The notes under the pieces: generated by a model
Database searches by the model: none
What the model was told of the DNA's origin: nothing
Seen by the model: only the letters and a program-made list of their open reading frames with translations
Assembly: GCA_965205015.1 (NCBI GenBank)
Contig: OZ242029.1
Coordinates: 800,001 to 864,000 of the forward strand
Length of the DNA stretch: 64,000 bases
Direction of reading: 5' to 3'
From: Candidatus Poribacteria bacterium
GTDB taxonomy: Bacteria > Poribacteria > WGA-4E > WGA-3G
Part shown: in pieces, positions 1-64,000 of the stretch
Layout: the number at the start of each line of letters is the position of its first letter
Numbering within the stretch: position 1 is the stretch's first letter
Program-made: the position numbers and the translations under genes

Positions 1-285
1 TTGTCCTGTCACATCGAAAACTCTACCGAGCACAGCATCGCCAACGGGGACGGTGATCGGACCGCCAGTATCGGTTGCGAGGGTGCCGCGGACTAAGCCA
101 TCCGTTGTATCCATTGCGACTGCACGCACCCGATTTTCGCCTAAATGCTGCTGAACTTCGAGGACCAGTTCGGTTCCATCGTAACGTTGAACTTTAACAG
201 CGTTTAGGATATCCGGCAATTCGCCTCCCGAAAAATCTATGTCAACTCGCGCACCGACAACTTCTAAAATTTTTCCTTGGTTCAT
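1..285 (-). CDS. atpD: F0F1 ATP synthase subunit beta, 5' part (runs off window)
   Basis: Manual translation from ATG 285: [18 protein letters not shown]...[28 protein letters not shown]; follows atpG. Confidence 0.96.
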
Positions 286-407
286 GAGATGTTCCTTTTT
301 AATTCAGAATCGTTGACTTTTCGTTACACCCAAATTTCTGGCATTTCTGTTTTGCACGGCACTTTCAAATCATAGTTTTCTTGAACACTGCGCACTCCTA
401 TGCAGCG

Positions 408-881
408 TCATAGATTCGGACACACCTTTTGGAAGCGGGCGAGTGCCTGTGCTCGATTCACTAATGCGTATTGCCGATTTCGAGTTGGCATCAGGAGATT
501 CACGCGTTGGACTTTCCGATTCAGGTTTTCGAGTTTTTCACTATATTGCGCCAGAGCGCGAGCCCGTTCCTGTTCAAAAGTCCGACTGATGGCTCCACGC
601 CGATGCGGATACTGTTGGACGATAGCCGCCAACCGCTCTCGACGGGCTTTCAGGTTTATGAGGACTCTTTCAAGTTGTGCTTTTTCTTGCTTGATTTCTT
701 TTTCTAATTCAACCCACCGTGGCGCGAATCCGTTCTCCTTCAGGAGTCGGTTTACCATTCGTGCCTGGGGAGTGAGATAAGGATTTGTGTCTAATTTGAG
801 CGGTTTACCTCTGCCGGGCAAATTTGCGAATTCGCCACGGTCCATCGCTTCCTTGATCTGTTTGTTGACATCGATCGGCAT
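408..881 (-). CDS. DUF1992 / DnaJC28-conserved-domain protein
   Basis: IKEAMDRGEFANLPGRGKPL...RLLKENGFAPRWVEL motif; SD GAGGAGG upstream. Confidence 0.85.
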   Translation of the reverse strand: MPIDVNKQIKEAMDRGEFANLPGRGKPLKLDTNPYLTPQARMVNRLLKENGFAPRWVELEKEIKQEKAQLERVLINLKARRERLAAIVQQYPHRRGAISRTFEQERARALAQYSEKLENLNRKVQRVNLLMPTRNRQYALVNRAQALARFQKVCPNL

Positions 882-893
882 CTGAAACCTCCT

Positions 894-990
894 CGCGGTT
901 ACGGCACGACGGCGCGTGCCTACTCTCCTACAGGGCAGAACGGAATCTGCTCGCTTTTTTGCTACGGCAGAGCGGAGTCTGCCTGCTACT
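894..990 (-). repeat. Cluster of GTAG-type REP-like hairpins
   Basis: Minus strand: GTAGCAGGCAGACTCCGCTCTGCC, GCAGATTCCGTTCTGCC, GTAGGCACGCGCCGTCGTGCC. Confidence 0.55.
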
Positions 991-991
991 T

Positions 992-1870
992 CTAACCCTC
1001 GAGTGCGGCTGCCCCACTGACAATCTCGGAAATTTCTGTCGTGATCTGTGTTTGACGTGCCCTGTTGCGTTGGAGAATCAGTTCATCGATCAATTCTTTC
1101 GCCTTTTGTGTGGCATTCTCCATCGCTGCCATTCGCGCGGCTTGTTCCGCTGCGTTGGAATCCAGAAGCACTTTCCACATTTGCATATTCAGGTGTTTGC
1201 CGAGTAGCATTTCAAAGAGCTCCACTTGTCCCGGTTCATAGATATAATCCAGAAAGAGCTCATCACCCTCTGGTATTTCAGGTTCTAACGGAAGAAGCTG
1301 CTCAACAAGGACAGTCTGGAGAATAGCAGACCTGAAGTTATTGTAGATAACCTCGACTTTATCGATTTTTTTATCCGTATAAAGATGTTCAAATTCGTGA
1401 ACAACGTCAACAGCGGTTTGGAATTCAAGCTGACGGAAAATGTTGATGTAGGCATCGGTGATGTTGTAACCACGCCGGGTAAAATGCTCTTGCGATCGTC
1501 TGCCGATACAGATAAGCGTCACATCTGCACCACTCTCTTGATAATGCCCTATGCGTTGTGTCGTTGTCCGAATAACGTTACTATTGAAACTTCCACACAA
1601 CCCTCGATCTGCGGAGACAGAAATAATGCAGACATGCTTTATCTCACGCGTTTCAAGCAGCGGATGTGTCAGTGTCTGATTCTCAGTATCCATCTGCGAG
1701 ATTAGGTGTCCTAAGATCGTGTCGAGTTTATCGGCGTAAGGACGCGTCGCATTAATATTCTCTTGGGCACGGCGGAGCCGTGCAGCAGCCACGACACGCA
1801 TTGCATCGGTGACCTGCTCAATGTTTTGAATGCTGGCGATACGCCTTCGAATTTCTCGTAAAGTTGCCAT
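992..1870 (-). CDS. atpG: ATP synthase gamma subunit
   Basis: MATLREIRRRI, DRGLCGSFN, ARMAAMENAT, RQTQITTEISEIVSGA. Confidence 0.98.
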   Translation of the reverse strand: MATLREIRRRIASIQNIEQVTDAMRVVAAARLRRAQENINATRPYADKLDTILGHLISQMDTENQTLTHPLLETREIKHVCIISVSADRGLCGSFNSNVIRTTTQRIGHYQESGADVTLICIGRRSQEHFTRRGYNITDAYINIFRQLEFQTAVDVVHEFEHLYTDKKIDKVEVIYNNFRSAILQTVLVEQLLPLEPEIPEGDELFLDYIYEPGQVELFEMLLGKHLNMQMWKVLLDSNAAEQAARMAAMENATQKAKELIDELILQRNRARQTQITTEISEIVSGAAALEG

Positions 1871-2000
1871 ATTTTTTTAATTATGGGAGTCCCGGTATAA
1901 TCCCAAAGCGCGCAGCTCGTAATGAAATGGAGAGTGGATATATAGAAATCAACGCGATGCATCCAACCCACCTCACCGAACCGCAAGGTAAAATTAAAAA
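1871..2000. repeat. MITE-like dispersed repeat in atpA-atpG spacer
   Basis: Ends TTTTTAATT...AATTAAAAA; end motif CCGAACCGCAAGG..AATTAAAAA recurs inverted at ~3509-3540 and at ~51725-51744. Confidence 0.5.
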
Positions 2001-3508
2001 TTTTCCTTGAACGTTTTCACAGCAGTGTGTAAGGTCTCAAGGAGTTCATCACCCAGCAACCCCGTTTCTGCGACTTCCGCGAGAAGTTCTGCGTGATTCC
2101 GGTCAAGGTATTGTAAAAATTCGGATTCAAACCTTGCCACTTCTGTCTCTTCGACATCGTCCAGATAACCGTTGGTGCCACAGAAGATAGAAGCGACTTC
2201 GCGTGCTACAGACATCGGTTCATATTGCGGTTGTTTCAGCAATTCAACGAGTCGTGTGCCGCGGAGCAGCAAGGATTGCGTTAATGCGTCCAAATCCGAT
2301 CCAAATTGCGCAAAGGCGGCAACCTCCCGGAAACTGGCGAGATCCAATTTCAGGGTACCCGCAACCTCGTCTGATTTCATGGCTCTCACCTGCGCATCCC
2401 CACCGACTCGCGAAACAGATAGACCGACATCAATCGCGGGTCTCACGCCTTGGTTAAACAGATCCGTTGTGAGATATATCTGCCCATCGGTGATGGAAAT
2501 AACGTTTGTGGGGATATAGGTCGTCAAATCGCCTTCAAAGATCTCAATAATCGGTAGAGCAGTAAGAGAACCCCCGCCCAATTCATCGCTTAATTTTGCA
2601 GCGCGTTCTAAGAGGCGTGAGTGTAAGTAGAAGACATCCCCCGGATAGGCTTCCCTACCGGGCGGTCTCCGCGAGAGCAATGACATCTGCCGGTACGCCC
2701 ACGCGTGTTTCGTCAAGTCGTCGTAGATAATGAGGGCGTGTTTGCCGTTGTCTCTGAAGTATTCACCCATTGCAGTACCAGAATAGGGGGCAAGGTACTG
2801 AAGCGGGGACGGTGCACTGGCAGGCGCGGAGACGATCGTCGTATACTCCAGGGCGTTATGCTCACGAAGCGTCGCTGCAACTTGTGCCAAAGTTGAACCT
2901 TTTTGACCGATAGCGACATAGATACAGTAGACATCCGTATCTTTCTGACTCAAGATAGTATCCAAGGCAATAGCCGTCTTGCCGGTTCGACGGTCCCCGA
3001 TAATCAGTTCACGTTGCCCTCTGCCGATCGGAGTCAAGCTGTCAATCGCTTTTAAGCCTGTATAAAGGGGTTCGCTCACGGGTTGCCGTTGAACAATGCC
3101 GAGTCCCTTCTGTTCGACAGGAAGTCGATGTTCTGTTTCAATGTCACCCAAGCCATCAATCGGTTGACCGAGCGCATCGACGATCCGTCCGAGAAGTGCC
3201 TCGCCGACAGGGACTTCGGGAAGTCGTCCTGTGCGTTTGGCGGTATCCCCTTCGTGTATGAGCTGATCTTCGCCGAACAGGACACAACCGACGTTGTCTT
3301 CTTCGAGGTTGAAAGCGATACCGTAGACATCGTTAGGAAACTCGATCATTTCACTCGCCATAGCGTTCGCAAGCCCATGCACCCGCGCGATGCCATCGCC
3401 TACCTCCAGCACCGTGCCGGAGTCATAGACATCCACGTCCTGTTCAAACTGTTGCAGTTGTTGTTTAAGGATATTTGATATTTCGTCCGGTCGGACTTCT
3501 CTTGCCAT
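1994..3508 (-). CDS. atpA: ATP synthase alpha subunit
   Basis: [16 protein letters not shown] Walker [24 protein letters not shown]. Confidence 0.99.
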
Positions 3509-3730
3509 TTTTTAATTATTCCTTGCGGTTCGGTCAGGTGAATTAGAGGTTCAATCTCATCTCCGTATATCCGCTTGCGTGTTTTTGCTTGGGTATTTCT
3601 GCGGATTGTTGCAGGCTACAATTGTGATTCATGTTTCCAAGATACAAGAAACTCAAAATACCCAAACCCAGCCGAGACTTCATCGGAAACCACGGCGTAA
3701 CATAGTGGAGCGGTACCCAGGACCTATAGT

Positions 3731-4273
3731 TTAAGATCCTCTTGCGAGTTGCTGCTTCAGGCGTTGGAGTTGTGTTGTAACGCTTGCATCAAAAACGGTG
3801 TCTTCTAACTGCACGATGAATCCACCCTGAATGTGTGGATCCGTTACGGTTTCCAATCGCACCTGTTTTCCTGAATACGTGCTTAACTGCTGTGCGAGCC
3901 GCTCCTCTTGTTCCACTGTTATGGGTACAGCCGTCGTCACTTTTGCGATAAGCCTACCGGCAGCCTCGTCAACGATTGCTGAAAAAGCATCCATTATTGC
4001 GATAAGATAGCGTTCACGCTGCTTCAACGCGAGGAGTTTGAAAAAATTAACCGTCAGCGGTTGCATCGTATCGGTGAAAAGCTGCTGAAACGTCTCGCTT
4101 TTAAATTGCGGAGACAGAATAGGACTGTGGATTAACTGTGTGAATTCCTCAGACTGTTCAATCAACTCTCGCAGGCTATCTACATCTGCAATAACAGGTG
4201 CCAAGGCGTTCTGTTCCACGGCTGCATCGTATAGGGCGCGTGCATAAGGTTTTGCAACCCGAATGTCTCTCAT
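3731..4273 (-). CDS. atpH: ATP synthase delta subunit
   Basis: VAKPYARALY, DPHIQGGFIVQ..D.S; operon position. Confidence 0.96.
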   Translation of the reverse strand: MRDIRVAKPYARALYDAAVEQNALAPVIADVDSLRELIEQSEEFTQLIHSPILSPQFKSETFQQLFTDTMQPLTVNFFKLLALKQRERYLIAIMDAFSAIVDEAAGRLIAKVTTAVPITVEQEERLAQQLSTYSGKQVRLETVTDPHIQGGFIVQLEDTVFDASVTTQLQRLKQQLARGS

Positions 4274-4292
4274 AGTTCGTTTTCACCTCAAT

Positions 4293-4371
4293 AGTTTTCA
4301 GTCGTTAGCCATCAATTAAGACGTTCTTGCTTATAAGCAACTTCTTGTAACTGACGACTGATAACCGATAC
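4293..4371. repeat. Heptamer-based inverted repeat element (STRR-like)
   Basis: gttttcagtcgttagccatcaattaag ... taactgacgactgataaccgata; same family at 15941-16064, 28491-28637, 58355-58385. Confidence 0.5.
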
Positions 4372-4977
4372 CTATTCCGTTGGCAACCTGCTAATAGATG
4401 CATCAATGATATGCTGATGTCTCTCGGCGTTGAGTTCTTCGCTTATGATTTTGCTGGCGGCATCAATGGCAAGTTCAGCGACGACCCCTCGTAGTTCCGA
4501 GATCGCTTCGTCTTTTTCACGTTGAATCTCTGCTCTGGCTCTTGTCACTTCATCATCCGCCTCTTGCCGTGCCTGCGCGAGAATTTGCTGACGCTCAGCA
4601 TTTCCTTGGTCAATCGCTGCTTGAATTCTGGCTTGTGCTTCGGTCTCAATATCGGCTAAACGTTGACGTGTCTCTGCAGTGAGCCGATCTAACTCGTCCC
4701 GATCCGTTCGCAGTTGTTCCAACTGCGTGCTAATCTCATTTCTGCGATCCTCTAAAAGTCCGCCGACCCTGCCGAAAACAAACTTCCAAAGTACCGCAAG
4801 CACAATCAAAAAACCGATGACTTGGATGGTGATCGTTTTTGGGTCAATCCCGAGCAGACTCAACAGTCCGCCGTCGCCAGCAGGCGCCTCCGCAGCGAAC
4901 ACATTCTTGACGCAGATGCCCATTAAAATTGCGGTATATAGGACGTAATGTGTAGTCCTGTACTTGGTATTTTGCAT
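4372..4977 (-). CDS. atpF: ATP synthase b subunit (start uncertain; ORF open to 5025)
   Basis: TM helix QVIGFLIVLAVLWKFVF then charged coiled coil; LAIDAASKII. Confidence 0.93.
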   Translation of the reverse strand: MQNTKYRTTHYVLYTAILMGICVKNVFAAEAPAGDGGLLSLLGIDPKTITIQVIGFLIVLAVLWKFVFGRVGGLLEDRRNEISTQLEQLRTDRDELDRLTAETRQRLADIETEAQARIQAAIDQGNAERQQILAQARQEADDEVTRARAEIQREKDEAISELRGVVAELAIDAASKIISEELNAERHQHIIDASISRLPTE

Positions 4978-5092
4978 CAGTGTGCTGTACTCTATTTTTG
5001 GAACTGAAGACGTATGCCCTCGCAAATTTTTTGTCAGGACGTTTCCGGTTCCGCTTGCAAGTCGTGCTGTACGTCCTCAGTCAGGAGTTATT

Positions 5093-5398
5093 TTAATTTC
5101 CGCTTCCGACATCTGTCGCAACTCGTTTCGCGTCTGCATCAATCATCTCTCTCAGCATTTCACCTTCAGGGAGTTTTGCTTGCAAGATAAAGAACATTAA
5201 GAGCGCATAGATAACGAGCGACTCGATGAGTGCCAAACCGATAATCATTGCCGTTTGGATACGCGGCGCGGCATCCGGTTGACGTGCAATACCTTCAAGA
5301 GCGGTACTTGTCGCACTGCCTTGTGCTCTTGAGGCGAAGATGACGGCGATTGGCAAGCCTAACGTTACGCCAAACGCCAACACAGCTAAATAAATCAT
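5093..5398 (-). CDS. atpE: ATP synthase c subunit
   Basis: ARQPDA loop, GLALIESLVIY with essential Glu; SD AGGAGG. Confidence 0.97.
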   Translation of the reverse strand: MIYLAVLAFGVTLGLPIAVIFASRAQGSATSTALEGIARQPDAAPRIQTAMIIGLALIESLVIYALLMFFILQAKLPEGEMLREMIDADAKRVATDVGSGN

Positions 5399-5426
5399 GA
5401 AATGTCCTCCTTGGACGGGTAAGGGC

Positions 5427-5457
5427 TTGTAGGGGCGGGGTTACCCCGCCCCTACAA
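5427..5457. repeat. Perfect GTAG-type REP palindrome
   Basis: ttgtaggggcggggt-t-accccgcccctacaa, perfect 15-bp arms. Confidence 0.8.
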
Positions 5458-5468
5458 ATCCCAGAGAA

Positions 5469-6299
5469 TTAATGATGCGCTTCATGCGCTTCGTCGTGGT
5501 GTTCTATGAACAGCACAATATAGATAGATGTTAAGATGGTAAAAACGAATGCCTGCAGGAAGCCAGCAAACAGTCCGAAGAACAGCATAGGCACTTGCAC
5601 CGGAATAATCGGTATGGCATCTGCAATCAGCACGATAAGTCCGAGTTTCGTCAGTTCAATCACGACCGATTTTTCGCCAAAAATGTTTCCGAAAAGACGG
5701 ACAGCGAGAGAACCCGCACGCGATAACTGCGCAATAACTTCGAGTGGGAACATTAAGACCCCCAACCACGGAGGGTCACCGGCTAAATGTTTCAGATAGC
5801 CCCCTATCCCGTTCTCTTTAATCGCGATAATTTGAACGCCTAACACAGCCGTTATGCCGAGTGCAAGCGTTGTATTCAAATCTGCTGTTGGGGGTTGAAG
5901 ACCCGGAATAACGCCAAGATAATTCAGGAAGAGAATGAAGATGAAAAAAGAGCCAACGAATGGAATATACTTTTTGCCGTGTTCGCCTAAAATACCGCCG
6001 AAGAAATCAATGATACCCTCTACAAACATCTCTAACAGGGTTTGTCCTTTCCCTTCAGGTATCCGTTTCAACTTCCGGGTGACGAAAATAAAAAACAACA
6101 CTAAAACGAGAACAGCGAAGTATGTGTTAGGAATTAGATCGGGCTGATGCCACCGAGTCGGTTCAGGGATAATTTCATCTGGTAAAATTTTTGAAATCGG
6201 ATAGAGCAGACTCCGGTGACCGTTCTCGGCTGCGAAACTCCCGGCGCCTGCTGCCAAACTGAGTCCGACAACCCAGCAGATAAATGATATTTTTTTCAT
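5469..6299 (-). CDS. atpB: ATP synthase a subunit
   Basis: PTADLNTT, SLAVRLFGN (essential Arg), LQAFVFTILTSIY. Confidence 0.97.
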   Translation of the reverse strand: MKKISFICWVVGLSLAAGAGSFAAENGHRSLLYPISKILPDEIIPEPTRWHQPDLIPNTYFAVLVLVLFFIFVTRKLKRIPEGKGQTLLEMFVEGIIDFFGGILGEHGKKYIPFVGSFFIFILFLNYLGVIPGLQPPTADLNTTLALGITAVLGVQIIAIKENGIGGYLKHLAGDPPWLGVLMFPLEVIAQLSRAGSLAVRLFGNIFGEKSVVIELTKLGLIVLIADAIPIIPVQVPMLFFGLFAGFLQAFVFTILTSIYIVLFIEHHDEAHEAHH

Positions 6300-6374
6300 A
6301 TTTGTTGTTATATCTTTTAAGAGCGCGGCGCGTTTCGGACACGTCCCGCTTGAAATCTACCTGTAAATTTTGCC

Positions 6375-6782
6375 TCAAGACTGATTCGGATCCTTATTTG
6401 ACAGGATCGTCACCATCAAACCGATCGCTTTGATAATGATGGCTCCCTGTACTAAAGCAATTCCTCCAGCGAACGCGTATATATTCATCCATTCCATTTT
6501 AAACAGAAGATAGAGGATTCCACCCAGTACCGTGTATTTACCGAGTGCGATGAAACCCAGCACGTATTTCGTGCGCTTCGTGCTCCCGGGTCGCACGAGT
6601 CGCCGAACCACGAATTCAATGGACCAGAAGAGACTCAGGCTGATAGCACTGCCGATCAGAAAACTGGGGAGCGCGGGGCGTTTGAATCCTAACAACACTG
6701 CCGAAATGACGACGGTGAGACAGATCGTCAAGATATAGACGTGGCGGATAAATCGGTCGCCAATTTCCAAAACCGGACCCAT
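6375..6782 (-). CDS. atpI: ATP synthase protein I (4 TM)
   Basis: Four hydrophobic segments; directly upstream of atpB; SD AAGGAG. Confidence 0.75.
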   Translation of the reverse strand: MGPVLEIGDRFIRHVYILTICLTVVISAVLLGFKRPALPSFLIGSAISLSLFWSIEFVVRRLVRPGSTKRTKYVLGFIALGKYTVLGGILYLLFKMEWMNIYAFAGGIALVQGAIIIKAIGLMVTILSNKDPNQS

Positions 6783-6856
6783 CCAGGTGACTCCTTTGTC
6801 ATAATAACGGCGAAGGATAATCGCCGAAATTTCCGGACCTCGATTGCTTTCAGATT

Positions 6857-7156
6857 TTATCCTTCTTCAGCGTCCTGTGTTTGTTCTGAAGTGGCACGAC
6901 GCTGTTTTTCCAGACGTTCGAGTTGGCGGTTCCAACGTGCTACCGAGCGAAACATCTCCATGAAGCCAGCGGCAACTCCCATTCCGAAACCGATATAGGA
7001 TCCAACTGCTGCGTTGCCTAATTTTCCACCGAGCCACTTGCCCCCGAAATACCCGATACAAATCGCGAGTGCAAGCGTTATCCCGATTGAAGCGAGGTCG
7101 AACATCCCGATGTTGTCATTTTTCAGATGTTTCAGACGTTTCTTAAATATTAACAT
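6857..7156 (-). CDS. AtpZ/AtpI-family small membrane protein
   Basis: IGITLALAICIGYFGGKWLG...GFGMGVAAGF pattern; first gene of operon; ATG 7156 with SD GAAGG preferred over TTG 7213. Confidence 0.75.
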   Translation of the reverse strand: MLIFKKRLKHLKNDNIGMFDLASIGITLALAICIGYFGGKWLGGKLGNAAVGSYIGFGMGVAAGFMEMFRSVARWNRQLERLEKQRRATSEQTQDAEEG

Positions 7157-7221
7157 CGCTGCACCTTCAAACAACGGAACACGTTTATCAGATGGTAACC
7201 TCTTATCAAGCAACGGTATAT

Positions 7222-7250
7222 ATTATAACACGCAGATGTTGGGAATGCAA
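7222..7250 (-). promoter_or_regulatory. Sigma70-type promoter of atp operon
   Basis: TTGCAT-N17-TATAAT with extended TG. Confidence 0.7.
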
Positions 7251-7332
7251 AAAAAAATAGAATAGCTTTAGAAGGGGGGTATTGTGTTTAGGGGTTAATA
7301 TAGTCATTGTTTATCTGAACCCAGGATGACGG

Positions 7333-7385
7333 TTCCTTCCCGCCTTAAAAGGTGAGATTTCCACGGCAAAGAACTTAATGATGAA
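7333..7385. mobile_element. Possible decayed IS200/IS605-family end
   Basis: ttccttcccgccttaaaaggtgagatttccacggc...tgatga resembles IS605 subterminal hairpins; no transposase nearby. Confidence 0.3.
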
Positions 7386-7417
7386 CTGTGTAAACTATAG
7401 TATAACTCTCTATGATT

Positions 7418-9232
7418 TCACCGGTACTTTTCCGACTGCATTCGGTAGAGTGTCGCATACCTACCCCCTTTGTTCATCAACTGCTCGTGGGTGCCTTCCT
7501 CAAGAATTTTCCCTGCGTCAATGACGAGAATCCTATCAGCCATGCGAACCGTCGAGAAGCGATGCGAGATTAATAACGTTGTCACATTCTGCGTGAGCAT
7601 TTTGAAGCGTTGAAAGAGGGCGTATTCGGATTCCGCATCGAGTGCGGCCGTCGGCTCATCGAGGATTAAGATTGCTGCGTTTCTCATAAAGGCACGCGAG
7701 ATGGCGATTTTCTGCCACTCTCCGCCGGATAAATCGGTGCCGCCGTCAAAATGCCGTCCAAGCAAGGTCTGGTACCCCTCAGAAAGTTGTGAAACGACGG
7801 TATCTGCTTGACCCTGTTCCGCTGCCTGAATCACCGCGGACTCGTTGTTGACCTGCTCCACATTCCCAACACCGATATTTTCCCCAGCGGTGAGGAAAAA
7901 GTGTGAAAAATCCTGAAAGACGGGGGCAATTTTCTGGCGTAAACTGTCAAGGCGATACTGATGTAAAGGGATGCCATCAACGAATATTTGTCCTGCTGTT
8001 GGGTCATAAAAACGGCAGAGAAGTTTTACAAGCGTCGTTTTGCCGGCACCGTTTTCGCCAACGATGGCGAGCGTCTCTCCAGCTTTTATTGAGAAGGAAA
8101 CATCACTGAATACGGTGTTCTCACATCCCGGATACCGAAAAGAGACGTTCCGGAACTCAACGTCTCGATTAATGTGAGAAAACGTCTGGGGTGCCTCGGC
8201 GGTTTTCAGGGTAGGTGTCAGCTCGAAGAAGGACGATAACGTATGAAATTCTATTGTGGAACCGGTTAGATTCCCAACTTTCAGAGTTAAGTCCCAGAAC
8301 GCCGCTTGCAAACCATTCACAATCGAAAAATACATCGCTACCTCACCGACGGTAATCCTTCCTTGAAACGCGACCAGCACAACGTAGATGTAGAGAAGTG
8401 TGAGTCCGATGCCGTGTAAAAGTGTGAAAAGCAAGGTAATTTTGGTGTGTGAGATTCTCACAGACAGGAATCGTTTGAAAAGCGTGTCAAAAAGTTCACG
8501 ATACCGGTTGGTAAAGTAGGCACCCAGGTTAAAGAGTTTTATCTCTTTTACGGACTCAATATTAAAAAGGAGTCCATGGAAGTATCCCAATTGACGGGAT
8601 TCTGGCAGCTGCTCCCAACGGGTGTCAAAGGCGTATTGGTGATGGCGATACTCTGCGAAGAGGTGGGGTAAAGCAACAAGAACCATCGCAATTGGGATGA
8701 AGGGGCTGATGGTTATCGTCAAACTTAAGAGGGAGAAGAGCGTAATGCCGTTGCTAATCGTGGATGACAGCACCCAGAGCATACCTTCAAGGAGCGTTGA
8801 GTTTTCTCTGAGGAAGCGGAGTTGATCGTAAAATTTACTTTCATCAAAGTATGCTAGTCCGGTGAGTTGCGATGCCTTTTTCATGACCTGCTCATCTATA
8901 TCGGCAATGAGCAGGTCTGAAAGCGTAGAGCGGACAACCTCTGCTGCTGGATTCATAACGAAGGGGAGGATGTTACAGAGGATACAACCGATACCCAGAA
9001 GGATCGTTGTCATCTCCAATGGGGTTCCGGTCTTTACGATCGCTACGACATCGTTGACGAGGTGATTGAGCAGCAACGCGGCAGTCGCCGGAAGGCTGCT
9101 GGAAATAATAAGAAATAGCAAAAGTAAAGAGGTGCGTTTAGCGGAAGTCTGCCAAGCGAAGGCAAGGACCTTCAGACTCATTTTCACAGTATCAACGACG
9201 AGTGTTTTCCAAGAAAGTAGTTTTTTAAACAT
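7418..9232 (-). CDS. ABC exporter, fused TMD+NBD (MdlB/peptide-exporter type)
   Basis: GENGAGKT, LSGGEWQ, ILDEPT, SHR; ATG 9232 overlaps upstream stop. Confidence 0.93.
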   Translation of the reverse strand: MFKKLLSWKTLVVDTVKMSLKVLAFAWQTSAKRTSLLLLFLIISSSLPATAALLLNHLVNDVVAIVKTGTPLEMTTILLGIGCILCNILPFVMNPAAEVVRSTLSDLLIADIDEQVMKKASQLTGLAYFDESKFYDQLRFLRENSTLLEGMLWVLSSTISNGITLFSLLSLTITISPFIPIAMVLVALPHLFAEYRHHQYAFDTRWEQLPESRQLGYFHGLLFNIESVKEIKLFNLGAYFTNRYRELFDTLFKRFLSVRISHTKITLLFTLLHGIGLTLLYIYVVLVAFQGRITVGEVAMYFSIVNGLQAAFWDLTLKVGNLTGSTIEFHTLSSFFELTPTLKTAEAPQTFSHINRDVEFRNVSFRYPGCENTVFSDVSFSIKAGETLAIVGENGAGKTTLVKLLCRFYDPTAGQIFVDGIPLHQYRLDSLRQKIAPVFQDFSHFFLTAGENIGVGNVEQVNNESAVIQAAEQGQADTVVSQLSEGYQTLLGRHFDGGTDLSGGEWQKIAISRAFMRNAAILILDEPTAALDAESEYALFQRFKMLTQNVTTLLISHRFSTVRMADRILVIDAGKILEEGTHEQLMNKGGRYATLYRMQSEKYR

Positions 9233-11075
9233 CGTAATGTTCCGCCTGGAGGGTGTAGAGTCGGGCATACAACCCATTGTCCTTCATCAATTCCTCGTGA
9301 CTCCCTTCTTCGATCACTTTTCCGTCATCAAGGACAAGGATTCGTTCTGCCATACGAACAGTTGACATGCGATGAGAAATCAGGACGGTTGTTTTCTCTT
9401 TTGTTAATTCCTGAAATCGGGTATAGATATCGTGCTCACTGCGGACATCAAGGGCTGCGGTGGGTTCATCAAGGATGAGGAGCTGTGCGTTTCGGGTGAG
9501 GGCGCGAGCGAGCGCGATTTTTTGCCATTGTCCACCTGAGAGTTCTGTGCCGTCTTCAAATTGACGCGAGAGGACAGTTTCATACCCGTTTGGGAGTTGG
9601 TTAATAAAATCAGCACCTGCTTTTTCAGCCGCTGCTTTGATGTCGTTTAATTCAGAAAGTCGGTCAACATTGCCGAGTCCGATATTTTCCTGTACACTGA
9701 GTTGATATTTGAGAAACCCCTGATCGACGACACTCATTTGCGAGCGTAGATCGTCCAGATCATAGTGGTGGATAGGAACATTATCGAGATGAATGTCTCC
9801 GTCACTCGGGTCATACATTCGTGTGATTAATTTGACTAAGGTTGTTTTTCCGGCACCGTTTTTTCCAACGATGGCAACGGTTTCCCCAGGGTAAATATTC
9901 AAGGAGATCCCGTCCAAAATCTTTCGGTCTGTGTTGGGGTAAGTAAAGGAGACGTTTCTCAATTCAATGCCTTTTTGAAAGGGACGGGGTGCCGGTTTGG
10001 CAAATTCTTTGGGGACCCTTTTAATGACCGGCTTTCTTTTTAAAAAGTCATAAAGGTGTGTTAAAAAGCTTCCGGTGCGGTGCATAAATGCGAAGTTGAA
10101 GAGGGAAGTGCTCATGCTCGTCCAGATGACGAGAACAGCACCCGCGTAGGCAGTGAGTTCACCGACACTTAACTCGCCGCCGATCGTCTGTCGAAAAAGG
10201 GTGCCATAAACGGCACACACAGCAGCACCGCCTAATAAAGCATAGAGGGAAAGCGTACGAAACTCACGCTTTCGGACAGACCAGAGTACGCCGAGAATCC
10301 GAGTAAAGATGCGCCGATACTTTCCGAAAAAGAAATCGCGTAGCCCAAAAATACGCACATCTTTCGCGGTATCGTGAGAGAGGAACTGATTTCTGAAGTA
10401 GTCGAGTTTTCGGGCTTCGGGTGCTTGAAATTGAAGCGCGACTCCAAAAAGGTTTGCGTATTTATAGTGCGCTAATGCATAGGGTAATGCACAAAGCATT
10501 AGAAGGAGGGGTGCCAGTGGATGAAATAAGGATAGGAAGATGGCTACGGAAATCAACGCCCAAAAATCACTTCCTGCCTGAAAAGCGTAGATAACTAAAT
10601 CGGCACTACTTCCTTCGACATGCCGAACCCGTTGGAGTTGGTCATGCAGTTTTGGATCTTCAAAATGTGCAATGCCTGGATGTTGGTTGGCAGTTTCCAT
10701 GACGAGGAGTGCCACATACCGACGCATCTTATCGCCAAGGACGCTTTTCACCAGAAGGAAAATCGGTTCCATTATTTGCATGACGACCGTGGCGAGTGCT
10801 AATCCAATCAAGAGTGGCGCCGCGTCCCAAAAACGCTGATCGTTCGTATCAGCGATAGCGATGACCATATTAATAGCATCCTTGCTTAAGTAAAGGATGA
10901 AGACCGGTAACACACCTTGGATGAGCATTAAGAAAAACAGGACTACTGTCTCAACTTTACCTGCGCGCCATATCATGCTGAAGGCGCGGAAAATCGCTGT
11001 GTATACTGGACCCCATTCTTTTACGGGAGGATTCCACTCTTCAAGTTGGATATCAGGTTCTTTGTGTTGTTCCAT
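9225..11075 (-). CDS. ABC exporter, fused TMD+NBD (likely heterodimer partner)
   Basis: GKNGAGKT, LSGGQWQ, ILDEPT; N-terminal TM domain. Confidence 0.94.
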   Translation of the reverse strand: MEQHKEPDIQLEEWNPPVKEWGPVYTAIFRAFSMIWRAGKVETVVLFFLMLIQGVLPVFILYLSKDAINMVIAIADTNDQRFWDAAPLLIGLALATVVMQIMEPIFLLVKSVLGDKMRRYVALLVMETANQHPGIAHFEDPKLHDQLQRVRHVEGSSADLVIYAFQAGSDFWALISVAIFLSLFHPLAPLLLMLCALPYALAHYKYANLFGVALQFQAPEARKLDYFRNQFLSHDTAKDVRIFGLRDFFFGKYRRIFTRILGVLWSVRKREFRTLSLYALLGGAAVCAVYGTLFRQTIGGELSVGELTAYAGAVLVIWTSMSTSLFNFAFMHRTGSFLTHLYDFLKRKPVIKRVPKEFAKPAPRPFQKGIELRNVSFTYPNTDRKILDGISLNIYPGETVAIVGKNGAGKTTLVKLITRMYDPSDGDIHLDNVPIHHYDLDDLRSQMSVVDQGFLKYQLSVQENIGLGNVDRLSELNDIKAAAEKAGADFINQLPNGYETVLSRQFEDGTELSGGQWQKIALARALTRNAQLLILDEPTAALDVRSEHDIYTRFQELTKEKTTVLISHRMSTVRMAERILVLDDGKVIEEGSHEELMKDNGLYARLYTLQAEHYDV

Positions 11076-11149
11076 GTTATCGTAAACCTACAATCATTTA
11101 TATCCCAGAAGATTGACAGAGTTATAGGTTTCCCATCCTTGTGTAAATG

Positions 11150-12415
11150 TTAATTCTTGGTGTGGAGCGCGTCGACGGGTGAAAGCTGAGCTGCCCGCAT
11201 CGCAGGATAGACTCCGAAACCCACGCCCATGACAATCGAGAAAATAACAGAAGTCAATATCCACGGAAGGGAGAGGACGACGGGCCATGCCTCCACAACT
11301 GGTACAATCCGCACCGCAAGCCATGCCATTCCGTGTGCTGCGCCCCAACCGCCCGCGATCCCGAGCACCCCGCCACACAAACAGAGACAGATCGATTCCG
11401 TTAAAAATTGACAAAAAATGTGAATCCGTTTCGCACCTACGGATCTCCGTAAACCTATCTCCCGTGTCTTTTCACCGACAGAGACGAGACAGATATTCAT
11501 GATGCCGACGCCGCTGACGAACAGCGAGAAACCCGCAAGACTGCCCAAGGTGATTTTTATCACTTTTTGAATGTGGAAAAGTCGGTGAGCCGTCAGTTTC
11601 GCTATCCAAACGCCGATAAACTCATCTTTCCCTCGGTGTCTTTTACGCAGGGTGTTTTTAACAGAATCAATAATACTGTCCATCTCTGCCCCTTTTCTAA
11701 AAAAGACGAGCAAGTAGTCAACGTAACGAAAGCCTTTCACCCGTTGCTGATAGGTTGTCAACGGCACAGAAATCGCATCATCTAAAGAATACGTGTCGCT
11801 GAGGCTCATGCCTTTTGTTGTCATCACCCCGATAACCCGTAACCGAATCTGCGATTGCCGCCAGTGATACCGAACCTTCACCTCTTGTCCAATGGGCGAT
11901 GTTTTCCCAAAAAGCTCACTGGCGGTATTCGCACCGAGGACACAGACCTGCTTCGCATTTTTGATATCGCTGTCGGAAAAGAATCTACCGGCGTGAACTT
12001 CCCATCCCATGCCGAGAGAGTAGTCCGCTGTGATACCTTCTAAACGCGCTTTCGCTTGATTCCCGTTTCGGCTGCTCACAAAGGTGTTGAAGTCTTCTAC
12101 TTTAGGCAAGACGTACAGCACATCGGGGCATTCTGCCTCAACTGCAGAAGCGTCCTCAAGGGTATATCGCTCTGTCGTACGTCGGGCGAGCCGCGGCCCC
12201 TTCCAAATAGTCGTCCGTGTCCAGAATGCGATCTGGTTGGCACCCCCCATCATTTCAAGGTTTTGAGCGATGATACGTTTCCCGCCATCGCCGATAGCGA
12301 TCATGCACAGCACACCCGCAATCCCGATGAAAATGCCGAGAATGGACAATCCAGCACGGAGTCTATTTTGCGCGACGGGCTTCACACCCGCGATGATAGC
12401 ATCACGAAATTTCAT
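11150..12415 (-). CDS. MacB/FtsX-family ABC permease
   Basis: RAGLSILGIFIGI, GVGIMNI..VSVGEKTREIGLRRSVGA, YPAMRAAQLSPVDAL. Confidence 0.93.
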   Translation of the reverse strand: MKFRDAIIAGVKPVAQNRLRAGLSILGIFIGIAGVLCMIAIGDGGKRIIAQNLEMMGGANQIAFWTRTTIWKGPRLARRTTERYTLEDASAVEAECPDVLYVLPKVEDFNTFVSSRNGNQAKARLEGITADYSLGMGWEVHAGRFFSDSDIKNAKQVCVLGANTASELFGKTSPIGQEVKVRYHWRQSQIRLRVIGVMTTKGMSLSDTYSLDDAISVPLTTYQQRVKGFRYVDYLLVFFRKGAEMDSIIDSVKNTLRKRHRGKDEFIGVWIAKLTAHRLFHIQKVIKITLGSLAGFSLFVSGVGIMNICLVSVGEKTREIGLRRSVGAKRIHIFCQFLTESICLCLCGGVLGIAGGWGAAHGMAWLAVRIVPVVEAWPVVLSLPWILTSVIFSIVMGVGFGVYPAMRAAQLSPVDALHTKN

Positions 12416-12515
12416 TGCTGCACCTTTTCCTGTATCAGAACCCGAAAGGACTTACCGATGTGTTTGAAATCGGACAAATCTTTCGGAATTACCAATCACG
12501 AAAATAAATGTTGTC

Positions 12516-14216
12516 CTACGTCTGCCCAAGAACCTTCAGAAACGCTTCATCGTCTTTTACATCCGAAAATTCAGGGGTCTCAAGGAAAGTCGGGTAGTAT
12601 GTATCCTGATTATAAGGATCTACCACATAGTACGCCTGAGCGGACTTTAAATGATGTAAAGTTTTTTCTCTGTCCTTTTCAGAAGCCCAGATGCTTGCAG
12701 CCAGCTGGAAGTGTCCATAATGGTTGTTATCTTCCAAATCAATGGCGATTTGTAGGAAACATCTCGCCTCGTTATACTTCTTAGACCACAACAGACAACA
12801 ACCGATATCGTGTGCTAACCACATAAGGTCGTCGAGATTTACAGGTTGACCCGCATCCCGTTTCTTCAACTCTCCTTCCATATAGGCACTCACTTCCGTA
12901 AAAATTCGATCGAAACGTCCCCAATCTCCTTGTTTACCGTATATGAGAAGTCGACTTTCTTTCGCAATCAACCAGAATTGAAAATAATGCTCTGAACCGG
13001 GTTCGTTGTTAGCACGTTCCAACTTTTCTATCTCAAGGAAGGCTTCATCGAACCGGTCGTTGCATCGTAATACATCTATTCCGGCCTGCAGGAATTCACA
13101 ACGCCTGAAGTAACTCACGCCTGGGTTCTCTAAGCGTTCAGAGGCGTCATTATATAGCTGAATCCAGTCATCAATACGACCTTCCGCCGCCCAACATCCG
13201 GATCCCCCCAGATTAGCACCAGCCTCCAACACATATTTATCCGGCAAGTGCTGGCACGTCCAACAGTAAAGCCGAGAGTGTTCCTCAATAGCTGCTCGAT
13301 TTCTTCCAAGAGAAGCGAGACTATCGACTAACCTGTCATGCGCCCAGAAACGCTCCGTATCACCCAGCGCGTCCTCCATATACCTACGGAGTAGAGGTAC
13401 CCGCTTTTCCATGCCGAGTTTGCCCATATACGGGTATATCTCATCGGCAGCAAGATGCACCAATTCAGGCGTGATTTCACCCTTAAGTGCGTCTTCAATC
13501 TCGTTACAGGCTTCTGTAAGAATACCCACTCTGGATGCAGGATCAGATTTCACTTTTTCCATGAATAAATTGAACTTACTGCGAACTTCTTCTAATTGTG
13601 TCATGACATTCTCCTTCAGATTATCTGATAGTTGTAGATGACCAAAAAATTCTGGATTCAAGAGTTCTTGCTCTGTTCGCAAACGCTTTCGCGCCCGTTG
13701 GAGTCGACTCGTAATTGTGTTCACCGACACCCCCATGAATTTGCCGATCTCTTTCGTTGACATTTCGTCCAGATAGAAGAGGGTTACAACTGTGCGTTCC
13801 TTCTCCGGCAGTTTTTCTAAAAGTCTTTTCACAAGTTCATGGTAATGCTCGGTTCTCTCTGTCATTCGCTGTTCTGATATATGATGCGTATAAGAGGACT
13901 GCTCGATTTCTTCTACAGGTGTATCCTCCAGGGATTGCATCATAGACTTTTGGCTTCGCATCCAATCAATGCAAAGCCGATTTGCGATAACATGGAGCCA
14001 CCCCGCAAATTGATCGGGATTCTTGAGCGTCGGAAGTTTTCTGTATGCCCTCAGGAAGGTATCTTGCATAATCTCTTCCGCATGGTGAAAATCTTGGATC
14101 TTCCGCCATGCCAGTGCATGAACGCTTTTTTGGTACTTTTCGACCAAGATGCTAAACGCAGCGTCGTCCCCAGATAAAATTTTGCGAATCAATTGAACAT
14201 CGTCTTCTCTTTCCAC
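12516..14216 (-). CDS. ECF sigma-70 factor fused to TPR-like C-terminal domain
   Basis: Region 2 (GDDAAF..LVEKYQ, AEEIMQDTF, FAGWL), region 4 (KEIGKFMGVSVNTITSRLQRARKRL), ~360 aa helical extension ending FSDVKDDEAF; GTG start with SD GAGGAGG. Confidence 0.9.
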   Translation of the reverse strand: MEREDDVQLIRKILSGDDAAFSILVEKYQKSVHALAWRKIQDFHHAEEIMQDTFLRAYRKLPTLKNPDQFAGWLHVIANRLCIDWMRSQKSMMQSLEDTPVEEIEQSSYTHHISEQRMTERTEHYHELVKRLLEKLPEKERTVVTLFYLDEMSTKEIGKFMGVSVNTITSRLQRARKRLRTEQELLNPEFFGHLQLSDNLKENVMTQLEEVRSKFNLFMEKVKSDPASRVGILTEACNEIEDALKGEITPELVHLAADEIYPYMGKLGMEKRVPLLRRYMEDALGDTERFWAHDRLVDSLASLGRNRAAIEEHSRLYCWTCQHLPDKYVLEAGANLGGSGCWAAEGRIDDWIQLYNDASERLENPGVSYFRRCEFLQAGIDVLRCNDRFDEAFLEIEKLERANNEPGSEHYFQFWLIAKESRLLIYGKQGDWGRFDRIFTEVSAYMEGELKKRDAGQPVNLDDLMWLAHDIGCCLLWSKKYNEARCFLQIAIDLEDNNHYGHFQLAASIWASEKDREKTLHHLKSAQAYYVVDPYNQDTYYPTFLETPEFSDVKDDEAFLKVLGQT

Positions 14217-14330
14217 GAAACTTCCTCCTCATGAACAGATTGAATCGTGTTGCATTCGCCAAAAGATTTAATCAAACGCCAATCTTTAAAATTAAGCAAT
14301 ACAGTCCGATTTACACTCTCTATTATTAAG

Positions 14331-14357
14331 GACGAAAGTTTAATCAAAAAACGTGCA
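14331..14357 (-). promoter_or_regulatory. Putative ECF promoter, motif A
   Basis: TGCAC-N18-CGTC upstream of sigma gene; other copies at 19452, 21014, 34030. Confidence 0.65.
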
Positions 14358-14529
14358 TTCTGCCGAAAAAACGTTCAAGTCATTGTAAATTTTATTATAA
14401 GTCAGGGTGATCGATGGATGGAACAGCGAAAAGAGCAGCACAAATGCTTTTCTGTCGTGCGGTGTCCGAAGCAAAGAACACAAGGGCACATTTGTTTCTT
14501 TGTAATATGGGAAGTTTGAAAACTATACG

Positions 14530-15936
14530 CTAAATTTCAATGCGTACAAATGCCAGGAACGCTCCGGAGAAAAAAACAACGAAAAATAGCGTTAACAACA
14601 GCAAATTCATCGCCGCTGTGTTGAAATCACGACCAAAGTTGCGTGTGTCTTCAAATTTGGGAACTGCTTCTGGATTGACGGGTTTCTGCGATACCCCCTC
14701 GCGAACACCAATGATATGAAGACTCTCCGGATCCGCTCTATCGGTATCAACAATGAATTCGCGAAATTGTTGAGCGTAGGATTGAACATTCTCTAAGAAT
14801 TGCAGGTGTCGCTCAAAACCGGTTCCAGCGAACGACTCAAGGAGATGCTCCACAATTGTGACAGGTGAAAGACGGGTGATGGTGCGCGCCCGGTTCACTT
14901 GAGAAATCCGCCGTTTTAAGTGTTCTTCGCGCAAGCGTTCCCGCTGTTCTGCGTCTTGGGTAACATACTCGCCTGACAATTGTAATTTTTTTCTTTCATC
15001 TTCGCGGACTTCATGCCAATGAGTGTCGAATTCCTCCCTACGTTCCCAAAATCCAAGACTCGTCCTGAACGATGAAGAGCGTCCCTCGGATGAAGAGTGC
15101 CCGGCGATCGAAGCAAGTGTACTGGGCATAAAAACAACAAGCGTGACCCAAGCTAACAGAAGTATCACAAGGCTTACTGCGCTCCGTTGCACACGCGCCG
15201 ATACCAATAAACCTAATGCAAGAAAAAGACAGGTGTACAGGAGCGCAATAAAGTAGATGACACCTAAACGTCCCCACGCATCTGCGCTAAGGTAAACATC
15301 ACTTGACATAGAGATTACCAACAGATTCACCAACACGGCAAGCGTAAATGGAATACTCATGCTTACCAACGCCCCTAAAAATTTGCCAATCAGCACAGTG
15401 TGCCGCGGAATCGCATTTGCCAACATTAATCGCAATGTACCCTGTTCACGTTCATTGGAGATGGAATCGAAGGTGAACAGGAGCGCGAGGAGACTTAAGA
15501 CATAGCCGATGATAAAACCCCAGTCCACTTTGGTAACCTCTGGGTCTAGGTTGTCCCGATTGGGGGTGGCAGATGGATATCCGAGTGTCCATAAGCCCTC
15601 TAAGCCACGTTCCTGCCAACTCCAGCTCTGAAAACTACTGACATGTGCGGACAAAAACGCTTCACCGCGCGCTGCGCAGAAGTGGAGGGGGGATGGTTTT
15701 TTGTGAAGATCCCCAGGTCCCTTTTGTGCGAGTGTATAGAAACTTGCGTTGGCATGAGACTTTAAACGGTTTTGATGTGCAGCGACATTCTCGCTATACT
15801 TCTGAACCCGCTCTGGATGCTCTCGGAGATGCAGAACGGCATTGGTCAGCATCAAACCCAAGAGCAGGACTGTTGCAAGCGCGAATCGGAGGCTATTGAG
15901 ATTATCATAGAGTTCGCGTTTTACGATATGCCACAT
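14530..15936 (-). CDS. ABC-2 type permease (type B, WHIVKREL)
   Basis: FTFDSISNEREQGTLRLMLAN..R..VLIGKF; multiple TMs. Confidence 0.88.
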   Translation of the reverse strand: MWHIVKRELYDNLNSLRFALATVLLLGLMLTNAVLHLREHPERVQKYSENVAAHQNRLKSHANASFYTLAQKGPGDLHKKPSPLHFCAARGEAFLSAHVSSFQSWSWQERGLEGLWTLGYPSATPNRDNLDPEVTKVDWGFIIGYVLSLLALLFTFDSISNEREQGTLRLMLANAIPRHTVLIGKFLGALVSMSIPFTLAVLVNLLVISMSSDVYLSADAWGRLGVIYFIALLYTCLFLALGLLVSARVQRSAVSLVILLLAWVTLVVFMPSTLASIAGHSSSEGRSSSFRTSLGFWERREEFDTHWHEVREDERKKLQLSGEYVTQDAEQRERLREEHLKRRISQVNRARTITRLSPVTIVEHLLESFAGTGFERHLQFLENVQSYAQQFREFIVDTDRADPESLHIIGVREGVSQKPVNPEAVPKFEDTRNFGRDFNTAAMNLLLLTLFFVVFFSGAFLAFVRIEI

Positions 15937-15940
15937 TTTT

Positions 15941-16064
15941 GGGTTCTCGGTCTTCGGTTTTCGGAGGAAAGGGTTATCGGTATGCCTCGCAGTGAGAGTT
16001 CCAAGAGGGATTTGTTAAACGAAAACCTCTTACTGACCACCGACAACTGACCACCGATAACCAC
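15941..16064. repeat. Heptamer-based inverted repeat element
   Basis: ggttctc/ggtcttc/ggttttc ... ctgaccaccgacaactgaccaccgataacc. Confidence 0.55.
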
Positions 16065-16065
16065 T

Positions 16066-17577
16066 TTACACTTCACTTTTGACGAAAATCAGAAATATCA
16101 GGATGAAAATAACGACATTCATCATGAGCAAGATGCCTACATCCGGCAAGGCTCGCTTAGCATTTGTGTTCACATTGCCCCTTTGAAAAGCAAATTCTGG
16201 AAGAATGCTCCAATCCGCTGCGCCCTGGTCTGAGGAGAACCACTGTCGAGATCCAAATGCCTCTTTATCGTAGAGAGCGTCGATCACTTCCTGTCTGTAT
16301 CGTCTCGCTGCGTCGAAGAAATCTCTGACACCGTGCAAGTCAGTATCGGTCCATGCTTGTGTTGCAGCATCATACAGCCCCACGGGTGAAAGTTTCAAAT
16401 AGAGTCGCTTCACATTTGCCGGGTGAATGAAGATATCCTCCAGCGCAGGTTTTCGGACAAGCCAGGTCTGGTCGGCCGTACGGATAATCAGCGAACCGAG
16501 GAAACGGAAATGACTCTGGGCGTGAGGTATCTTGTGTTCCTCTTTCTCATCAAACCCTTCAAACGCCAAGATACCTTCAAAGGAGTATTTTAGCGTCCGG
16601 GGGTCACCCCAGAAGTAAGCGTAAGGGTTGGATCCACTGCCTCTTAATCCAAGATTCCAATCTATTCCTGGGAAAGCGTCGGTAGCGAGGAAATGCCTCC
16701 GTTCTCTCTCAAATTCTCCTTCCCACATCTGTTTAATTTGACTAAAAGCGGAGGCAGCACGCGCCTGCGGTGCTTCAGAGCGGGGGATCACAGCAAGAAT
16801 CGTATTCGGATAGATGAGGACTAAAAACCCCCAAACGAACATCGAGAGCATCAATGCAGTACTCGTTCGACACGTCGCCGCCGAAATCAGCAGTCCGATG
16901 AGGTAAAACACTGACAGATACGCAACGGATGCCAAAAGAATCCCGCCGATCCGTAAAAAATCATCGGTGTTTAGAGAAATGGAAGGGGTCGTCGTCAGCA
17001 AGATGACGGCGAGGAGAAGGCTTATTAGCAATGGCACGAGTAGGCAGATCATCGCACTGATGTATTTGGCAAGCAGGACATGCCCGCGACGGACGTGCGA
17101 CATCAAGACGAGACGTAATGTGCCACGCTCGTATTCTCCCGCGAGGGTATCGTAGGCGAAAATCAATGCCAATAAGCTCAGGATCACCTCAAAGATAAAA
17201 ACAATATCCATGGAAGCAAACATATCCATAAACGGATTATCCGCCCCATGCATTCCGGCATCCCACAGCGATGGAACATACGTATGTGATACCTGTACCT
17301 GGTTTCCAACCCGTTTATCGTATCCAGCATTGAAAATGCTCAATGGATTGGGGGGACGGTCGATACGCACTTCACCTGCTGAATAGGTTTTTTTCGCCTG
17401 CATCTGTCGCTGATGCGTTTTGACAGCGTCGTTGTAGTCCATCAATCGCTGTTCATAATCCTTAAGAAGCACAGCAGTATTGGCGACAACAAGCAACAAC
17501 GTAATAAAGACAGCTGCAGCGAAGCGGAACGTCATCAGGTTGTCGAGGAGTTCTCGGCGGATAAGCGTTGTTAACAT
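16066..17577 (-). CDS. ABC-2 type permease (type A, MLTTLIRREL)
   Basis: RPPNPLSIF, FAYDTLAGEYERGTLRL, LLAKY. Confidence 0.88.
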   Translation of the reverse strand: MLTTLIRRELLDNLMTFRFAAAVFITLLLVVANTAVLLKDYEQRLMDYNDAVKTHQRQMQAKKTYSAGEVRIDRPPNPLSIFNAGYDKRVGNQVQVSHTYVPSLWDAGMHGADNPFMDMFASMDIVFIFEVILSLLALIFAYDTLAGEYERGTLRLVLMSHVRRGHVLLAKYISAMICLLVPLLISLLLAVILLTTTPSISLNTDDFLRIGGILLASVAYLSVFYLIGLLISAATCRTSTALMLSMFVWGFLVLIYPNTILAVIPRSEAPQARAASAFSQIKQMWEGEFERERRHFLATDAFPGIDWNLGLRGSGSNPYAYFWGDPRTLKYSFEGILAFEGFDEKEEHKIPHAQSHFRFLGSLIIRTADQTWLVRKPALEDIFIHPANVKRLYLKLSPVGLYDAATQAWTDTDLHGVRDFFDAARRYRQEVIDALYDKEAFGSRQWFSSDQGAADWSILPEFAFQRGNVNTNAKRALPDVGILLMMNVVIFILIFLIFVKSEV

Positions 17578-17614
17578 GGTTTACCCTTAAAATCAAACTG
17601 GATACAGCATTATC

Positions 17615-19333
17615 CTACTTCTGCCCGAGAACCTTCAGAAACTCTGGGTCATCCTTTACATCCGAAAATTCCGGAGTTTTAAGGAAAGACGGGTAGTAGC
17701 TATCCATATAATTGTAGGAACTAACTATATAATCGCTCTGAGCGATCTTCAAATGGTGTAAAGTCTTCTCTCGGTTTTTCTCAGATGCCCAGACGCTCAC
17801 AGCAAGCATGAAGTGATTATAATCGTTGTAATTTCCCAAATCGATGGCGAGTTGTAGCAAACGTTTCGCTTCATCATACCTCTTCGCCCATACCAGACAA
17901 CAACCGATATTATGAGCAGTACAAACAAGCTCATAGATATTTACGGGATAACCGGCACTCCGTTTTTCGACTTCTCCTTCAATAAACGTCCTTGTATCCA
18001 TCAAGACTCGATCGAAACGATCCCAATCTCCCTGTTTGCTATACACCCGAAGTCGATTCTCTCTTATCGCCAACCAGAATCGAAAATAACTCCGCCAACC
18101 CGGTTCGCCATTGGCACGTTCCAACTTTTCTATCTCAAGAAGTGCCGCATCTAACCTATCGTTCCTTATTAAGATATCTGATCCAAATTGCAGAAAATCG
18201 CAACGACTGTACTGACTCACTTCAGGGTTCTCTAAGCGTTCAGATGCCTCATTGTAAAGTTGAATCCAGTCATCAATACGGCCTTCCGCCGCCCAACATC
18301 CAGCAGTGTTCGGATTAGAAACAATCCGCAACACATATTTTTCTGAGTGCTTGCATGCCCAACGGTAAAGACGCGTCTGTTCCTCAATAGCTTCTTGATT
18401 TCTCCGAAGAAAAGCGAGGCTTTTGACTAACCTGTCATGTGCCCAGGAACGCTCCGTATCATCTGGAGTGTCATCCATATACTTCCGGAGTAGAGGGAGC
18501 CGTTTTTCCATGCCGAGACTGCCCATATACGGGTATATCTTATCAACCACAAGACGCACCAATTCAGGCGTAATTTCACCCTTAAGTGCATCTTCAATCT
18601 CGTTGGCGGCTTCCTTAAGAATATCCTCCCTTGATGCAGGGTCAGATTTCACTTTTTCCATGAATGCATCGAATTTGCTGCGAAGTTGCTCTAATTGATT
18701 CATAATATTCTCCTCCAGATTATCTGATAACGGTAAATGACCAAAGAATTCTTGATCCAAGAGTTCCGGATCTGTTTGTAAACGTTTTCGCGCCCGGTGG
18801 AGCCGACTCGCAATTGTGTTTACCGGCACGCCCAAAAATTTGCCGATCTCTTTCGTCGGCATTTCGTCAAGATAGTAGAGTGTTACGACCGTGCGTTCAT
18901 TTTCTGGCAGTTTTTCTAAAAGCTGTTGGACAAGATCACGGCAATACTCTGTTCTCTCCGTCATCCGCTGTTCTGACATGTGGTGTGTATAAGAGGATTC
19001 CTCAATTTCTTCCAAACGTGTGCCTTCCAAAGATTGCATCGCAGGCTTGTGCTTCTGTATCCTCTTTTGCTTTCGCATCCAATCAATGCAAAGCCGATTG
19101 GCGATGACATAGAGCCACCCAGCAAATTGATCGGGATTTTTAAGCGTCGAGAGTTTTTTGTATGCCTGAAGGAAGACTTCTTGCATAATATCCTCAGCGT
19201 AGTGATAATCGCCGATCTTCCGCCATACAAGGGTATGAACGCTCTTTCGGTACCTTTCGACCAAGATGCCAAACGCAGCGTCGTCCCCGGATAAAATTTT
19301 GCGAATCAGTTGAACATCGCTTTCTTTTTCCAC
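17615..19333 (-). CDS. ECF sigma-70 factor fused to TPR-like domain (paralog of 12516-14216)
   Basis: Regions 2 and 4 intact; GTG 19333 with SD GGAGG preferred over ATG 19411. Confidence 0.9.
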   Translation of the reverse strand: MEKESDVQLIRKILSGDDAAFGILVERYRKSVHTLVWRKIGDYHYAEDIMQEVFLQAYKKLSTLKNPDQFAGWLYVIANRLCIDWMRKQKRIQKHKPAMQSLEGTRLEEIEESSYTHHMSEQRMTERTEYCRDLVQQLLEKLPENERTVVTLYYLDEMPTKEIGKFLGVPVNTIASRLHRARKRLQTDPELLDQEFFGHLPLSDNLEENIMNQLEQLRSKFDAFMEKVKSDPASREDILKEAANEIEDALKGEITPELVRLVVDKIYPYMGSLGMEKRLPLLRKYMDDTPDDTERSWAHDRLVKSLAFLRRNQEAIEEQTRLYRWACKHSEKYVLRIVSNPNTAGCWAAEGRIDDWIQLYNEASERLENPEVSQYSRCDFLQFGSDILIRNDRLDAALLEIEKLERANGEPGWRSYFRFWLAIRENRLRVYSKQGDWDRFDRVLMDTRTFIEGEVEKRSAGYPVNIYELVCTAHNIGCCLVWAKRYDEAKRLLQLAIDLGNYNDYNHFMLAVSVWASEKNREKTLHHLKIAQSDYIVSSYNYMDSYYPSFLKTPEFSDVKDDPEFLKVLGQK

Positions 19334-19451
19334 GAAATTTCCTCCGAATAAATAGATTGGACCCTGTATACCCTCGCCAAAGCGTTTAATCAAATACCAA
19401 GTTTTATGCAATTAAGCAATATGAGGTAGTTTACACCTTCTATATATTAAA

Positions 19452-19478
19452 GACGAAATTTTGGGTAGAAAACTTGCA
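19452..19478 (-). promoter_or_regulatory. Putative ECF promoter, motif A
   Basis: TGCAA-N18-CGTC upstream of sigma gene. Confidence 0.65.
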
Positions 19479-19596
19479 TTCTGGGGAAAAAATGAAAAAC
19501 TGGATTTTTTAGTAGGTGTTTTGTGAGTGTCAGGCAACAAAAAAGGGAACCGGTAAAAAACCAGTTCCCTGTGGACATTCTACTGGACCTCGGAAG

Positions 19597-19938
19597 CTAA
19601 GCCGACAATCCAGCAACAGCAGCGTCCTCACTGTCAAAATGTTCAAACAGATTAACCACACGACTCAGAACAATGAGATTTCTGATATGTTTTCCGACAT
19701 TGATGACACCCACGCGTCCCTGTTTTCGCGACGCAGCAGCGTATGCCTCCATCAAGGTGCCAAGACCTGAACTATCGATCCGATTGACCTGCTCGAAATT
19801 GATGAGGATACGTGGGGTATCAGAAGCCTCTATTTGTGGCAAGATAACTTTCCGTAAGTCTGATACGGAGCGTCCGCCCACCTTTCCAGTGGGTTTCAAA
19901 ATCGAGATACCATTTTGCTGGCGAATTTGCGTTGTCAT
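19597..19938 (-). CDS. STAS-domain anti-anti-sigma factor
   Basis: ILINFEQVNRIDSSGLGTL with phosphorylatable Ser; SD AAGGAG. Confidence 0.9.
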   Translation of the reverse strand: MTTQIRQQNGISILKPTGKVGGRSVSDLRKVILPQIEASDTPRILINFEQVNRIDSSGLGTLMEAYAAASRKQGRVGVINVGKHIRNLIVLSRVVNLFEHFDSEDAAVAGLSA

Positions 19939-20056
19939 TTTTTTCTCCTTTTTTTATTTGTGAAATTTGTCACTGTTAATTGTTCTTTAATACGATTCAA
20001 ACGTTCAATTTAAGGATGCGTTGACTTAACCCGAATTCTATTAAAACACCGTCTTT

Positions 20057-20251
20057 TTAACGCAAATCCAAGTCCATCTCCGTTTTGAGGCGTTTATGGA
20101 ACGTTTCAAAAGCCGCTCCCCAAGGTCCCTCCTCTGTATGAGGATCGCGCTGTTCAGCAGGCACGACAGTCTCATCAGAGCCGAAAGCAAGGTAACCGAT
20201 GCCGAAGAGTAACAAACAGACGAGGAGTAGATTAATCATTAGGAAACGCAT
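20057..20251 (-). CDS. Small secreted or membrane-anchored peptide (64 aa)
   Basis: SD AAGGAG, signal-like N-terminus ending LAFG, polar tail. Confidence 0.6.
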   Translation of the reverse strand: MRFLMINLLLVCLLLFGIGYLAFGSDETVVPAEQRDPHTEEGPWGAAFETFHKRLKTEMDLDLR

Positions 20252-20535
20252 TTTTTTCTCCTTATTAGCGTAGGACTTGCATTTGAATTCGGAAGTGGCA
20301 ATTTTACTGAAATTTTACATCCGTTGATTTAAGTGACGCATCTTAGATGTCAAAAGGTTGCATTATTTTCAAAAAGGGTGTTGAAACCATGAAACCAAAT
20401 GAACGCAATTTGAAAAAATGGAGAGATAGAAGATGCATTCTCCGACCCCCCTCAACCCTATGACGCGTTTTAAACGTTGCCGACAATTCGGCTATCATCG
20501 ACATCAAATATCGGAGCGGAAAAATTTCAGAAACG

Positions 20536-20811
20536 CTACCGTTCATTTTTCCGTGAGGTGATATATGCCCCTTTTATAATTAATGATACAAGCTCGCGCC
20601 GAAAGGGGTGCATAAAGCGAAAAAAATCTGGATTTTTATCGAAGAGATAGCAAAATTGTTTGAAATTGAAAAGAACCCTCACGTCTCGGGTGCCGGTGTT
20701 GTGGTGGATACTATTGTTCTGATTCTTCGGATTCTGGTTCTGGATGTGTGAGTATCCATTCGTGGAAAGTTGCTCAGTCTTGAAAAAACGAGCGCATGAG
20801 CGCGAATTCAC
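20536..20811 (-). CDS. Hypothetical small protein
   Basis: GTG start with SD AGGAGG downstream of promoter motif B; no recognisable domain. Confidence 0.35.
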   Translation of the reverse strand: MNSRSCARFFKTEQLSTNGYSHIQNQNPKNQNNSIHHNTGTRDVRVLFNFKQFCYLFDKNPDFFRFMHPFRRELVSLIIKGAYITSRKNER

Positions 20812-20886
20812 CTGCAGTTCTCCTCCTTTTGCCTATATAGAGTTCGTTGAGGGAAAAAAGATAGTAAAAAATTTGTCAGGTGTCGT

Positions 20887-20915
20887 TACTACAAACGAGT
20901 TCCAAAACAGTTGCA
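20887..20915 (-). promoter_or_regulatory. Putative ECF promoter, motif B
   Basis: TGCAAC-N16-TGTAGTA; other copies at 37203, 39474, 49233. Confidence 0.7.
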
Positions 20916-21013
20916 TTTTTTATCAAAACCTCCGAGTCTAAAACCGCCTTGCTTCAGCTGGGGTTACGAACGCACAGATGGTTCTTTTACTGTTCACGCT
21001 CTCTATTATTAAA

Positions 21014-21040
21014 GACGAGAACTCAATCAGAAAACGTGCA
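21014..21040 (-). promoter_or_regulatory. Putative ECF promoter, motif A
   Basis: TGCAC-N18-CGTC; 21001-21084 is homologous to ~19439-19523. Confidence 0.6.
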
Positions 21041-21197
21041 TCAGGAGAAAAATTAAAAAACTGAATTTTTTAGTAGGTGTTTTGGGAGGACAATTCCAGA
21101 TGTGCGATAAACACTCGATTGCGTAAATTTCGGAAGGATAAACTGTAGGGTTATTGCTGAAAGGCGTTTTAGGAAGATGCTCCCAAACTTTCGAGGT

Positions 21198-23270
21198 CTA
21201 AAATGCGCGGATCACCTTAGCAACGAAACGCTGTTTGAACTCCGAGGCGTTTGGATCACCCAGAATAACAAAAAAGTCAGTACCGGCATAACCTGAACGG
21301 CGCAGGGCAAAGTAGATATTAATTCCCTCGACTTGCCAGATGAGGCGACTCCCGAGGCTTAAAGCGGGACTGAAATCGTATGTGAGAGTTAGAATCTGTT
21401 GGTAACGTCTCTCAAAATGCCACTGGATTTGTGAGGAGAGTCCTGCGGTGAAACCGTAGGCGCGGAGATTCAGATTTCCACTGATGCGATGAATTGTCTC
21501 GCCTGCCTGTTCACCCCAATTGTAGGTAATCCCAACATTATTGAACCTGTCAGAAGCACGCGCGCGTAATCCAACGCTGAAAACACTGTCGCTGAATTCT
21601 TCAAATTGCCCGCCCCTCCAGCCAGCAGCAAGGGCATAGTCACTATGCGATCGGATAAGTGAAGATATGGACAAACCACGCCGAAAGACTTCACCTTCGT
21701 AAGTATTAGAGACCTCGCTTTGGATAGAAGCGGATGCGCTGCGGAAGAATCCTTCACGCCACTCGTTACGGAAATAACTCCCTAAACTTAGACCGCGATA
21801 CCCCGTAAACGGATGGTACCCAAGTCTATTGACGAAATCCGAATCGACAAAAAATACGGAAAAGTACGGTTGAACGACTCGGCCTTGATAGATTAAATTG
21901 GCATATCCATCCCTTCCAGTTGACTCGCCTGCCCAACTTTGGGTGATGACAGATCTGGCTAAAAACTTGCCACGTCTGACATCGCCTGATAAGTAACCAA
22001 CATTGTTCGCTTCGGTGTCACGGTGGTGATGCGAAAGGAGTGCCGCGCTGATATTCGATGTTGCCGTGAGTGATTGAGAGGCTTGAAGAATAACGTTCTG
22101 GTTGTTCCGGTGATAGGTACCTAAGGTGCCGACTGAGGTGTTTTTCCCGATTTTCCCAAAGAGTTTAAGCCCGCCATCCATATCCACTATCCGTCGTGAA
22201 TGGAACAGGCGACCGAGGCGATAAACATTACCGCCTTCCGAGAAGAAAGGTCTCCGATCGGGCACATAGCGTTCACCGTAGGAGAAGTCGATACCTTCGA
22301 CTGCCTGCTCAATGTTCTCGAAATCAGGGTTTGCTGTGCCGATGAGTCGCAGTTGCGGTGTAACCTCATAGCGGAGATCTGCTCCCGCGCGAGCCGTATA
22401 TTCTCTTTCCGTCTCGGAGGTTGCCCCTACAGTAGTTTCTGCTTCGCTGATGCCACCAATCAGATAGGGTAACACCTTAAGTTCACGTTTGCGAGGCGGG
22501 GGCAGCACATCAATCCAGTGTCCATCGTTTTCCCGAAATTCTTGAACGCCTAAGTTGCACCACCAAGAACGTTCTCCAGTGCGTTGTTGTAGCCTGTCAA
22601 TGTTAATGCCCATCCGAACGGGTTCGGTTGTATCGGGATAATCGAGCATCTGCCACGGGATTTCCATTTCCACAATCCATCCGTCTTCCACAATCTGTGC
22701 AGCGGTTTTCCATAGCCCAATCCACTCACTTTTCTCGGCGCGTCCCGTAGCGAGATGTGCGTATTTGGTGCCGAGTGGATTTACAATGAAGAAATTTCTG
22801 TCTGAAAACTGATGCGTATGAAACGGATCAAGACTGAAGGAGACCCAGTCCTCGCCGCGGATCCGCGTTTGGTCTTTGGTTTGGCGTGCCACAATTTTGT
22901 CGGGCATATCATCGTAGAGATGAAGTCCAACATAAATGGCTGTGTCGGTATAAACGAGGCGACCGATGGATTGGTCCTTTGCGGGTTTTTCAGTCCGTTC
23001 GTCGGTGAAACCGATGGCTTGCGGTGCCTCTTGCCAGCAGGCATCGTCGAGAACACCATCAAGAGTGGGTGGCTGATCTGTTTTGACAGCAGGGAGTTCT
23101 TTCTGAACGGTCTGTATGTTTGCAGCTGCCGAAGTCTGTAAACTTGTGATTAAGGTAAAGGATAGCGCGATGAGCAATACCATCGCGTAATTTTTCCGTT
23201 CTACCTGTTTGTTTGTGCCATACCCGTGCGCTGCACGAGTCTTTGCCGTTGTAAACTTCGGCGTTTGCAT
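21198..23270 (-). CDS. CBM9-like/DUF5916 outer-membrane beta-barrel protein
   Basis: Signal-like segment, PTLDGVLDDACW, NPDF..E, RRPFF.EG, C-terminal Phe (KVIRAF). Confidence 0.8.
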   Translation of the reverse strand: MQTPKFTTAKTRAAHGYGTNKQVERKNYAMVLLIALSFTLITSLQTSAAANIQTVQKELPAVKTDQPPTLDGVLDDACWQEAPQAIGFTDERTEKPAKDQSIGRLVYTDTAIYVGLHLYDDMPDKIVARQTKDQTRIRGEDWVSFSLDPFHTHQFSDRNFFIVNPLGTKYAHLATGRAEKSEWIGLWKTAAQIVEDGWIVEMEIPWQMLDYPDTTEPVRMGINIDRLQQRTGERSWWCNLGVQEFRENDGHWIDVLPPPRKRELKVLPYLIGGISEAETTVGATSETEREYTARAGADLRYEVTPQLRLIGTANPDFENIEQAVEGIDFSYGERYVPDRRPFFSEGGNVYRLGRLFHSRRIVDMDGGLKLFGKIGKNTSVGTLGTYHRNNQNVILQASQSLTATSNISAALLSHHHRDTEANNVGYLSGDVRRGKFLARSVITQSWAGESTGRDGYANLIYQGRVVQPYFSVFFVDSDFVNRLGYHPFTGYRGLSLGSYFRNEWREGFFRSASASIQSEVSNTYEGEVFRRGLSISSLIRSHSDYALAAGWRGGQFEEFSDSVFSVGLRARASDRFNNVGITYNWGEQAGETIHRISGNLNLRAYGFTAGLSSQIQWHFERRYQQILTLTYDFSPALSLGSRLIWQVEGINIYFALRRSGYAGTDFFVILGDPNASEFKQRFVAKVIRAF

Positions 23271-23454
23271 TAATCAACTTCCCCCGATTCAGAATATCTT
23301 TAGAACTATCTTCACAATTTGACGAGGATTAAGAACCAAATTCTTAATCCTCATCAAAGCATTTTTAGGTTAAATCTCTACACTAATTATATATTCAAAC
23401 TAACATCTAACTTGCAGCATGAAATTCCGATCAAATTTACCCTTCGTGATCCTT

Positions 23455-25665
23455 TCATGGCGATTCTGACAAATGCTCATCAAACCAAGAAAGCATCCGT
23501 TGCCAATAATCAGCCACATTCGGATAACGCCATGATGTGACTTGCGAATGTCCCTCACCTTCATAACGCGCTAAAACGGCCTTTTTTCCCAGTCTACGCA
23601 AGCCAGAGAACATTTCTCCTGCCTGTGGGACAGCAGGGACACCATCCAAGGCACCAACAACTAACAACAGCGGCGTCTCCACCTTGTCCAGAAAAAAGAT
23701 AGGGGAGTTTTCGATGTATCGGTCCTGGAACTCCCAGAGCGACCCACCCATTTTGCCCTGTCCTTTTTCTGCCCAATCGATCCACTGGCTATCTCCCTCT
23801 TCCGTCAAATGCCCATAGAAACTAATGAGATTCCCCACCGGCGCACTACTGACAGCTGCACTAAACCTTGATGTTTGTGTAATCAGAGCGTTGACGCAGT
23901 AACCTCCGTAACTGTGCCCCATTATTCCTAAACGGTTGGGATCGGCAATTCCCATATCAATTAGCGTATCTATACCAGAGAGCACCATCTCCGTCAACTC
24001 TCGGACCGGCGCGTTGGTTTCCATTGGGGTATCGGGAAGAAAGACGACGTAATCTTGCTTCGTCAGCAGAAAATTGCCCCCATAGCGATCTGTGCCGAAA
24101 TCGTTAAATTGATACGAGAGCAAAGAACCCCCGTAGACCTCCGTAATTAATGGATAGTGTTTGCCCTCTACATAGTCTGGTGGGAGCAGCAAGGCACCTC
24201 TAAGGTCTTTTCCAGAAGGTGTCTGCCAAGTGACGAGTTGAGAAGTCCCAAGTCGTTCTGTTTCAATATCTGGGTTCAGTCGAGTGAGTTGCTGTGGATT
24301 TTGAAAGTCGGTGTCCGCTACCCACACATCGGGCGCGTGATTTACGTCCTCAATGCTGTAGAAAATATCCCCCGTTTGAGGTGCAACATCCATGTTTCTA
24401 CCCATAGGATTATAATTACGCTTTTCCTGAACCAACCGTGTGATCTCGCGCGTTTTCAGATTGACGCGATGAAAACCGTGCTGTTCACTGTTTGAATGGA
24501 CGGTATGCATGTATATTGACTCGGTGCAGTCTGGCGACCAAACAGTGTCTGCTTCCGCTTGCCGAACAATTCGAACAACACGTCCATCAAATCCGTCTGT
24601 CAATTTTTCAATAGCGCGATCAGCGATCGTAATTCGCCAGAGATCCCCCCGGGCAACACAGAATAGGTGTTTACTATCAGAACTCCACAAAGGCGGATGC
24701 GAACTATTTGTTAGTTCAATATCGGTGTCTTGGGTGAGATTTAGTTGGCTACCGTCAACTGTCGAAATGAGGAAAAGCTCATCTTTTGCAGCCTTATTCT
24801 CTGTCGGAAACGCAACGTAGCGACCATCTGGCGACCAAGTAAACAAACGTCCCCATCCAGATTTCAGCGAGTCAGCAAGTAATTTCGGAGGTCCTCCATT
24901 TAGCGACGAAAGATAGAGTTCGTACAGTAGTTGAGCGTTACTTTCTAACCCTTGAAAACTCGTAAACGCCGCGGTCGCTCCATCAGGGGCAACACGGATA
25001 CCAGATGGATAGAGTCCCTGCGCTAACGTTTCGACTTCTCCTGTATCAACCCTTATCATCCCAAGGTCTGCGCGATATCGCGCGTCAAACCACGAAGTCC
25101 GCCGCGGTCGGAATTCATTTTCCGGTTGTCCAGCAATAGGACTCGCAAAGAGTGTTACCGATGCCTTTTCCTTGTCTGGAGGTGCTTCTTCATCTGTCTC
25201 CGCTTCTGAATGCAACCTAACGATAATACGTGTTCCATCAGGTGTCCAGAGCGGTGGCTGCGCCCTTGACAAAAACGGCTGAATCCTGACATCACTCGCG
25301 AGTCGTGGGACATCTTCGCCGACCTCCCATATCCACAATTGGGCTGTTTTATGCTTATCCGAATAAAAAGCCAATCTTTTTCCATCCGGAGACCAGGCAG
25401 GTCTATAACTTGTGCCCCAATTCGGCGTGAGATTTCGCGATTCGCCACTCTGAACATCGATGAGCCAAATTTCACTTCCTTCTTGCAAGCCAGCGATACC
25501 CGTTGGAAGATATGTTTTATCTCCGGCTCCTACGCGTTTTCTGAAATAACTTTGAACAGCAACAGCAAGTTGTGTTCCATCTGGTGAAACAGCAATTGGA
25601 TCAAATAGCGTGAGGAGTTCTATCGAGAGAATGTCCTCAATACCGCTAAAAAGGTCAGTGTGCAT
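23455..25665 (-). CDS. S9-family prolyl oligopeptidase / acylaminoacyl peptidase
   Basis: WSPDG propeller repeats, GHSYGG nucleophile, GALD, YEGEGH; ATG 25665 with SD AGGAGG. Confidence 0.92.
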   Translation of the reverse strand: MHTDLFSGIEDILSIELLTLFDPIAVSPDGTQLAVAVQSYFRKRVGAGDKTYLPTGIAGLQEGSEIWLIDVQSGESRNLTPNWGTSYRPAWSPDGKRLAFYSDKHKTAQLWIWEVGEDVPRLASDVRIQPFLSRAQPPLWTPDGTRIIVRLHSEAETDEEAPPDKEKASVTLFASPIAGQPENEFRPRRTSWFDARYRADLGMIRVDTGEVETLAQGLYPSGIRVAPDGATAAFTSFQGLESNAQLLYELYLSSLNGGPPKLLADSLKSGWGRLFTWSPDGRYVAFPTENKAAKDELFLISTVDGSQLNLTQDTDIELTNSSHPPLWSSDSKHLFCVARGDLWRITIADRAIEKLTDGFDGRVVRIVRQAEADTVWSPDCTESIYMHTVHSNSEQHGFHRVNLKTREITRLVQEKRNYNPMGRNMDVAPQTGDIFYSIEDVNHAPDVWVADTDFQNPQQLTRLNPDIETERLGTSQLVTWQTPSGKDLRGALLLPPDYVEGKHYPLITEVYGGSLLSYQFNDFGTDRYGGNFLLTKQDYVVFLPDTPMETNAPVRELTEMVLSGIDTLIDMGIADPNRLGIMGHSYGGYCVNALITQTSRFSAAVSSAPVGNLISFYGHLTEEGDSQWIDWAEKGQGKMGGSLWEFQDRYIENSPIFFLDKVETPLLLVVGALDGVPAVPQAGEMFSGLRRLGKKAVLARYEGEGHSQVTSWRYPNVADYWQRMLSWFDEHLSESP

Positions 25666-25675
25666 TATTTTCCTC

Positions 25676-26935
25676 CTATCTTGGGTCATCACACGCTTGA
25701 CTTTGTTTGCTGCCATCACCGATGCGGTTAGAACGAAATCCCGAGATGCTTCTTTCAACACTTCGGCGCAGCATCTCATCGCTGAGATGGAACGCCTCGC
25801 GTATTGTTATTGACAGTTTCTGCTGCTGCTCTATCGAATCGAGCAATTGCTGGTTTTGCACGACAACGACAGAATCAGCATTCTCTTGAATTTCCTGTAG
25901 CGAACGTTTCGCTTGTTCGGCGCGACGTTGACCCTCAAAGTTGAATGGACAGGTCACAACCCCTACAGCCAAAGCACCTTGCTCTCGGGCGAGAGAGGCG
26001 ATCAGAGGCGAAGCACCCGCTCCTGTTCCGCCCCCCATACCGGCGATAACGAAGACAATATCCGCGTCCGCAACGATGGCGTTGAGCGTTTCCCTGTCCT
26101 CCTCAGCCGCTTTTCTACCTATCTCTGGGTTCGCGCCACATCCAAGTCCTTGGGTAGTCTTAGCACCGATCTGCACCGGTGTTGCTTCAGGGTGCTTGTC
26201 AAGTGCTTGCTGGTCTGTATTCACGGCATAAAATTCAATGTCTGTCAAACCGTCTTCAATCATTCGTTTAACGGCGTTCCCGCCCGCGCTACCGACTCCA
26301 ATAACCTTGATTATAGTTTCGGTGCGTTTGGATTCTTCTCGTTTGGATGACATAGTTCTCCCTCTTTCAGGTTCGACACCGAACTCCCTGCGTAAGAGTT
26401 CACGTGTCTGTCTTAATTTGGTCTTGATTGTGCCTATCGCCAATCCGAGTTCAGTGTGGATCTCCTTGACGCTCCACAATTCCAGATAGTATAGGACCGC
26501 AACGCGGCGCACTTTATCTGGAAGGTGATGCACTGCTTCCCTTATAGCGTCGTAGTGTTCCGTTTCCCTGAAGCGTGCGACTGCATCTTGGTCGATACGA
26601 TCCGTCAGATCCGCATAACTATAAGGAATGTCGTTTCCGGAACGATCGGCAGCAGCATAGTACCGCTTGCAAGCGTTGTAAGCAATGCGATGCAGCCACC
26701 CCCCAAAACTCTCAACGCTCCGCAGTCCACTGATATTTTCCCAGACGGCTCTCCAGACATCCATGAGAATTTCTTCGGCATCGCGGGGTTGTCTCGAATG
26801 TGCGATAATCACTTTCCAGATGCGTCGACTATAACGCGACATCAGTTCTGCAAACGCTAATTCATCACCGGCTTGTGTAAGCCCAATGAGTTCTTCATCT
26901 GTTAGAATGGCGTGCGTTGATAGATCGTATCGCAT
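25676..26935 (-). CDS. ECF sigma-70 factor fused to truncated FtsZ GTPase domain
   Basis: aa 1-185 sigma regions 2/4; aa 195-419 IKVIGVGSAGGNAV, AVNTD, GLGCGANPEIG, AGMGGGTGAG, PFNFEG; no T7 loop or C-terminal domain. Confidence 0.9.
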   Translation of the reverse strand: MRYDLSTHAILTDEELIGLTQAGDELAFAELMSRYSRRIWKVIIAHSRQPRDAEEILMDVWRAVWENISGLRSVESFGGWLHRIAYNACKRYYAAADRSGNDIPYSYADLTDRIDQDAVARFRETEHYDAIREAVHHLPDKVRRVAVLYYLELWSVKEIHTELGLAIGTIKTKLRQTRELLRREFGVEPERGRTMSSKREESKRTETIIKVIGVGSAGGNAVKRMIEDGLTDIEFYAVNTDQQALDKHPEATPVQIGAKTTQGLGCGANPEIGRKAAEEDRETLNAIVADADIVFVIAGMGGGTGAGASPLIASLAREQGALAVGVVTCPFNFEGQRRAEQAKRSLQEIQENADSVVVVQNQQLLDSIEQQQKLSITIREAFHLSDEMLRRSVERSISGFRSNRIGDGSKQSQACDDPR

Positions 26936-27037
26936 AAACAGTTCCCAATTGATTTTAACCTAAAGAGTGGACTTTTTCGGAAGGTGGTTTAAAAAAAGAA
27001 AAATCGCTGTACTTTTCGCTACGCCTCTCACAGGGAC

Positions 27038-28489
27038 CTATACCTCCGAACGCAGGAAGACGAGGAAGGCTCCTGAAAGCGACACACCGAGCAGTAAAAT
27101 GAGTAACAGAATATCGACTATAGCGGGATTGAGCGTCTCCTGAAAAGACAACTTATCCTCAAACATTGGGATAGTCTCTGGTAAGACGGACCTTTCCGAC
27201 ATGCCTTTCCGGACACCCACGAAATGAAGGCTCTCTGGATCCGCCCGATCCATTTCAACGATGAAATTTCGGAAGTGTCGGATATGAAGGCGGCAGTGTT
27301 CTAAGAATTGCAAATGCCGATTAAAGCCTGTGCCTGCCATGGATTCAAGGGCATATTGGACAACCGCTGCAGGAGAGCATCGGGTTATCTGTCTTGCATG
27401 CAGGACTTGCGCACTTTGCGCAGCGAGATGCTGGCGACTCAGCCGCTCCCGAATCTCCATGTCTTTGTTAACGAACGCCTGTTGGATCTCCAATTCTGAA
27501 GTGTCTACCCCCGCAACTTCCTCCTGAGAGGTTTCTGCGGATTGACGGCGTTCTCTTAAAGTCTCCCTTTTATCCAGGAAATCGCTCCGAATTTGGTCGA
27601 AGGCGGTCCCCTTTGTCCTCTGAAATTGATGGTGCGTTTGAATCGGAGGCATCCATCTTGTGGAGAGTGTGCCGAGGGTTGACGGCATAAACACCACGAC
27701 AGTCACCCAGATGAGCAACAGGACAACCAGACTTAACCGACTTTCCCGAGTCATCGCCGAGATAATAAGCCCAATTGCGACGAAGATACCAGCATAGCAA
27801 GAAGCAATCAGCACGATCAGTCCTAAACGCCCCCAGTCTGCGCCGCTGAGCTGCGTCCAACTCTCGGTAGAAATGATGGCGAGATTGAATAACACGGCAC
27901 AATAGAAGGCAATGAGGACCGTGATGAGGGAGCCAAGGAACTTACCCATTAATAGAGTCGGGCGCGAAATCGAATTGGCAAGACACAGCCGCAGCGTCCC
28001 GCGTTCTCGTTCTCCGGAGAGCGCGTCAAAGGTAAACAGGAGCGGCATGAAAGAGAGCAGATAGGTCACAATAAAGACCCAATCGATCCCCGTGGCAGTG
28101 GGACGAAGATTGCTAATCGCCTCCATATTCAGACGTGGAACGCCCATCGACCAAATATAGGCAAGCCCGTATAACCGCCAGAAACCACCACTCACGCTTT
28201 CGTCCGGTAGTAAGGCGTCCCCGCCATCGGCGATGAAGGCGAGCGATGCGGGGCGTTTGTAAAGCTTACCGGGTCCCTTGTGTAGCAGTTCATACAACTG
28301 CGTTCGGGATTTCAATTCGGTCTGAGATGCGTTAACCTTCTCGGAATACTTTCGAACCCGTTCCGGATGGGTTCGAAGATGCACAACGGCATTGGTTACC
28401 ATTAATGCTACGAGGATGAACGTGGTTAAGGCAAAGCGGAGACTCGTGAGGTGGTCTAAAAGTTCGCGTCTGACAACATGCCAAATCAT
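27038..28489 (-). CDS. ABC-2 type permease (type B)
   Basis: WHVVRREL, FTFDALSGERERGTLRL; paralog of 14530-15936. Confidence 0.88.
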   Translation of the reverse strand: MIWHVVRRELLDHLTSLRFALTTFILVALMVTNAVVHLRTHPERVRKYSEKVNASQTELKSRTQLYELLHKGPGKLYKRPASLAFIADGGDALLPDESVSGGFWRLYGLAYIWSMGVPRLNMEAISNLRPTATGIDWVFIVTYLLSFMPLLFTFDALSGERERGTLRLCLANSISRPTLLMGKFLGSLITVLIAFYCAVLFNLAIISTESWTQLSGADWGRLGLIVLIASCYAGIFVAIGLIISAMTRESRLSLVVLLLIWVTVVVFMPSTLGTLSTRWMPPIQTHHQFQRTKGTAFDQIRSDFLDKRETLRERRQSAETSQEEVAGVDTSELEIQQAFVNKDMEIRERLSRQHLAAQSAQVLHARQITRCSPAAVVQYALESMAGTGFNRHLQFLEHCRLHIRHFRNFIVEMDRADPESLHFVGVRKGMSERSVLPETIPMFEDKLSFQETLNPAIVDILLLILLLGVSLSGAFLVFLRSEV

Positions 28490-28638
28490 TTATTAGTTCT
28501 CGATTATCAGTTTTCAGTTAAGAAGCCATCGGTTAGTTTCATATCATTTCTAAAAATAAGTATTGCATACGCGATTTTTCTGAAGGGATACACAGCGGAT
28601 TTTAACTTAAGCAAAACACCTATTAACTGACAACTATT

Positions 28639-30201
28639 CTACACTTCAACTTTGATAAAAATCAAAAATGTCGCCATGAACAGGACGATATTGGTGCATA
28701 ACAGCAAAAACAGTTCAGGTAGGGCGCGATGCGCGTTGATGCCGATTTCTGCTCGCTCGAAGTGAAAACGAGGGAGGACCGACCAGTCTATATCCGCTTG
28801 ATTTGGAGCAAACCACTGCAGGCTCGCGAACGCATCTCTCTCATGAAAGGTCCCAATGAGGGTGCGGCGGTACGCCTGCGCGGTTTGAATATAATCCACC
28901 ATGCTGTTTAAATCGGTGCCTGCCCATGCGGCGGTAGCAAACGTATAAAGGCTTGCCGGACTGAACTTCATGAGACGCTCATCCCATTGTGCTTGATGGA
29001 GGGTGGTCTGTGCTACCAACTGCTGGCCGACGAAACCGACTTCGTCGGCATTCCGGATGTGCAGGGAGGCGGCGAATGCATAATAACGGCGTAAGTGTGG
29101 CACTAAAGGGTGCGCTGTATCTTTCAGTTCAAGGTTAACCCGAGGGAAGTCCCCAAGGAAGAAATATCCTGCTCCACTAAAGAGACCTGAAAACGCTTCA
29201 GAATCTGAAAATATCGGAGACTCCCCCTTAAGCGGACTATTGGCTAAGAACCGGTGTCGTTCTCTATCCGCCGCTTCCCGAATCTGCGCTATCTGCTGCT
29301 CGGTGGATCTTTTTTTTCCACGCATGTCCGCGTCTGGATTCAAGGCAAAGCGGCTCCAATTTGGATAGACGAGCACTAAAATCACCCATAAGAACATACA
29401 GAGCATCAAGGAGGTAGCGGCACGACGGGCTATCGCGGAAACGAGCAGACCGATCAGATAGAAAACCGACAGATAGACGATTGTCATTAAAACAATGCCG
29501 CCAATTCGTAGAAAATCACTTCCACTGAATTGCAAGGAACGCGCGAAGGAACACTGAATCAGGGCAAGCAATAGACTCATCAACACGGGGAGTAGCAGGC
29601 AAACCATCGCCGCAATATATTTAGCAAACAGCACATTTCCTCGCCCGACGGGATGTGAGAGCACCAAACGCAAGGTCCCTGTCTCCCAATCTCCCGCAAT
29701 CGCGTCATAAGCGAAAAGCAGAGCGATCAGACTCAACACAACCTGAAAGATAAAGACCAGGTCTATCTGTGAAAAGAGATACAGATAGGGGTTATTTATC
29801 CCGAGCGGTGCCCCTGGACTTGAGAGGGACGGGACGCTGCCAGACACCCACTGTTCTTCCTCGGGTCTGACATCAACGATGGGATTTGAGAGGGCTGGCA
29901 CACTGTCAAACGCTATATCAAGCTCACTGCCAAAACGCGTTTCCAAGCCCGCGCTAAAGAGGCTCAGGGGGTTCGGAGGACGCTGAACCTTTAACTTTAA
30001 GACCGAATAGGTGGGGGTTGCCTCGACCTTCTCGCGATTTACCGCTTCTTTCTGACTATAGTCGGCGAGACGCTCTTCATGTGCACCGATTAAGACGAAC
30101 GTATTGGCAACGACAAGTAAGAGTGTAATGACCACCGCAGCAAAAAAACGCGCACTCATCAGATGAATCAAGAGTTCCTGGCGTATCAGGGTCCGTAACA
30201 T
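28639..30201 (-). CDS. ABC-2 type permease (type A)
   Basis: MLRTLIRQEL, RPPNPLSLF, FAYDAIAGDWETGTLRL; paralog of 16066-17577. Confidence 0.88.
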   Translation of the reverse strand: MLRTLIRQELLIHLMSARFFAAVVITLLLVVANTFVLIGAHEERLADYSQKEAVNREKVEATPTYSVLKLKVQRPPNPLSLFSAGLETRFGSELDIAFDSVPALSNPIVDVRPEEEQWVSGSVPSLSSPGAPLGINNPYLYLFSQIDLVFIFQVVLSLIALLFAYDAIAGDWETGTLRLVLSHPVGRGNVLFAKYIAAMVCLLLPVLMSLLLALIQCSFARSLQFSGSDFLRIGGIVLMTIVYLSVFYLIGLLVSAIARRAATSLMLCMFLWVILVLVYPNWSRFALNPDADMRGKKRSTEQQIAQIREAADRERHRFLANSPLKGESPIFSDSEAFSGLFSGAGYFFLGDFPRVNLELKDTAHPLVPHLRRYYAFAASLHIRNADEVGFVGQQLVAQTTLHQAQWDERLMKFSPASLYTFATAAWAGTDLNSMVDYIQTAQAYRRTLIGTFHERDAFASLQWFAPNQADIDWSVLPRFHFERAEIGINAHRALPELFLLLCTNIVLFMATFLIFIKVEV

Positions 30202-30266
30202 CGTTTTCCGTTGCCTCAATTCCACGGGTTCTACTACCGAATTAGATATTTTCCAGGGATAGGTGA

Positions 30267-32042
30267 TTAGGACTTCAAGAGCATCGGCATGATGAGGTGG
30301 ATATGTCCTTCCTCACCAACCGGCTTAACAATCACAGGATCCAACGCGCTCGAGAACTCCAATGCCAAAGACGCCGTTCCAATGTGCGTGAGCGCCTCTA
30401 TCAGCATCCGAGCATCGAGACCGACACGGATACTTCCAGTGCTGGACACCACTGCTAAGGTTTCCTGCTGCTCATCTATCTCAGAATCCCTCGGCGAAAT
30501 CCGAATCCGTTGTTCATCTATCTCTAAACAGACCGTCGGCGAAATCCGAATCTGTTGTTCATCTATCTCTAAACAGAGAGCAGGGCATTTCGGATCCGAA
30601 AATGCTGAAACCTGACGTGTTGCACGCAAAATCGGCGCTTTCTGCACAACTGTACGCATCTGAGGAGACTTTGGAAAGAGTTTCTCATACTTCGGATATT
30701 CACCGTCTACCAACTGCGCCGTCAACGTGGTTCGCTCATCCGCGAAAAGAATCTGGTTCGCAACGCGTGAAACCCGTACCTCCAAGGAATCAGCAAACGT
30801 TCGTTCAATATCTTTGACGGCTTTGAGCGGGACGATAAACCCATCGTTATCCTCAGACAACCTTAAGGGTTCACACCGTGCGATGGCAATCTGCTTGCCG
30901 TCGCATCCAACGACTTCGGTCCTGTCCTCAAGCAGGTTAAAATAGAGCCCGTTTAGAAAAGTCCGCCGGACTTTCTCCGTGGACGCAGCACATTCGGTTT
31001 TGTGGAGGATCGACCGCAGGATCTCTCCATCAATCGCAAATGCTCCCGGGTCAACAGAAGGGAGTTGTGGAAATTCCTCATCCGCAAGCCCGACGATTTT
31101 GTAAACGTCATCTCCAGAAGTGATTCTAACCCGACCGTCCGCTGTCTTTGTCACGTCTATCGGTTTCTCCGCGGGCCACGCTTTAACGATATCCCCTAAT
31201 TTTTGGGCGGGGACAGTGATCGCTCCCGCTTCTTTGACTGTCCCTTCAACCTTCATTCTGATGCCAATTTCCGTGTCCATCGCCATGCATTCAATCGTGC
31301 TTCCTTCCGCACGGATGAGAACGTTTGAGGGAATAGGTGAGGTATCCTGCCCACTCGTGACACGCTGCAGCATTTGTAAAGAAGTTAAAAGCGCATCCCT
31401 TTCAAAAGTTAATTTCATTCCAAAACCCCTATTCAAATATATTTGGGCGCGACGTTCGGGTTCAATTGTGAGGTCTAAGGCTTCCTGAATCATGAATTCA
31501 TACTGCTTTAACTGTTGTCGCGCACGTCGAAGCCGACTTTTAATCGTGTTTTCTGACACACCTAAAAAGTTACTTATTTCTGTGTAGGTCATCCCCTCAA
31601 GGTAGTGAAGCGTGATAGTTGTCCGATTGCTCTCCTTCAACCTCGCGAGCAGCTTTTCGACCACGTCGCGCCGCGCTTCAGCGAAGGTCCTCGCGTGTTC
31701 TGTCGCGATATACTGGGAATACGCCTCTGTCTCTACTTCAGAGATGTCAGTGTTTTCCAGCGGCTCAGTGTGCCGCTGGTTTTTTCGGAGCCAAGCGATA
31801 CAGAGACGATCCGCAATCACATAAACCCACCGTAGAAACCGCGTCGGATCTTCCAAGGTCTCTAATTTGTGATAGACTCGCAGGAAGGTTTCCTGCGTAA
31901 TATCTTCGGCGATATGGAAATCCCCAATTTTCCGCCATGCGAGCGCGTGAACCTGTTTCTGGTACTTTCTAACCAACCTTGAAAAGGCAGTTTCATCACC
32001 GGTGAGGACTCGTTGGATCAATGCAGCATCGTCGTTTCTCAT
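30267..32042 (-). CDS. ECF sigma-70 factor fused to DNA polymerase III beta clamp (DnaN)
   Basis: aa 1-190 sigma; aa 209-591 MKLTFERDALL, PAQKLGDIVK, ADEEFP, FLNGLYF, LVDGEYPKY, LIMPM. Confidence 0.9.
   Translation of the reverse strand: MRNDDAALIQRVLTGDETAFSRLVRKYQKQVHALAWRKIGDFHIAEDITQETFLRVYHKLETLEDPTRFLRWVYVIADRLCIAWLRKNQRHTEPLENTDISEVETEAYSQYIATEHARTFAEARRDVVEKLLARLKESNRTTITLHYLEGMTYTEISNFLGVSENTIKSRLRRARQQLKQYEFMIQEALDLTIEPERRAQIYLNRGFGMKLTFERDALLTSLQMLQRVTSGQDTSPIPSNVLIRAEGSTIECMAMDTEIGIRMKVEGTVKEAGAITVPAQKLGDIVKAWPAEKPIDVTKTADGRVRITSGDDVYKIVGLADEEFPQLPSVDPGAFAIDGEILRSILHKTECAASTEKVRRTFLNGLYFNLLEDRTEVVGCDGKQIAIARCEPLRLSEDNDGFIVPLKAVKDIERTFADSLEVRVSRVANQILFADERTTLTAQLVDGEYPKYEKLFPKSPQMRTVVQKAPILRATRQVSAFSDPKCPALCLEIDEQQIRISPTVCLEIDEQRIRISPRDSEIDEQQETLAVVSSTGSIRVGLDARMLIEALTHIGTASLALEFSSALDPVIVKPVGEEGHIHLIMPMLLKS
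30491..30580. repeat. 45-bp in-frame tandem duplication within the DnaN domain
   Basis: tcggcgaaatccgaatc(c/t)gttgttcatctatctctaaacaga x2; CLEIDEQxIRISP repeated. Confidence 0.9.
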
Positions 32043-32146
32043 TAGACATCTCCAAAAAGCTATTTTTATTCACGGAACTTATATAACTTATATAATATTA
32101 TACCAGAGGCGTTTTTCTCTTGAAACATCTATTTCTTATGAGGTCC

Positions 32147-33919
32147 TTACTGTTTTGGAGCGTCGGATGCCGCAAATTGTAAGTGGTACAACCGAGCATA
32201 GAGCCCGCCCTGCGCCAGCAACGCCTGATGCGTGCCTATTTCCACAATTTCGCCGTTCTCCATGGCAAGAATTACATCGGCATTTAGCACGGTAGACAAT
32301 CGGTGTGCGATCACAAACGAAGTCCTTCCCTCCATCAACCGCTCTAAGGCTTCCGTAACGACCCGTTCCGTCTCCGAGTCCAACGCGGAAGTGGCTTCAT
32401 CGAGCAGGAGAAGTTTCGGATTCCGAATCAGCACACGAGCGATAGCAATCCGTTGTCGTTCGCCACCGGAGAGCCGGATACCCCGTTCGCCTATCTCCGT
32501 GGCGTAGCCATCTGTGAGTTGCGTGATAAATCCGTGGGCGTTTGCGGCTGTAGCGGCGGCAATAATATCCTCTTTTCTCACGTCCTCTGGGTGTCGTGCA
32601 CCGATTCGGATGTTTTCCTCAATTGAACCCGAGAAGAGATAAGGGTCTTGAAACACTGTGCCGATCTGGGAGCGTAGGGCACTCAGATTGAGTGTCGCAA
32701 TATCGTGTTCATCAACACAAATCCGTCCGTGGGTAGGGGTGTAGAGACGTGGAATAAGGTTGAGAATCGTGCTTTTCCCTGCGCCGCTGGGTCCCACAAG
32801 TGCAGCGATTTGACCCGGCAACACCTCAAAACTGACGTTCTGCAGGACTTTCGAGGTTTCGTTATAACCGAAGTGGACAGCATCAAACCGGACCTGTCCC
32901 CGCAAATCAACATCCTCAATACCATCAGTCGGTTCGGTTCGGTTTTCATCCAAAAAGGTAAAAACCCGTTTTGCCCCCTCACCTGTCCTCAGAAGCGTTT
33001 GATATCCATTTTGGGCTTGGTATAGGGGAACGGTGAGTAGATTCAAATAACGATTTGCCATCCATAAAAACCCGAGACTGATGTGTCCATCAAGCACCAT
33101 TTTTCCACCGATAAAAAAGAAAAGCGGATTGCCCACCCAAGAAGCAAGGGCACCCAATGCTGTCAACCCTCCGATTAACTTTTGATGGACTTCTGCACGA
33201 ATGAGGGTCTCTATTGAACGTCGGATGAATCCCATATCTCTCATCTCATGTCCAAGGGATTTAATCTCCCGGGACCCCCCAATGCCTTCTTGGAGCCGTG
33301 ACGAAATACTTTCCCTTTCCTGTAAGACCTGCTTTGAAGCGTTTTGGACAGGCCTTCGGAAGAGAACCGGGAGACCGACCACAGCGAGGGTAAACGGAAT
33401 ACTAAACAGACCCAACCATGGACTCACCCAGAACACAACGGTCAGGGTAACAGCAAATTCAATTCCTGCAAGGATAATCCACCCGCTCGTCAAAATCCCC
33501 TCAGCGGCAGAGGCTGTATCGGAATCGATGTAAGCCATGATCTGCCCGGTTGTGTGGTCATCGTAAAAACGGCACGGTAAGAATCGCAGATGTTGGTAGA
33601 CCTGCAGTTGCATATCACGGCGGGTTTGACCTGTGACCTTTGCCAAAAAATACGCGAATCCAACCGATGTGAGATAAGTGACGGTCGCAATAGCCATCCA
33701 TGACCCAACAAGAATTGGCAGAAAATCGGCATCTTTCTCACCAATGACACGGTCAAAAAACTGTCCTTCCATCCATGGGAAGACCAGAAAGGTCGCGCGC
33801 ATGCCGCCTTGGAAGAGCAGACACAAAAGGGCTAACCCCCAATACGGTTTGAGGTAACCTAACAAACGGACAGCAATTCTGCCACTTCCCAAATTTCCCT
33901 TCTTTTTCGACGCATCCAA
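32147..33919 (-). CDS. ABC exporter, fused TMD+NBD (MsbA/MdlB-like)
   Basis: GPSGAGKS, LSGGERQ, LLDEATSALD, AHRLST. Confidence 0.93.
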   Translation of the reverse strand: MDASKKKGNLGSGRIAVRLLGYLKPYWGLALLCLLFQGGMRATFLVFPWMEGQFFDRVIGEKDADFLPILVGSWMAIATVTYLTSVGFAYFLAKVTGQTRRDMQLQVYQHLRFLPCRFYDDHTTGQIMAYIDSDTASAAEGILTSGWIILAGIEFAVTLTVVFWVSPWLGLFSIPFTLAVVGLPVLFRRPVQNASKQVLQERESISSRLQEGIGGSREIKSLGHEMRDMGFIRRSIETLIRAEVHQKLIGGLTALGALASWVGNPLFFFIGGKMVLDGHISLGFLWMANRYLNLLTVPLYQAQNGYQTLLRTGEGAKRVFTFLDENRTEPTDGIEDVDLRGQVRFDAVHFGYNETSKVLQNVSFEVLPGQIAALVGPSGAGKSTILNLIPRLYTPTHGRICVDEHDIATLNLSALRSQIGTVFQDPYLFSGSIEENIRIGARHPEDVRKEDIIAAATAANAHGFITQLTDGYATEIGERGIRLSGGERQRIAIARVLIRNPKLLLLDEATSALDSETERVVTEALERLMEGRTSFVIAHRLSTVLNADVILAMENGEIVEIGTHQALLAQGGLYARLYHLQFAASDAPKQ

Positions 33920-34029
33920 CCCCTTGTCTCCTCTAAACGTTAACGATCACTGTTATATATAGTACTCTCCCCTTCGGAAGGTTACAAATTGTGAAGAGAT
34001 ACCCTATCAATTTACTCCATCACTATAGT

Positions 34030-34057
34030 GACGCGAACTGAGAAAAAAAAGGGTGCA
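34030..34057 (-). promoter_or_regulatory. Putative ECF promoter, motif A variant
   Basis: TGCAC-N19-CGTC upstream of the ABC / sigma-DnaN unit. Confidence 0.45.
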
Positions 34058-34114
34058 TAATTCTGCAAAAAAGCGAGAAAGTCACTAAAAAAGCAAAAAT
34101 TACGTTTTTGGAGT

Positions 34115-34281
34115 TTATAGTAAAGTTTACACTTGACGAGACATTACGAACGGGGGAGGTTAGGAAACCGAACGAGTTGGCACGGACACATTCGACGGGT
34201 CGGTGCCAACTTCGCTGCCAGCGGGAAGGAGCGTTTTGCTTTCTATTGAAATGTCCATTTATTTTTCGGGATTTACCATAA
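34115..34281. repeat. MITE-like element with internal hairpin
   Basis: Ends ttatagtaaa / tttaccataa (1 mismatch as inverted repeat); hairpin agttggcac...gtgccaact. Confidence 0.45.
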
Positions 34282-34302
34282 ATATTTTTGTCGTTCTAAA
34301 TT

Positions 34303-35607
34303 CTAAGCTTTGCGAAGTGCCTCAATAGGGGTCAGCGACGAGGCCTTTAGCGCAGGATACAAACCAAACGAGATGCCGATTATCGCTGAGACGGATACCG
34401 AAATCAGGATCCACTCCAAGGAGATAACGGCGGGCCATTCGGGAACGATTTTGACGATTTTGACGGCGAGCAGCGCCATCCCTTCACCGGCGAGAATGCC
34501 TAACCCAACGCCGATTATGCCGCCGACACCACACATGATCACTGCCTCTATGAGGAACTGAAGCAGGATATCCAAGCGTTTGGCACCCAGTGCCTTCCGC
34601 AGTCCAATTTCACGAGTGCGTTCGGTGACAGCGACTAACATCATGTTCATTATCCCGATCCCGCCGACGAACAACGAGAAACCGGCGATGCTCCCTAACG
34701 TGATTTTTATGATGCTGCTGATTTTATCTAACTGTGCCATACCTTTATGCATCTCAAAGATGTAGATGAAGTCGTCTTTATTTCTATGCCGTTTTCGGAG
34801 AATAGATTTTACCTCTTCAACCGCCTTCGGAACCTCCTTGACGCTATGTGCATGAACGGTGATATTCTGAATCTCATCGGTGCCAATAAAGCGTTTTTGG
34901 CTGGTGGATATAGGAATAAAGGCAAGGCTGTCAAAACTGACACCGAACCGGAGATTTGTCCCTCTCGGCACGAATGTTCCAACAACCCTGAAGCGCTCGG
35001 TGTATCGCCTTCCGTCTTTTTTTACGCCAAACCGGTTGTGATAGTCGCTGTCTCGTGCGATTTTAATTTCTTGTCCCAATGGGGATTTATCACCGAATAA
35101 GGCGGTTGCGACCTCGTCTCCAAGCACACAAACTCTTGATGCGTTTCTAACGTCTTCATCTGTAATAAAACGTCCCTCTTTAACGTCCCAGTCCATCGCG
35201 GTGTCATAGGTGGCATCCACGCCGTTCCAGCCCGCACGGGTCTCCGTGCCGCCTGAAGCTTGGATGAGCACACCGCCCCAGTTCCAGATTTGCGGTGTGG
35301 CTGCCCGAACGGATGGACATTCTGCCTCAATTGCTAACACATCCCCATATTTCAGGTATTCATTGTGTCGAATACGGACCAGCCGGTTGTTTACGCGCTT
35401 GTGCCGAGACCGAAGCACAAAGAACTGATTTGCCCCACCTAACTTTTGTACATCTTGCCGGACAATCTCCTTGGCACCATCACCAATCGCTATCATCGCT
35501 AATACCGAAGCGATACCGATGATAATGCCGAGCATCGTCAGCAATGAACGCATTTTGTTGCGACGGATCGCAGAGATTGCGACAGATACTCCCTCGAATA
35601 TACGCAT
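34303..35607 (-). CDS. MacB/FtsX-family ABC permease
   Basis: RSLLTMLGIIIGI, GGIGIMNMMLVAVTERTREIGLRKALGA; ATG 35607 with SD GGAGG. Confidence 0.93.
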   Translation of the reverse strand: MRIFEGVSVAISAIRRNKMRSLLTMLGIIIGIASVLAMIAIGDGAKEIVRQDVQKLGGANQFFVLRSRHKRVNNRLVRIRHNEYLKYGDVLAIEAECPSVRAATPQIWNWGGVLIQASGGTETRAGWNGVDATYDTAMDWDVKEGRFITDEDVRNASRVCVLGDEVATALFGDKSPLGQEIKIARDSDYHNRFGVKKDGRRYTERFRVVGTFVPRGTNLRFGVSFDSLAFIPISTSQKRFIGTDEIQNITVHAHSVKEVPKAVEEVKSILRKRHRNKDDFIYIFEMHKGMAQLDKISSIIKITLGSIAGFSLFVGGIGIMNMMLVAVTERTREIGLRKALGAKRLDILLQFLIEAVIMCGVGGIIGVGLGILAGEGMALLAVKIVKIVPEWPAVISLEWILISVSVSAIIGISFGLYPALKASSLTPIEALRKA

Positions 35608-35749
35608 TTCATCCTCCAAATTACAGTGAAATCTGTGTTTACCGATTCCCGATTAGATTTTTTAGGTCTTGTATATTAAGAAAAAAGTGTTCTTTCTTCT
35701 CGAGTATTATAGATACAATTTAGGTGCGAAAAGATTGTCTTAATTTTAT

Positions 35750-35859
35750 AGGACTTACGCACTTCACAGGTAGATGAGGTTTGTAACCGTACCGATCTCA
35801 GAGAGGGAACGTCTATATTGTCCAAAGACAGGTGTCTCGGCTTAATTTGCGCAAGTTCT
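35750..35859. repeat. MITE-like element
   Basis: Inverted ends aggacttacgca / tgcgcaagttct; left end recurs at ~39585. Confidence 0.45.
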
Positions 35860-36079
35860 GTTGTTAATGACGCGGTTTAGGGACCAAAAGGGTGCATTAC
35901 TTTTATGAGATTTTACGCCGAACGCATGTTTTTAGTTTAGGGAGGGTCGCGCTTTCGCGGAGAGGGTCTTTGCGAATGACATCCTCTATGAAACGAGAAG
36001 CCTACTATCGCTTGTGTGAGGTTGCATGGATTCTCCAGCAACACCCCACACAAGGAAGGAAGTTAGATAGATCATTCGC

Positions 36080-37033
36080 TCAATCAGTTTCTTCGGATGT
36101 AGGTTTCTCTACAGCGTCCGCATTCAAGTATTTCAGTGGACTCTCAACAATATAATCCCCCGAATCCTCAAGGAACTGCTGCACCAGAAAGATATGTCCG
36201 GCACCCATCATCAACAGAATGCGATCATCGGCAGATTCGGTGATCCGCGTTATATTCACGAAAATCTTGAGATTTCTATCATACCAAATATGGACAAGCC
36301 AATTCACCGCCGGATATTCGTCCCCCAATCCAACACGCGCATCATGTAAATATGCTCGCTGGCTTGCCCGGCTCCATGTCGGCTGATTCAGACGTATAAG
36401 CATGTCAGTTATTGGCTCATATTTCTCCGGTTCAATCCAGACTGTACCATCCTCATCCACTATAACTTTTCCTGGATCTACGGGATGGGATCCGAGGAGG
36501 TGCTCCTGATTATGTTTTTTGGCAAAGTCAATTGTGTTTATCAAATTACTATCAATACCACCTCTAAAGATTGGATTGTCTTTACTGCTTCGGAAATAAT
36601 CCACACAGTATATCTTTGAATGTCCCAGTTGTTTTGCTAACCGAAAGCCAATCTGGTGCCCTTCGTTACGTCTCAGTTGAAATATTCCCTCCAGATAACC
36701 TTGGTAATCTGAATTAATTTCAGCATCCCGTGAGAAATCCACTTCCATTGCTATCTTGGTAGGACTAAACGCCTTGAGTTGTTCGATTAACTGCTGAATC
36801 TCGCGTTGGCGTTTGGGGGCAAGGACATCATCCATTTTGAGATTGATGCCATCCATTCCGGGATTCGATAAGTGTGCAGTACCGAGAATCATGATTGTGG
36901 GTTTTTGGGTCATTTGCGTAGTACCTCCTGTAGACAAGTCTGTCTGATCATTGCTTATGGCTGTACCGACTGTAAGCAATAAAGCGACGAATGACATCAT
37001 CAAATAGAATTGGCATTTTACTAAGACTTTCAT
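36080..37033 (-). CDS. DUF5694-like (TIKI/TraB/EreA-ChaN superfamily) hydrolase with signal peptide
   Basis: ILGTAH, IAME, WYDRN, GAGH; ORF extends in frame to 37171 through a sigma remnant. Confidence 0.8.
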   Translation of the reverse strand: MKVLVKCQFYLMMSFVALLLTVGTAISNDQTDLSTGGTTQMTQKPTIMILGTAHLSNPGMDGINLKMDDVLAPKRQREIQQLIEQLKAFSPTKIAMEVDFSRDAEINSDYQGYLEGIFQLRRNEGHQIGFRLAKQLGHSKIYCVDYFRSSKDNPIFRGGIDSNLINTIDFAKKHNQEHLLGSHPVDPGKVIVDEDGTVWIEPEKYEPITDMLIRLNQPTWSRASQRAYLHDARVGLGDEYPAVNWLVHIWYDRNLKIFVNITRITESADDRILLMMGAGHIFLVQQFLEDSGDYIVESPLKYLNADAVEKPTSEETD

Positions 37034-37071
37034 AAAACTTTTTCCTATTTTCCGCTGTGCGGTTGATTCGA

Positions 37072-37171
37072 TTATATCCTCCACATCTTCCCGATTTCCG
37101 AGTAGATAGAGGATGTGCTGATAAACCTGAACTTTGTGTTGATAGATAAGCTCAAATTTATCTTCTGTCAT
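37072..37171 (-). pseudogene. N-terminal remnant of duplicated ECF sigma gene
   Basis: MTEDKFELIYQHKVQVYQHILYLLGNREDVEDI matches the start of 48656-49201; DNA 37072-37236 homologous to 49099-49266. Confidence 0.85.
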
Positions 37172-37202
37172 ATTGCATTTCAGCGCATTTCGAGGTTACT
37201 GT

Positions 37203-37231
37203 TACTACAAACGAGTTCCAAAATAGTTGCA
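37203..37231 (-). promoter_or_regulatory. Putative ECF promoter, motif B
   Basis: TGCAAC-N16-TGTAGTA. Confidence 0.7.
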
Positions 37232-37329
37232 CTTTTCCCAACTCAATATATAACGTGAATTCAACTGAGGACCGTAGTGAGGCGTTGGGTTCCGTTAGAT
37301 GTGTTTATCCGAAGCGACATTTGAAAAAA

Positions 37330-39330
37330 TTAGAACGCACGGATCACCTTAGCAACTAACCGCTGTTTGAATTCTTGGGCATTTGGGTCGCCGAGGATGA
37401 TGAAGAAGTCGGTGCCAGCGTACCCGGAGCGGCGCAGTGCGAAGTAGACGTTAATGCCTTCTACTTGCCAGATTAACCGACTTCCGAGACTTAAGGCAGG
37501 TGTGAAATCATAAGCAAGGGTTAGAATCTGCTGGTATCGCTGCTCGAAATGCCACTGGACTTGTGAAGTCAAACCAGCAGTGAAGCCATAAGCACGCACA
37601 TTCAGGTTTCCACTGATTTGATAAATCGGTTCACCCGCTTGTTCACCCCACTCATAATCGATACTCACGTTGTTGAAGCGATCCGAAGCACGGGCTCCCA
37701 AGCTGATCCCGAACACAGAATCTGTGAATTCTCTAAATCGACCGCCGTTCCAGAAAGTCGTAACTGAATAGTCACTGTGTGTCAAGAGTTGCGTGGCAAA
37801 CCTGATGTCGCGACTGAAAACTTCACCTTCATAGGTATTGGTAGCATCGGTATGCGCAAAGAGCATAAGACTGCGAACGATCCCCTCGCGCCACTCGTTC
37901 TTGAACGTAGCACCGAAATTTACACCGCGATACCCTTTGAAGGGATGGTAGCCGAGATTATTGACGAAATCCGGATCTACAAAAAAAACATTTGAATAGG
38001 ATTGAATGAGGGGACCGTTGTATCTCAAACCGAGGGTCCCATCTCTTCCATCTGACTCATCCGCCCAACTTTGGGTAAAATCACCGTGGACTGAAAATCT
38101 ACCGTGTCGCGCACTACCCGATACATGGCCCACATTGTTCAACGGATCGCCTCGTTTGTGATGTGATAAGAACATAGCACTGATTTTGGATGTCGCTGTA
38201 AGGGGTTGGGAGGCACTCAGGATGAAGTTCTGGTTATTTCGATGGTAAGTGCCTAAGGTACCGATGGAGGTGTTTTTCCCCAGTTTCCCAAAGAGTTTAA
38301 GCCCACCGTCCATATCCTCTATCCGTCGTGAGTGAAAAAGGTTGCCAAATGCCCCGGTGTTATAGACATTGCCACCTTCAGAAAAGAAAGGCCGGCGGTC
38401 TGAGACATAACGTTCACCGTAAGAGAAATCAATACCCTCTACCGCTTGTTCGACATTCTCAAAATCCGGGTTGACAGTGCCGATGAGCCGTAGTTGGGGC
38501 GTAACCTCATAACGGAGGTCTGCACCCGCGCGGGCAGTGGATTCCCTTCGCGACCCGGAGGTCGCTCCCACAGAAGTTTCCGTTTCGCTGATACCCCCAA
38601 TGAGATACGGTAGTATCTTGAGTTCGCGTTTTCGAGGCGGTGGCAGAACCCCGACCCAGTGGCCATCGTTCTCTTTAAATTCGTTTACCCCTAAGTTGGA
38701 CCACCACGATTTTTCGCCTGTCCGCTGCTGCTGGCGATCAAGGTTGATACCCATCCCAAGGGGTTCAGTAGTTTCGGGGTAATCCAGCATCTGCCACGGG
38801 ATTTCCATCTCCACGATCCAGCCGTCTTCCACAATCTGTGCGGCGGTTTTCCACAATCCGATCCATTCGCTTTTCTCCGCACGTCCGGTGGCGAGATGCG
38901 CGTATTTCGTGCCGAGTGGATTTACGATGAAGAAATTTCTGTCCGAAAACTGGTGCGTGTGGAACGGGTCAAGACTGAAAGATACCGAGTCTTCGCCTTG
39001 AAACCGGGTCTGATCTTTGGTTTGACGGGCGACAATTTTATCGGGCACATCATCGTAGAGATGCAGCCCAACATAAATGGCGGTGTCTGTATAAACCAGA
39101 TGCCCCACAGATTGGTTTTTCGCCGGCTTTTCGGTACGTTCATCAATGAAGGTATTCGCTTCCGGTGCGTCTTGCCAGCATTTATCATCAAGGACGCCGT
39201 CGATGGTAGGTGGGTGTTCCGTTTTAACTGCAGGAAGTTCTTTTTTTATCGCTGTGTCGTTTGAAACCGCCCAGAGCTGAGAGCCTATGGTGAGTGTTAA
39301 GGTGATAATGATTAACAAATTTCCTTTCAT
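37330..39330 (-). CDS. CBM9-like/DUF5916 outer-membrane protein (paralog of 21198-23270)
   Basis: Signal peptide MKGNLL...QLWA, PTIDGVLDD, C-terminal KVIRAF. Confidence 0.8.
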   Translation of the reverse strand: MKGNLLIIITLTLTIGSQLWAVSNDTAIKKELPAVKTEHPPTIDGVLDDKCWQDAPEANTFIDERTEKPAKNQSVGHLVYTDTAIYVGLHLYDDVPDKIVARQTKDQTRFQGEDSVSFSLDPFHTHQFSDRNFFIVNPLGTKYAHLATGRAEKSEWIGLWKTAAQIVEDGWIVEMEIPWQMLDYPETTEPLGMGINLDRQQQRTGEKSWWSNLGVNEFKENDGHWVGVLPPPRKRELKILPYLIGGISETETSVGATSGSRRESTARAGADLRYEVTPQLRLIGTVNPDFENVEQAVEGIDFSYGERYVSDRRPFFSEGGNVYNTGAFGNLFHSRRIEDMDGGLKLFGKLGKNTSIGTLGTYHRNNQNFILSASQPLTATSKISAMFLSHHKRGDPLNNVGHVSGSARHGRFSVHGDFTQSWADESDGRDGTLGLRYNGPLIQSYSNVFFVDPDFVNNLGYHPFKGYRGVNFGATFKNEWREGIVRSLMLFAHTDATNTYEGEVFSRDIRFATQLLTHSDYSVTTFWNGGRFREFTDSVFGISLGARASDRFNNVSIDYEWGEQAGEPIYQISGNLNVRAYGFTAGLTSQVQWHFEQRYQQILTLAYDFTPALSLGSRLIWQVEGINVYFALRRSGYAGTDFFIILGDPNAQEFKQRLVAKVIRAF

Positions 39331-39473
39331 GTGCTTATCCTTTCTTCCTTTCTGTATTGTGTGGGATTTATACCCACTTAGCTGCAACGTGTATTGGAAC
39401 CTGCCAAGTCAATAGCGAGACAACACCTTGATTGGATCGACTCACAAAAACATGGCAATGAACTTGTGGTTGG

Positions 39474-39502
39474 TACTACAAATGGGACGGGAAAAAGTTG
39501 CA
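39474..39502 (-). promoter_or_regulatory. Putative ECF promoter, motif B
   Basis: TGCAAC-N16-TGTAGTA with a spacer diverged from the other copies. Confidence 0.75.
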
Positions 39503-39713
39503 CTTTTTTCTTTCGAATCGGAAAGGCTTGGGATAGGGCGCGTGGAGGCAGTTTTGGGAATTGATCGGGCTGATAAAATGTGCCAGGACTTACGCAAATA
39601 GGCGATAAATCAAGGGAGGACTTTCGTAAGGGCGAGGTCACCTCGCTCGTACATGGATGGATAGGGACCCCGGTTCGTAGTAGCGCAATTCATTGCGCAT
39701 TGAATTGCGGCAT

Positions 39714-41516
39714 TTAAGCGTACCAAGATGCCTGGGCGTTCCACATTTCGGCATATAATCCATCAATGGCAAGCAACTCTTCGTGTGTGCCGTCTTCGAC
39801 GAGTTGTCCTTCATCTAAAACGAGAATTCTGTCACAGAGGCGGGCGACCCCAAGCCGATGCGAGATGACAAGCGTGGTACGCGATGCGTCTTTGGTGAGG
39901 AGTTCGCGGATCATTTCAACTTCGGCGACTGGGTCAATGGCGGCAGTGGGTTCATCAAATACGACGAATTGACTCTGTCGGAAAAGTCCACGCGCAACGG
40001 CGAGGCGCAGCCATTCTCCACCGGACACGTCGCGTCCGCCGAATTCGTGTCCGAGCCAAGTGTCAAGTTCTTGTGCGAAAGTAGAACCTGCTCTGTCGAG
40101 TGTGTGCCGCATAAAGGTGTCGTCTTGCATACGGTTCGGGTCAGCAAAGCCGACATTATCCCTAACAGGCAGTAGGAACTTCGTGAAGTCCTGAAAGACA
40201 GCACTCGTTGTGGGTTTTTCGGAAGCCGTAGCACCTTGCGAAAACATGAGTGTTCCGCTATCTGGAACGTACAAACCGAGCAATATATTTGCGAGTGTTG
40301 TCTTTCCAGCACCATTTTTCCCGACGAGTGCGACGGTTTCGCCAGGCACTATTTTCGCGGTAATCTCCTTGAGGGTCTGCGTCGCTGCGCGAGGGTATCG
40401 AAATGAGAGATCATTCATGGCGACTGTTATCTCTCCCGCTTCTGCAGCGAGTAGTGGCATCCCTTGTGGTTGCCCCTGGCCTTCCTGATGTTTCTCCGTC
40501 GCATCAGAAACACTAAGCTCTTGGGTGGATTGCGTTGTGAACAGCGTCGCAAGATCACGTAAGACACCGCTCTGTTCGGCGAGATTCCCCATAGAGCGCG
40601 CCATATATGAGAGAAATCCTTGTAACCCAGCGGCAGCGGCAATTAAACCCGTGAAGGTACCGGCGATTTTCTCAGGGTCGCCGTTATGTGCAACCCGTGC
40701 TGCGATGAAAACGATCACACAATATCCGAAGACAGAACTGAGGTTGGCGAGTGCGTTCCAGGCGGTTTTCCTTTTGAGGGATCCTATTTCCACCGTGGCG
40801 AGTTGACGATACGCGTTTTCCCATTTTGAAAGCAACCAACGTTGAAGTGTAAAGAGGCGGACCTCTGGACTGTTGACACGCTCGTAGAGCCGAGCTGCCC
40901 ACGCTGTCTGTGTTCGGTTGGGACGTGCTGCCGCTCGGTCTTGCTCGAGTTCAAGTCTGGCAATAGGTTTCCTTGTGAAGAGAATGATGGAGGAACTGAC
41001 CAGCAAAGCCGCCATACACCATATATCACTACTGATAATAAAGATTGCGCCCAACAGTCCGCAGACACTCGCGACACTATGGATATTATCCACAACACTC
41101 TGAAACCAACTGACGACGCGATCACTGAAACCTTGCGTTGCTCGGCTAAGATTATCGTGAAAGTCAGGGTCGAAAAAATGGAGCAGGGGTGTTTGTCCAG
41201 CTTGACGCAGAAGGTCTTGCTGGAAGTGTAGCACCGCTTTATTGGAGAACCACATCTGTGTTACGCGATTGAAAACATCGGTTAATATTTCTAAGGTCAT
41301 TAGCACGAGAAAAACACCCATCCATAAAAAGAGTCCCTCAGCATTTACTAACGCGTTTGTGAATCCGGCGATGATAACCGGCGAAAAACCGCGGTTTCCG
41401 GCGTTTATCAAACGGAGCAGAAGTATGACAAAGAGGGGAAGGGGTGCAATCCGTATAAATTGCCAGATTAAGCGAAGAACTGCGCGTCGAGGTAATGTGT
41501 TTGTGTCTCTCATCAT
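39714..41516 (-). CDS. ABC exporter, fused TMD+NBD
   Basis: GKNGAGKT, VSGGEW, VFDEPT, SHR; ATGA overlap with upstream gene. Confidence 0.92.
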   Translation of the reverse strand: MMRDTNTLPRRAVLRLIWQFIRIAPLPLFVILLLRLINAGNRGFSPVIIAGFTNALVNAEGLFLWMGVFLVLMTLEILTDVFNRVTQMWFSNKAVLHFQQDLLRQAGQTPLLHFFDPDFHDNLSRATQGFSDRVVSWFQSVVDNIHSVASVCGLLGAIFIISSDIWCMAALLVSSSIILFTRKPIARLELEQDRAAARPNRTQTAWAARLYERVNSPEVRLFTLQRWLLSKWENAYRQLATVEIGSLKRKTAWNALANLSSVFGYCVIVFIAARVAHNGDPEKIAGTFTGLIAAAAGLQGFLSYMARSMGNLAEQSGVLRDLATLFTTQSTQELSVSDATEKHQEGQGQPQGMPLLAAEAGEITVAMNDLSFRYPRAATQTLKEITAKIVPGETVALVGKNGAGKTTLANILLGLYVPDSGTLMFSQGATASEKPTTSAVFQDFTKFLLPVRDNVGFADPNRMQDDTFMRHTLDRAGSTFAQELDTWLGHEFGGRDVSGGEWLRLAVARGLFRQSQFVVFDEPTAAIDPVAEVEMIRELLTKDASRTTLVISHRLGVARLCDRILVLDEGQLVEDGTHEELLAIDGLYAEMWNAQASWYA

Positions 41517-43279
41517 TGATACCACTCACTTTGTGCTGCGAACATTTCAGCGTATTTTCCATTCCGCTGTAGGAGTTCAGTGGGATTCCCGATTTCTACA
41601 ATGCGTCCACCATCCAAAACAACCACGCGATCGGCAAGCCGTGTCGGTCCGAGTCGATGGGCGATGAGCAGGGCAGTTTTACCCTCTACCAATTCAACAA
41701 ACTGCTGAAAAATTTCCAACTCAGCAAGAGGGTCAAGGGCTGCCGTGGGTTCGTCAAAAATGACAAATTCGCCACCTTCTTTTATCAGACTCCGAGCGAT
41801 AGCGACGCGTTGCCATTCACCGCCAGAGAAATCCGCACCCCCGAATTCGGGACCTAAAAGCGAACTTAGCGGGAATTTTTCTGCTGGCAATCCGACTTGG
41901 GCTAAGGTCGCTTCGGTGTGTGCATCGGCGGCAGTGGCACCGTCCAAAATCAGGTTCTCGCGTAGGGTGGTCGGATAGCGTGCCGGATGCTGAAACACGA
42001 CGGTGCAAGCACGCCGGAGGTCTTCAGATGAAATCGTGGTGGTATCAATACCATCTATCGTGATATTTCCTGCTGTTGGAGAACGCAAACCTGCTAAAAT
42101 GTGTGCCAAAGTCGTCTTTCCCGCGCCATTTTCACCGACGACAGCGAGAATTTCGCCCGGACGGATGTGAACGTTAATATCGGAGAGCGCGTCTGTGTCT
42201 GCACCCGGGTAACGATACGCGACGCTATGCAAGCGGATACCTTCACGCATCGAGTGTGGATAAGGCGTACGCGCTTCGGGAGCGTCTTCATCTTGCTTTT
42301 CTTCTAACAGACGGCGAAGGTCTTCTCCGTAGCCAGCGTGTTGGACAAAACCGATGACGAAATACTGCATCGAGTTCATACCCGCGGTGATATTCCGAAA
42401 TGCTTCTAACACCAAAGCCGCGAGTCCAGCTTCAACCCTTCCCTGTGAAAGCGATGTAACGAGCAGTGCCCCAGCGATGATGGCTACGAAAATAAATACC
42501 TGGAAAATACCTTGAGAGGCATTTCGAAAATCGATATGCAAGCGTTCCTGAAGATATTGGGCGAGGATCGTCCGCCAGCGTTGGAGAAGGGGTTCGCCGA
42601 TGGACCATAAACGGATTTCAGCGGCACTGCGCCGTTCTGTTAGAAGTTGGACGTAGTAATCCGCAAGTCGTTTGTTGCGTGTATTTTCCACCTCAAAGTG
42701 GCGCACTCGGGCGCCCATCTGAATTTCAAAAACCCGCAGCAATATTGCCCCACCGATGATGATCACGGGAATCCAAATCGAAATCAGTCCTAACACAACG
42801 GCACTGGTGAACAGGACAGGCGTGTATTCAATAAAGTTCAAGCCATTTTGCATTAATTGGACAACGCTCGAATCCCCACCAGTAACGACGCGATTGATGA
42901 GGTTATGCGATTCCTCGTCATCAAATGCCTCTAATGGTAATTTGCCTGTCTTTTGCAAAGCATCCCGCTGCAAAGCGAAACCGGCTCTAATGCGGAGTTG
43001 CTCGCGTAAAAGTGGGAGGAGTGTTAAGATCGCCTGCTCTACGAAAAAGAGGAGGCAAAGCGCAGCCAGCCATGGGACAGCACTCCTCATAATATCTGCA
43101 TCGACGAGGGTATTAACGGTTTCCCGGAGCACAAGCAGATGGGCTGCCGCAGCACCTGCATTGATGAGGACAAGGGTTATCCACACAGCGGCAATAAAAG
43201 GCGAAGCTTTTAACACCTGTCCGAACAACCAGAGTAGGTCTCGAAATGAAGGGCGCGTTAATTTTTCTTTGTCCCACAT
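41513..43279 (-). CDS. ABC exporter, fused TMD+NBD
   Basis: GENGAGKT, FSGGEWQ, IFDEPT, AHR. Confidence 0.92.
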   Translation of the reverse strand: MWDKEKLTRPSFRDLLWLFGQVLKASPFIAAVWITLVLINAGAAAAHLLVLRETVNTLVDADIMRSAVPWLAALCLLFFVEQAILTLLPLLREQLRIRAGFALQRDALQKTGKLPLEAFDDEESHNLINRVVTGGDSSVVQLMQNGLNFIEYTPVLFTSAVVLGLISIWIPVIIIGGAILLRVFEIQMGARVRHFEVENTRNKRLADYYVQLLTERRSAAEIRLWSIGEPLLQRWRTILAQYLQERLHIDFRNASQGIFQVFIFVAIIAGALLVTSLSQGRVEAGLAALVLEAFRNITAGMNSMQYFVIGFVQHAGYGEDLRRLLEEKQDEDAPEARTPYPHSMREGIRLHSVAYRYPGADTDALSDINVHIRPGEILAVVGENGAGKTTLAHILAGLRSPTAGNITIDGIDTTTISSEDLRRACTVVFQHPARYPTTLRENLILDGATAADAHTEATLAQVGLPAEKFPLSSLLGPEFGGADFSGGEWQRVAIARSLIKEGGEFVIFDEPTAALDPLAELEIFQQFVELVEGKTALLIAHRLGPTRLADRVVVLDGGRIVEIGNPTELLQRNGKYAEMFAAQSEWYQ

Positions 43280-43348
43280 CGTTTTCTGTCTACCTCGGTT
43301 AGTCCTAAATTACAATAGCGTGTAGGGAACGCGTTTTAGCCTTCTATT

Positions 43349-44143
43349 TCATTGTGTTTCTTCCGCACTTAAGTAGTCTAACGGGCTCTCAACGATATAA
43401 TCCCCCGAATCCTCAAGAAACTGTTGGACGAGGAAAACATGTCCAGCACCGATAATCAGTAGAATGCGATCGTCAGCAGATTCGGTGATACGGGTTAAAT
43501 TCACAAATATTTTGAGATTCCGAGCATACCAAATATGGGCAAGCCAATCTGCACCCGGATATTTGTCGTCTAACCCAATACGTGCATCATGTAAGTATGC
43601 CCGCTGGCTCGCACGGCTCCATGCAGGCTGATTGAGGCGGATATACATGTCGATTATCGGTTCATATTCCTCAGGTTCAATCCAGCCTGTCCCGTCCTCA
43701 TCCTGTGTAACTTTTTCCGGAGATCCGGGATGGGATCCAAAGAGGTGCCTCTGATTGTGTTTTTTCGCAAACTCGCTGCGGTTTATCAAATGACCTTTCA
43801 TGCTTTCAAAGATCGGATCTTGCTTTGGCCAATAATCAACGCAATACACTTTTGAATGTCTCACCATTTTCGCCAATCGAAACCCGACTTGATGGATTTC
43901 ATGGCGTTCAAGTTGAAATTCATCCTTCAGATAGGCATTGTATTCCTGCTGAAGATTGGAGTCAAGGTAGTCGACCTCAACAGCTATCTTCGTCGGCTGA
44001 AATTGAGCCAGTTGATCAGCAAGTTGTTGAAGTTCGCGCTGACGTTTAGGCGCGCGCATATCATCTATATTATCTCCATCCCAACCTGCCAAGTGGTGAC
44101 TCCCGAGAATCATAACTGTAGGTTTCGTCTGATGTTTCATCAA
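43349..44143 (-). CDS. DUF5694-like hydrolase, no signal peptide
   Basis: ILGSHH, IAVE, WYARN, GAGH. Confidence 0.8.
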   Translation of the reverse strand: MMKHQTKPTVMILGSHHLAGWDGDNIDDMRAPKRQRELQQLADQLAQFQPTKIAVEVDYLDSNLQQEYNAYLKDEFQLERHEIHQVGFRLAKMVRHSKVYCVDYWPKQDPIFESMKGHLINRSEFAKKHNQRHLFGSHPGSPEKVTQDEDGTGWIEPEEYEPIIDMYIRLNQPAWSRASQRAYLHDARIGLDDKYPGADWLAHIWYARNLKIFVNLTRITESADDRILLIIGAGHVFLVQQFLEDSGDYIVESPLDYLSAEETQ

Positions 44144-44955
44144 TTAGCATCCTCCATTTTTAAGTATTGCAGCGGACTTTCGACAATGTAATCGCCTGAA
44201 TCCTCAAGAAACTGTTGGACGAGGAAGACATGCCCAGCACCGATAATCAGTAGAATACGATCGTCAGCAGATTCGGTGATACGCGTCAGGTTAATGCAGA
44301 TTTTGAGGTTCCGAGCGTACCAACTATGGGCAACCCAATTCGCACCCGGATATTGGTCCCCTAATCCAATACGCGCACTGCGTAGATACGCCTGATGATC
44401 CGCGAGTCTACCTTCAGGCTCGTTGAGACGTATGTACATCTCAATTATAGGTTCGTATTTCTCAGGTTCAATCCAAGTTGTGCCATCTTTGTCCTGAGTG
44501 ATTTTTCCTTCTATAGGTGGGGGACGTAGGAAATGCTTCTGATTATGAGTCTCTGCGAACTTATAGCGATCCATCAAATCCCAATCAATCTTACTCTCAG
44601 GAAGACGGGGGGACCGTTCCGTCCAAAAATAATCCACACAGTGTACCTTCGGATGTCCGATCTGCTTTGCCAATCGAAACGCAATCTGATGGATTTCATG
44701 GCGTTCAAGTTGGAAGTTATCCTTCAGATACGCATTATACTCCGCTTGCTTTTCAGCGTCCCAACGTGTGTCGGATTCAATGGCTATCTTCGTCGGTTTG
44801 AAGCGCGCAAGTTGTTCAACGAGTTGCTGAATCTCGGCTTGGCGCTTTGGTGTGAGGACATCATCCATTTTTGTATTGTATACATCCGCTCCCCAGTTTG
44901 CCAAGTGCGGACTGCCGAGAATCATGATTGTCGGTTTCGTCTGATGTTTCATCAA
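44140..44955 (-). CDS. DUF5694-like hydrolase, no signal peptide
   Basis: ILGSPH, IAIE, WYARN, GAGH; ATGA coupling. Confidence 0.8.
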   Translation of the reverse strand: MMKHQTKPTIMILGSPHLANWGADVYNTKMDDVLTPKRQAEIQQLVEQLARFKPTKIAIESDTRWDAEKQAEYNAYLKDNFQLERHEIHQIAFRLAKQIGHPKVHCVDYFWTERSPRLPESKIDWDLMDRYKFAETHNQKHFLRPPPIEGKITQDKDGTTWIEPEKYEPIIEMYIRLNEPEGRLADHQAYLRSARIGLGDQYPGANWVAHSWYARNLKICINLTRITESADDRILLIIGAGHVFLVQQFLEDSGDYIVESPLQYLKMEDAN

Positions 44956-45824
44956 TCAGCATCCTCCGCCTTTAGGTATTTGAGTGGATTCTCAACGATG
45001 TAATCCCCGGAATCTTCAAGGAATTGTTGGACGAGGAAGACATGCCCGACACCGATAATCAGCAGAATGCGATCGTCAGCAGATTCGGTGATACGGGTTA
45101 AATTTACAAAGATTTTGAGGTTCCGAGCATACCAAATATGGGCAAGCCAATCCGCACCCGGATATTTGTCGCCTAACCCAATACGTGCATCATGTAAGTA
45201 TGCTCGCTGGCTCGCGCGGGTCCTTACGGGCTGATTGAAGCGTATGTACTTGTCAATTATCGGTTCATATTTCTCAAGTTTTCCTGGATCTGTAGGATCT
45301 CCGAAACGGTGATCCTCAGGAGATCCGAGAAGGTATTCCTGATTGTGAACTTTTGCAAACTCGCTGCGGTTTATCAAATGCCCTTTAATGCTTTCAAAGA
45401 TCGGATCTCGTTTGGGCCAATAATCAACACAATACATCTTTGAATGTCCGAACTCTTTTGCTAACCTATATCCAATCTGATCTCCCTCATAGGGTCCGAG
45501 TGCGTAGGTCCCGTTTAAATAACCTTGATAGCGTTTGTTTTCAGCGTCGCAACGGCTTGGATCCAACTCAACCGCTATCTTGGTAGGTTTAAATCCTTTG
45601 AGGTGTTCAACCACCTGTTCAATCTCGCGTTGGCGTTTGGTCGCGAGGACATCATCCGAAAAGTGCCAACTGCCAAGAATCATAATCGTCGGTTTTTTCG
45701 TCATGTGCGTAGTATCCTCTGTAGACGGGTCTGTCCGGTCATCACTTGCGACTGTGCCGACCGCAAGTAACACAGCGACGAATAACATTATCAAATAGAA
45801 CTCGTATTTCACTAAGGCTTTCAT
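44952..45824 (-). CDS. DUF5694-like hydrolase with signal peptide
   Basis: Hydrophobic N-terminus, ILGSWH, IAVE, WYARN, GVGH. Confidence 0.8.
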   Translation of the reverse strand: MKALVKYEFYLIMLFVAVLLAVGTVASDDRTDPSTEDTTHMTKKPTIMILGSWHFSDDVLATKRQREIEQVVEHLKGFKPTKIAVELDPSRCDAENKRYQGYLNGTYALGPYEGDQIGYRLAKEFGHSKMYCVDYWPKRDPIFESIKGHLINRSEFAKVHNQEYLLGSPEDHRFGDPTDPGKLEKYEPIIDKYIRFNQPVRTRASQRAYLHDARIGLGDKYPGADWLAHIWYARNLKIFVNLTRITESADDRILLIIGVGHVFLVQQFLEDSGDYIVENPLKYLKAEDAD

Positions 45825-45880
45825 AAAACTTCTCCTATCTGTGGTATCGGTAACCCTGCCTGAAAAAAGAAAACAACAGA

Positions 45881-47275
45881 TTAAGGCGTTTCCGCTTTGT
45901 TTGCATCCAAGTATTTCAACGGACTTTCAACGATATAGTCCCCCGATTCCTCAAGAAACTGCTGAATCAGATACACATGCCCAGCACCGATAATCAGCAG
46001 AATGCGATCATCGGTGGACTCCGTGATGCGCGTCAAATTCACAAAATTCTTGAGATTATGCGCATACCACCAATGTGCAACCCAATTGGCACCTGGATAT
46101 TGGTTTTTGAGTCCAATGCGTGCGGTGCGCAGATATGATTGATGACCGGTGTACATCTGTGCAGGCTCGTTTATCCGTATGTACATGTCAATTAGGGGTT
46201 CATATTCTTCGCGCTCAACCCAGACCGTGCCATCTACGTCCGCCCGAACTTTCACCCCGCTTGAGGAAACGCTCCATAAGAGGTGCTCCTGATTATGCGT
46301 CTCCGCAAATGTGGCGTAGTCTAATAAACTCTTATCAATTTCATCATATATCGGCCGGTGCTTTGGCCAATCAGCAACACAATAAAGCTTCGGATGTCCC
46401 ATCTGTTTGGCTAACCGAAAGCCGAATTGGTCAGGCAGGCTCCGTGTGAGTTCATAAGTGCCCTCCAAGTAGCTTTGATAGCTTGCGTTAATCTCCGCAT
46501 CATCCCTTTCGTCTACATAAACGGCTATCTTGGTGGGACTAAACGCTCTAAGTTGCTGCACCAGTTGTTCCATTTCGCGTTGGCGTTTGGGCGCGAGGAC
46601 ATCATCCATTCTTGTATTGAATACATTGATTCCCGGATTTGTGAAGAAGTCACTACCCAGAATCATGACTGTCGCTTTGTCTCGTGTGTCCCCTCTGTTC
46701 CATTGTCCTTTCAATTTGTCGCCAAAATCGATGTCCACCGCACCGAAATTGCTGAGATTCCCGAGCAATTCCTCAATGCGTTCCGGTGCGATCTCACCGA
46801 CAATGTTGACAAAGGTGGCTTCTCCAGACCTTTTCGGGATGATGATAGCGAAAATCCCGTAAACCTTCTCTTCATCAAACAGTAGATTAATCTCTACCGT
46901 TTCACCGCGCTCCTCAATTTTGACGAGGACTTCCCACTCATCGTTCTTGAGCTTCTCCTTGAAATAGTTAACTAATTTCTTCTCATCAATCGTTGCCCTA
47001 TCGTAAGTCCGGACATAGATACCGTCTAACATCTGGATCAGCTCGGCGACTTCGGGTTGATTGCTCACCGATTTGGTTACCAGACTGATGAGTTTCGAGG
47101 TTAAGTTAACCTCGACCTTTGCCTCAAGAGGTTCTGGGAAATCGAAGAGGATGAGTCCTTTTCTATCAGTCTTGTCCGATTTGTCCTGCTGCGCGACTGC
47201 TGAATGCATCAGTGTTAGCGATGCAACCAAAAACAGCAACGTGAACAGTCGTATAAAGTGCTTTTGCGGTTTCAT
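45881..47275 (-). CDS. DUF4252-like + DUF5694-like fusion, secreted
   Basis: Signal ..AVA|QQ; KVEVNL, LDGIYVRTY, FVNIVGEI; then DUF5694 with degenerate motifs (GSDF, IAVY, AHN). Confidence 0.75.
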   Translation of the reverse strand: MKPQKHFIRLFTLLFLVASLTLMHSAVAQQDKSDKTDRKGLILFDFPEPLEAKVEVNLTSKLISLVTKSVSNQPEVAELIQMLDGIYVRTYDRATIDEKKLVNYFKEKLKNDEWEVLVKIEERGETVEINLLFDEEKVYGIFAIIIPKRSGEATFVNIVGEIAPERIEELLGNLSNFGAVDIDFGDKLKGQWNRGDTRDKATVMILGSDFFTNPGINVFNTRMDDVLAPKRQREMEQLVQQLRAFSPTKIAVYVDERDDAEINASYQSYLEGTYELTRSLPDQFGFRLAKQMGHPKLYCVADWPKHRPIYDEIDKSLLDYATFAETHNQEHLLWSVSSSGVKVRADVDGTVWVEREEYEPLIDMYIRINEPAQMYTGHQSYLRTARIGLKNQYPGANWVAHWWYAHNLKNFVNLTRITESTDDRILLIIGAGHVYLIQQFLEESGDYIVESPLKYLDANKAETP

Positions 47276-47296
47276 GGGTTCTACTCCTTATCTATT

Positions 47297-47983
47297 TTAA
47301 CGATTCGTTGTTGTATTCCCTGATTTCAGGGCATGATCCGGTTTCTCGGCGTTGCGCTTTACTTCCCACCCGTGGGACATCGGGACGTTTATCCAATTGC
47401 GAACTGTTTCGGAGATCGACTCCCTCGAATTAGATTCCAGAAGTTGTCCAAATAGAGTGCCGAGTTTCTGAAAGTCGATCTCTCCATAGATGTTCACAAA
47501 GCCCGAATTGCCATTATCGGTGAACATAACGAAAATACCGTTCACTACGCCCGGTTTTTCCGAGTAGAGCAGGCTGAGATCGAATGTATCCCTGATTTTG
47601 ATGAGATGCTCCCACTTCTCATTTGCAAGGATGCTACGGTAGTGGTCCACGATCCGGTTGAGGTCTCTCATCTCTCCATCGTAAGCCCGGATAGAGGCAC
47701 CTTTTAGCATTTCGGCATACGCCGTATATTCCGACATATCTATCGATTTATCTCCAGAAAGTTCCGGATGACTTGCGATACCGAAATTGATAAAGAGGCC
47801 TAAGAGGCTCTTGTCTAAGGTAATTTCCACCTTTGGGACAGGGGCATCCGGCAGATTCATTTCTATCTGACCCCGAACTGTTTCTCCTACGTTGCCGTTC
47901 TGGGCGTGCCCATTGGTGAAGAAACAGCAAACTGCTAAAAAGGCTATACCTGCTAAAAGGGCTGTAAGGGTGGATCTTTTCAT
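47297..47983 (-). CDS. DUF4252-like secreted protein
   Basis: ATG 47983 with SD AAGGAG; signal ..GHA|Q; KVEITL, WEHLIKI, FVNIYGEID. Confidence 0.75.
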   Translation of the reverse strand: MKRSTLTALLAGIAFLAVCCFFTNGHAQNGNVGETVRGQIEMNLPDAPVPKVEITLDKSLLGLFINFGIASHPELSGDKSIDMSEYTAYAEMLKGASIRAYDGEMRDLNRIVDHYRSILANEKWEHLIKIRDTFDLSLLYSEKPGVVNGIFVMFTDNGNSGFVNIYGEIDFQKLGTLFGQLLESNSRESISETVRNWINVPMSHGWEVKRNAEKPDHALKSGNTTTNR

Positions 47984-47996
47984 GCGTTTTTTCTCC

Positions 47997-48659
47997 TTAA
48001 TATGAACGTTGATCGGTTTTTGTATCCAGAGTGCCGTGCGGTAATCGGTCAAGACTATCCAGACTCCGATGGATTGCCGATGAAATATTTCTCTTCTGTT
48101 TTGACACATGACGGGAGGCTGTTTCAATCTGAACAAACGGACGACTTGAAACTTCATCAATCCGCACATCCGGGAGTTTCTCGTTAACAATCGTGCCGGT
48201 TCGCTCCACGGCGTAATTCAACTTACTGAGTGCATAAGCCAAGTCGCGGGAGGCTTGCTGCACTTTCAGATGCTGTTGGTACTGATAGGTCCCGAACAGG
48301 ACAACTCCGATGAGGCACGCCAACGCGCCTGCGCGAGCGAGTACCGAAGTTAAATCATCCGAGAACGTAAACAGTTGGCATATCCGATGTAGCCACTTGG
48401 GTCCCTTGTTGGGATGCGCGCGAACGTACGCCTCAACGGCGTTGAAAATTGCCGGGGATGGCTCTGGTTTCGGAAGTTCGTGTAATGCGCCGCTAATTGC
48501 TTCTGCGAAGCGAATTTCCTCTTGACACATTGAACAGGATGCAACATGTGCCGCTACCGTCGTCGCCGTATTTGCATCCAATTCATCGTCAAGATACGCT
48601 TCTAAGGTATCCTGAACTTCCGTACACGTTAAATCTGGATGGGAAGGAAATTGGTTCAT
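47997..48659 (-). CDS. zf-HC2 (ZAS) transmembrane anti-sigma factor
   Basis: C...L.AYLDDEL...HVASCSMC, one TM; coupled to the sigma gene. Confidence 0.9.
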   Translation of the reverse strand: MNQFPSHPDLTCTEVQDTLEAYLDDELDANTATTVAAHVASCSMCQEEIRFAEAISGALHELPKPEPSPAIFNAVEAYVRAHPNKGPKWLHRICQLFTFSDDLTSVLARAGALACLIGVVLFGTYQYQQHLKVQQASRDLAYALSKLNYAVERTGTIVNEKLPDVRIDEVSSRPFVQIETASRHVSKQKRNISSAIHRSLDSLDRLPHGTLDTKTDQRSY

Positions 48660-49201
48660 TCGTTATCTCTCCAGTAGGGACGCAGTAACTCCCGCAACCG
48701 CTTGCGGGCACGAAATGCTGTTGATTTCACAGTTCCTTCGGGTTGTTCTAACACCGCTGCGATCTCCTTGAAACTCATGCCGTTCAATTCCCGCATAATT
48801 ATGACTGACCGCATATCTGGTGGCAATTTTTGAATCGCACACTGGACCGAGTCTTTGAGTTCTTGTTGGATCACAATCTCATCTGGTGATGGATTCGATC
48901 GACCAGAACGCGTGTGCATCAAAGTTTCGAGTTCTGTTTCGGGATCTGTATCGTCTCCGCCTGTTAAATGCACCTGAAATTTATCTCGCTTTAGCAGATT
49001 GAAACAGAGATTCTGCGCACATTTCAGCAACCATGAGTGTGCAGTCTTCGGACGCAATTTGTTACGGTGTTTCCACGCCGTAATGAACGTCTCCTGTGTT
49101 ATATCCTCTGCATCTTCCCGATTTCCGAGTAGATAGAGGGTGTGTTGATAAACCCGAGCCTTGTGTTGATCGACAAGCTCAAGGAATTTATCTTCTGTCA
49201 T
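48656..49201 (-). CDS. ECF sigma-70 factor (stand-alone)
   Basis: DAEDITQETF, SWLL, LPPDMR, GMSFKEIA..L..PEGTVKS..FRARKRL. Confidence 0.95.
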   Translation of the reverse strand: MTEDKFLELVDQHKARVYQHTLYLLGNREDAEDITQETFITAWKHRNKLRPKTAHSWLLKCAQNLCFNLLKRDKFQVHLTGGDDTDPETELETLMHTRSGRSNPSPDEIVIQQELKDSVQCAIQKLPPDMRSVIIMRELNGMSFKEIAAVLEQPEGTVKSTAFRARKRLRELLRPYWRDNE

Positions 49202-49232
49202 GTTTCAGCTCCGCGCATTTTGAGGTTGCTGT

Positions 49233-49261
49233 TACTACAAACGAGTTGCAAAAAAGTTGCA
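49233..49261 (-). promoter_or_regulatory. Putative autoregulatory ECF promoter, motif B
   Basis: TGCAAC-N16-TGTAGTA about 30 bp upstream of the sigma start. Confidence 0.75.
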
Positions 49262-49305
49262 CTTTTTTAATTTAAGCAATATTAAGAAACAAATCTCAGG
49301 TTCTT

Positions 49306-49420
49306 AGGAAAGGAGGAAGAACAAGAAGGAGGAGGAACAGGAAAGGTGGAAGAGTAGGAAGGGTGGAAGAAACATCGTGTCCGCTATCTTCCAAACTTCC
49401 ATGCTTCCAATCTTCCAAAC
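49306..49420. repeat. Purine/pyrimidine inverted octamer repeat (GGAAG / CTTCC)
   Basis: ggaaaggtggaagagtaggaagggtggaaga ... tcttccaaacttccatgcttccaatcttcc. Confidence 0.6.
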
Positions 49421-49443
49421 CAATACGAAAGCGAAATCAGATC

Positions 49444-50403
49444 TTATTCCCATTGAAACACGCTACCCAACACACGCATCGGTTCATCGCGGAGCCATCT
49501 ATATATCTGTGGTGCCTCATCAACACTCACTCGATGTCGGATGAGGGGTGCAATTTTGACAGACCCCTGACGGAGCAATCGACAGAGATTTTCCAGATCG
49601 TCACACGTGAAGTGGCTACACTGAAGGATACTAATTTCCTTATGTTGCCCGACGTTAAAGGTGTAATTGACATCGAACCGTCCAGCAACTAAGAGCAATC
49701 TACCACGGGTTTTGCAAGCCTGGATCATCGGTGTCACCATATCTGGAACCCCCGCGAAGTCCATGACGGCATCAAAGGAACCCTCTTGAATTTGAGAATC
49801 CCACCCATCGCCACTCGTATTGAGAACCGCCTCTGCTACGCCGAGTTGGCGGCTCTGTTCCAGTCGAGATTCCTCAATGTCGCAAACTGTGACACGGGCA
49901 CCCATGGCGTTAGCGATCTGCGCCGCAAACATACCGATGCAGCCCTGTCCGACAATCAGGATTTTTTCCCCGATGCGCGGATCAACACGTCGGCAGCAAT
50001 GCATCGCGACCCCAGAAATGCCGAAGAGGGCAGCCTCGCCTGGGTCAATGTCTTCTGGCAATTTGAGCAGGAGTCCATCCTCTGGAATCGTGAACCGTTC
50101 GACATGGTTCACACTCGCATAGATGAGGTCGCCGATCTGAAGCTGCGTTACGTCCGGACCTGTTTCAATAACTCTGCCGACGTTCTGGTATCCGTCGGTG
50201 GTCGGCAACCGGTTATCGGAGGCTGAATAGTTACCACCGATCAGTTGATTTCGTTCTGTGCCGTTAGTAAGTCCAGTGAAGACGGCTTGACACAGCACTT
50301 CGTTTCCGGTAGGCGGTGCTGGCGCTTCCCAATCGGTGACAACAATTTTTTCGCGCGTTTTATCTGGCAATAATTTAACGACAAGTGCTCTCACAATTTT
50401 CAC
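49444..50403 (-). CDS. MDR-family alcohol dehydrogenase-like oxidoreductase
   Basis: GTE, GYQNVGRV, GQGCIG Rossmann motif; start GTG 50403 or 50394. Confidence 0.85.
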   Translation of the reverse strand: MKIVRALVVKLLPDKTREKIVVTDWEAPAPPTGNEVLCQAVFTGLTNGTERNQLIGGNYSASDNRLPTTDGYQNVGRVIETGPDVTQLQIGDLIYASVNHVERFTIPEDGLLLKLPEDIDPGEAALFGISGVAMHCCRRVDPRIGEKILIVGQGCIGMFAAQIANAMGARVTVCDIEESRLEQSRQLGVAEAVLNTSGDGWDSQIQEGSFDAVMDFAGVPDMVTPMIQACKTRGRLLLVAGRFDVNYTFNVGQHKEISILQCSHFTCDDLENLCRLLRQGSVKIAPLIRHRVSVDEAPQIYRWLRDEPMRVLGSVFQWE

Positions 50404-50523
50404 CGTTCCTTTAAATAAAAAATTTAATGCGTGACCTCCGTTTAGACTACCCGAAACACTTAGATGTGTCAAGGATTTTAAGAATTTTTGGCTGCCATCG
50501 TGCGCGATTTGTAAAAAAACCTG

Positions 50524-50552
50524 TTGACAGGTCGTCACACTTTTGATATAAT
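50524..50552 (+). promoter_or_regulatory. Consensus sigma70 promoter
   Basis: TTGACA-N17-TATAAT upstream of 50639. Confidence 0.85.
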
Positions 50553-50638
50553 TTTTTAAGATTTTTGCACCAAAAACAGTGGGAAGCGATTGTATCTATT
50601 TTTCATTTTTCACGTTACTTTATTAAGGAGAATCCGCA

Positions 50639-51517
50639 ATGCCGAAACGCGTTAATAAAGCGATTGAATTGTTAGCAGACGACCTGCCTGTCTTCTATAC
50701 GGGCAGTCACACGGGCGCGAACCTGAACTATGACGCGGGTCGCGCGATGGCAAAAACTTGGGCAGACTACATCAATGTCGGCATGGAGCATGGGAGCTTC
50801 GATCTCGCGGGATTGGATAGTTTCATGCGTGGACTCGCTGACGGCGGTCCCACCAATAGCGGACACCAAACCCCGGCTATTATTGTTGAATTGCCAGTAG
50901 ATGGCATCAGCGCAGATGTGATTCGCGCCAACGGTTGGCAGATGCGGCAACTCCTTGCACGCGGTGTGCACGGCTTGCTGCTGTGTCACGCTGAATCCCC
51001 AGAAGCCGTCAAAGCGTTTGTTGAAGCATGCCGTTATCCATTCCAGACGATCGGCGTTGGCACACAATTGGATGTCGGAAGACGCGGCTCCGCCGGACAA
51101 GGTTCCGCTGCACCGATCTGGGGCATCTCCGTTGACAAATACCTGGATGTCGCTGATCCATGGCCCCTGAACCCGGACGGTGAACTGCTCTTGGGTCTCA
51201 AATTCGAAAACAAGCGCGCGTTAGCGAACGTCGAGATCACGGCACAGGTCCCCGGAATCGCCTTCGCCGAATGGGGTCCGGGTGACATGAGTATGTCATT
51301 TGGCTACAAGAATGCACCGAGCCCACGTCCACAGGAATTGGAAGATGCCCGGAATCGCGTCTTTGCGGCGTGCAAATCCGCCGGTATCGCATTTTTGGAA
51401 AGCACTTCACCCGATACAATTGAGGCGAGCATCGACGCGGGTGTCAGGATCACCGGTGGCGGCGAAGAAGCTGCACGCATCGGAAGGGCGTACGCCGGTA
51501 GAACAATGCCTGTCTAA
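50639..51517 (+). CDS. HpcH/HpaI aldolase-family protein
   Basis: MEHG, CRYP, GRRG, KFE, WGPGDMSMS; SD AAGGAG. Confidence 0.82.
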   Translation: MPKRVNKAIELLADDLPVFYTGSHTGANLNYDAGRAMAKTWADYINVGMEHGSFDLAGLDSFMRGLADGGPTNSGHQTPAIIVELPVDGISADVIRANGWQMRQLLARGVHGLLLCHAESPEAVKAFVEACRYPFQTIGVGTQLDVGRRGSAGQGSAAPIWGISVDKYLDVADPWPLNPDGELLLGLKFENKRALANVEITAQVPGIAFAEWGPGDMSMSFGYKNAPSPRPQELEDARNRVFAACKSAGIAFLESTSPDTIEASIDAGVRITGGGEEAARIGRAYAGRTMPV

Positions 51518-51562
51518 AACCTACTTGTAAACCAAGATCCAAAACACCAAGTCTGAAACATG

Positions 51563-51673
51563 GTAGGGGTGCGGGGATTCAGTCTGGGAATAGACTGGAT
51601 TTCGTCTGGGAATAGACTAAATCCGTTCCTTGTATTACATTTCCGTTCCTTGTACTACATTCCCAACCCCTAC
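51563..51673. repeat. GTAG-REP-bounded element with two internal tandem duplications
   Basis: gtaggggt...cccaacccctac enclosing gtctgggaatagact x2 and tccgttccttgta(t/c)tacat x2. Confidence 0.7.
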
Positions 51674-51744
51674 AGTAGGGAACTCCATATAAAGGCACGT
51701 CAAGTCCTCAACCTACACCACTTAACCGCAAGGAAAATTAAAAA

Positions 51745-52479
51745 ATGGCATTAACAGAGCAGGAAATGTTGGCAGAATTGCGCAAATATGATACGCCTTC
51801 AATTACAAACGTGGTTGCCACCTATCCGGGGAGTCCCCATTGCCTTGGACTCTACAACCCGTGGACAGAGAATTGGTATACGGATACAACGATCCGCTGT
51901 ATGTATCCTGAGCTTGGAGCCATCGCAGGTTATGCGGTGACGTGCGTCTACAGCGTACCGGATCCGAACTACTCGGAACTCTCCTTTATGGATGTCATCG
52001 ATGCACTCGGTGCCTCCAAACAACCGACAATCTTCGCATTTGAGCAGAAGTTCCCGCCTGAGCTCGCCAATAAGGTCGGTTTAGCAGGCGGCAACATGAC
52101 AGCGGCGATGAAATCAGTCGGCTGCTTAGGTGCCATTTCAAACGGACCCTCACGCGATATTGACGAAATCCGTCCAATGGAATTTCAGTATCTGTTAAGC
52201 GGCATTACACCCGGACACGGCGCGATGGCGGTTCAGGCTGTCAACGTCCCCGTCTCAATAGGCGGCATGGATGTCGCGCCCGGCGAAATTATCCACATGG
52301 ACGAGAACGGCGCGTGCAAGTTCCCAGGCGATCAGTTGGAGGCGGTCCTGACAAACGTCAAGGCGTTGCTTAAAGAAGAGGGGGATCGGATAGGGAAACT
52401 GCTCTCGGGTCCCAAAACAGCGAAACAGGTCCGGGCAATTTTCAGTGGACACTCTTACGCGGAAGACGAGGAAGAATAG
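51745..52479 (+). CDS. RraA/HMG-aldolase family protein
   Basis: DTP.I.N, GYAVT, GGNM, NGPSRDIDE, PGEIIHMDENG. Confidence 0.85.
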   Translation: MALTEQEMLAELRKYDTPSITNVVATYPGSPHCLGLYNPWTENWYTDTTIRCMYPELGAIAGYAVTCVYSVPDPNYSELSFMDVIDALGASKQPTIFAFEQKFPPELANKVGLAGGNMTAAMKSVGCLGAISNGPSRDIDEIRPMEFQYLLSGITPGHGAMAVQAVNVPVSIGGMDVAPGEIIHMDENGACKFPGDQLEAVLTNVKALLKEEGDRIGKLLSGPKTAKQVRAIFSGHSYAEDEEE

Positions 52480-52502
52480 CGGTTTTCTTTACGGAGGCAC
52501 GC

Positions 52503-53108
52503 ATGGCATCCGCTGCAGCACAAACCTCTCTGACACCTGAAGAATACCTCGCTTTTGAACGCAAAGCGACGACGAAACATGAATACCTCAACGGACAGAT
52601 CGTCGCAATGTCCGGCGCAAGTCGCGAGCATAATCTCATCGCTGGCAACATGTTTAATGGGCTTTACACCCAATTGATAGATGGCGCGTGTGAAACTTAC
52701 ATCAGCGAAATGCGCGTGAAAAATCATCAAACACACTCCTATACATATCCAGATATCGTTGTTGTCTGTGATGAACCGCGCTTTGAGGATGATGTTTTCG
52801 ATACGTTGCTTAATCCGATTGTGCTTATTGAAGTGCTTTCGCCATCTACCGAGGCGTATGATAGAGGCGAGAAATTCGCACACTATCGGCAAATTACTTC
52901 TTTGCAAGAATACGTCCTTGTTTCACAGGATCGGATGCGTGTGGAGCACTATCTTCGGCAAGGGACCCAGTGGCTCCTCACTGAATTTTGTGGACTTCAG
53001 GAAGTGCTGTCCCTCGTTTCAATTGGCTGTGAACTCCGTTTGTCGGATATTTATAGACGCATCACATTTTCTGAGGAGTCCACCCCTTCAACAGAAGTCG
53101 GGGAGTAA
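52503..53108 (+). CDS. Uma2-family (PD-D/ExK) endonuclease
   Basis: EYLNG.I.AM, YPDIVVVC, IEVLSPST..YDRGEK. Confidence 0.92.
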   Translation: MASAAAQTSLTPEEYLAFERKATTKHEYLNGQIVAMSGASREHNLIAGNMFNGLYTQLIDGACETYISEMRVKNHQTHSYTYPDIVVVCDEPRFEDDVFDTLLNPIVLIEVLSPSTEAYDRGEKFAHYRQITSLQEYVLVSQDRMRVEHYLRQGTQWLLTEFCGLQEVLSLVSIGCELRLSDIYRRITFSEESTPSTEVGE

Positions 53109-53111
53109 ATT

Positions 53112-53690
53112 ATGGCATCCGCTGCAGCACAAACTTACCTGTCCCCTGAAGAATACCTCGCTTTTGAACGCAAGGCGACGACGAAACACGAATATCTGAA
53201 TGGACAGATCGTCGCAATGTCCGGCGCAAGCTTCGCGCATAATTTCATCACGGTGAACATAGCAACTTCTCTTAACGTTCAATTGATGGAAGGGGAATGT
53301 CGAGTCGCCACCAGTGATATGCGGGTGAAGGTTACGCAAATAAATTCCTATTTTTACCCCGATGTCGTCGTTGTTTGCGGTGAGCCGCGTGCTGAAGATG
53401 ATACTTTTGACACCCTTCTGAATCCAACGCTCATCGTGGAAGTGCTTTCTCCATCAACGGAAGGTTACGATAGAGGGGAGAAATTTGAGCATTACCAGCA
53501 AATTGCTTCCTTAAAAGATTACATTCTCATCTCCCAAGACGAGATTCGCGTTGAACATTACCGTCGTCAAGAGTCCGAGTGGCTGCGGAGCGAGTTTCGG
53601 GAACTTGAGGATGTCCTATCGCTTCTTTCTATAAACTGTGAACTCCGTTTGCAAGATGTCTACAGACGCGTCGAGATCGCTTCGGGTTAA
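53112..53690 (+). CDS. Uma2-family endonuclease (tandem paralog)
   Basis: Same motifs; first ~40 codons nearly identical to the upstream copy. Confidence 0.92.
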   Translation: MASAAAQTYLSPEEYLAFERKATTKHEYLNGQIVAMSGASFAHNFITVNIATSLNVQLMEGECRVATSDMRVKVTQINSYFYPDVVVVCGEPRAEDDTFDTLLNPTLIVEVLSPSTEGYDRGEKFEHYQQIASLKDYILISQDEIRVEHYRRQESEWLRSEFRELEDVLSLLSINCELRLQDVYRRVEIASG

Positions 53691-53824
53691 TCCTAAAAAT
53701 TTGAAATAAGTAGCAACTTGGGGTATAATAATGTCGGATGAGAATATTCCAGTAGGAAATCCTTTCCCCAATTTCTGCATTAATGAATAGAACCAAGCAC
53801 ACTTAAATCATAACAGGACAAAAA

Positions 53825-55099
53825 ATGGATAACGTCTTCGAGGAACTGAATAAACGGGGTTTTATCAAACAGACCACAAAGGCTGAACAGGTGACACGCC
53901 TGTTAGGTGAAGAACAGGTCACTTACTACGTCGGCTTCGATCCGACAGCATCGAGTCTGCATGTCGGGAGCCTGGTCCCGATAATGGCGATGGCACACCT
54001 GCAACGCGCCGGGCATAAACCGATTGCAATTATCGGGGGCGGCACGACAATGATTGGCGACCCAACGGACAAGACTGAAATGCGTCCAATGTTGTCGCAG
54101 GAACAAATCTCAACCAACGGTAAAGGCATCCTATCGCAGTTGCAACGTTACTTAAATCTTGATGACGGCATAGCAAATAATGAGGGATCCCAGTCTGGAT
54201 CAAAAACCGGAGGGTTTCTTAACAACGCCGACTGGCTGCTATCTGTAAACTATATCGAATTCCTACGCGACATCGGCAAACACTTCCGGGTGAATGAAAT
54301 GATTAAGGCAGAAGGCTACCGACAACGTCTTGACCGTGAACTCGGACTTTCATTCCTCGAATTTAACTATCAACTGCTCCAAGCATACGATTATTTATAT
54401 CTTTTTCAGAAGTACGGGTGCCGTCTCCAACTCGGTGGGGACGACCAGTGGGGCAATATTCTTGCAGGTGTTGATCTCGTCCGTCGCGTCGAAGGTGAAC
54501 GCGTCCACGCCGTCACTTTTCCGCTACTCACGACAGCGAGCGGCGCGAAGATGGGAAAAACCGCAGGCGGTGCAGTTTGGCTCGATGCACAACGGACATC
54601 CCCGTATGAATTTTATCAATACTGGATCAATGTCGACGACCGCGATGTCTCCCGATTTTTAGCGTATTTCACCTTCCTTCCAATGGACGAGATTCGACGC
54701 CTCGGTAACTTGGAAGATGAAGCGATTCGGGAGGCAAAGGAAGTCCTCGCGTATGAAACCACAACACTTGCCCACGGAAAGGCAGAGGCAGACAAAGCGC
54801 AAGCAACATCACGCGCCGCGTTTGGGGGTGGGAACCTTGATGAAGTCGCAATGCCGACTTCGGTTATCGCACCAGAACGACTCGCCAGCGGGATTCCGAT
54901 CATGGAACTCTTCCATGAAGTCGGGTTAGCAAATTCACGGAGTGAAGCGCGGCGGCTCGTCCAGCAGGGAGGCGCCTACATCAACGAAAAACAGTACCGG
55001 GCGATAGATACGGTTGTTGGTAGCGACCTGCTTGAGGAGAATGCTTTGCTCCTCCGCGCTGGAAAGAAACGTTACCACCGCATTATTATTGAAAATTAA
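53825..55099 (+). CDS. tyrS: Tyrosine--tRNA ligase
   Basis: GFDPTASSLHVG, YQLLQAYD, GGDDQWGN, KMGKT, C-terminal S4 domain. Confidence 0.98.
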   Translation: MDNVFEELNKRGFIKQTTKAEQVTRLLGEEQVTYYVGFDPTASSLHVGSLVPIMAMAHLQRAGHKPIAIIGGGTTMIGDPTDKTEMRPMLSQEQISTNGKGILSQLQRYLNLDDGIANNEGSQSGSKTGGFLNNADWLLSVNYIEFLRDIGKHFRVNEMIKAEGYRQRLDRELGLSFLEFNYQLLQAYDYLYLFQKYGCRLQLGGDDQWGNILAGVDLVRRVEGERVHAVTFPLLTTASGAKMGKTAGGAVWLDAQRTSPYEFYQYWINVDDRDVSRFLAYFTFLPMDEIRRLGNLEDEAIREAKEVLAYETTTLAHGKAEADKAQATSRAAFGGGNLDEVAMPTSVIAPERLASGIPIMELFHEVGLANSRSEARRLVQQGGAYINEKQYRAIDTVVGSDLLEENALLLRAGKKRYHRIIIEN

Positions 55100-55208
55100 T
55101 TATAACTATAGAAATTCTTACAGACGCGCTTTCGAGCGTATATCATCATAAAATGGTTATCAGTGTGTTTTGTTTGGGCGTATTGACAACCAAAGGGGTA
55201 CTACGAGT

Positions 55209-58200
55209 ATGACGATTGATAATCCGAACGGGGTTGAGGAAGAGGCAACCTCTCCAAAGCATTATAGCGGAGGTAATCGGGTGGGACTCACTTTCACACC
55301 CTATTTTACCACGCCCGGCGTTCATCCCTACGACTTGTTGGACTGGGAACGCCGTGACGCGGTCATTTACAATGAAAAGGGTGATGTCATCTTTAAACAG
55401 GAACAGGTTGAAGTACCGACAGACTGGACGCAGCTCGCGACAGATATTGCATCATCAAAATATTTCCGAAAAGCCGGAGTACCCGGCGCAGCATCGGAGG
55501 ACAGTGTTCGCCAATTGGTTACCCGTGTGGCGCGTACGCTTCGTCGCGCCGGCGAAGAATTCGGCGGGTATTTTGCGACGCCTGAAGACGCAGAGATGTT
55601 TGAGATGGAATTGACGCATATCCTCGTTACACAACGGGGCGCTTTCAATTCGCCTGTTTGGTTTAACTGCGGCTTGTGGCATGAATATCATATCGAGGGG
55701 GGCGGCGGCAACTATTATTGGGACAGAGACGCACAGGCAGTCAAGGTCACTACCAACGCGTATGAACACCCGCAAAATTCCGCCTGCTTCATCCAAAGCG
55801 TTGAAGATTCTCTGGACTCTATGTTGGAACTCCAGAGAGCCGAAGTGCGTCTCTTTAAATATGGCAGTGGTACAGGCTCCAACTTCAGCAAAGTTCGTGC
55901 AAAGGGTGAACTCCTCTCCGGCGGTGGTGAGAGTTCCGGCGTCCTCTCATTCCTCGAAGGCTTCGATCGGTGGGCAGGCAGTATCAAATCTGGGGGCACC
56001 ACAAGACGCGCAGCCAAAATGGTTATCCTCGACATGGATCACCCAGAAATCGCTGACTATATCGACTGGAAACTCAGAGAAGAGAATAAAGCGAAAGCAC
56101 TCATCGCCGCAGGATACCCCGCCGATTTCAATGGGGAGGCATACAGCACTGTCAGCGGACAGAACAGCAACAACTCCGTCCGGATTCCAGATGATTTCAT
56201 GAGTGCCTACTTACAGGGAGATTCATGGAAAACGACGTACCGCACAAGTGGTGAAGTCGCCGATGAGTATGACGCCAGAACACTGATGGAAAAGATCGCC
56301 TATGCCGCTTGGGCATGCGCAGATCCGGGGGTCCAGTTTGACAGCACAATTCAGAAATGGCATACCTGTAAAAACACGGGCAGAATTAACGCAAGTAATC
56401 CGTGCAGTGAATACCTCTTCTTAGACGATTCTGCCTGTAACCTCGCCAGTATTAACCTTGCCAAATTCTTGAGAGATGATAACACCTTTGATATTGAGGG
56501 TTTCCGCGCGACCGTTCGTGTGTTCGCCACTGCGATGGAAATCATCGTAGATCTCTCCTCATACCCAACCGAAGGTATAGCACAGCGTTCTCATGAATAT
56601 CGTCCCCTCGGACTCGGTTATGCGAACTTGGGCGCACTCTTGATGCGTTTAGGGATTCCTTACGACAGCGACCAAGCGTATGCCTACGCCGGTGCGATTA
56701 CTGCCATCCTGAGTGGTAAAGGGTATCAAACAAGTGCCGAAATTGCGGGGAGCATGGGTCCTTTTGCGGGGTACGCGAAGAATAGCGACTCAATGTTAGA
56801 CGTCATGCGGATGCACCGCGATGCTGCCTACAGTATCGATCCGACAGCATGTCCCCCCGACCTTTTGGATGCTGCACAAGCGGACTGGGATACCTGTGTT
56901 GAAAAGGGAGAACGTTGGGGGTATCGGAATTCCCAAATCAGTGTTATCGCTCCAACGGGAACCATCTCTTTCCTGATGGATTGCGATACGACAGGGATTG
57001 AACCGGAGTTCGCTCTCGTTAAATTCAAGAAGTTGGCAGGCGGCGGGTATATGAAAATTGTCAACCAGAGCGTCCGCGATGCCTTGCACAACTTAGATTA
57101 CACACTCCAGCAAACTGAGGCTATCATTAAGTATCTCATCGGAACGGGCACTTTTGAAGGGACACCGCACATCAATGCGGATACATTGAAACGGAAAGGC
57201 TTCACACTGGAAGATATCGCCCGCGTTGCGGAGATGTTACCGAGTGCCTTCGACCTGAACCTCGCCTTCGCACCCGGCTTTCTCGGAGAAGCCTGTCTTG
57301 AGCGGTTGGGTATCACCGAAGAAGAAGCAGCAGATCCGAGTTTTGACCTTCTCTCTGCAATTGGATTTAGTGAAGATGAAATTAGTATTGCTGAAGAAGT
57401 CATCTGTGGTACAGGCACGGTTGAGGGCGCGCCGCACCTCTCACCGACGCACTATGCCGTTTTCGATTGCGCCGTCCAGTGTGGGAAGCACGGAACGCGT
57501 TACATAAAGCACATGGGACCGCTGAAAATGATGGCAGCTGTGCAACCCTTCATCTCTGGTGCTATCTCCAAGACCGTCAACGTCCCGCACGACGCAACGG
57601 TAGATGACATCAAAACGTTATACGTGGAAGCGTGGCGGCGCGGTGTCAAATGTCTCGCCGTTTATCGGGATGGTAGCAAAGGTAGCCAACCGCTTTCAAC
57701 CCGAAGCCAACAGGATGCGGAGAGTGAAACCGATGAGACTATCGCCGATACGCTCACTGAACGTCCCATCAGGAAGCGTCTCTCTGACACGCGTTCCTCT
57801 CTGACCCACAAATTTAGCGTTGGGGGTCATGAAGGCTACATCCATGTTGGATTCTATGAAGACGGTAGCCCCGGAGAAGTCTTCCTCCGCATGAGTAAAG
57901 AAGGCACTGCCGTCTCTGGACTGATGGACTCTGTCGCGGTCCTCACCTCTATTGCGTTGCAGTACGGCGTGCCGTTAGAGTCGCTCGTTAATAAGTTCAG
58001 CCATGTCCGGTTTGAACCGTCAGGCTTTACATCTAACCCTGACATTCCGATGGCGAAGTCGATTATAGATTACGTTTTCCGGTGGCTCGGCACACAGTTC
58101 CTCACGCAGGAACCACAAGCCGGGAACATGATAGATATGGATGAAGAGATGGTACCCCCTGAGGAACTCCATCCCTACGGACACGGGAGTAACGGTGAAA

Positions 58201-58343
58201 CGGATTCATGGTCGGCGCATGAGAAGCAGGTCGTTCTCGAATATGCGGATGCACCGCCCTGTCTCGAGTGCGGTGCCCTGATGATGAGAAGCGGGGTCTG
58301 CTATCGCTGCGCAAACTGCGGCGCAACGAGTGGATGCTCCTAA
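55209..58343 (+). CDS. nrdJ: Class II (B12-dependent) ribonucleotide reductase with TSCPD domain and Zn ribbon
   Basis: FNSPVWFN, SACFI, NPCSE, CNLAS, APTGT, AISKTVN, CLECG...CANCG. Confidence 0.95.
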   Translation: MTIDNPNGVEEEATSPKHYSGGNRVGLTFTPYFTTPGVHPYDLLDWERRDAVIYNEKGDVIFKQEQVEVPTDWTQLATDIASSKYFRKAGVPGAASEDSVRQLVTRVARTLRRAGEEFGGYFATPEDAEMFEMELTHILVTQRGAFNSPVWFNCGLWHEYHIEGGGGNYYWDRDAQAVKVTTNAYEHPQNSACFIQSVEDSLDSMLELQRAEVRLFKYGSGTGSNFSKVRAKGELLSGGGESSGVLSFLEGFDRWAGSIKSGGTTRRAAKMVILDMDHPEIADYIDWKLREENKAKALIAAGYPADFNGEAYSTVSGQNSNNSVRIPDDFMSAYLQGDSWKTTYRTSGEVADEYDARTLMEKIAYAAWACADPGVQFDSTIQKWHTCKNTGRINASNPCSEYLFLDDSACNLASINLAKFLRDDNTFDIEGFRATVRVFATAMEIIVDLSSYPTEGIAQRSHEYRPLGLGYANLGALLMRLGIPYDSDQAYAYAGAITAILSGKGYQTSAEIAGSMGPFAGYAKNSDSMLDVMRMHRDAAYSIDPTACPPDLLDAAQADWDTCVEKGERWGYRNSQISVIAPTGTISFLMDCDTTGIEPEFALVKFKKLAGGGYMKIVNQSVRDALHNLDYTLQQTEAIIKYLIGTGTFEGTPHINADTLKRKGFTLEDIARVAEMLPSAFDLNLAFAPGFLGEACLERLGITEEEAADPSFDLLSAIGFSEDEISIAEEVICGTGTVEGAPHLSPTHYAVFDCAVQCGKHGTRYIKHMGPLKMMAAVQPFISGAISKTVNVPHDATVDDIKTLYVEAWRRGVKCLAVYRDGSKGSQPLSTRSQQDAESETDETIADTLTERPIRKRLSDTRSSLTHKFSVGGHEGYIHVGFYEDGSPGEVFLRMSKEGTAVSGLMDSVAVLTSIALQYGVPLESLVNKFSHVRFEPSGFTSNPDIPMAKSIIDYVFRWLGTQFLTQEPQAGNMIDMDEEMVPPEELHPYGHGSNGETDSWSAHEKQVVLEYADAPPCLECGALMMRSGVCYRCANCGATSGCS

Positions 58344-58412
58344 TCTCTTTCGTAGCCGTCAGCCATCAGCAGTCGGCAGTCAGTTTCCAAAGATCATTAC
58401 GGCCCACACGCC

Positions 58413-58439
58413 GCTGGCGAGGTTTCAAACCTCGCCAGC
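58413..58439. repeat. Perfect hairpin after nrdJ (REP or terminator-like)
   Basis: gctggcgaggttt-c-aaacctcgccagc. Confidence 0.65.
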
Positions 58440-58709
58440 AAAGGATGAGGATAAACCGAATTATGCAAAACAGACCCAGCATTAAATTGCTTGCGCCTCA
58501 ACAGAAACGTCCGTTCGGTGCTGTAGGTTCACCAAAGCGTGATACCGTTAGCACAAGACTAACAAGCATTCCTACCTGCCCCCCCCCACTTCACACCCGT
58601 TAAGCGCGCCTTTACAGAAAACTTCATACAACTCGAACAACGGTTGCGGCTGCCTCCGTTTTTCCGCGCCTGCATGCCCTTCGGCGTATGTAAGGGATTT
58701 TTTTATCCT

Positions 58710-61700
58710 ATGAAGACAAAACTTTTCCCTCTGTTTCTCATAGGTGTCCTTCTCCTTCTCGTCCCGCTGCGTCAGGCGAGCTCTCAGAACGTGAACGTTC
58801 CTGATGCCAATTTAAGAGCGGCAATAGAGAGCGCGCTCTCTCTCAGTGCAGGTGACCCTATCACAGAAACAGCGATGGCGGGGTTGACAACACTGACAGC
58901 AAGCGGCGTGGGCGTGGAAGACCTCACCGGATTGGAATACGCGACAGGGCTACAGCATTTGGATCTCTCTTCCAACCCAATTACGGACATCAGCATCCTT
59001 ACACAAACCAACTTTCCGAATCTGAAGTCCTTAGACATAACGGATACATGGGTTCGGGATTTCTCGGCAATTGATGGAGAATATTGGACCAGGAAGTTTA
59101 ATGAGGATCAATCTAACAACAGACTATATATATGCAGTAATGCCTTAGAAAATTGGGATTACGATGGTAACAATGATGGCGATCCCCTGGGTAAAATTGA
59201 TCTGCAGACTTTTGATTGGATTGATCCGGCGGACTGGACGGCGAGCGATAGGGAGAGGATCAAGGAGCAACTCGAAAAACCTACCTGTGCGCCTGTGTTT
59301 ACACTGACCGGGGACGACACATCCGTTAGGTTAGTGGTCGATGCCGATGCAGACCTGCTGGGAACCAGAGGGACCGTAACCTACGTCTACCGTTATCGGA
59401 AGAGTGGTGAGAGCTGGCCCGACACGAGTACGGATACATTGACCCCTCTGTGGACAGGTGGTTTTCCTCATGCTACTCCACCGGGTGAAGACATGGAACC
59501 AAACTATCAAGGTGTTATTGAGCCCACACAGGTTGGCGAGGGCGGGCCCGAATATGCCGCTGACATCACGGGACTTGATCCGAGTGCCGTATACCATTTC
59601 CAAGTGTTCGGTTCCGTTTTCGCTCCGGGCAGCCCGAATCGTCAGATCTATCCACCCGGGAGTGAAGTAAAATGCTGGTCTACATCAGACCAATCAGTCG
59701 TAGACTGTCCGGAGGACCCGCCCCCCACGACAAGCATCCCTCACGGACTGACGGTACTGACGGTGACGTTTGCGGACTACCCTGAAGAGAAACCAGTTGA
59801 TGAATTGACGCTCACGATCAGATTCTCCGAACCCGTCATCGGTTTCGAGAAAGAGGACATCACGGTAGAGACAGAACTCACCAGCGGGAAAGGGGACGCA
59901 ACCGTGACAGACTTGACCCCCGAAACACCAATACACCCCGATAGACCCGACCCTGACCCCATACAGACCTACACCGCAACCGTGGCACTCCCCGACCGCG
60001 CAAGAGGCACCGTGACACTCATCGTCCGAGCAGATGCCGCAACCAACCCAACGGAGACGAGAGGTCCCGCTTCAGATACCCCCTCCGACCCCATCGAGTT
60101 CGGACGCAGACGTGTGATCGTCTGTCCACCATCTGTCGTGCCTATGGAGACAGTCATCTTCAACGAGTTTCGAAATGCTGAAAACGATACACACGACTGG
60201 ATCGAACTGAAAAACATCTCCGATGAAGACGTCTCTCTCGCCGAATGGGAGATCAGTCTTGTCGTCCCGCACGCCATCAGTCCGGCGGCACCGCAACAGG
60301 AAATCTTCGCAATGGATCGGGAGGTCGTCGCCTTTGGAGACTATACACTCCCCGCAGGGGGTATCCTGCTGATCGTCAATACCCACCCCAGTGAGACGGA
60401 TCTGATACGCGGGCAGGACATCGAAAATCCCAACCGCAACCCCGATCTCCTCCCCCACTATCTCATCGCACCGGAGATGAAGTTGCCGAGTACCCCGTAT
60501 CTGATCATCCTCCGGAGTGTGCGCGATAAGAACGGTCAACACGAAGGCTTTGAAGACCTCGCAGGCGATTACCACAAAGACGATGTCAACTACGCTACCA
60601 ACATCTGGCCCCTGCTCTGTACCCCTGTCTATACCGGCACAGAGGCACGGTTCACCGTAGGCGACATCTATCAGCGGGTCATGGTGCCAAAGTTTTCGTC
60701 AAGAACCCTGGACACCACGCCACAGCCGGAGAAACGCGGCTACCTGGAGGGTGCCTGGATCTTGAGCGACTATCACAGCGGGTTAGGCTATGACCCCGAG
60801 GCACCCCCCGAAAAGAGTCTCGGCACGCCGGGGTATCCGCTGCCGGGACAACCGACTGAAAAGGGATGGGGAAACATCAGTTTTTCTGAGGTGATGTATG
60901 CGACGAACGATAACGGAGGACTCTCGCAGTGGATAGAACTCTATAACAACACCTCCGAGATCGTGGACCTCACGGATTGGGAGCTCATGATTGAGGCACG
61001 CGACAGCAAAACCGTCCGACGCTGGACATCGCTTCGATTCAAACCGCTACACATCAGACCGAACGCAACCGTGCTACTGGTGGGGCGGAACGCCCGAACC
61101 TCAGGGAACATCCCTGCCGATCGGATTTACGATCTCTACCGTCGCAACATTGCGGCGTTTCGGCGACTCGGCGAGGGTGCGAACCGATTCCTCGGATGGG
61201 AGGGGTTTGCGCTGCGGTTGTTCTCCCCCGACGGCACTTTGGTGGATGTGGCGGGGAACCTCGATGGACGACAAACGCACGATAAACCGAAGTGGGAGTT
61301 GCCCGACGGGTGGACGGAAACCGGGACGCGTACCTCGTTGATCCGGGGGTATGATGCGCGTGTGCCACGGTTAGGGACGCTGTCGGGCAGTTTCGTACGG
61401 GCGGCGGATACAGCGTTGCTCAAGGGATATTCGTATTGGGGACTTCCGAACGATAATGGGACCCCGGGGTATCGGCGGGGGAGTCCGTTGCCTGTAACGC
61501 TGTCGAGTGTGCGTGCGGATCGTGCCGAGGGTGGGGTTGTAGTGAACTGGACGACAGCATCGGAGATGGAGAACGCCGGGTTTCATGTGCTGCGAAGTCA
61601 ACACCGAGCGTCAGGGTTCCTACGCGTGTCTCCGAGCCTGATTGCGGGTGCCGGGACGACGGCGGAGCGACAGAATTATATCTATCGAGATACCACGGTA

Positions 61701-61847
61701 CAACCGAATGTCCCCTATTACTACCGGATAGAAGAGGTCTCGTTATCGGGGGAACGTCGGGGGGTGGCGACTGTGCGGCTACGCGGGCACGTTTCAGCAG
61801 CGAATAAGCTGCTTTGGAAATGGGCGGATGTCAAAACCGAGAAGTAA
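58710..61847 (+). CDS. Secreted protein with internalin-like LRR, Ig/FN3-like and two lamin-tail-like domains
   Basis: Signal peptide; VPDANLRAAI, LTGLEYAT.L..LDLSSN; FSEPV.GF; IFNEF..WIELKN and SFSEVMY..QWIELYN; LPVTLS..WTTASE..NAGF. Confidence 0.75.
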   Translation: MKTKLFPLFLIGVLLLLVPLRQASSQNVNVPDANLRAAIESALSLSAGDPITETAMAGLTTLTASGVGVEDLTGLEYATGLQHLDLSSNPITDISILTQTNFPNLKSLDITDTWVRDFSAIDGEYWTRKFNEDQSNNRLYICSNALENWDYDGNNDGDPLGKIDLQTFDWIDPADWTASDRERIKEQLEKPTCAPVFTLTGDDTSVRLVVDADADLLGTRGTVTYVYRYRKSGESWPDTSTDTLTPLWTGGFPHATPPGEDMEPNYQGVIEPTQVGEGGPEYAADITGLDPSAVYHFQVFGSVFAPGSPNRQIYPPGSEVKCWSTSDQSVVDCPEDPPPTTSIPHGLTVLTVTFADYPEEKPVDELTLTIRFSEPVIGFEKEDITVETELTSGKGDATVTDLTPETPIHPDRPDPDPIQTYTATVALPDRARGTVTLIVRADAATNPTETRGPASDTPSDPIEFGRRRVIVCPPSVVPMETVIFNEFRNAENDTHDWIELKNISDEDVSLAEWEISLVVPHAISPAAPQQEIFAMDREVVAFGDYTLPAGGILLIVNTHPSETDLIRGQDIENPNRNPDLLPHYLIAPEMKLPSTPYLIILRSVRDKNGQHEGFEDLAGDYHKDDVNYATNIWPLLCTPVYTGTEARFTVGDIYQRVMVPKFSSRTLDTTPQPEKRGYLEGAWILSDYHSGLGYDPEAPPEKSLGTPGYPLPGQPTEKGWGNISFSEVMYATNDNGGLSQWIELYNNTSEIVDLTDWELMIEARDSKTVRRWTSLRFKPLHIRPNATVLLVGRNARTSGNIPADRIYDLYRRNIAAFRRLGEGANRFLGWEGFALRLFSPDGTLVDVAGNLDGRQTHDKPKWELPDGWTETGTRTSLIRGYDARVPRLGTLSGSFVRAADTALLKGYSYWGLPNDNGTPGYRRGSPLPVTLSSVRADRAEGGVVVNWTTASEMENAGFHVLRSQHRASGFLRVSPSLIAGAGTTAERQNYIYRDTTVQPNVPYYYRIEEVSLSGERRGVATVRLRGHVSAANKLLWKWADVKTEK

Positions 61848-61868
61848 TCAGGGGCATTGCGTGAGAAA

Positions 61869-61892
61869 TCGCGACCGGGAGGTCCCTCCTAC
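61869..61892 (-). repeat. GTAG-type REP
   Basis: GTAGGAGGGACCTCCCGGTCGCGA; 21/24 match to 38548-38571. Confidence 0.6.
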
Positions 61893-61945
61893 CGGGACAC
61901 ATCAGGAAGCGGATTAAATGCCTCTGCGACGGCACATTAATTTTC

Positions 61946-61974
61946 TTGCTTTAAGTTGACAGATAGGTTAAAAT
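61946..61974 (+). promoter_or_regulatory. Sigma70-type promoter of rnpB
   Basis: TTGCTT-N17-TAAAAT just upstream of P1. Confidence 0.6.
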
Positions 61975-61984
61975 AGAAAGGCTT

Positions 61985-62334
61985 GAGTTGAGTAGACGGT
62001 CGCGTCCCATCGGGATGAGGAAAGTCCGGACTCCACAGGGCAGGATGCTGGGTAACACCCAGGAGCGGCGACGCTATGGAAAGTGCAACAGAGAGGAGAC
62101 TACAACGCCTACTTCATAGACTCAGTTGGGCGTTGTACAGGTGAAACGGTGCGGTAAAAGCGCACCAGTCCATAAGGTGACTTATGGAGCTTGGTAAACC
62201 CCGTCTGGAGCAAGGTAAATGGGGGATATATACAGGTGTGCCCGCCTCGTCCCCAGGTAACCGCTTGAGGTGGATGGTAACATCCATCCCAGATGAATGA
62301 TCGTCATATACAGAATCCGGCTTATTCTCAACTC
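61985..62334 (+). ncRNA. rnpB: RNase P RNA, bacterial type A
   Basis: GAGGAAAGTCC, GGAAAGTGCAACAGA, GGTGAAACGG, GGTAAACCCC..GGAGCAA, ACAGAATCCGGCTTA; P1 gagttgag/ctcaactc. Confidence 0.97.
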
Positions 62335-63917
62335 AAGTCCTTTAACGAGAATCCGCCGCCGCCCGGCGTTTCTATCCGAATGACATCACCCTCGCGCGTG
62401 GAAACAGATACCTTACCCGCTAATGGAGTTTCTTCTCCATCAGAAATTAGAACGTTGCGCCCCGGTTTTCCGGGTTCACCGCCTTGCAAGCCGTAGGGAC
62501 CCCGTTTTCGCCGTTCCGACAGGAGGGTAACCTCCGCATCCGTAAGAAGTCGCAGTGCCCGAATGACGCCTGCACCGCCTCGGAACTTTCCTGTCCCGCC
62601 TGTTCCGCGTCGAATTGCATACGCCGCTACCTGCATCGGATAGTTCGTTTCGATCGCCTCTATAGGTGTGTTCATCGTATTGGTCATATGCGTATGGATG
62701 GCATCAATTCCGTCTCGGTCTGGGCGCGCGCCCATCCCGCCTGCAATCGTCTCGTAATAAGTAAAGTCCTTCCCGCGCGAAGCATCATACCCCCCTATTG
62801 TGATATTATTCATAGTGCCGGAACTCGCAGCGGGAATCTGATCCGGACAGGCTTGCGCCAACGCCCCCAGCAAAACATCAACAATACGCTGCGATGTCTC
62901 AACGTTTCCCCCGGCAACCGCTCCCGGAAACCTCGCGTTCACAACGGTTCCCTCTGGGGCAACGACTCGAATCGGCTCCAAACACCCAGCATTGGCGGGA
63001 ACGTCTGCACCGGCGATACATCGAAAAGCATAAAAAACAGCGGAGAGTGTAATCGCGTAAATCGCGTTCACTGAACCTCGAACCTGCGGGTCGGTACCAG
63101 TGAAGTCAACCAATGCCGTATCGTCTTCGATCTCAATCGCGACCCGTATCTCAATAGGTTCATCGGTGATCCCGTCATTGTCAAGCACATCGGTGTATGT
63201 ATAGCGTCCATCCGGGATTTCCCGAAGGCGTGCTCTGACCATCCGACTTGCGTACGCGCAGAGTTCCTGCATGTACTCCGTAATTTCTGGCGCGCCATAC
63301 TTGTCCATCATCTCCTGTAATCGCCGTTCACCGACGCGGTTTGCGGCGAGTTGCGCTTCCATATCGCCACGGCGTTCCTCAGGCGTACGGACATTCGCGA
63401 GGATGAATTCCCAGAGGTCGGTGTCCAATTCTCCACCACGGATGAGTTTAACGGGTGGAATTCGGATGCCTTCCTGAATAACACTCGTCGCAATCGGCAT
63501 TGAACCGGGGGTCATCCCGCCCACATCGGCGTGATGGGCACGATTCGCAACAAAAAAGACGGGTTTACTTCCGGATTCGTTCTCACTCTCACCCGAGAAG
63601 ACAGGCGCGACAAGCGTAATATCGGGGAGGTGGGTGCCGCCGCGATAGGGGTCATTCAGCGCGATCATATCACCCGGTGCCATCTCGGTATGGGCAATCG
63701 CAGCGAGAACCGAAAGTGGCATAGAACCGAGATGCACAGGAATATGCGCCGCTTGTGCAACCATTTTACCCGTGTTATCAAACACGGCACATGAAAAATC
63801 AAGCCGTTCCTTGATATTCGGTGAGAACGCCGTGCGTTGTAGCGTTACGCCCATCTCCTCGGCAACCGAGGTCAGCATATTCTTGTAAAGTTCAAGTTTG
63901 ATTGGATCAGCTGTCAT
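62328..63917 (-). CDS. Hydantoinase B / 5-oxoprolinase subunit
   Basis: SPNIKERLDFSCA, HIPVHLG, NDPY.GGTHLPD, HMTNT, TPGGGG. Confidence 0.93.
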   Translation of the reverse strand: MTADPIKLELYKNMLTSVAEEMGVTLQRTAFSPNIKERLDFSCAVFDNTGKMVAQAAHIPVHLGSMPLSVLAAIAHTEMAPGDMIALNDPYRGGTHLPDITLVAPVFSGESENESGSKPVFFVANRAHHADVGGMTPGSMPIATSVIQEGIRIPPVKLIRGGELDTDLWEFILANVRTPEERRGDMEAQLAANRVGERRLQEMMDKYGAPEITEYMQELCAYASRMVRARLREIPDGRYTYTDVLDNDGITDEPIEIRVAIEIEDDTALVDFTGTDPQVRGSVNAIYAITLSAVFYAFRCIAGADVPANAGCLEPIRVVAPEGTVVNARFPGAVAGGNVETSQRIVDVLLGALAQACPDQIPAASSGTMNNITIGGYDASRGKDFTYYETIAGGMGARPDRDGIDAIHTHMTNTMNTPIEAIETNYPMQVAAYAIRRGTGGTGKFRGGAGVIRALRLLTDAEVTLLSERRKRGPYGLQGGEPGKPGRNVLISDGEETPLAGKVSVSTREGDVIRIETPGGGGFSLKDLS

Positions 63918-64000
63918 TATGACGAAGGTGAGTTATATGGATGGATTGATATAGGTAGTTCAGATCCTCAAATCAGTAAGTGATTAAATCTTTAGTTCTT

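Follow-up and report, generated by a model that had tools for sequence, protein, structure and literature searches.

An ECF sigma factor fused to a diverged, probably non-replicative DnaN sliding clamp in Poribacteria

Why would an ECF sigma factor be continued at its C-terminus by a complete DNA sliding clamp? The question is raised by a gene in a 64,000-nucleotide stretch of DNA from a Candidatus Poribacteria bacterium (contig OZ242029.1), referred to below as the window. The gene (Table 1) translates to 591 aa without an internal stop, in the order ECF sigma factor (regions 2 and 4), disordered linker of about 28 aa and three-domain DnaN clamp. A sequence-only reading had described a 383-aa clamp following sigma region 4, with the segment GCDGKQIA and the C-terminus LIMPMLLKS; the clamp was confirmed at residues 209-591, and both segments were found (residues 379-386 and the end of the protein). 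The sigma half scored 100.2 bits against TIGR02937 (sigma70-ECF, cut-off 42.9), with regions 2 and 4 only, and exceeded the cut-offs of PF04542, PF08281 and PF07638. The clamp half matched TIGR00663 (dnan) with 193.8 bits (cut-off 137.65); the alignment spans residues 209-587 of the protein and takes in positions 1-365 of the 367-position model. DnaN profiles PF00712, PF02767 and PF02768 were each above their own Pfam cut-off, and the C-terminal DnaN profile matched residues 503-587.

Table 1. Coordinates of the sigma-DnaN gene, its parts and its neighbours, in window positions
Feature	Position	Strand	Remarks
Bipartite ECF-type promoter motif CAGAATTATGCACC-N16-CGCGTCAC	34028..34065	-	ahead of the ABC exporter that precedes the fusion
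ABC exporter	32147..33919	-	transmembrane region and ATPase; first gene past the ECF-type motif
Extended -10-like promoter candidate	32097..32125	-	TTTCAA, 17 nt, TGG TATAAT; found by eye, absent from the consensus-scan list; directly upstream of the fusion
sigma-DnaN gene	30267..32042	-	591 codons; stop at 30267-30269; ATG 32042-32040; GGAG 32053-32050
Sigma region 2	31773..31976	-	residues 23-90; Pfam Sigma70_r2 PF04542, 54.3 bits; model pLDDT 74-90
Sigma region 4	31503..31664	-	residues 127-180; Pfam Sigma70_r4_2 PF08281 at 127-178, 56 bits
Linker	31419..31502	-	residues 181-208
Clamp domain I	31059..31418	-	residues 209-328 (Pfam); Q232 is the R24 equivalent
Clamp domain II	30690..31034	-	residues 337-451 (Pfam)
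Cleft segment GCDGKQIA	30885..30908	-	residues 379-386; ATDGKRLA in stand-alone Poribacteria clamps
Clamp domain III	30282..30680	-	residues ~455-587 (Pfam and model)
Dimer-interface positions Q477, A480, F481	30600..30614	-	equivalents of E. coli R269, I272, L273
45-bp tandem duplication	30491..30577	.	1.9 copies, 97% match; 15-aa insert in domain III
C-terminal LIMPMLLKS	30270..30296	-	MPM retained; R365 equivalent is L
Two ABC-2 family permeases with DUF3526	28639-30225 and 27038-28489	-	directly downstream of the fusion
sigma-FtsZ	25676..26935	-	ECF sigma and FtsZ N-terminal GTPase domain, 419 aa; same gene string

An AlphaFold2 model from a 127-row alignment, which superseded a poor model from an earlier 37-row alignment (pLDDT 52.5, pTM 0.27), gave pLDDT values mostly of 75-94 in the clamp blocks. 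In a Foldseek search of the PDB the modelled clamp resembled solved beta clamps with target-normalised TM scores of 0.88-0.91 (E about 1e-29), placing a three-domain clamp fold in the fusion. A low-confidence loop at residues 497-509 coincides with the 45-bp duplication, which adds 15 aa, so that most homologues are 576 aa long compared with 591 aa here. The linker has a start common to all paralogues of the sigma-X family described below; its residues 191-207 are predicted to be disordered (pLDDT below 50), and the pTM of the whole chain was 0.59. These values indicate that the sigma half probably has no fixed docking on the clamp. A complex prediction with two clamp copies (residues 206-591), run without controls, scored 0.00, where the mark was 0.42, which is neutral on dimerisation. 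Taken together, profiles and model show a sigma half that looks functional, joined by what appears to be a flexible linker to a complete clamp paralogue.

The host is a sponge symbiont, and the gene is intact and conserved. At least 137 homologues have the sigma-DnaN architecture with the frame intact, some of them on complete long chromosomes. Both halves were present in all 120 matches listed (69-94% identity), and a full-length copy was found in at least 44 of 150 sampled Poribacteria genomes (identity at least 59%). The sigma-clamp junction is crossed, with 3 differences, by a 1087-base contig from another study's sponge metagenome (X4, window positions 30834-31920). Values of dN/dS were 0.06-0.27 for the sigma half and 0.13-0.38 for the clamp, and by this measure both halves are under purifying selection. 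That the gene is an artefact, a pseudogene or the ordinary DnaN of this organism read from a wrong start is hardly credible in view of the intact frames on complete chromosomes, dN/dS values far under 1 and the independent contig across the junction. The 45-bp duplication and the lowered TIGR00663 score are the sole points in favour of such an origin. The contigs of X4 end within the 45-bp repeat, and one extends across the junction of the two copies, its shorter side being 28 bases long, which is consistent with the duplication and no proof of it. The own-DnaN version is further opposed by canonical stand-alone DnaNs beside the fusion in all five complete relatives, which together hold 12 stand-alone DnaNs (2-3 each, 264-301 bits against TIGR00663) and 6 full-length fusions (197-241 bits). 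In these five genomes no dnaN match is closer than ~140 kb to dnaA, so that dnaA linkage is no marker for the housekeeping dnaN.

Identity between fusion clamps and the stand-alone clamps of the five complete relatives is 51-60%, and in a quick tree the fusion clamps formed a single clade on a long stem (SH-aLRT 100, stem 0.26); the fusion clamp came from a duplicated Poribacteria dnaN. It is probably not the replicative clamp: the coexistence with canonical stand-alone DnaNs in the five complete relatives supports the non-replicative role that the sequence-only reading had assigned to it. The clamp-loader delta subunit uses the partner cleft of the clamp, one part of which we take to be T172, G174, H175, R176 and L177 in E. 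coli numbering. Residues 362-366 belong to the same cleft in E. coli (PMC3022782), and E. coli numbering was transferred via a P. aeruginosa alignment and a mutagenic primer printed in that paper. At these two sets of positions (172/174-177 and M362-L366) the fusion has C/G/K/Q/I and M/P/M/L/L, and stand-alone class A clamps have T/G/K/R/L and M/P/M/R/L. The stand-alone DnaNs of related Poribacteria retain ATDGKRLA and LIMPMRLE; T172C, R176Q, L177I and R365L are therefore specific to the fusion. The altered partner pocket proposed earlier thus appears to be a property of the fusion and not of the lineage, since the housekeeping DnaNs of related Poribacteria do not have the same substitutions and H175K is the only cleft change in common. 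The R176 equivalent is Q in 131 of 137 fusions and R365 is retained as R in 8 of 137. The fusion does not keep the full conserved residue set of the clamp family's hydrophobic partner cleft, and cleft positions vary between close fusion relatives. Variable cleft residues are also found in extra stand-alone DnaN paralogues of Poribacteria (class B).

R24 of the clamp acts in DNA contact and in loading. Its equivalent is Q in the window fusion and in 105 of 137 fusions, and 27 of 54 clamp-invariant columns have been lost. The six channel-lining helices of the window fusion carry a net charge of +6 by hand count from the helix sequences; the mean channel-helix net charge was +1.9 for fusions versus +3.2 to +5.6 for ordinary clamps. 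The dimer interface is likewise changed. R269, I272 and L273 have roles in this interface (PMC3022782, PMC12269063), and the fusion does not carry these clamp-family residues: their equivalents are Q/A/F, as against R/L/L in all 23 of the stand-alone clamps from Poribacteria. The canonical F106/R269/I272/L273 set (Y at F106 with R/L/L) was found in none of 137 fusions, which makes insulation from DnaN more likely than mixing and tells against the heterodimer with DnaN that had been suggested from the sequence. The interface changes are matched to one another (A with F, L with V, and R/[DE]/x/R), and in one subclade the equivalents of both F106 and L273 are Arg and that of R269 is acidic. Re-specification is favoured over decay as the probable cause of such matching; the co-variation may represent only a few inherited events. 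Overall, these comparisons show a clamp that appears to have been re-specified at its partner cleft, its dimer interface and one DNA-contact position.

The fusion is transcribed in the same direction as the exporter, permease and sigma-FtsZ genes around it, sigma-FtsZ being ~3 kb downstream. The bipartite ECF-type motif GAATTRTGYAC-N16-19-GCGTCAC is rare, with 16 sites in five complete genomes versus 0 for a reversed control; all 6 full-length fusion operons in these genomes have it ahead of them, and 9 more sites precede other sigma-X genes. Among the fetched loci and the window all 23 motif sites were co-oriented, 22 of them upstream of sigma-X genes or operons; for the site at locus L020 the script gave no ORF. 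From this arrangement we infer that the upstream motif may be recognised by the sigma half of the fusion itself, that is, putative autoregulation. A scan with promoter and terminator consensus sequences gave counts not above those of shuffles. The neighbours scanned were a MacB-like permease, the ABC exporter, the two ABC-2 permeases, a peptidase and other sigma fusions, and a homologue of the first ABC-2 permease was present in 13 of 19 fusion loci. In metatranscriptome X20, contigs matched the ABC exporter (at about 92%, and thus from a relative) and the permease start, and none usefully covered the fusion.

The sigma half belongs to a large family, sigma-X, of which sigma-DnaN is one member; neither this family nor the sigma-FtsZ gene in the operon had figured in the sequence-only reading. 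Sigma modules 55-80% identical to that of sigma-DnaN were followed by at least seven unrelated extension clusters among 135 ORFs, and extension type does not co-cluster with the sigma core. In a second sigma-DnaN type (L105-L107, 580-583 aa) the sigma module is a different one, and the clamp retains ATDGKRLA and falls among the stand-alone clamps of class A (FastTree support 0.99); this type appears to be a fusion of independent origin. Shorter forms also occur, with conserved relatives of 455-458 aa consisting of sigma and domains I-II (L013, L015, L016) and a 469-aa protein of sigma and domains II-III (P0129). DnaN-FtsZ fusions exist in sister genomes. An apparent 1429-aa open frame around DnaN in genome G070 proved to be a read-through, the real gene being an ordinary 367-aa DnaN. 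The ESM Atlas returned plain sigma-factor clusters alone.

The explanation that we favour, with a probability of roughly 0.4, is an autoregulated sigma factor tethered by its own re-specified clamp, in analogy to gp55 and gp45 of phage T4. The sigma would drive its own operon, which in the window runs from the ABC exporter through sigma-DnaN and both ABC-2 permeases to sigma-FtsZ. DNA polymerases would no longer be served by the clamp module, whose changed interface would insulate it from the housekeeping DnaN, so that the fusion clamp would pair with itself. A clamp paired in this way would, as part of the same protein, tether the sigma to DNA or to the replisome. This would be the equivalent, covalent and in a cell, of the hold that gp45 has on gp55-RNA polymerase at the DNA and of the use of the host clamp by Mu MuC, and sigma activity would thereby be tied to the DNA or replication state. 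The protein would in that case hint at a built-in link between the transcription and replication machineries. The disordered linker and the pTM of 0.59 were counted in favour of tethering. Counted against it were the change of R24 to Q with the lower mean channel charge, and the two-domain relatives, which are unable to close a ring; moreover, loading by the clamp loader is doubtful because the cleft used by the delta subunit is altered. A further-reaching version, in which the fusion's own sigma-clamp ring, insulated from DnaN by its rewired interface and cleft, travels along DNA, makes an ECF regulon dependent on replication, and forms with sigma-FtsZ and the DnaN-FtsZ fusions a lineage-specific network linking replication and division to transcription, we regard as doubtful.

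The main rival, which we hold to be possible, is a one-component ECF sigma factor whose clamp fold has been exapted as a sensor or anti-sigma-like module, as in ECF41 and ECF42; the module would hold the sigma inactive, or activate it once the remodelled cleft has bound a protein or ligand, and no DNA would be encircled. It agrees with a Pfam scan of 10 neighbouring proteins, in which no anti-sigma domain was found, as ECF C-terminal extensions typically go with no anti-sigma factor (PMC7826278). In Poribacteria the same sigma module bears TPR-like, wHTH, TM-plus-BNR/Sortilin and other extensions, and a TM segment is predicted in 69 of 135 sigma-X ORFs, mostly at residues 217-245; with sensor-like or membrane-anchored domains on the same module, a generic regulatory extension fits equally well. 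The departure of cleft, interface and R24 from the clamp consensus, the loss of half the invariant columns and the conservation of the truncated forms point the same way. On the other side, all three clamp domains are intact under purifying selection, and the second fusion, with a different sigma and a near-canonical clamp, suggests that a clamp-specific property is used. Related sigma cores with unrelated extensions are also the opposite of the co-clustering from which PMC7826278 argues for specific contacts between core and extension, and the model gives no confident sigma-clamp docking, a weak objection.

Two further readings are less probable. A decoy or guard, in which the clamp copy (and the FtsZ copy) mimics the target of antibiotics, toxins or phage proteins and their binding frees or activates the sigma to induce the flanking ABC export genes, is unlikely. 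The position of the gene amid transporters, the permease shared by most fusion loci, sigma-FtsZ in the same gene string, the variable clefts of close relatives and of class B DnaNs, and natural products known to have the clamp cleft as their binding site (PDB entries 6pth and 8ciz, by title) would all suit it. A decoy should nevertheless resemble its target, and this cleft differs from the ordinary clamp at R176, T172 and R365; moreover, no biosynthetic genes were found among the neighbours scanned, and PADLOC defence models gave no match for five of six proteins, including the fusion, sigma-FtsZ and the permeases, the sixth being a weak HTH match. Slightly less probable still is a partnership with the housekeeping clamp, in which the fusion, as a heterodimer with DnaN or docked on it at the replisome, sequesters the sigma there or delivers it to newly replicated DNA. 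Y314 and I316 are retained on the domain-I edge strand of the fusion clamp, and E. coli tolerates a heterodimeric clamp with one working cleft (PMC3022782). The domain-III side of the interface is however altered in every fusion, with the canonical set absent throughout, and the Arg/Arg subclade with its acidic R269 equivalent looks like insulation from DnaN.

The tethered-sigma reading would make sigma-DnaN a direct test object for cells of a mode of activation, by sliding clamps, that is established in phages T4 and Mu. A sigma joined to a dedicated clamp paralogue is conserved across the phylum and was apparently invented twice, and an unusually modular one-component sigma family has come to light in uncultured sponge symbionts. 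More generally, sigma-DnaN illustrates how a duplicate of an essential oligomeric hub protein can take on a new job through re-specification of its cleft and interface. Like replicative DnaN, the fusion has the three-domain fold, a full-length TIGR00663 match over the cut-off and a C-terminal MPM; unlike it, the clamp is fused to a sigma, has changed at half of the invariant columns, including cleft, interface and the R24 equivalent, and sits beside canonical DnaNs in relatives. GriR is an extra DnaN copy that confers self-resistance to a clamp-targeting antibiotic, a stand-alone working clamp in a biosynthetic cluster. The fusion, too, is an additional dnaN whose cleft is altered and which accompanies the housekeeping copy, but it is not of the GriR type, being sigma-fused, changed at the dimer interface and placed among transporter genes.

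ECF classification 2.0 recognises 19 groups with C-terminal extensions, including ECF41, ECF42 and ECF238 (PMC7826278). Sigma-DnaN shares with these groups the combination of regions 2 and 4 with a long domain after region 4, the lack of an anti-sigma domain among the neighbouring proteins scanned and an autoregulation-type bipartite promoter upstream of its operon, and differs from them in that the extension is a complete DnaN clamp. Core and extension co-cluster in the known groups (PMC7826278), whereas one sigma-X module bears many unrelated extensions. Clamp, DnaN, polymerase III, FtsZ and Poribacteria are not mentioned in the main text of that classification, the supplement of which may list them, and no sigma-clamp fusion was found in literature searches or in the same main text. 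The closest functional parallel is phage late transcription. [quoted passage not shown] Sigma-DnaN has in common with both that a promoter-specificity factor is physically tied to a sliding clamp; the analogy is one of function alone, and DNA loading is hypothetical here. The phage systems make this link non-covalently, through clamp-binding motifs and with the working replication clamp, whereas in sigma-DnaN the link is a peptide bond, the clamp is a diverged paralogue dedicated to the sigma, and the gene is cellular and not phage-encoded.

The 591-codon open frame, which has GGAG 7 nt 5' of its ATG, contains both ECF sigma regions and all three DnaN domains, each above its Pfam gathering score. 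NCBIfam models agree: TIGR02937 (sigma70-ECF) scores 100.2 bits against a cut-off of 42.9, and TIGR00663 (dnan) scores 193.8 bits against 137.65, covering residues 209-587 and model positions 1-365 of 367. The two strings cited in the sequence-only reading, GCDGKQIA (residues 379-386) and the C-terminal LIMPMLLKS, are both present in the translation. Clamp domain III is lengthened by 15 aa through an in-frame 45-bp tandem duplication, modelled as a low-confidence loop (residues 497-509) and carried by only 3 of 137 family members (P0001, P0002 and P0007; absent from the other 134). The window's duplication is common to P0002 (94% identical), and P0007 (79% identical) has a similar one.

The fusion gene is genuine and conserved. 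At least 120 best homologues at 69-94% identity came from a word-indexed search of 5.8 billion proteins; all have sigma and DnaN Pfam families, most are 576 aa long and one is named Candidatus Poribacteria. Among GTDB species genomes, full-length matches occurred at 16 loci and a truncated form at three, all in Poribacteria MAGs, several of which are complete chromosomes. Full-length fusions (alignment starting at query residue 1 or 2 and reaching residue 587 or beyond, at ≥59% identity) were found in at least 44 of 150 sampled Poribacteria genomes, with two copies in at least four, these counts being lower bounds. Of the fusion clusters among the best 150 matches when 1.84 billion cluster representatives were searched exhaustively, only P0045 was full-length, the rest were truncated or fragmentary, and none came from another lineage. 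The sigma-clamp junction is also covered, with 3 differences, by a sponge-metagenome contig from a different study. Both halves are under selection: over every pair with dS below 1.5, the sigma half gave dN/dS of 0.06-0.27 and the clamp half 0.13-0.38. For the same gene pairs, synonymous distance in the sigma half reached up to twice that in the clamp half (1.40 and 0.57, window and L006), and non-synonymous distances were also discordant (0.275 and 0.138, L007 and L011). These discordances among the window and related loci L006-L012 suggest that paralogues have exchanged sigma modules.

Coordinates of the fusion, its domains and associated features (L, loci from relatives)
Feature	Position	Strand	Remark
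Sigma-DnaN fusion	30267-32042	-	591 aa
Sigma70_r2	fusion residues 23-90		Pfam
Sigma70_r4_2	fusion residues 127-178		Pfam
Three DnaN domains	fusion residues 209-328, 337-451, 503-587		Pfam
45-bp tandem duplication	30491-30577		domain III
Sponge-metagenome contig	30834-31920		
Raised contig depth	31833-31973		sigma region 2
Area of the contig join at about 34047	34020-34070		
Bipartite ECF-type motif	34028-34065		window copy
Extended -10-like candidate	32097-32125		directly upstream of fusion; found by eye
Sigma-FtsZ fusion	25676-26935	-	419 aa; ECF sigma regions 2 and 4, FtsZ N-terminal GTPase domain
Sigma + TPR/PPR-like fusion	12516-14216	-	566 aa
Sigma + TPR/PPR-like fusion	17615-19411	-	598 aa
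Second ABC-2/DUF3526 permease pair	14530-17577		
DUF5694-type ORFs (four)	36080-37171, 43349-45824	-	264-363 aa
Truncated fusion (L013, L015, L016)	10001-11377		455-458 aa
DnaN-FtsZ fusion, L109	1498-3618	-	
DnaN-FtsZ fusion, L110	1495-3576	-	

A shallow alignment gave a poor AlphaFold2 model, and a 127-row alignment combining sigma modules with fusions and stand-alone clamps reached a mean pLDDT of 79. Confidence was high for the clamp and for each of the two sigma domains, and pLDDT fell below 50 in the loop between sigma2 and sigma4 (89-108) and in the linker that joins sigma to the clamp (191-207). With a pTM of 0.59, sigma and clamp are predicted to be separate bodies on a flexible tether. 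The modelled clamp matched solved beta clamps at TM 0.88-0.91 (Foldseek).

Five complete relatives (G001-G005) together encode 12 stand-alone DnaN ORFs (~366-372 aa, 264-301 bits) and six full-length fusions (open frames of 578-600 aa, 197-241 bits), as well as two truncated fusions and one weak fragment. Their single dnaA lies beside no dnaN copy, the nearest being about 140 kb off, and the customary dnaA-dnaN linkage is thus missing. Complete Poribacteria genomes (G001-G005; loci L077-L088) have 2-3 stand-alone dnaN genes each, some as tandem pairs. By its own terms, the sequence-only reading would have been refuted had the lineage's housekeeping DnaN carried the same pocket substitutions. 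Class A, the best-scoring stand-alone DnaNs, reads ATDGKRLA ... LIMPMRLE, so this refutation fails in the relatives; only H-to-K proved lineage-wide rather than fusion-specific. Fusion clamps are 51-60% identical to stand-alone clamps in the five relatives and 41-45% in other Poribacteria MAGs. In a quick IQ-TREE tree, 37 fusion clamps formed a single clade, with SH-aLRT 100 and a stem of length 0.26, which meets both stand-alone classes of the same genomes in an unresolved fork. In the five complete relatives, then, the fusion clamp is a paralogue of the housekeeping clamp and not the housekeeping clamp itself.

The cleft and interface of the fusion clamp are remodelled. Only 27 of 54 conserved columns (those at least 90% conserved among 33 ordinary clamps) are retained at the same level in the 37 fusions; nearly all 54 are retained in class B, the other group of stand-alone DnaNs. 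Class B keeps interface and DNA-contact residues, and its cleft equivalents of G174, H175, R176 and M362 vary. Following E. coli cleft numbering, we take T172, R176 and R365 to be cleft positions and R24 to be a DNA-contact position. PMC3022782 places residues 362-366 in the cleft, and the dimer-interface roles of R269, I272 and L273 follow PMC3022782 and PMC12269063. The canonical Y, R, L, L set at the F106, R269, I272 and L273 equivalents is found in none of 137 fusions. Interface residues change in matched combinations: A pairs with F, L pairs with V, and one subclade has R / D-or-E / x / R. These combinations look like re-specification and not random decay, but whole subclades inherit them and they therefore count as few events. 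Mean net charge of the six channel-lining helices is +1.9 in fusions vs +3.2 to +5.6 in ordinary clamps, and a hand count gave +6 for the window's fusion.

Clamp residues in ordinary clamps and fusions (E. coli numbering)
Position	Site	Ordinary	Window	137 fusions
T172	cleft	T	C	C 82, T 33, A 20
R176	cleft	R	Q	Q 131
R365	cleft	R	L	R only 8
M362/P363/M364	cleft	M/P/M	M/P/M	mostly kept: 113/131/116
R269	dimer interface	R in 41/41	Q477	Q 59, K 44, R 23, D/E 11
I272	dimer interface	L in 23/23 Poribacteria clamps	A480	A 48, L 52, S 19, P 17
L273	dimer interface	L in 23/23 Poribacteria clamps	F481	V 52, F 47, L 15, R 12
F106	edge strand	Y	Y314	Y 91, H 29, R 17
R24		R	Q232	Q 105

Other clamp fusions occur in Poribacteria. 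A conserved truncated form with a common ending joins sigma to clamp domains I-II, with no domain III remnant downstream; P0129 (469 aa), also a conserved truncated form, joins sigma to domains II-III. A second full-length sigma-DnaN type of 580-583 aa (L105-L107, from G144, G058 and G117), which is 42% identical, carries another sigma module. ATDGKRLA and R269 are retained in its clamp, which groups with class A at a FastTree support of 0.99; this points to a probably independent fusion. Complete DnaN is also fused head-to-tail to complete FtsZ (693-706 aa; P0125, 706 aa). This fusion was found intact in two of the 150 genomes sampled; about 5 residues separate the MPMKL end of the clamp from the start of FtsZ, and the clamp keeps R269 and the interface L/L but has R176Q.

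The fusion belongs to a modular family, here termed sigma-X: at least 135 ORFs of the window and the retrieved loci have N-termini that share 55-80% identity with the first ~190-200 residues of the fusion. Extensions of these 135 fall into seven clusters: a TM segment with BNR/Sortilin-type repeats (~1000 aa), winged-helix HTH_20 (~400 aa), DnaN, a TPR/PPR-like domain (the window's two, with weak PDB hits and no Pfam match), PD40 with peptidase S9, CarboxypepD_reg, and FtsZ. More than 100 clusters at 50% identity start with the module. A TM segment is predicted in 69 of the 135, nearly always at residues 217-245; in about half of sigma-X proteins this single TM (~217-245) is followed by BNR/Sortilin-type repeats. 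The ~1000-aa genes often form tandem arrays of 3-4 (L024-L076 and the window).

On the minus strand the window's order is MacB-like permease, ABC exporter, sigma-DnaN, two ABC-2 permeases, sigma-FtsZ (N-domain) and PD40/S9 peptidase. The MacB-to-sigma-FtsZ stretch is conserved in L001-L004, the exporter being missing from L001, and a homologue of the first ABC-2 permease occurs at 13 of 19 fusion loci. The FtsZ part (PDB FtsZ match, E 1.6e-54; GGGTG motif) lacks the C-terminal domain, and orthologues at 81-92% identity hold the same position in L001-L005. The second permease pair adjoins both TPR/PPR-like sigma fusions, so that the window holds two copies of the module 'sigma-X, two permeases, sigma-X'. 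The four paralogous DUF5694-type ORFs, which match the same genes in related loci, form a small gene-family array upstream of the transporter/sigma block.

A promoter motif is linked to the fusion. At 16 fusion loci the bipartite CAGAATTATGCACC-N15/16-CGCGTCAC stands upstream in the same orientation; in the window and L002-L004 the ABC exporter gene separates motif and fusion. A looser form, GAATTRTGYAC-N16-19-GCGTCAC, gave 16 sites in the five complete genomes vs 0 for a reversed control. Sites precede the gene or operon of all six full-length fusions; nine of the 16 precede other genes starting with the same sigma module, and one was assigned to no gene. In G001 the sole site is that of the fusion operon. 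A related motif, CAGAATGCA[AC]G ... TTTCGTC, lies upstream of the window's two TPR/PPR-like sigma fusions. Spacing and the CGTC element fit ECF promoters, the sigma half looks functional, and we infer that the motif is recognised by the fusion's own sigma. The extended -10-like candidate was not among the consensus-scan output. Contig depth rose several-fold over the sigma region-2 coding stretch in all four runs compared, and several contigs link about 31961-31976 to about 34047, as would be expected if paralogues or relatives carry the motif directly before the sigma gene, without the ABC exporter.

For the mechanism we favour, at a probability of about 0.4, a tether model in which the sigma factor is held by an insulated clamp of its own. 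This is suggested by the retention of all three clamp domains, the coordinated interface changes, the predicted flexible linker, an apparent second origin of a sigma-clamp fusion, and closely related sigma cores that do not co-vary with their extensions. Against a tether stand the substitutions in the cleft and at the R24 equivalent, a channel charge that is lower in other fusion subclades, and truncated relatives that are ring-incompetent. It is also a generic pattern that ECF extensions act as sensors, and a sensor extension on an ECF sigma is the next reading, which we consider somewhat less probable than the tether. We give less weight still to a decoy sensor that drives export and to docking of the fusion on DnaN.

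A literature search found no published sigma-clamp fusion, and the main text of the ECF re-classification paper (PMC7826278) mentions none. In our view the protein belongs to the familiar ECF sigma factors that carry a C-terminal extension, the novelty being that the extension is a clamp. For a clamp-tethered sigma, T4 gp55/gp45 and Mu MuC would be the analogues.
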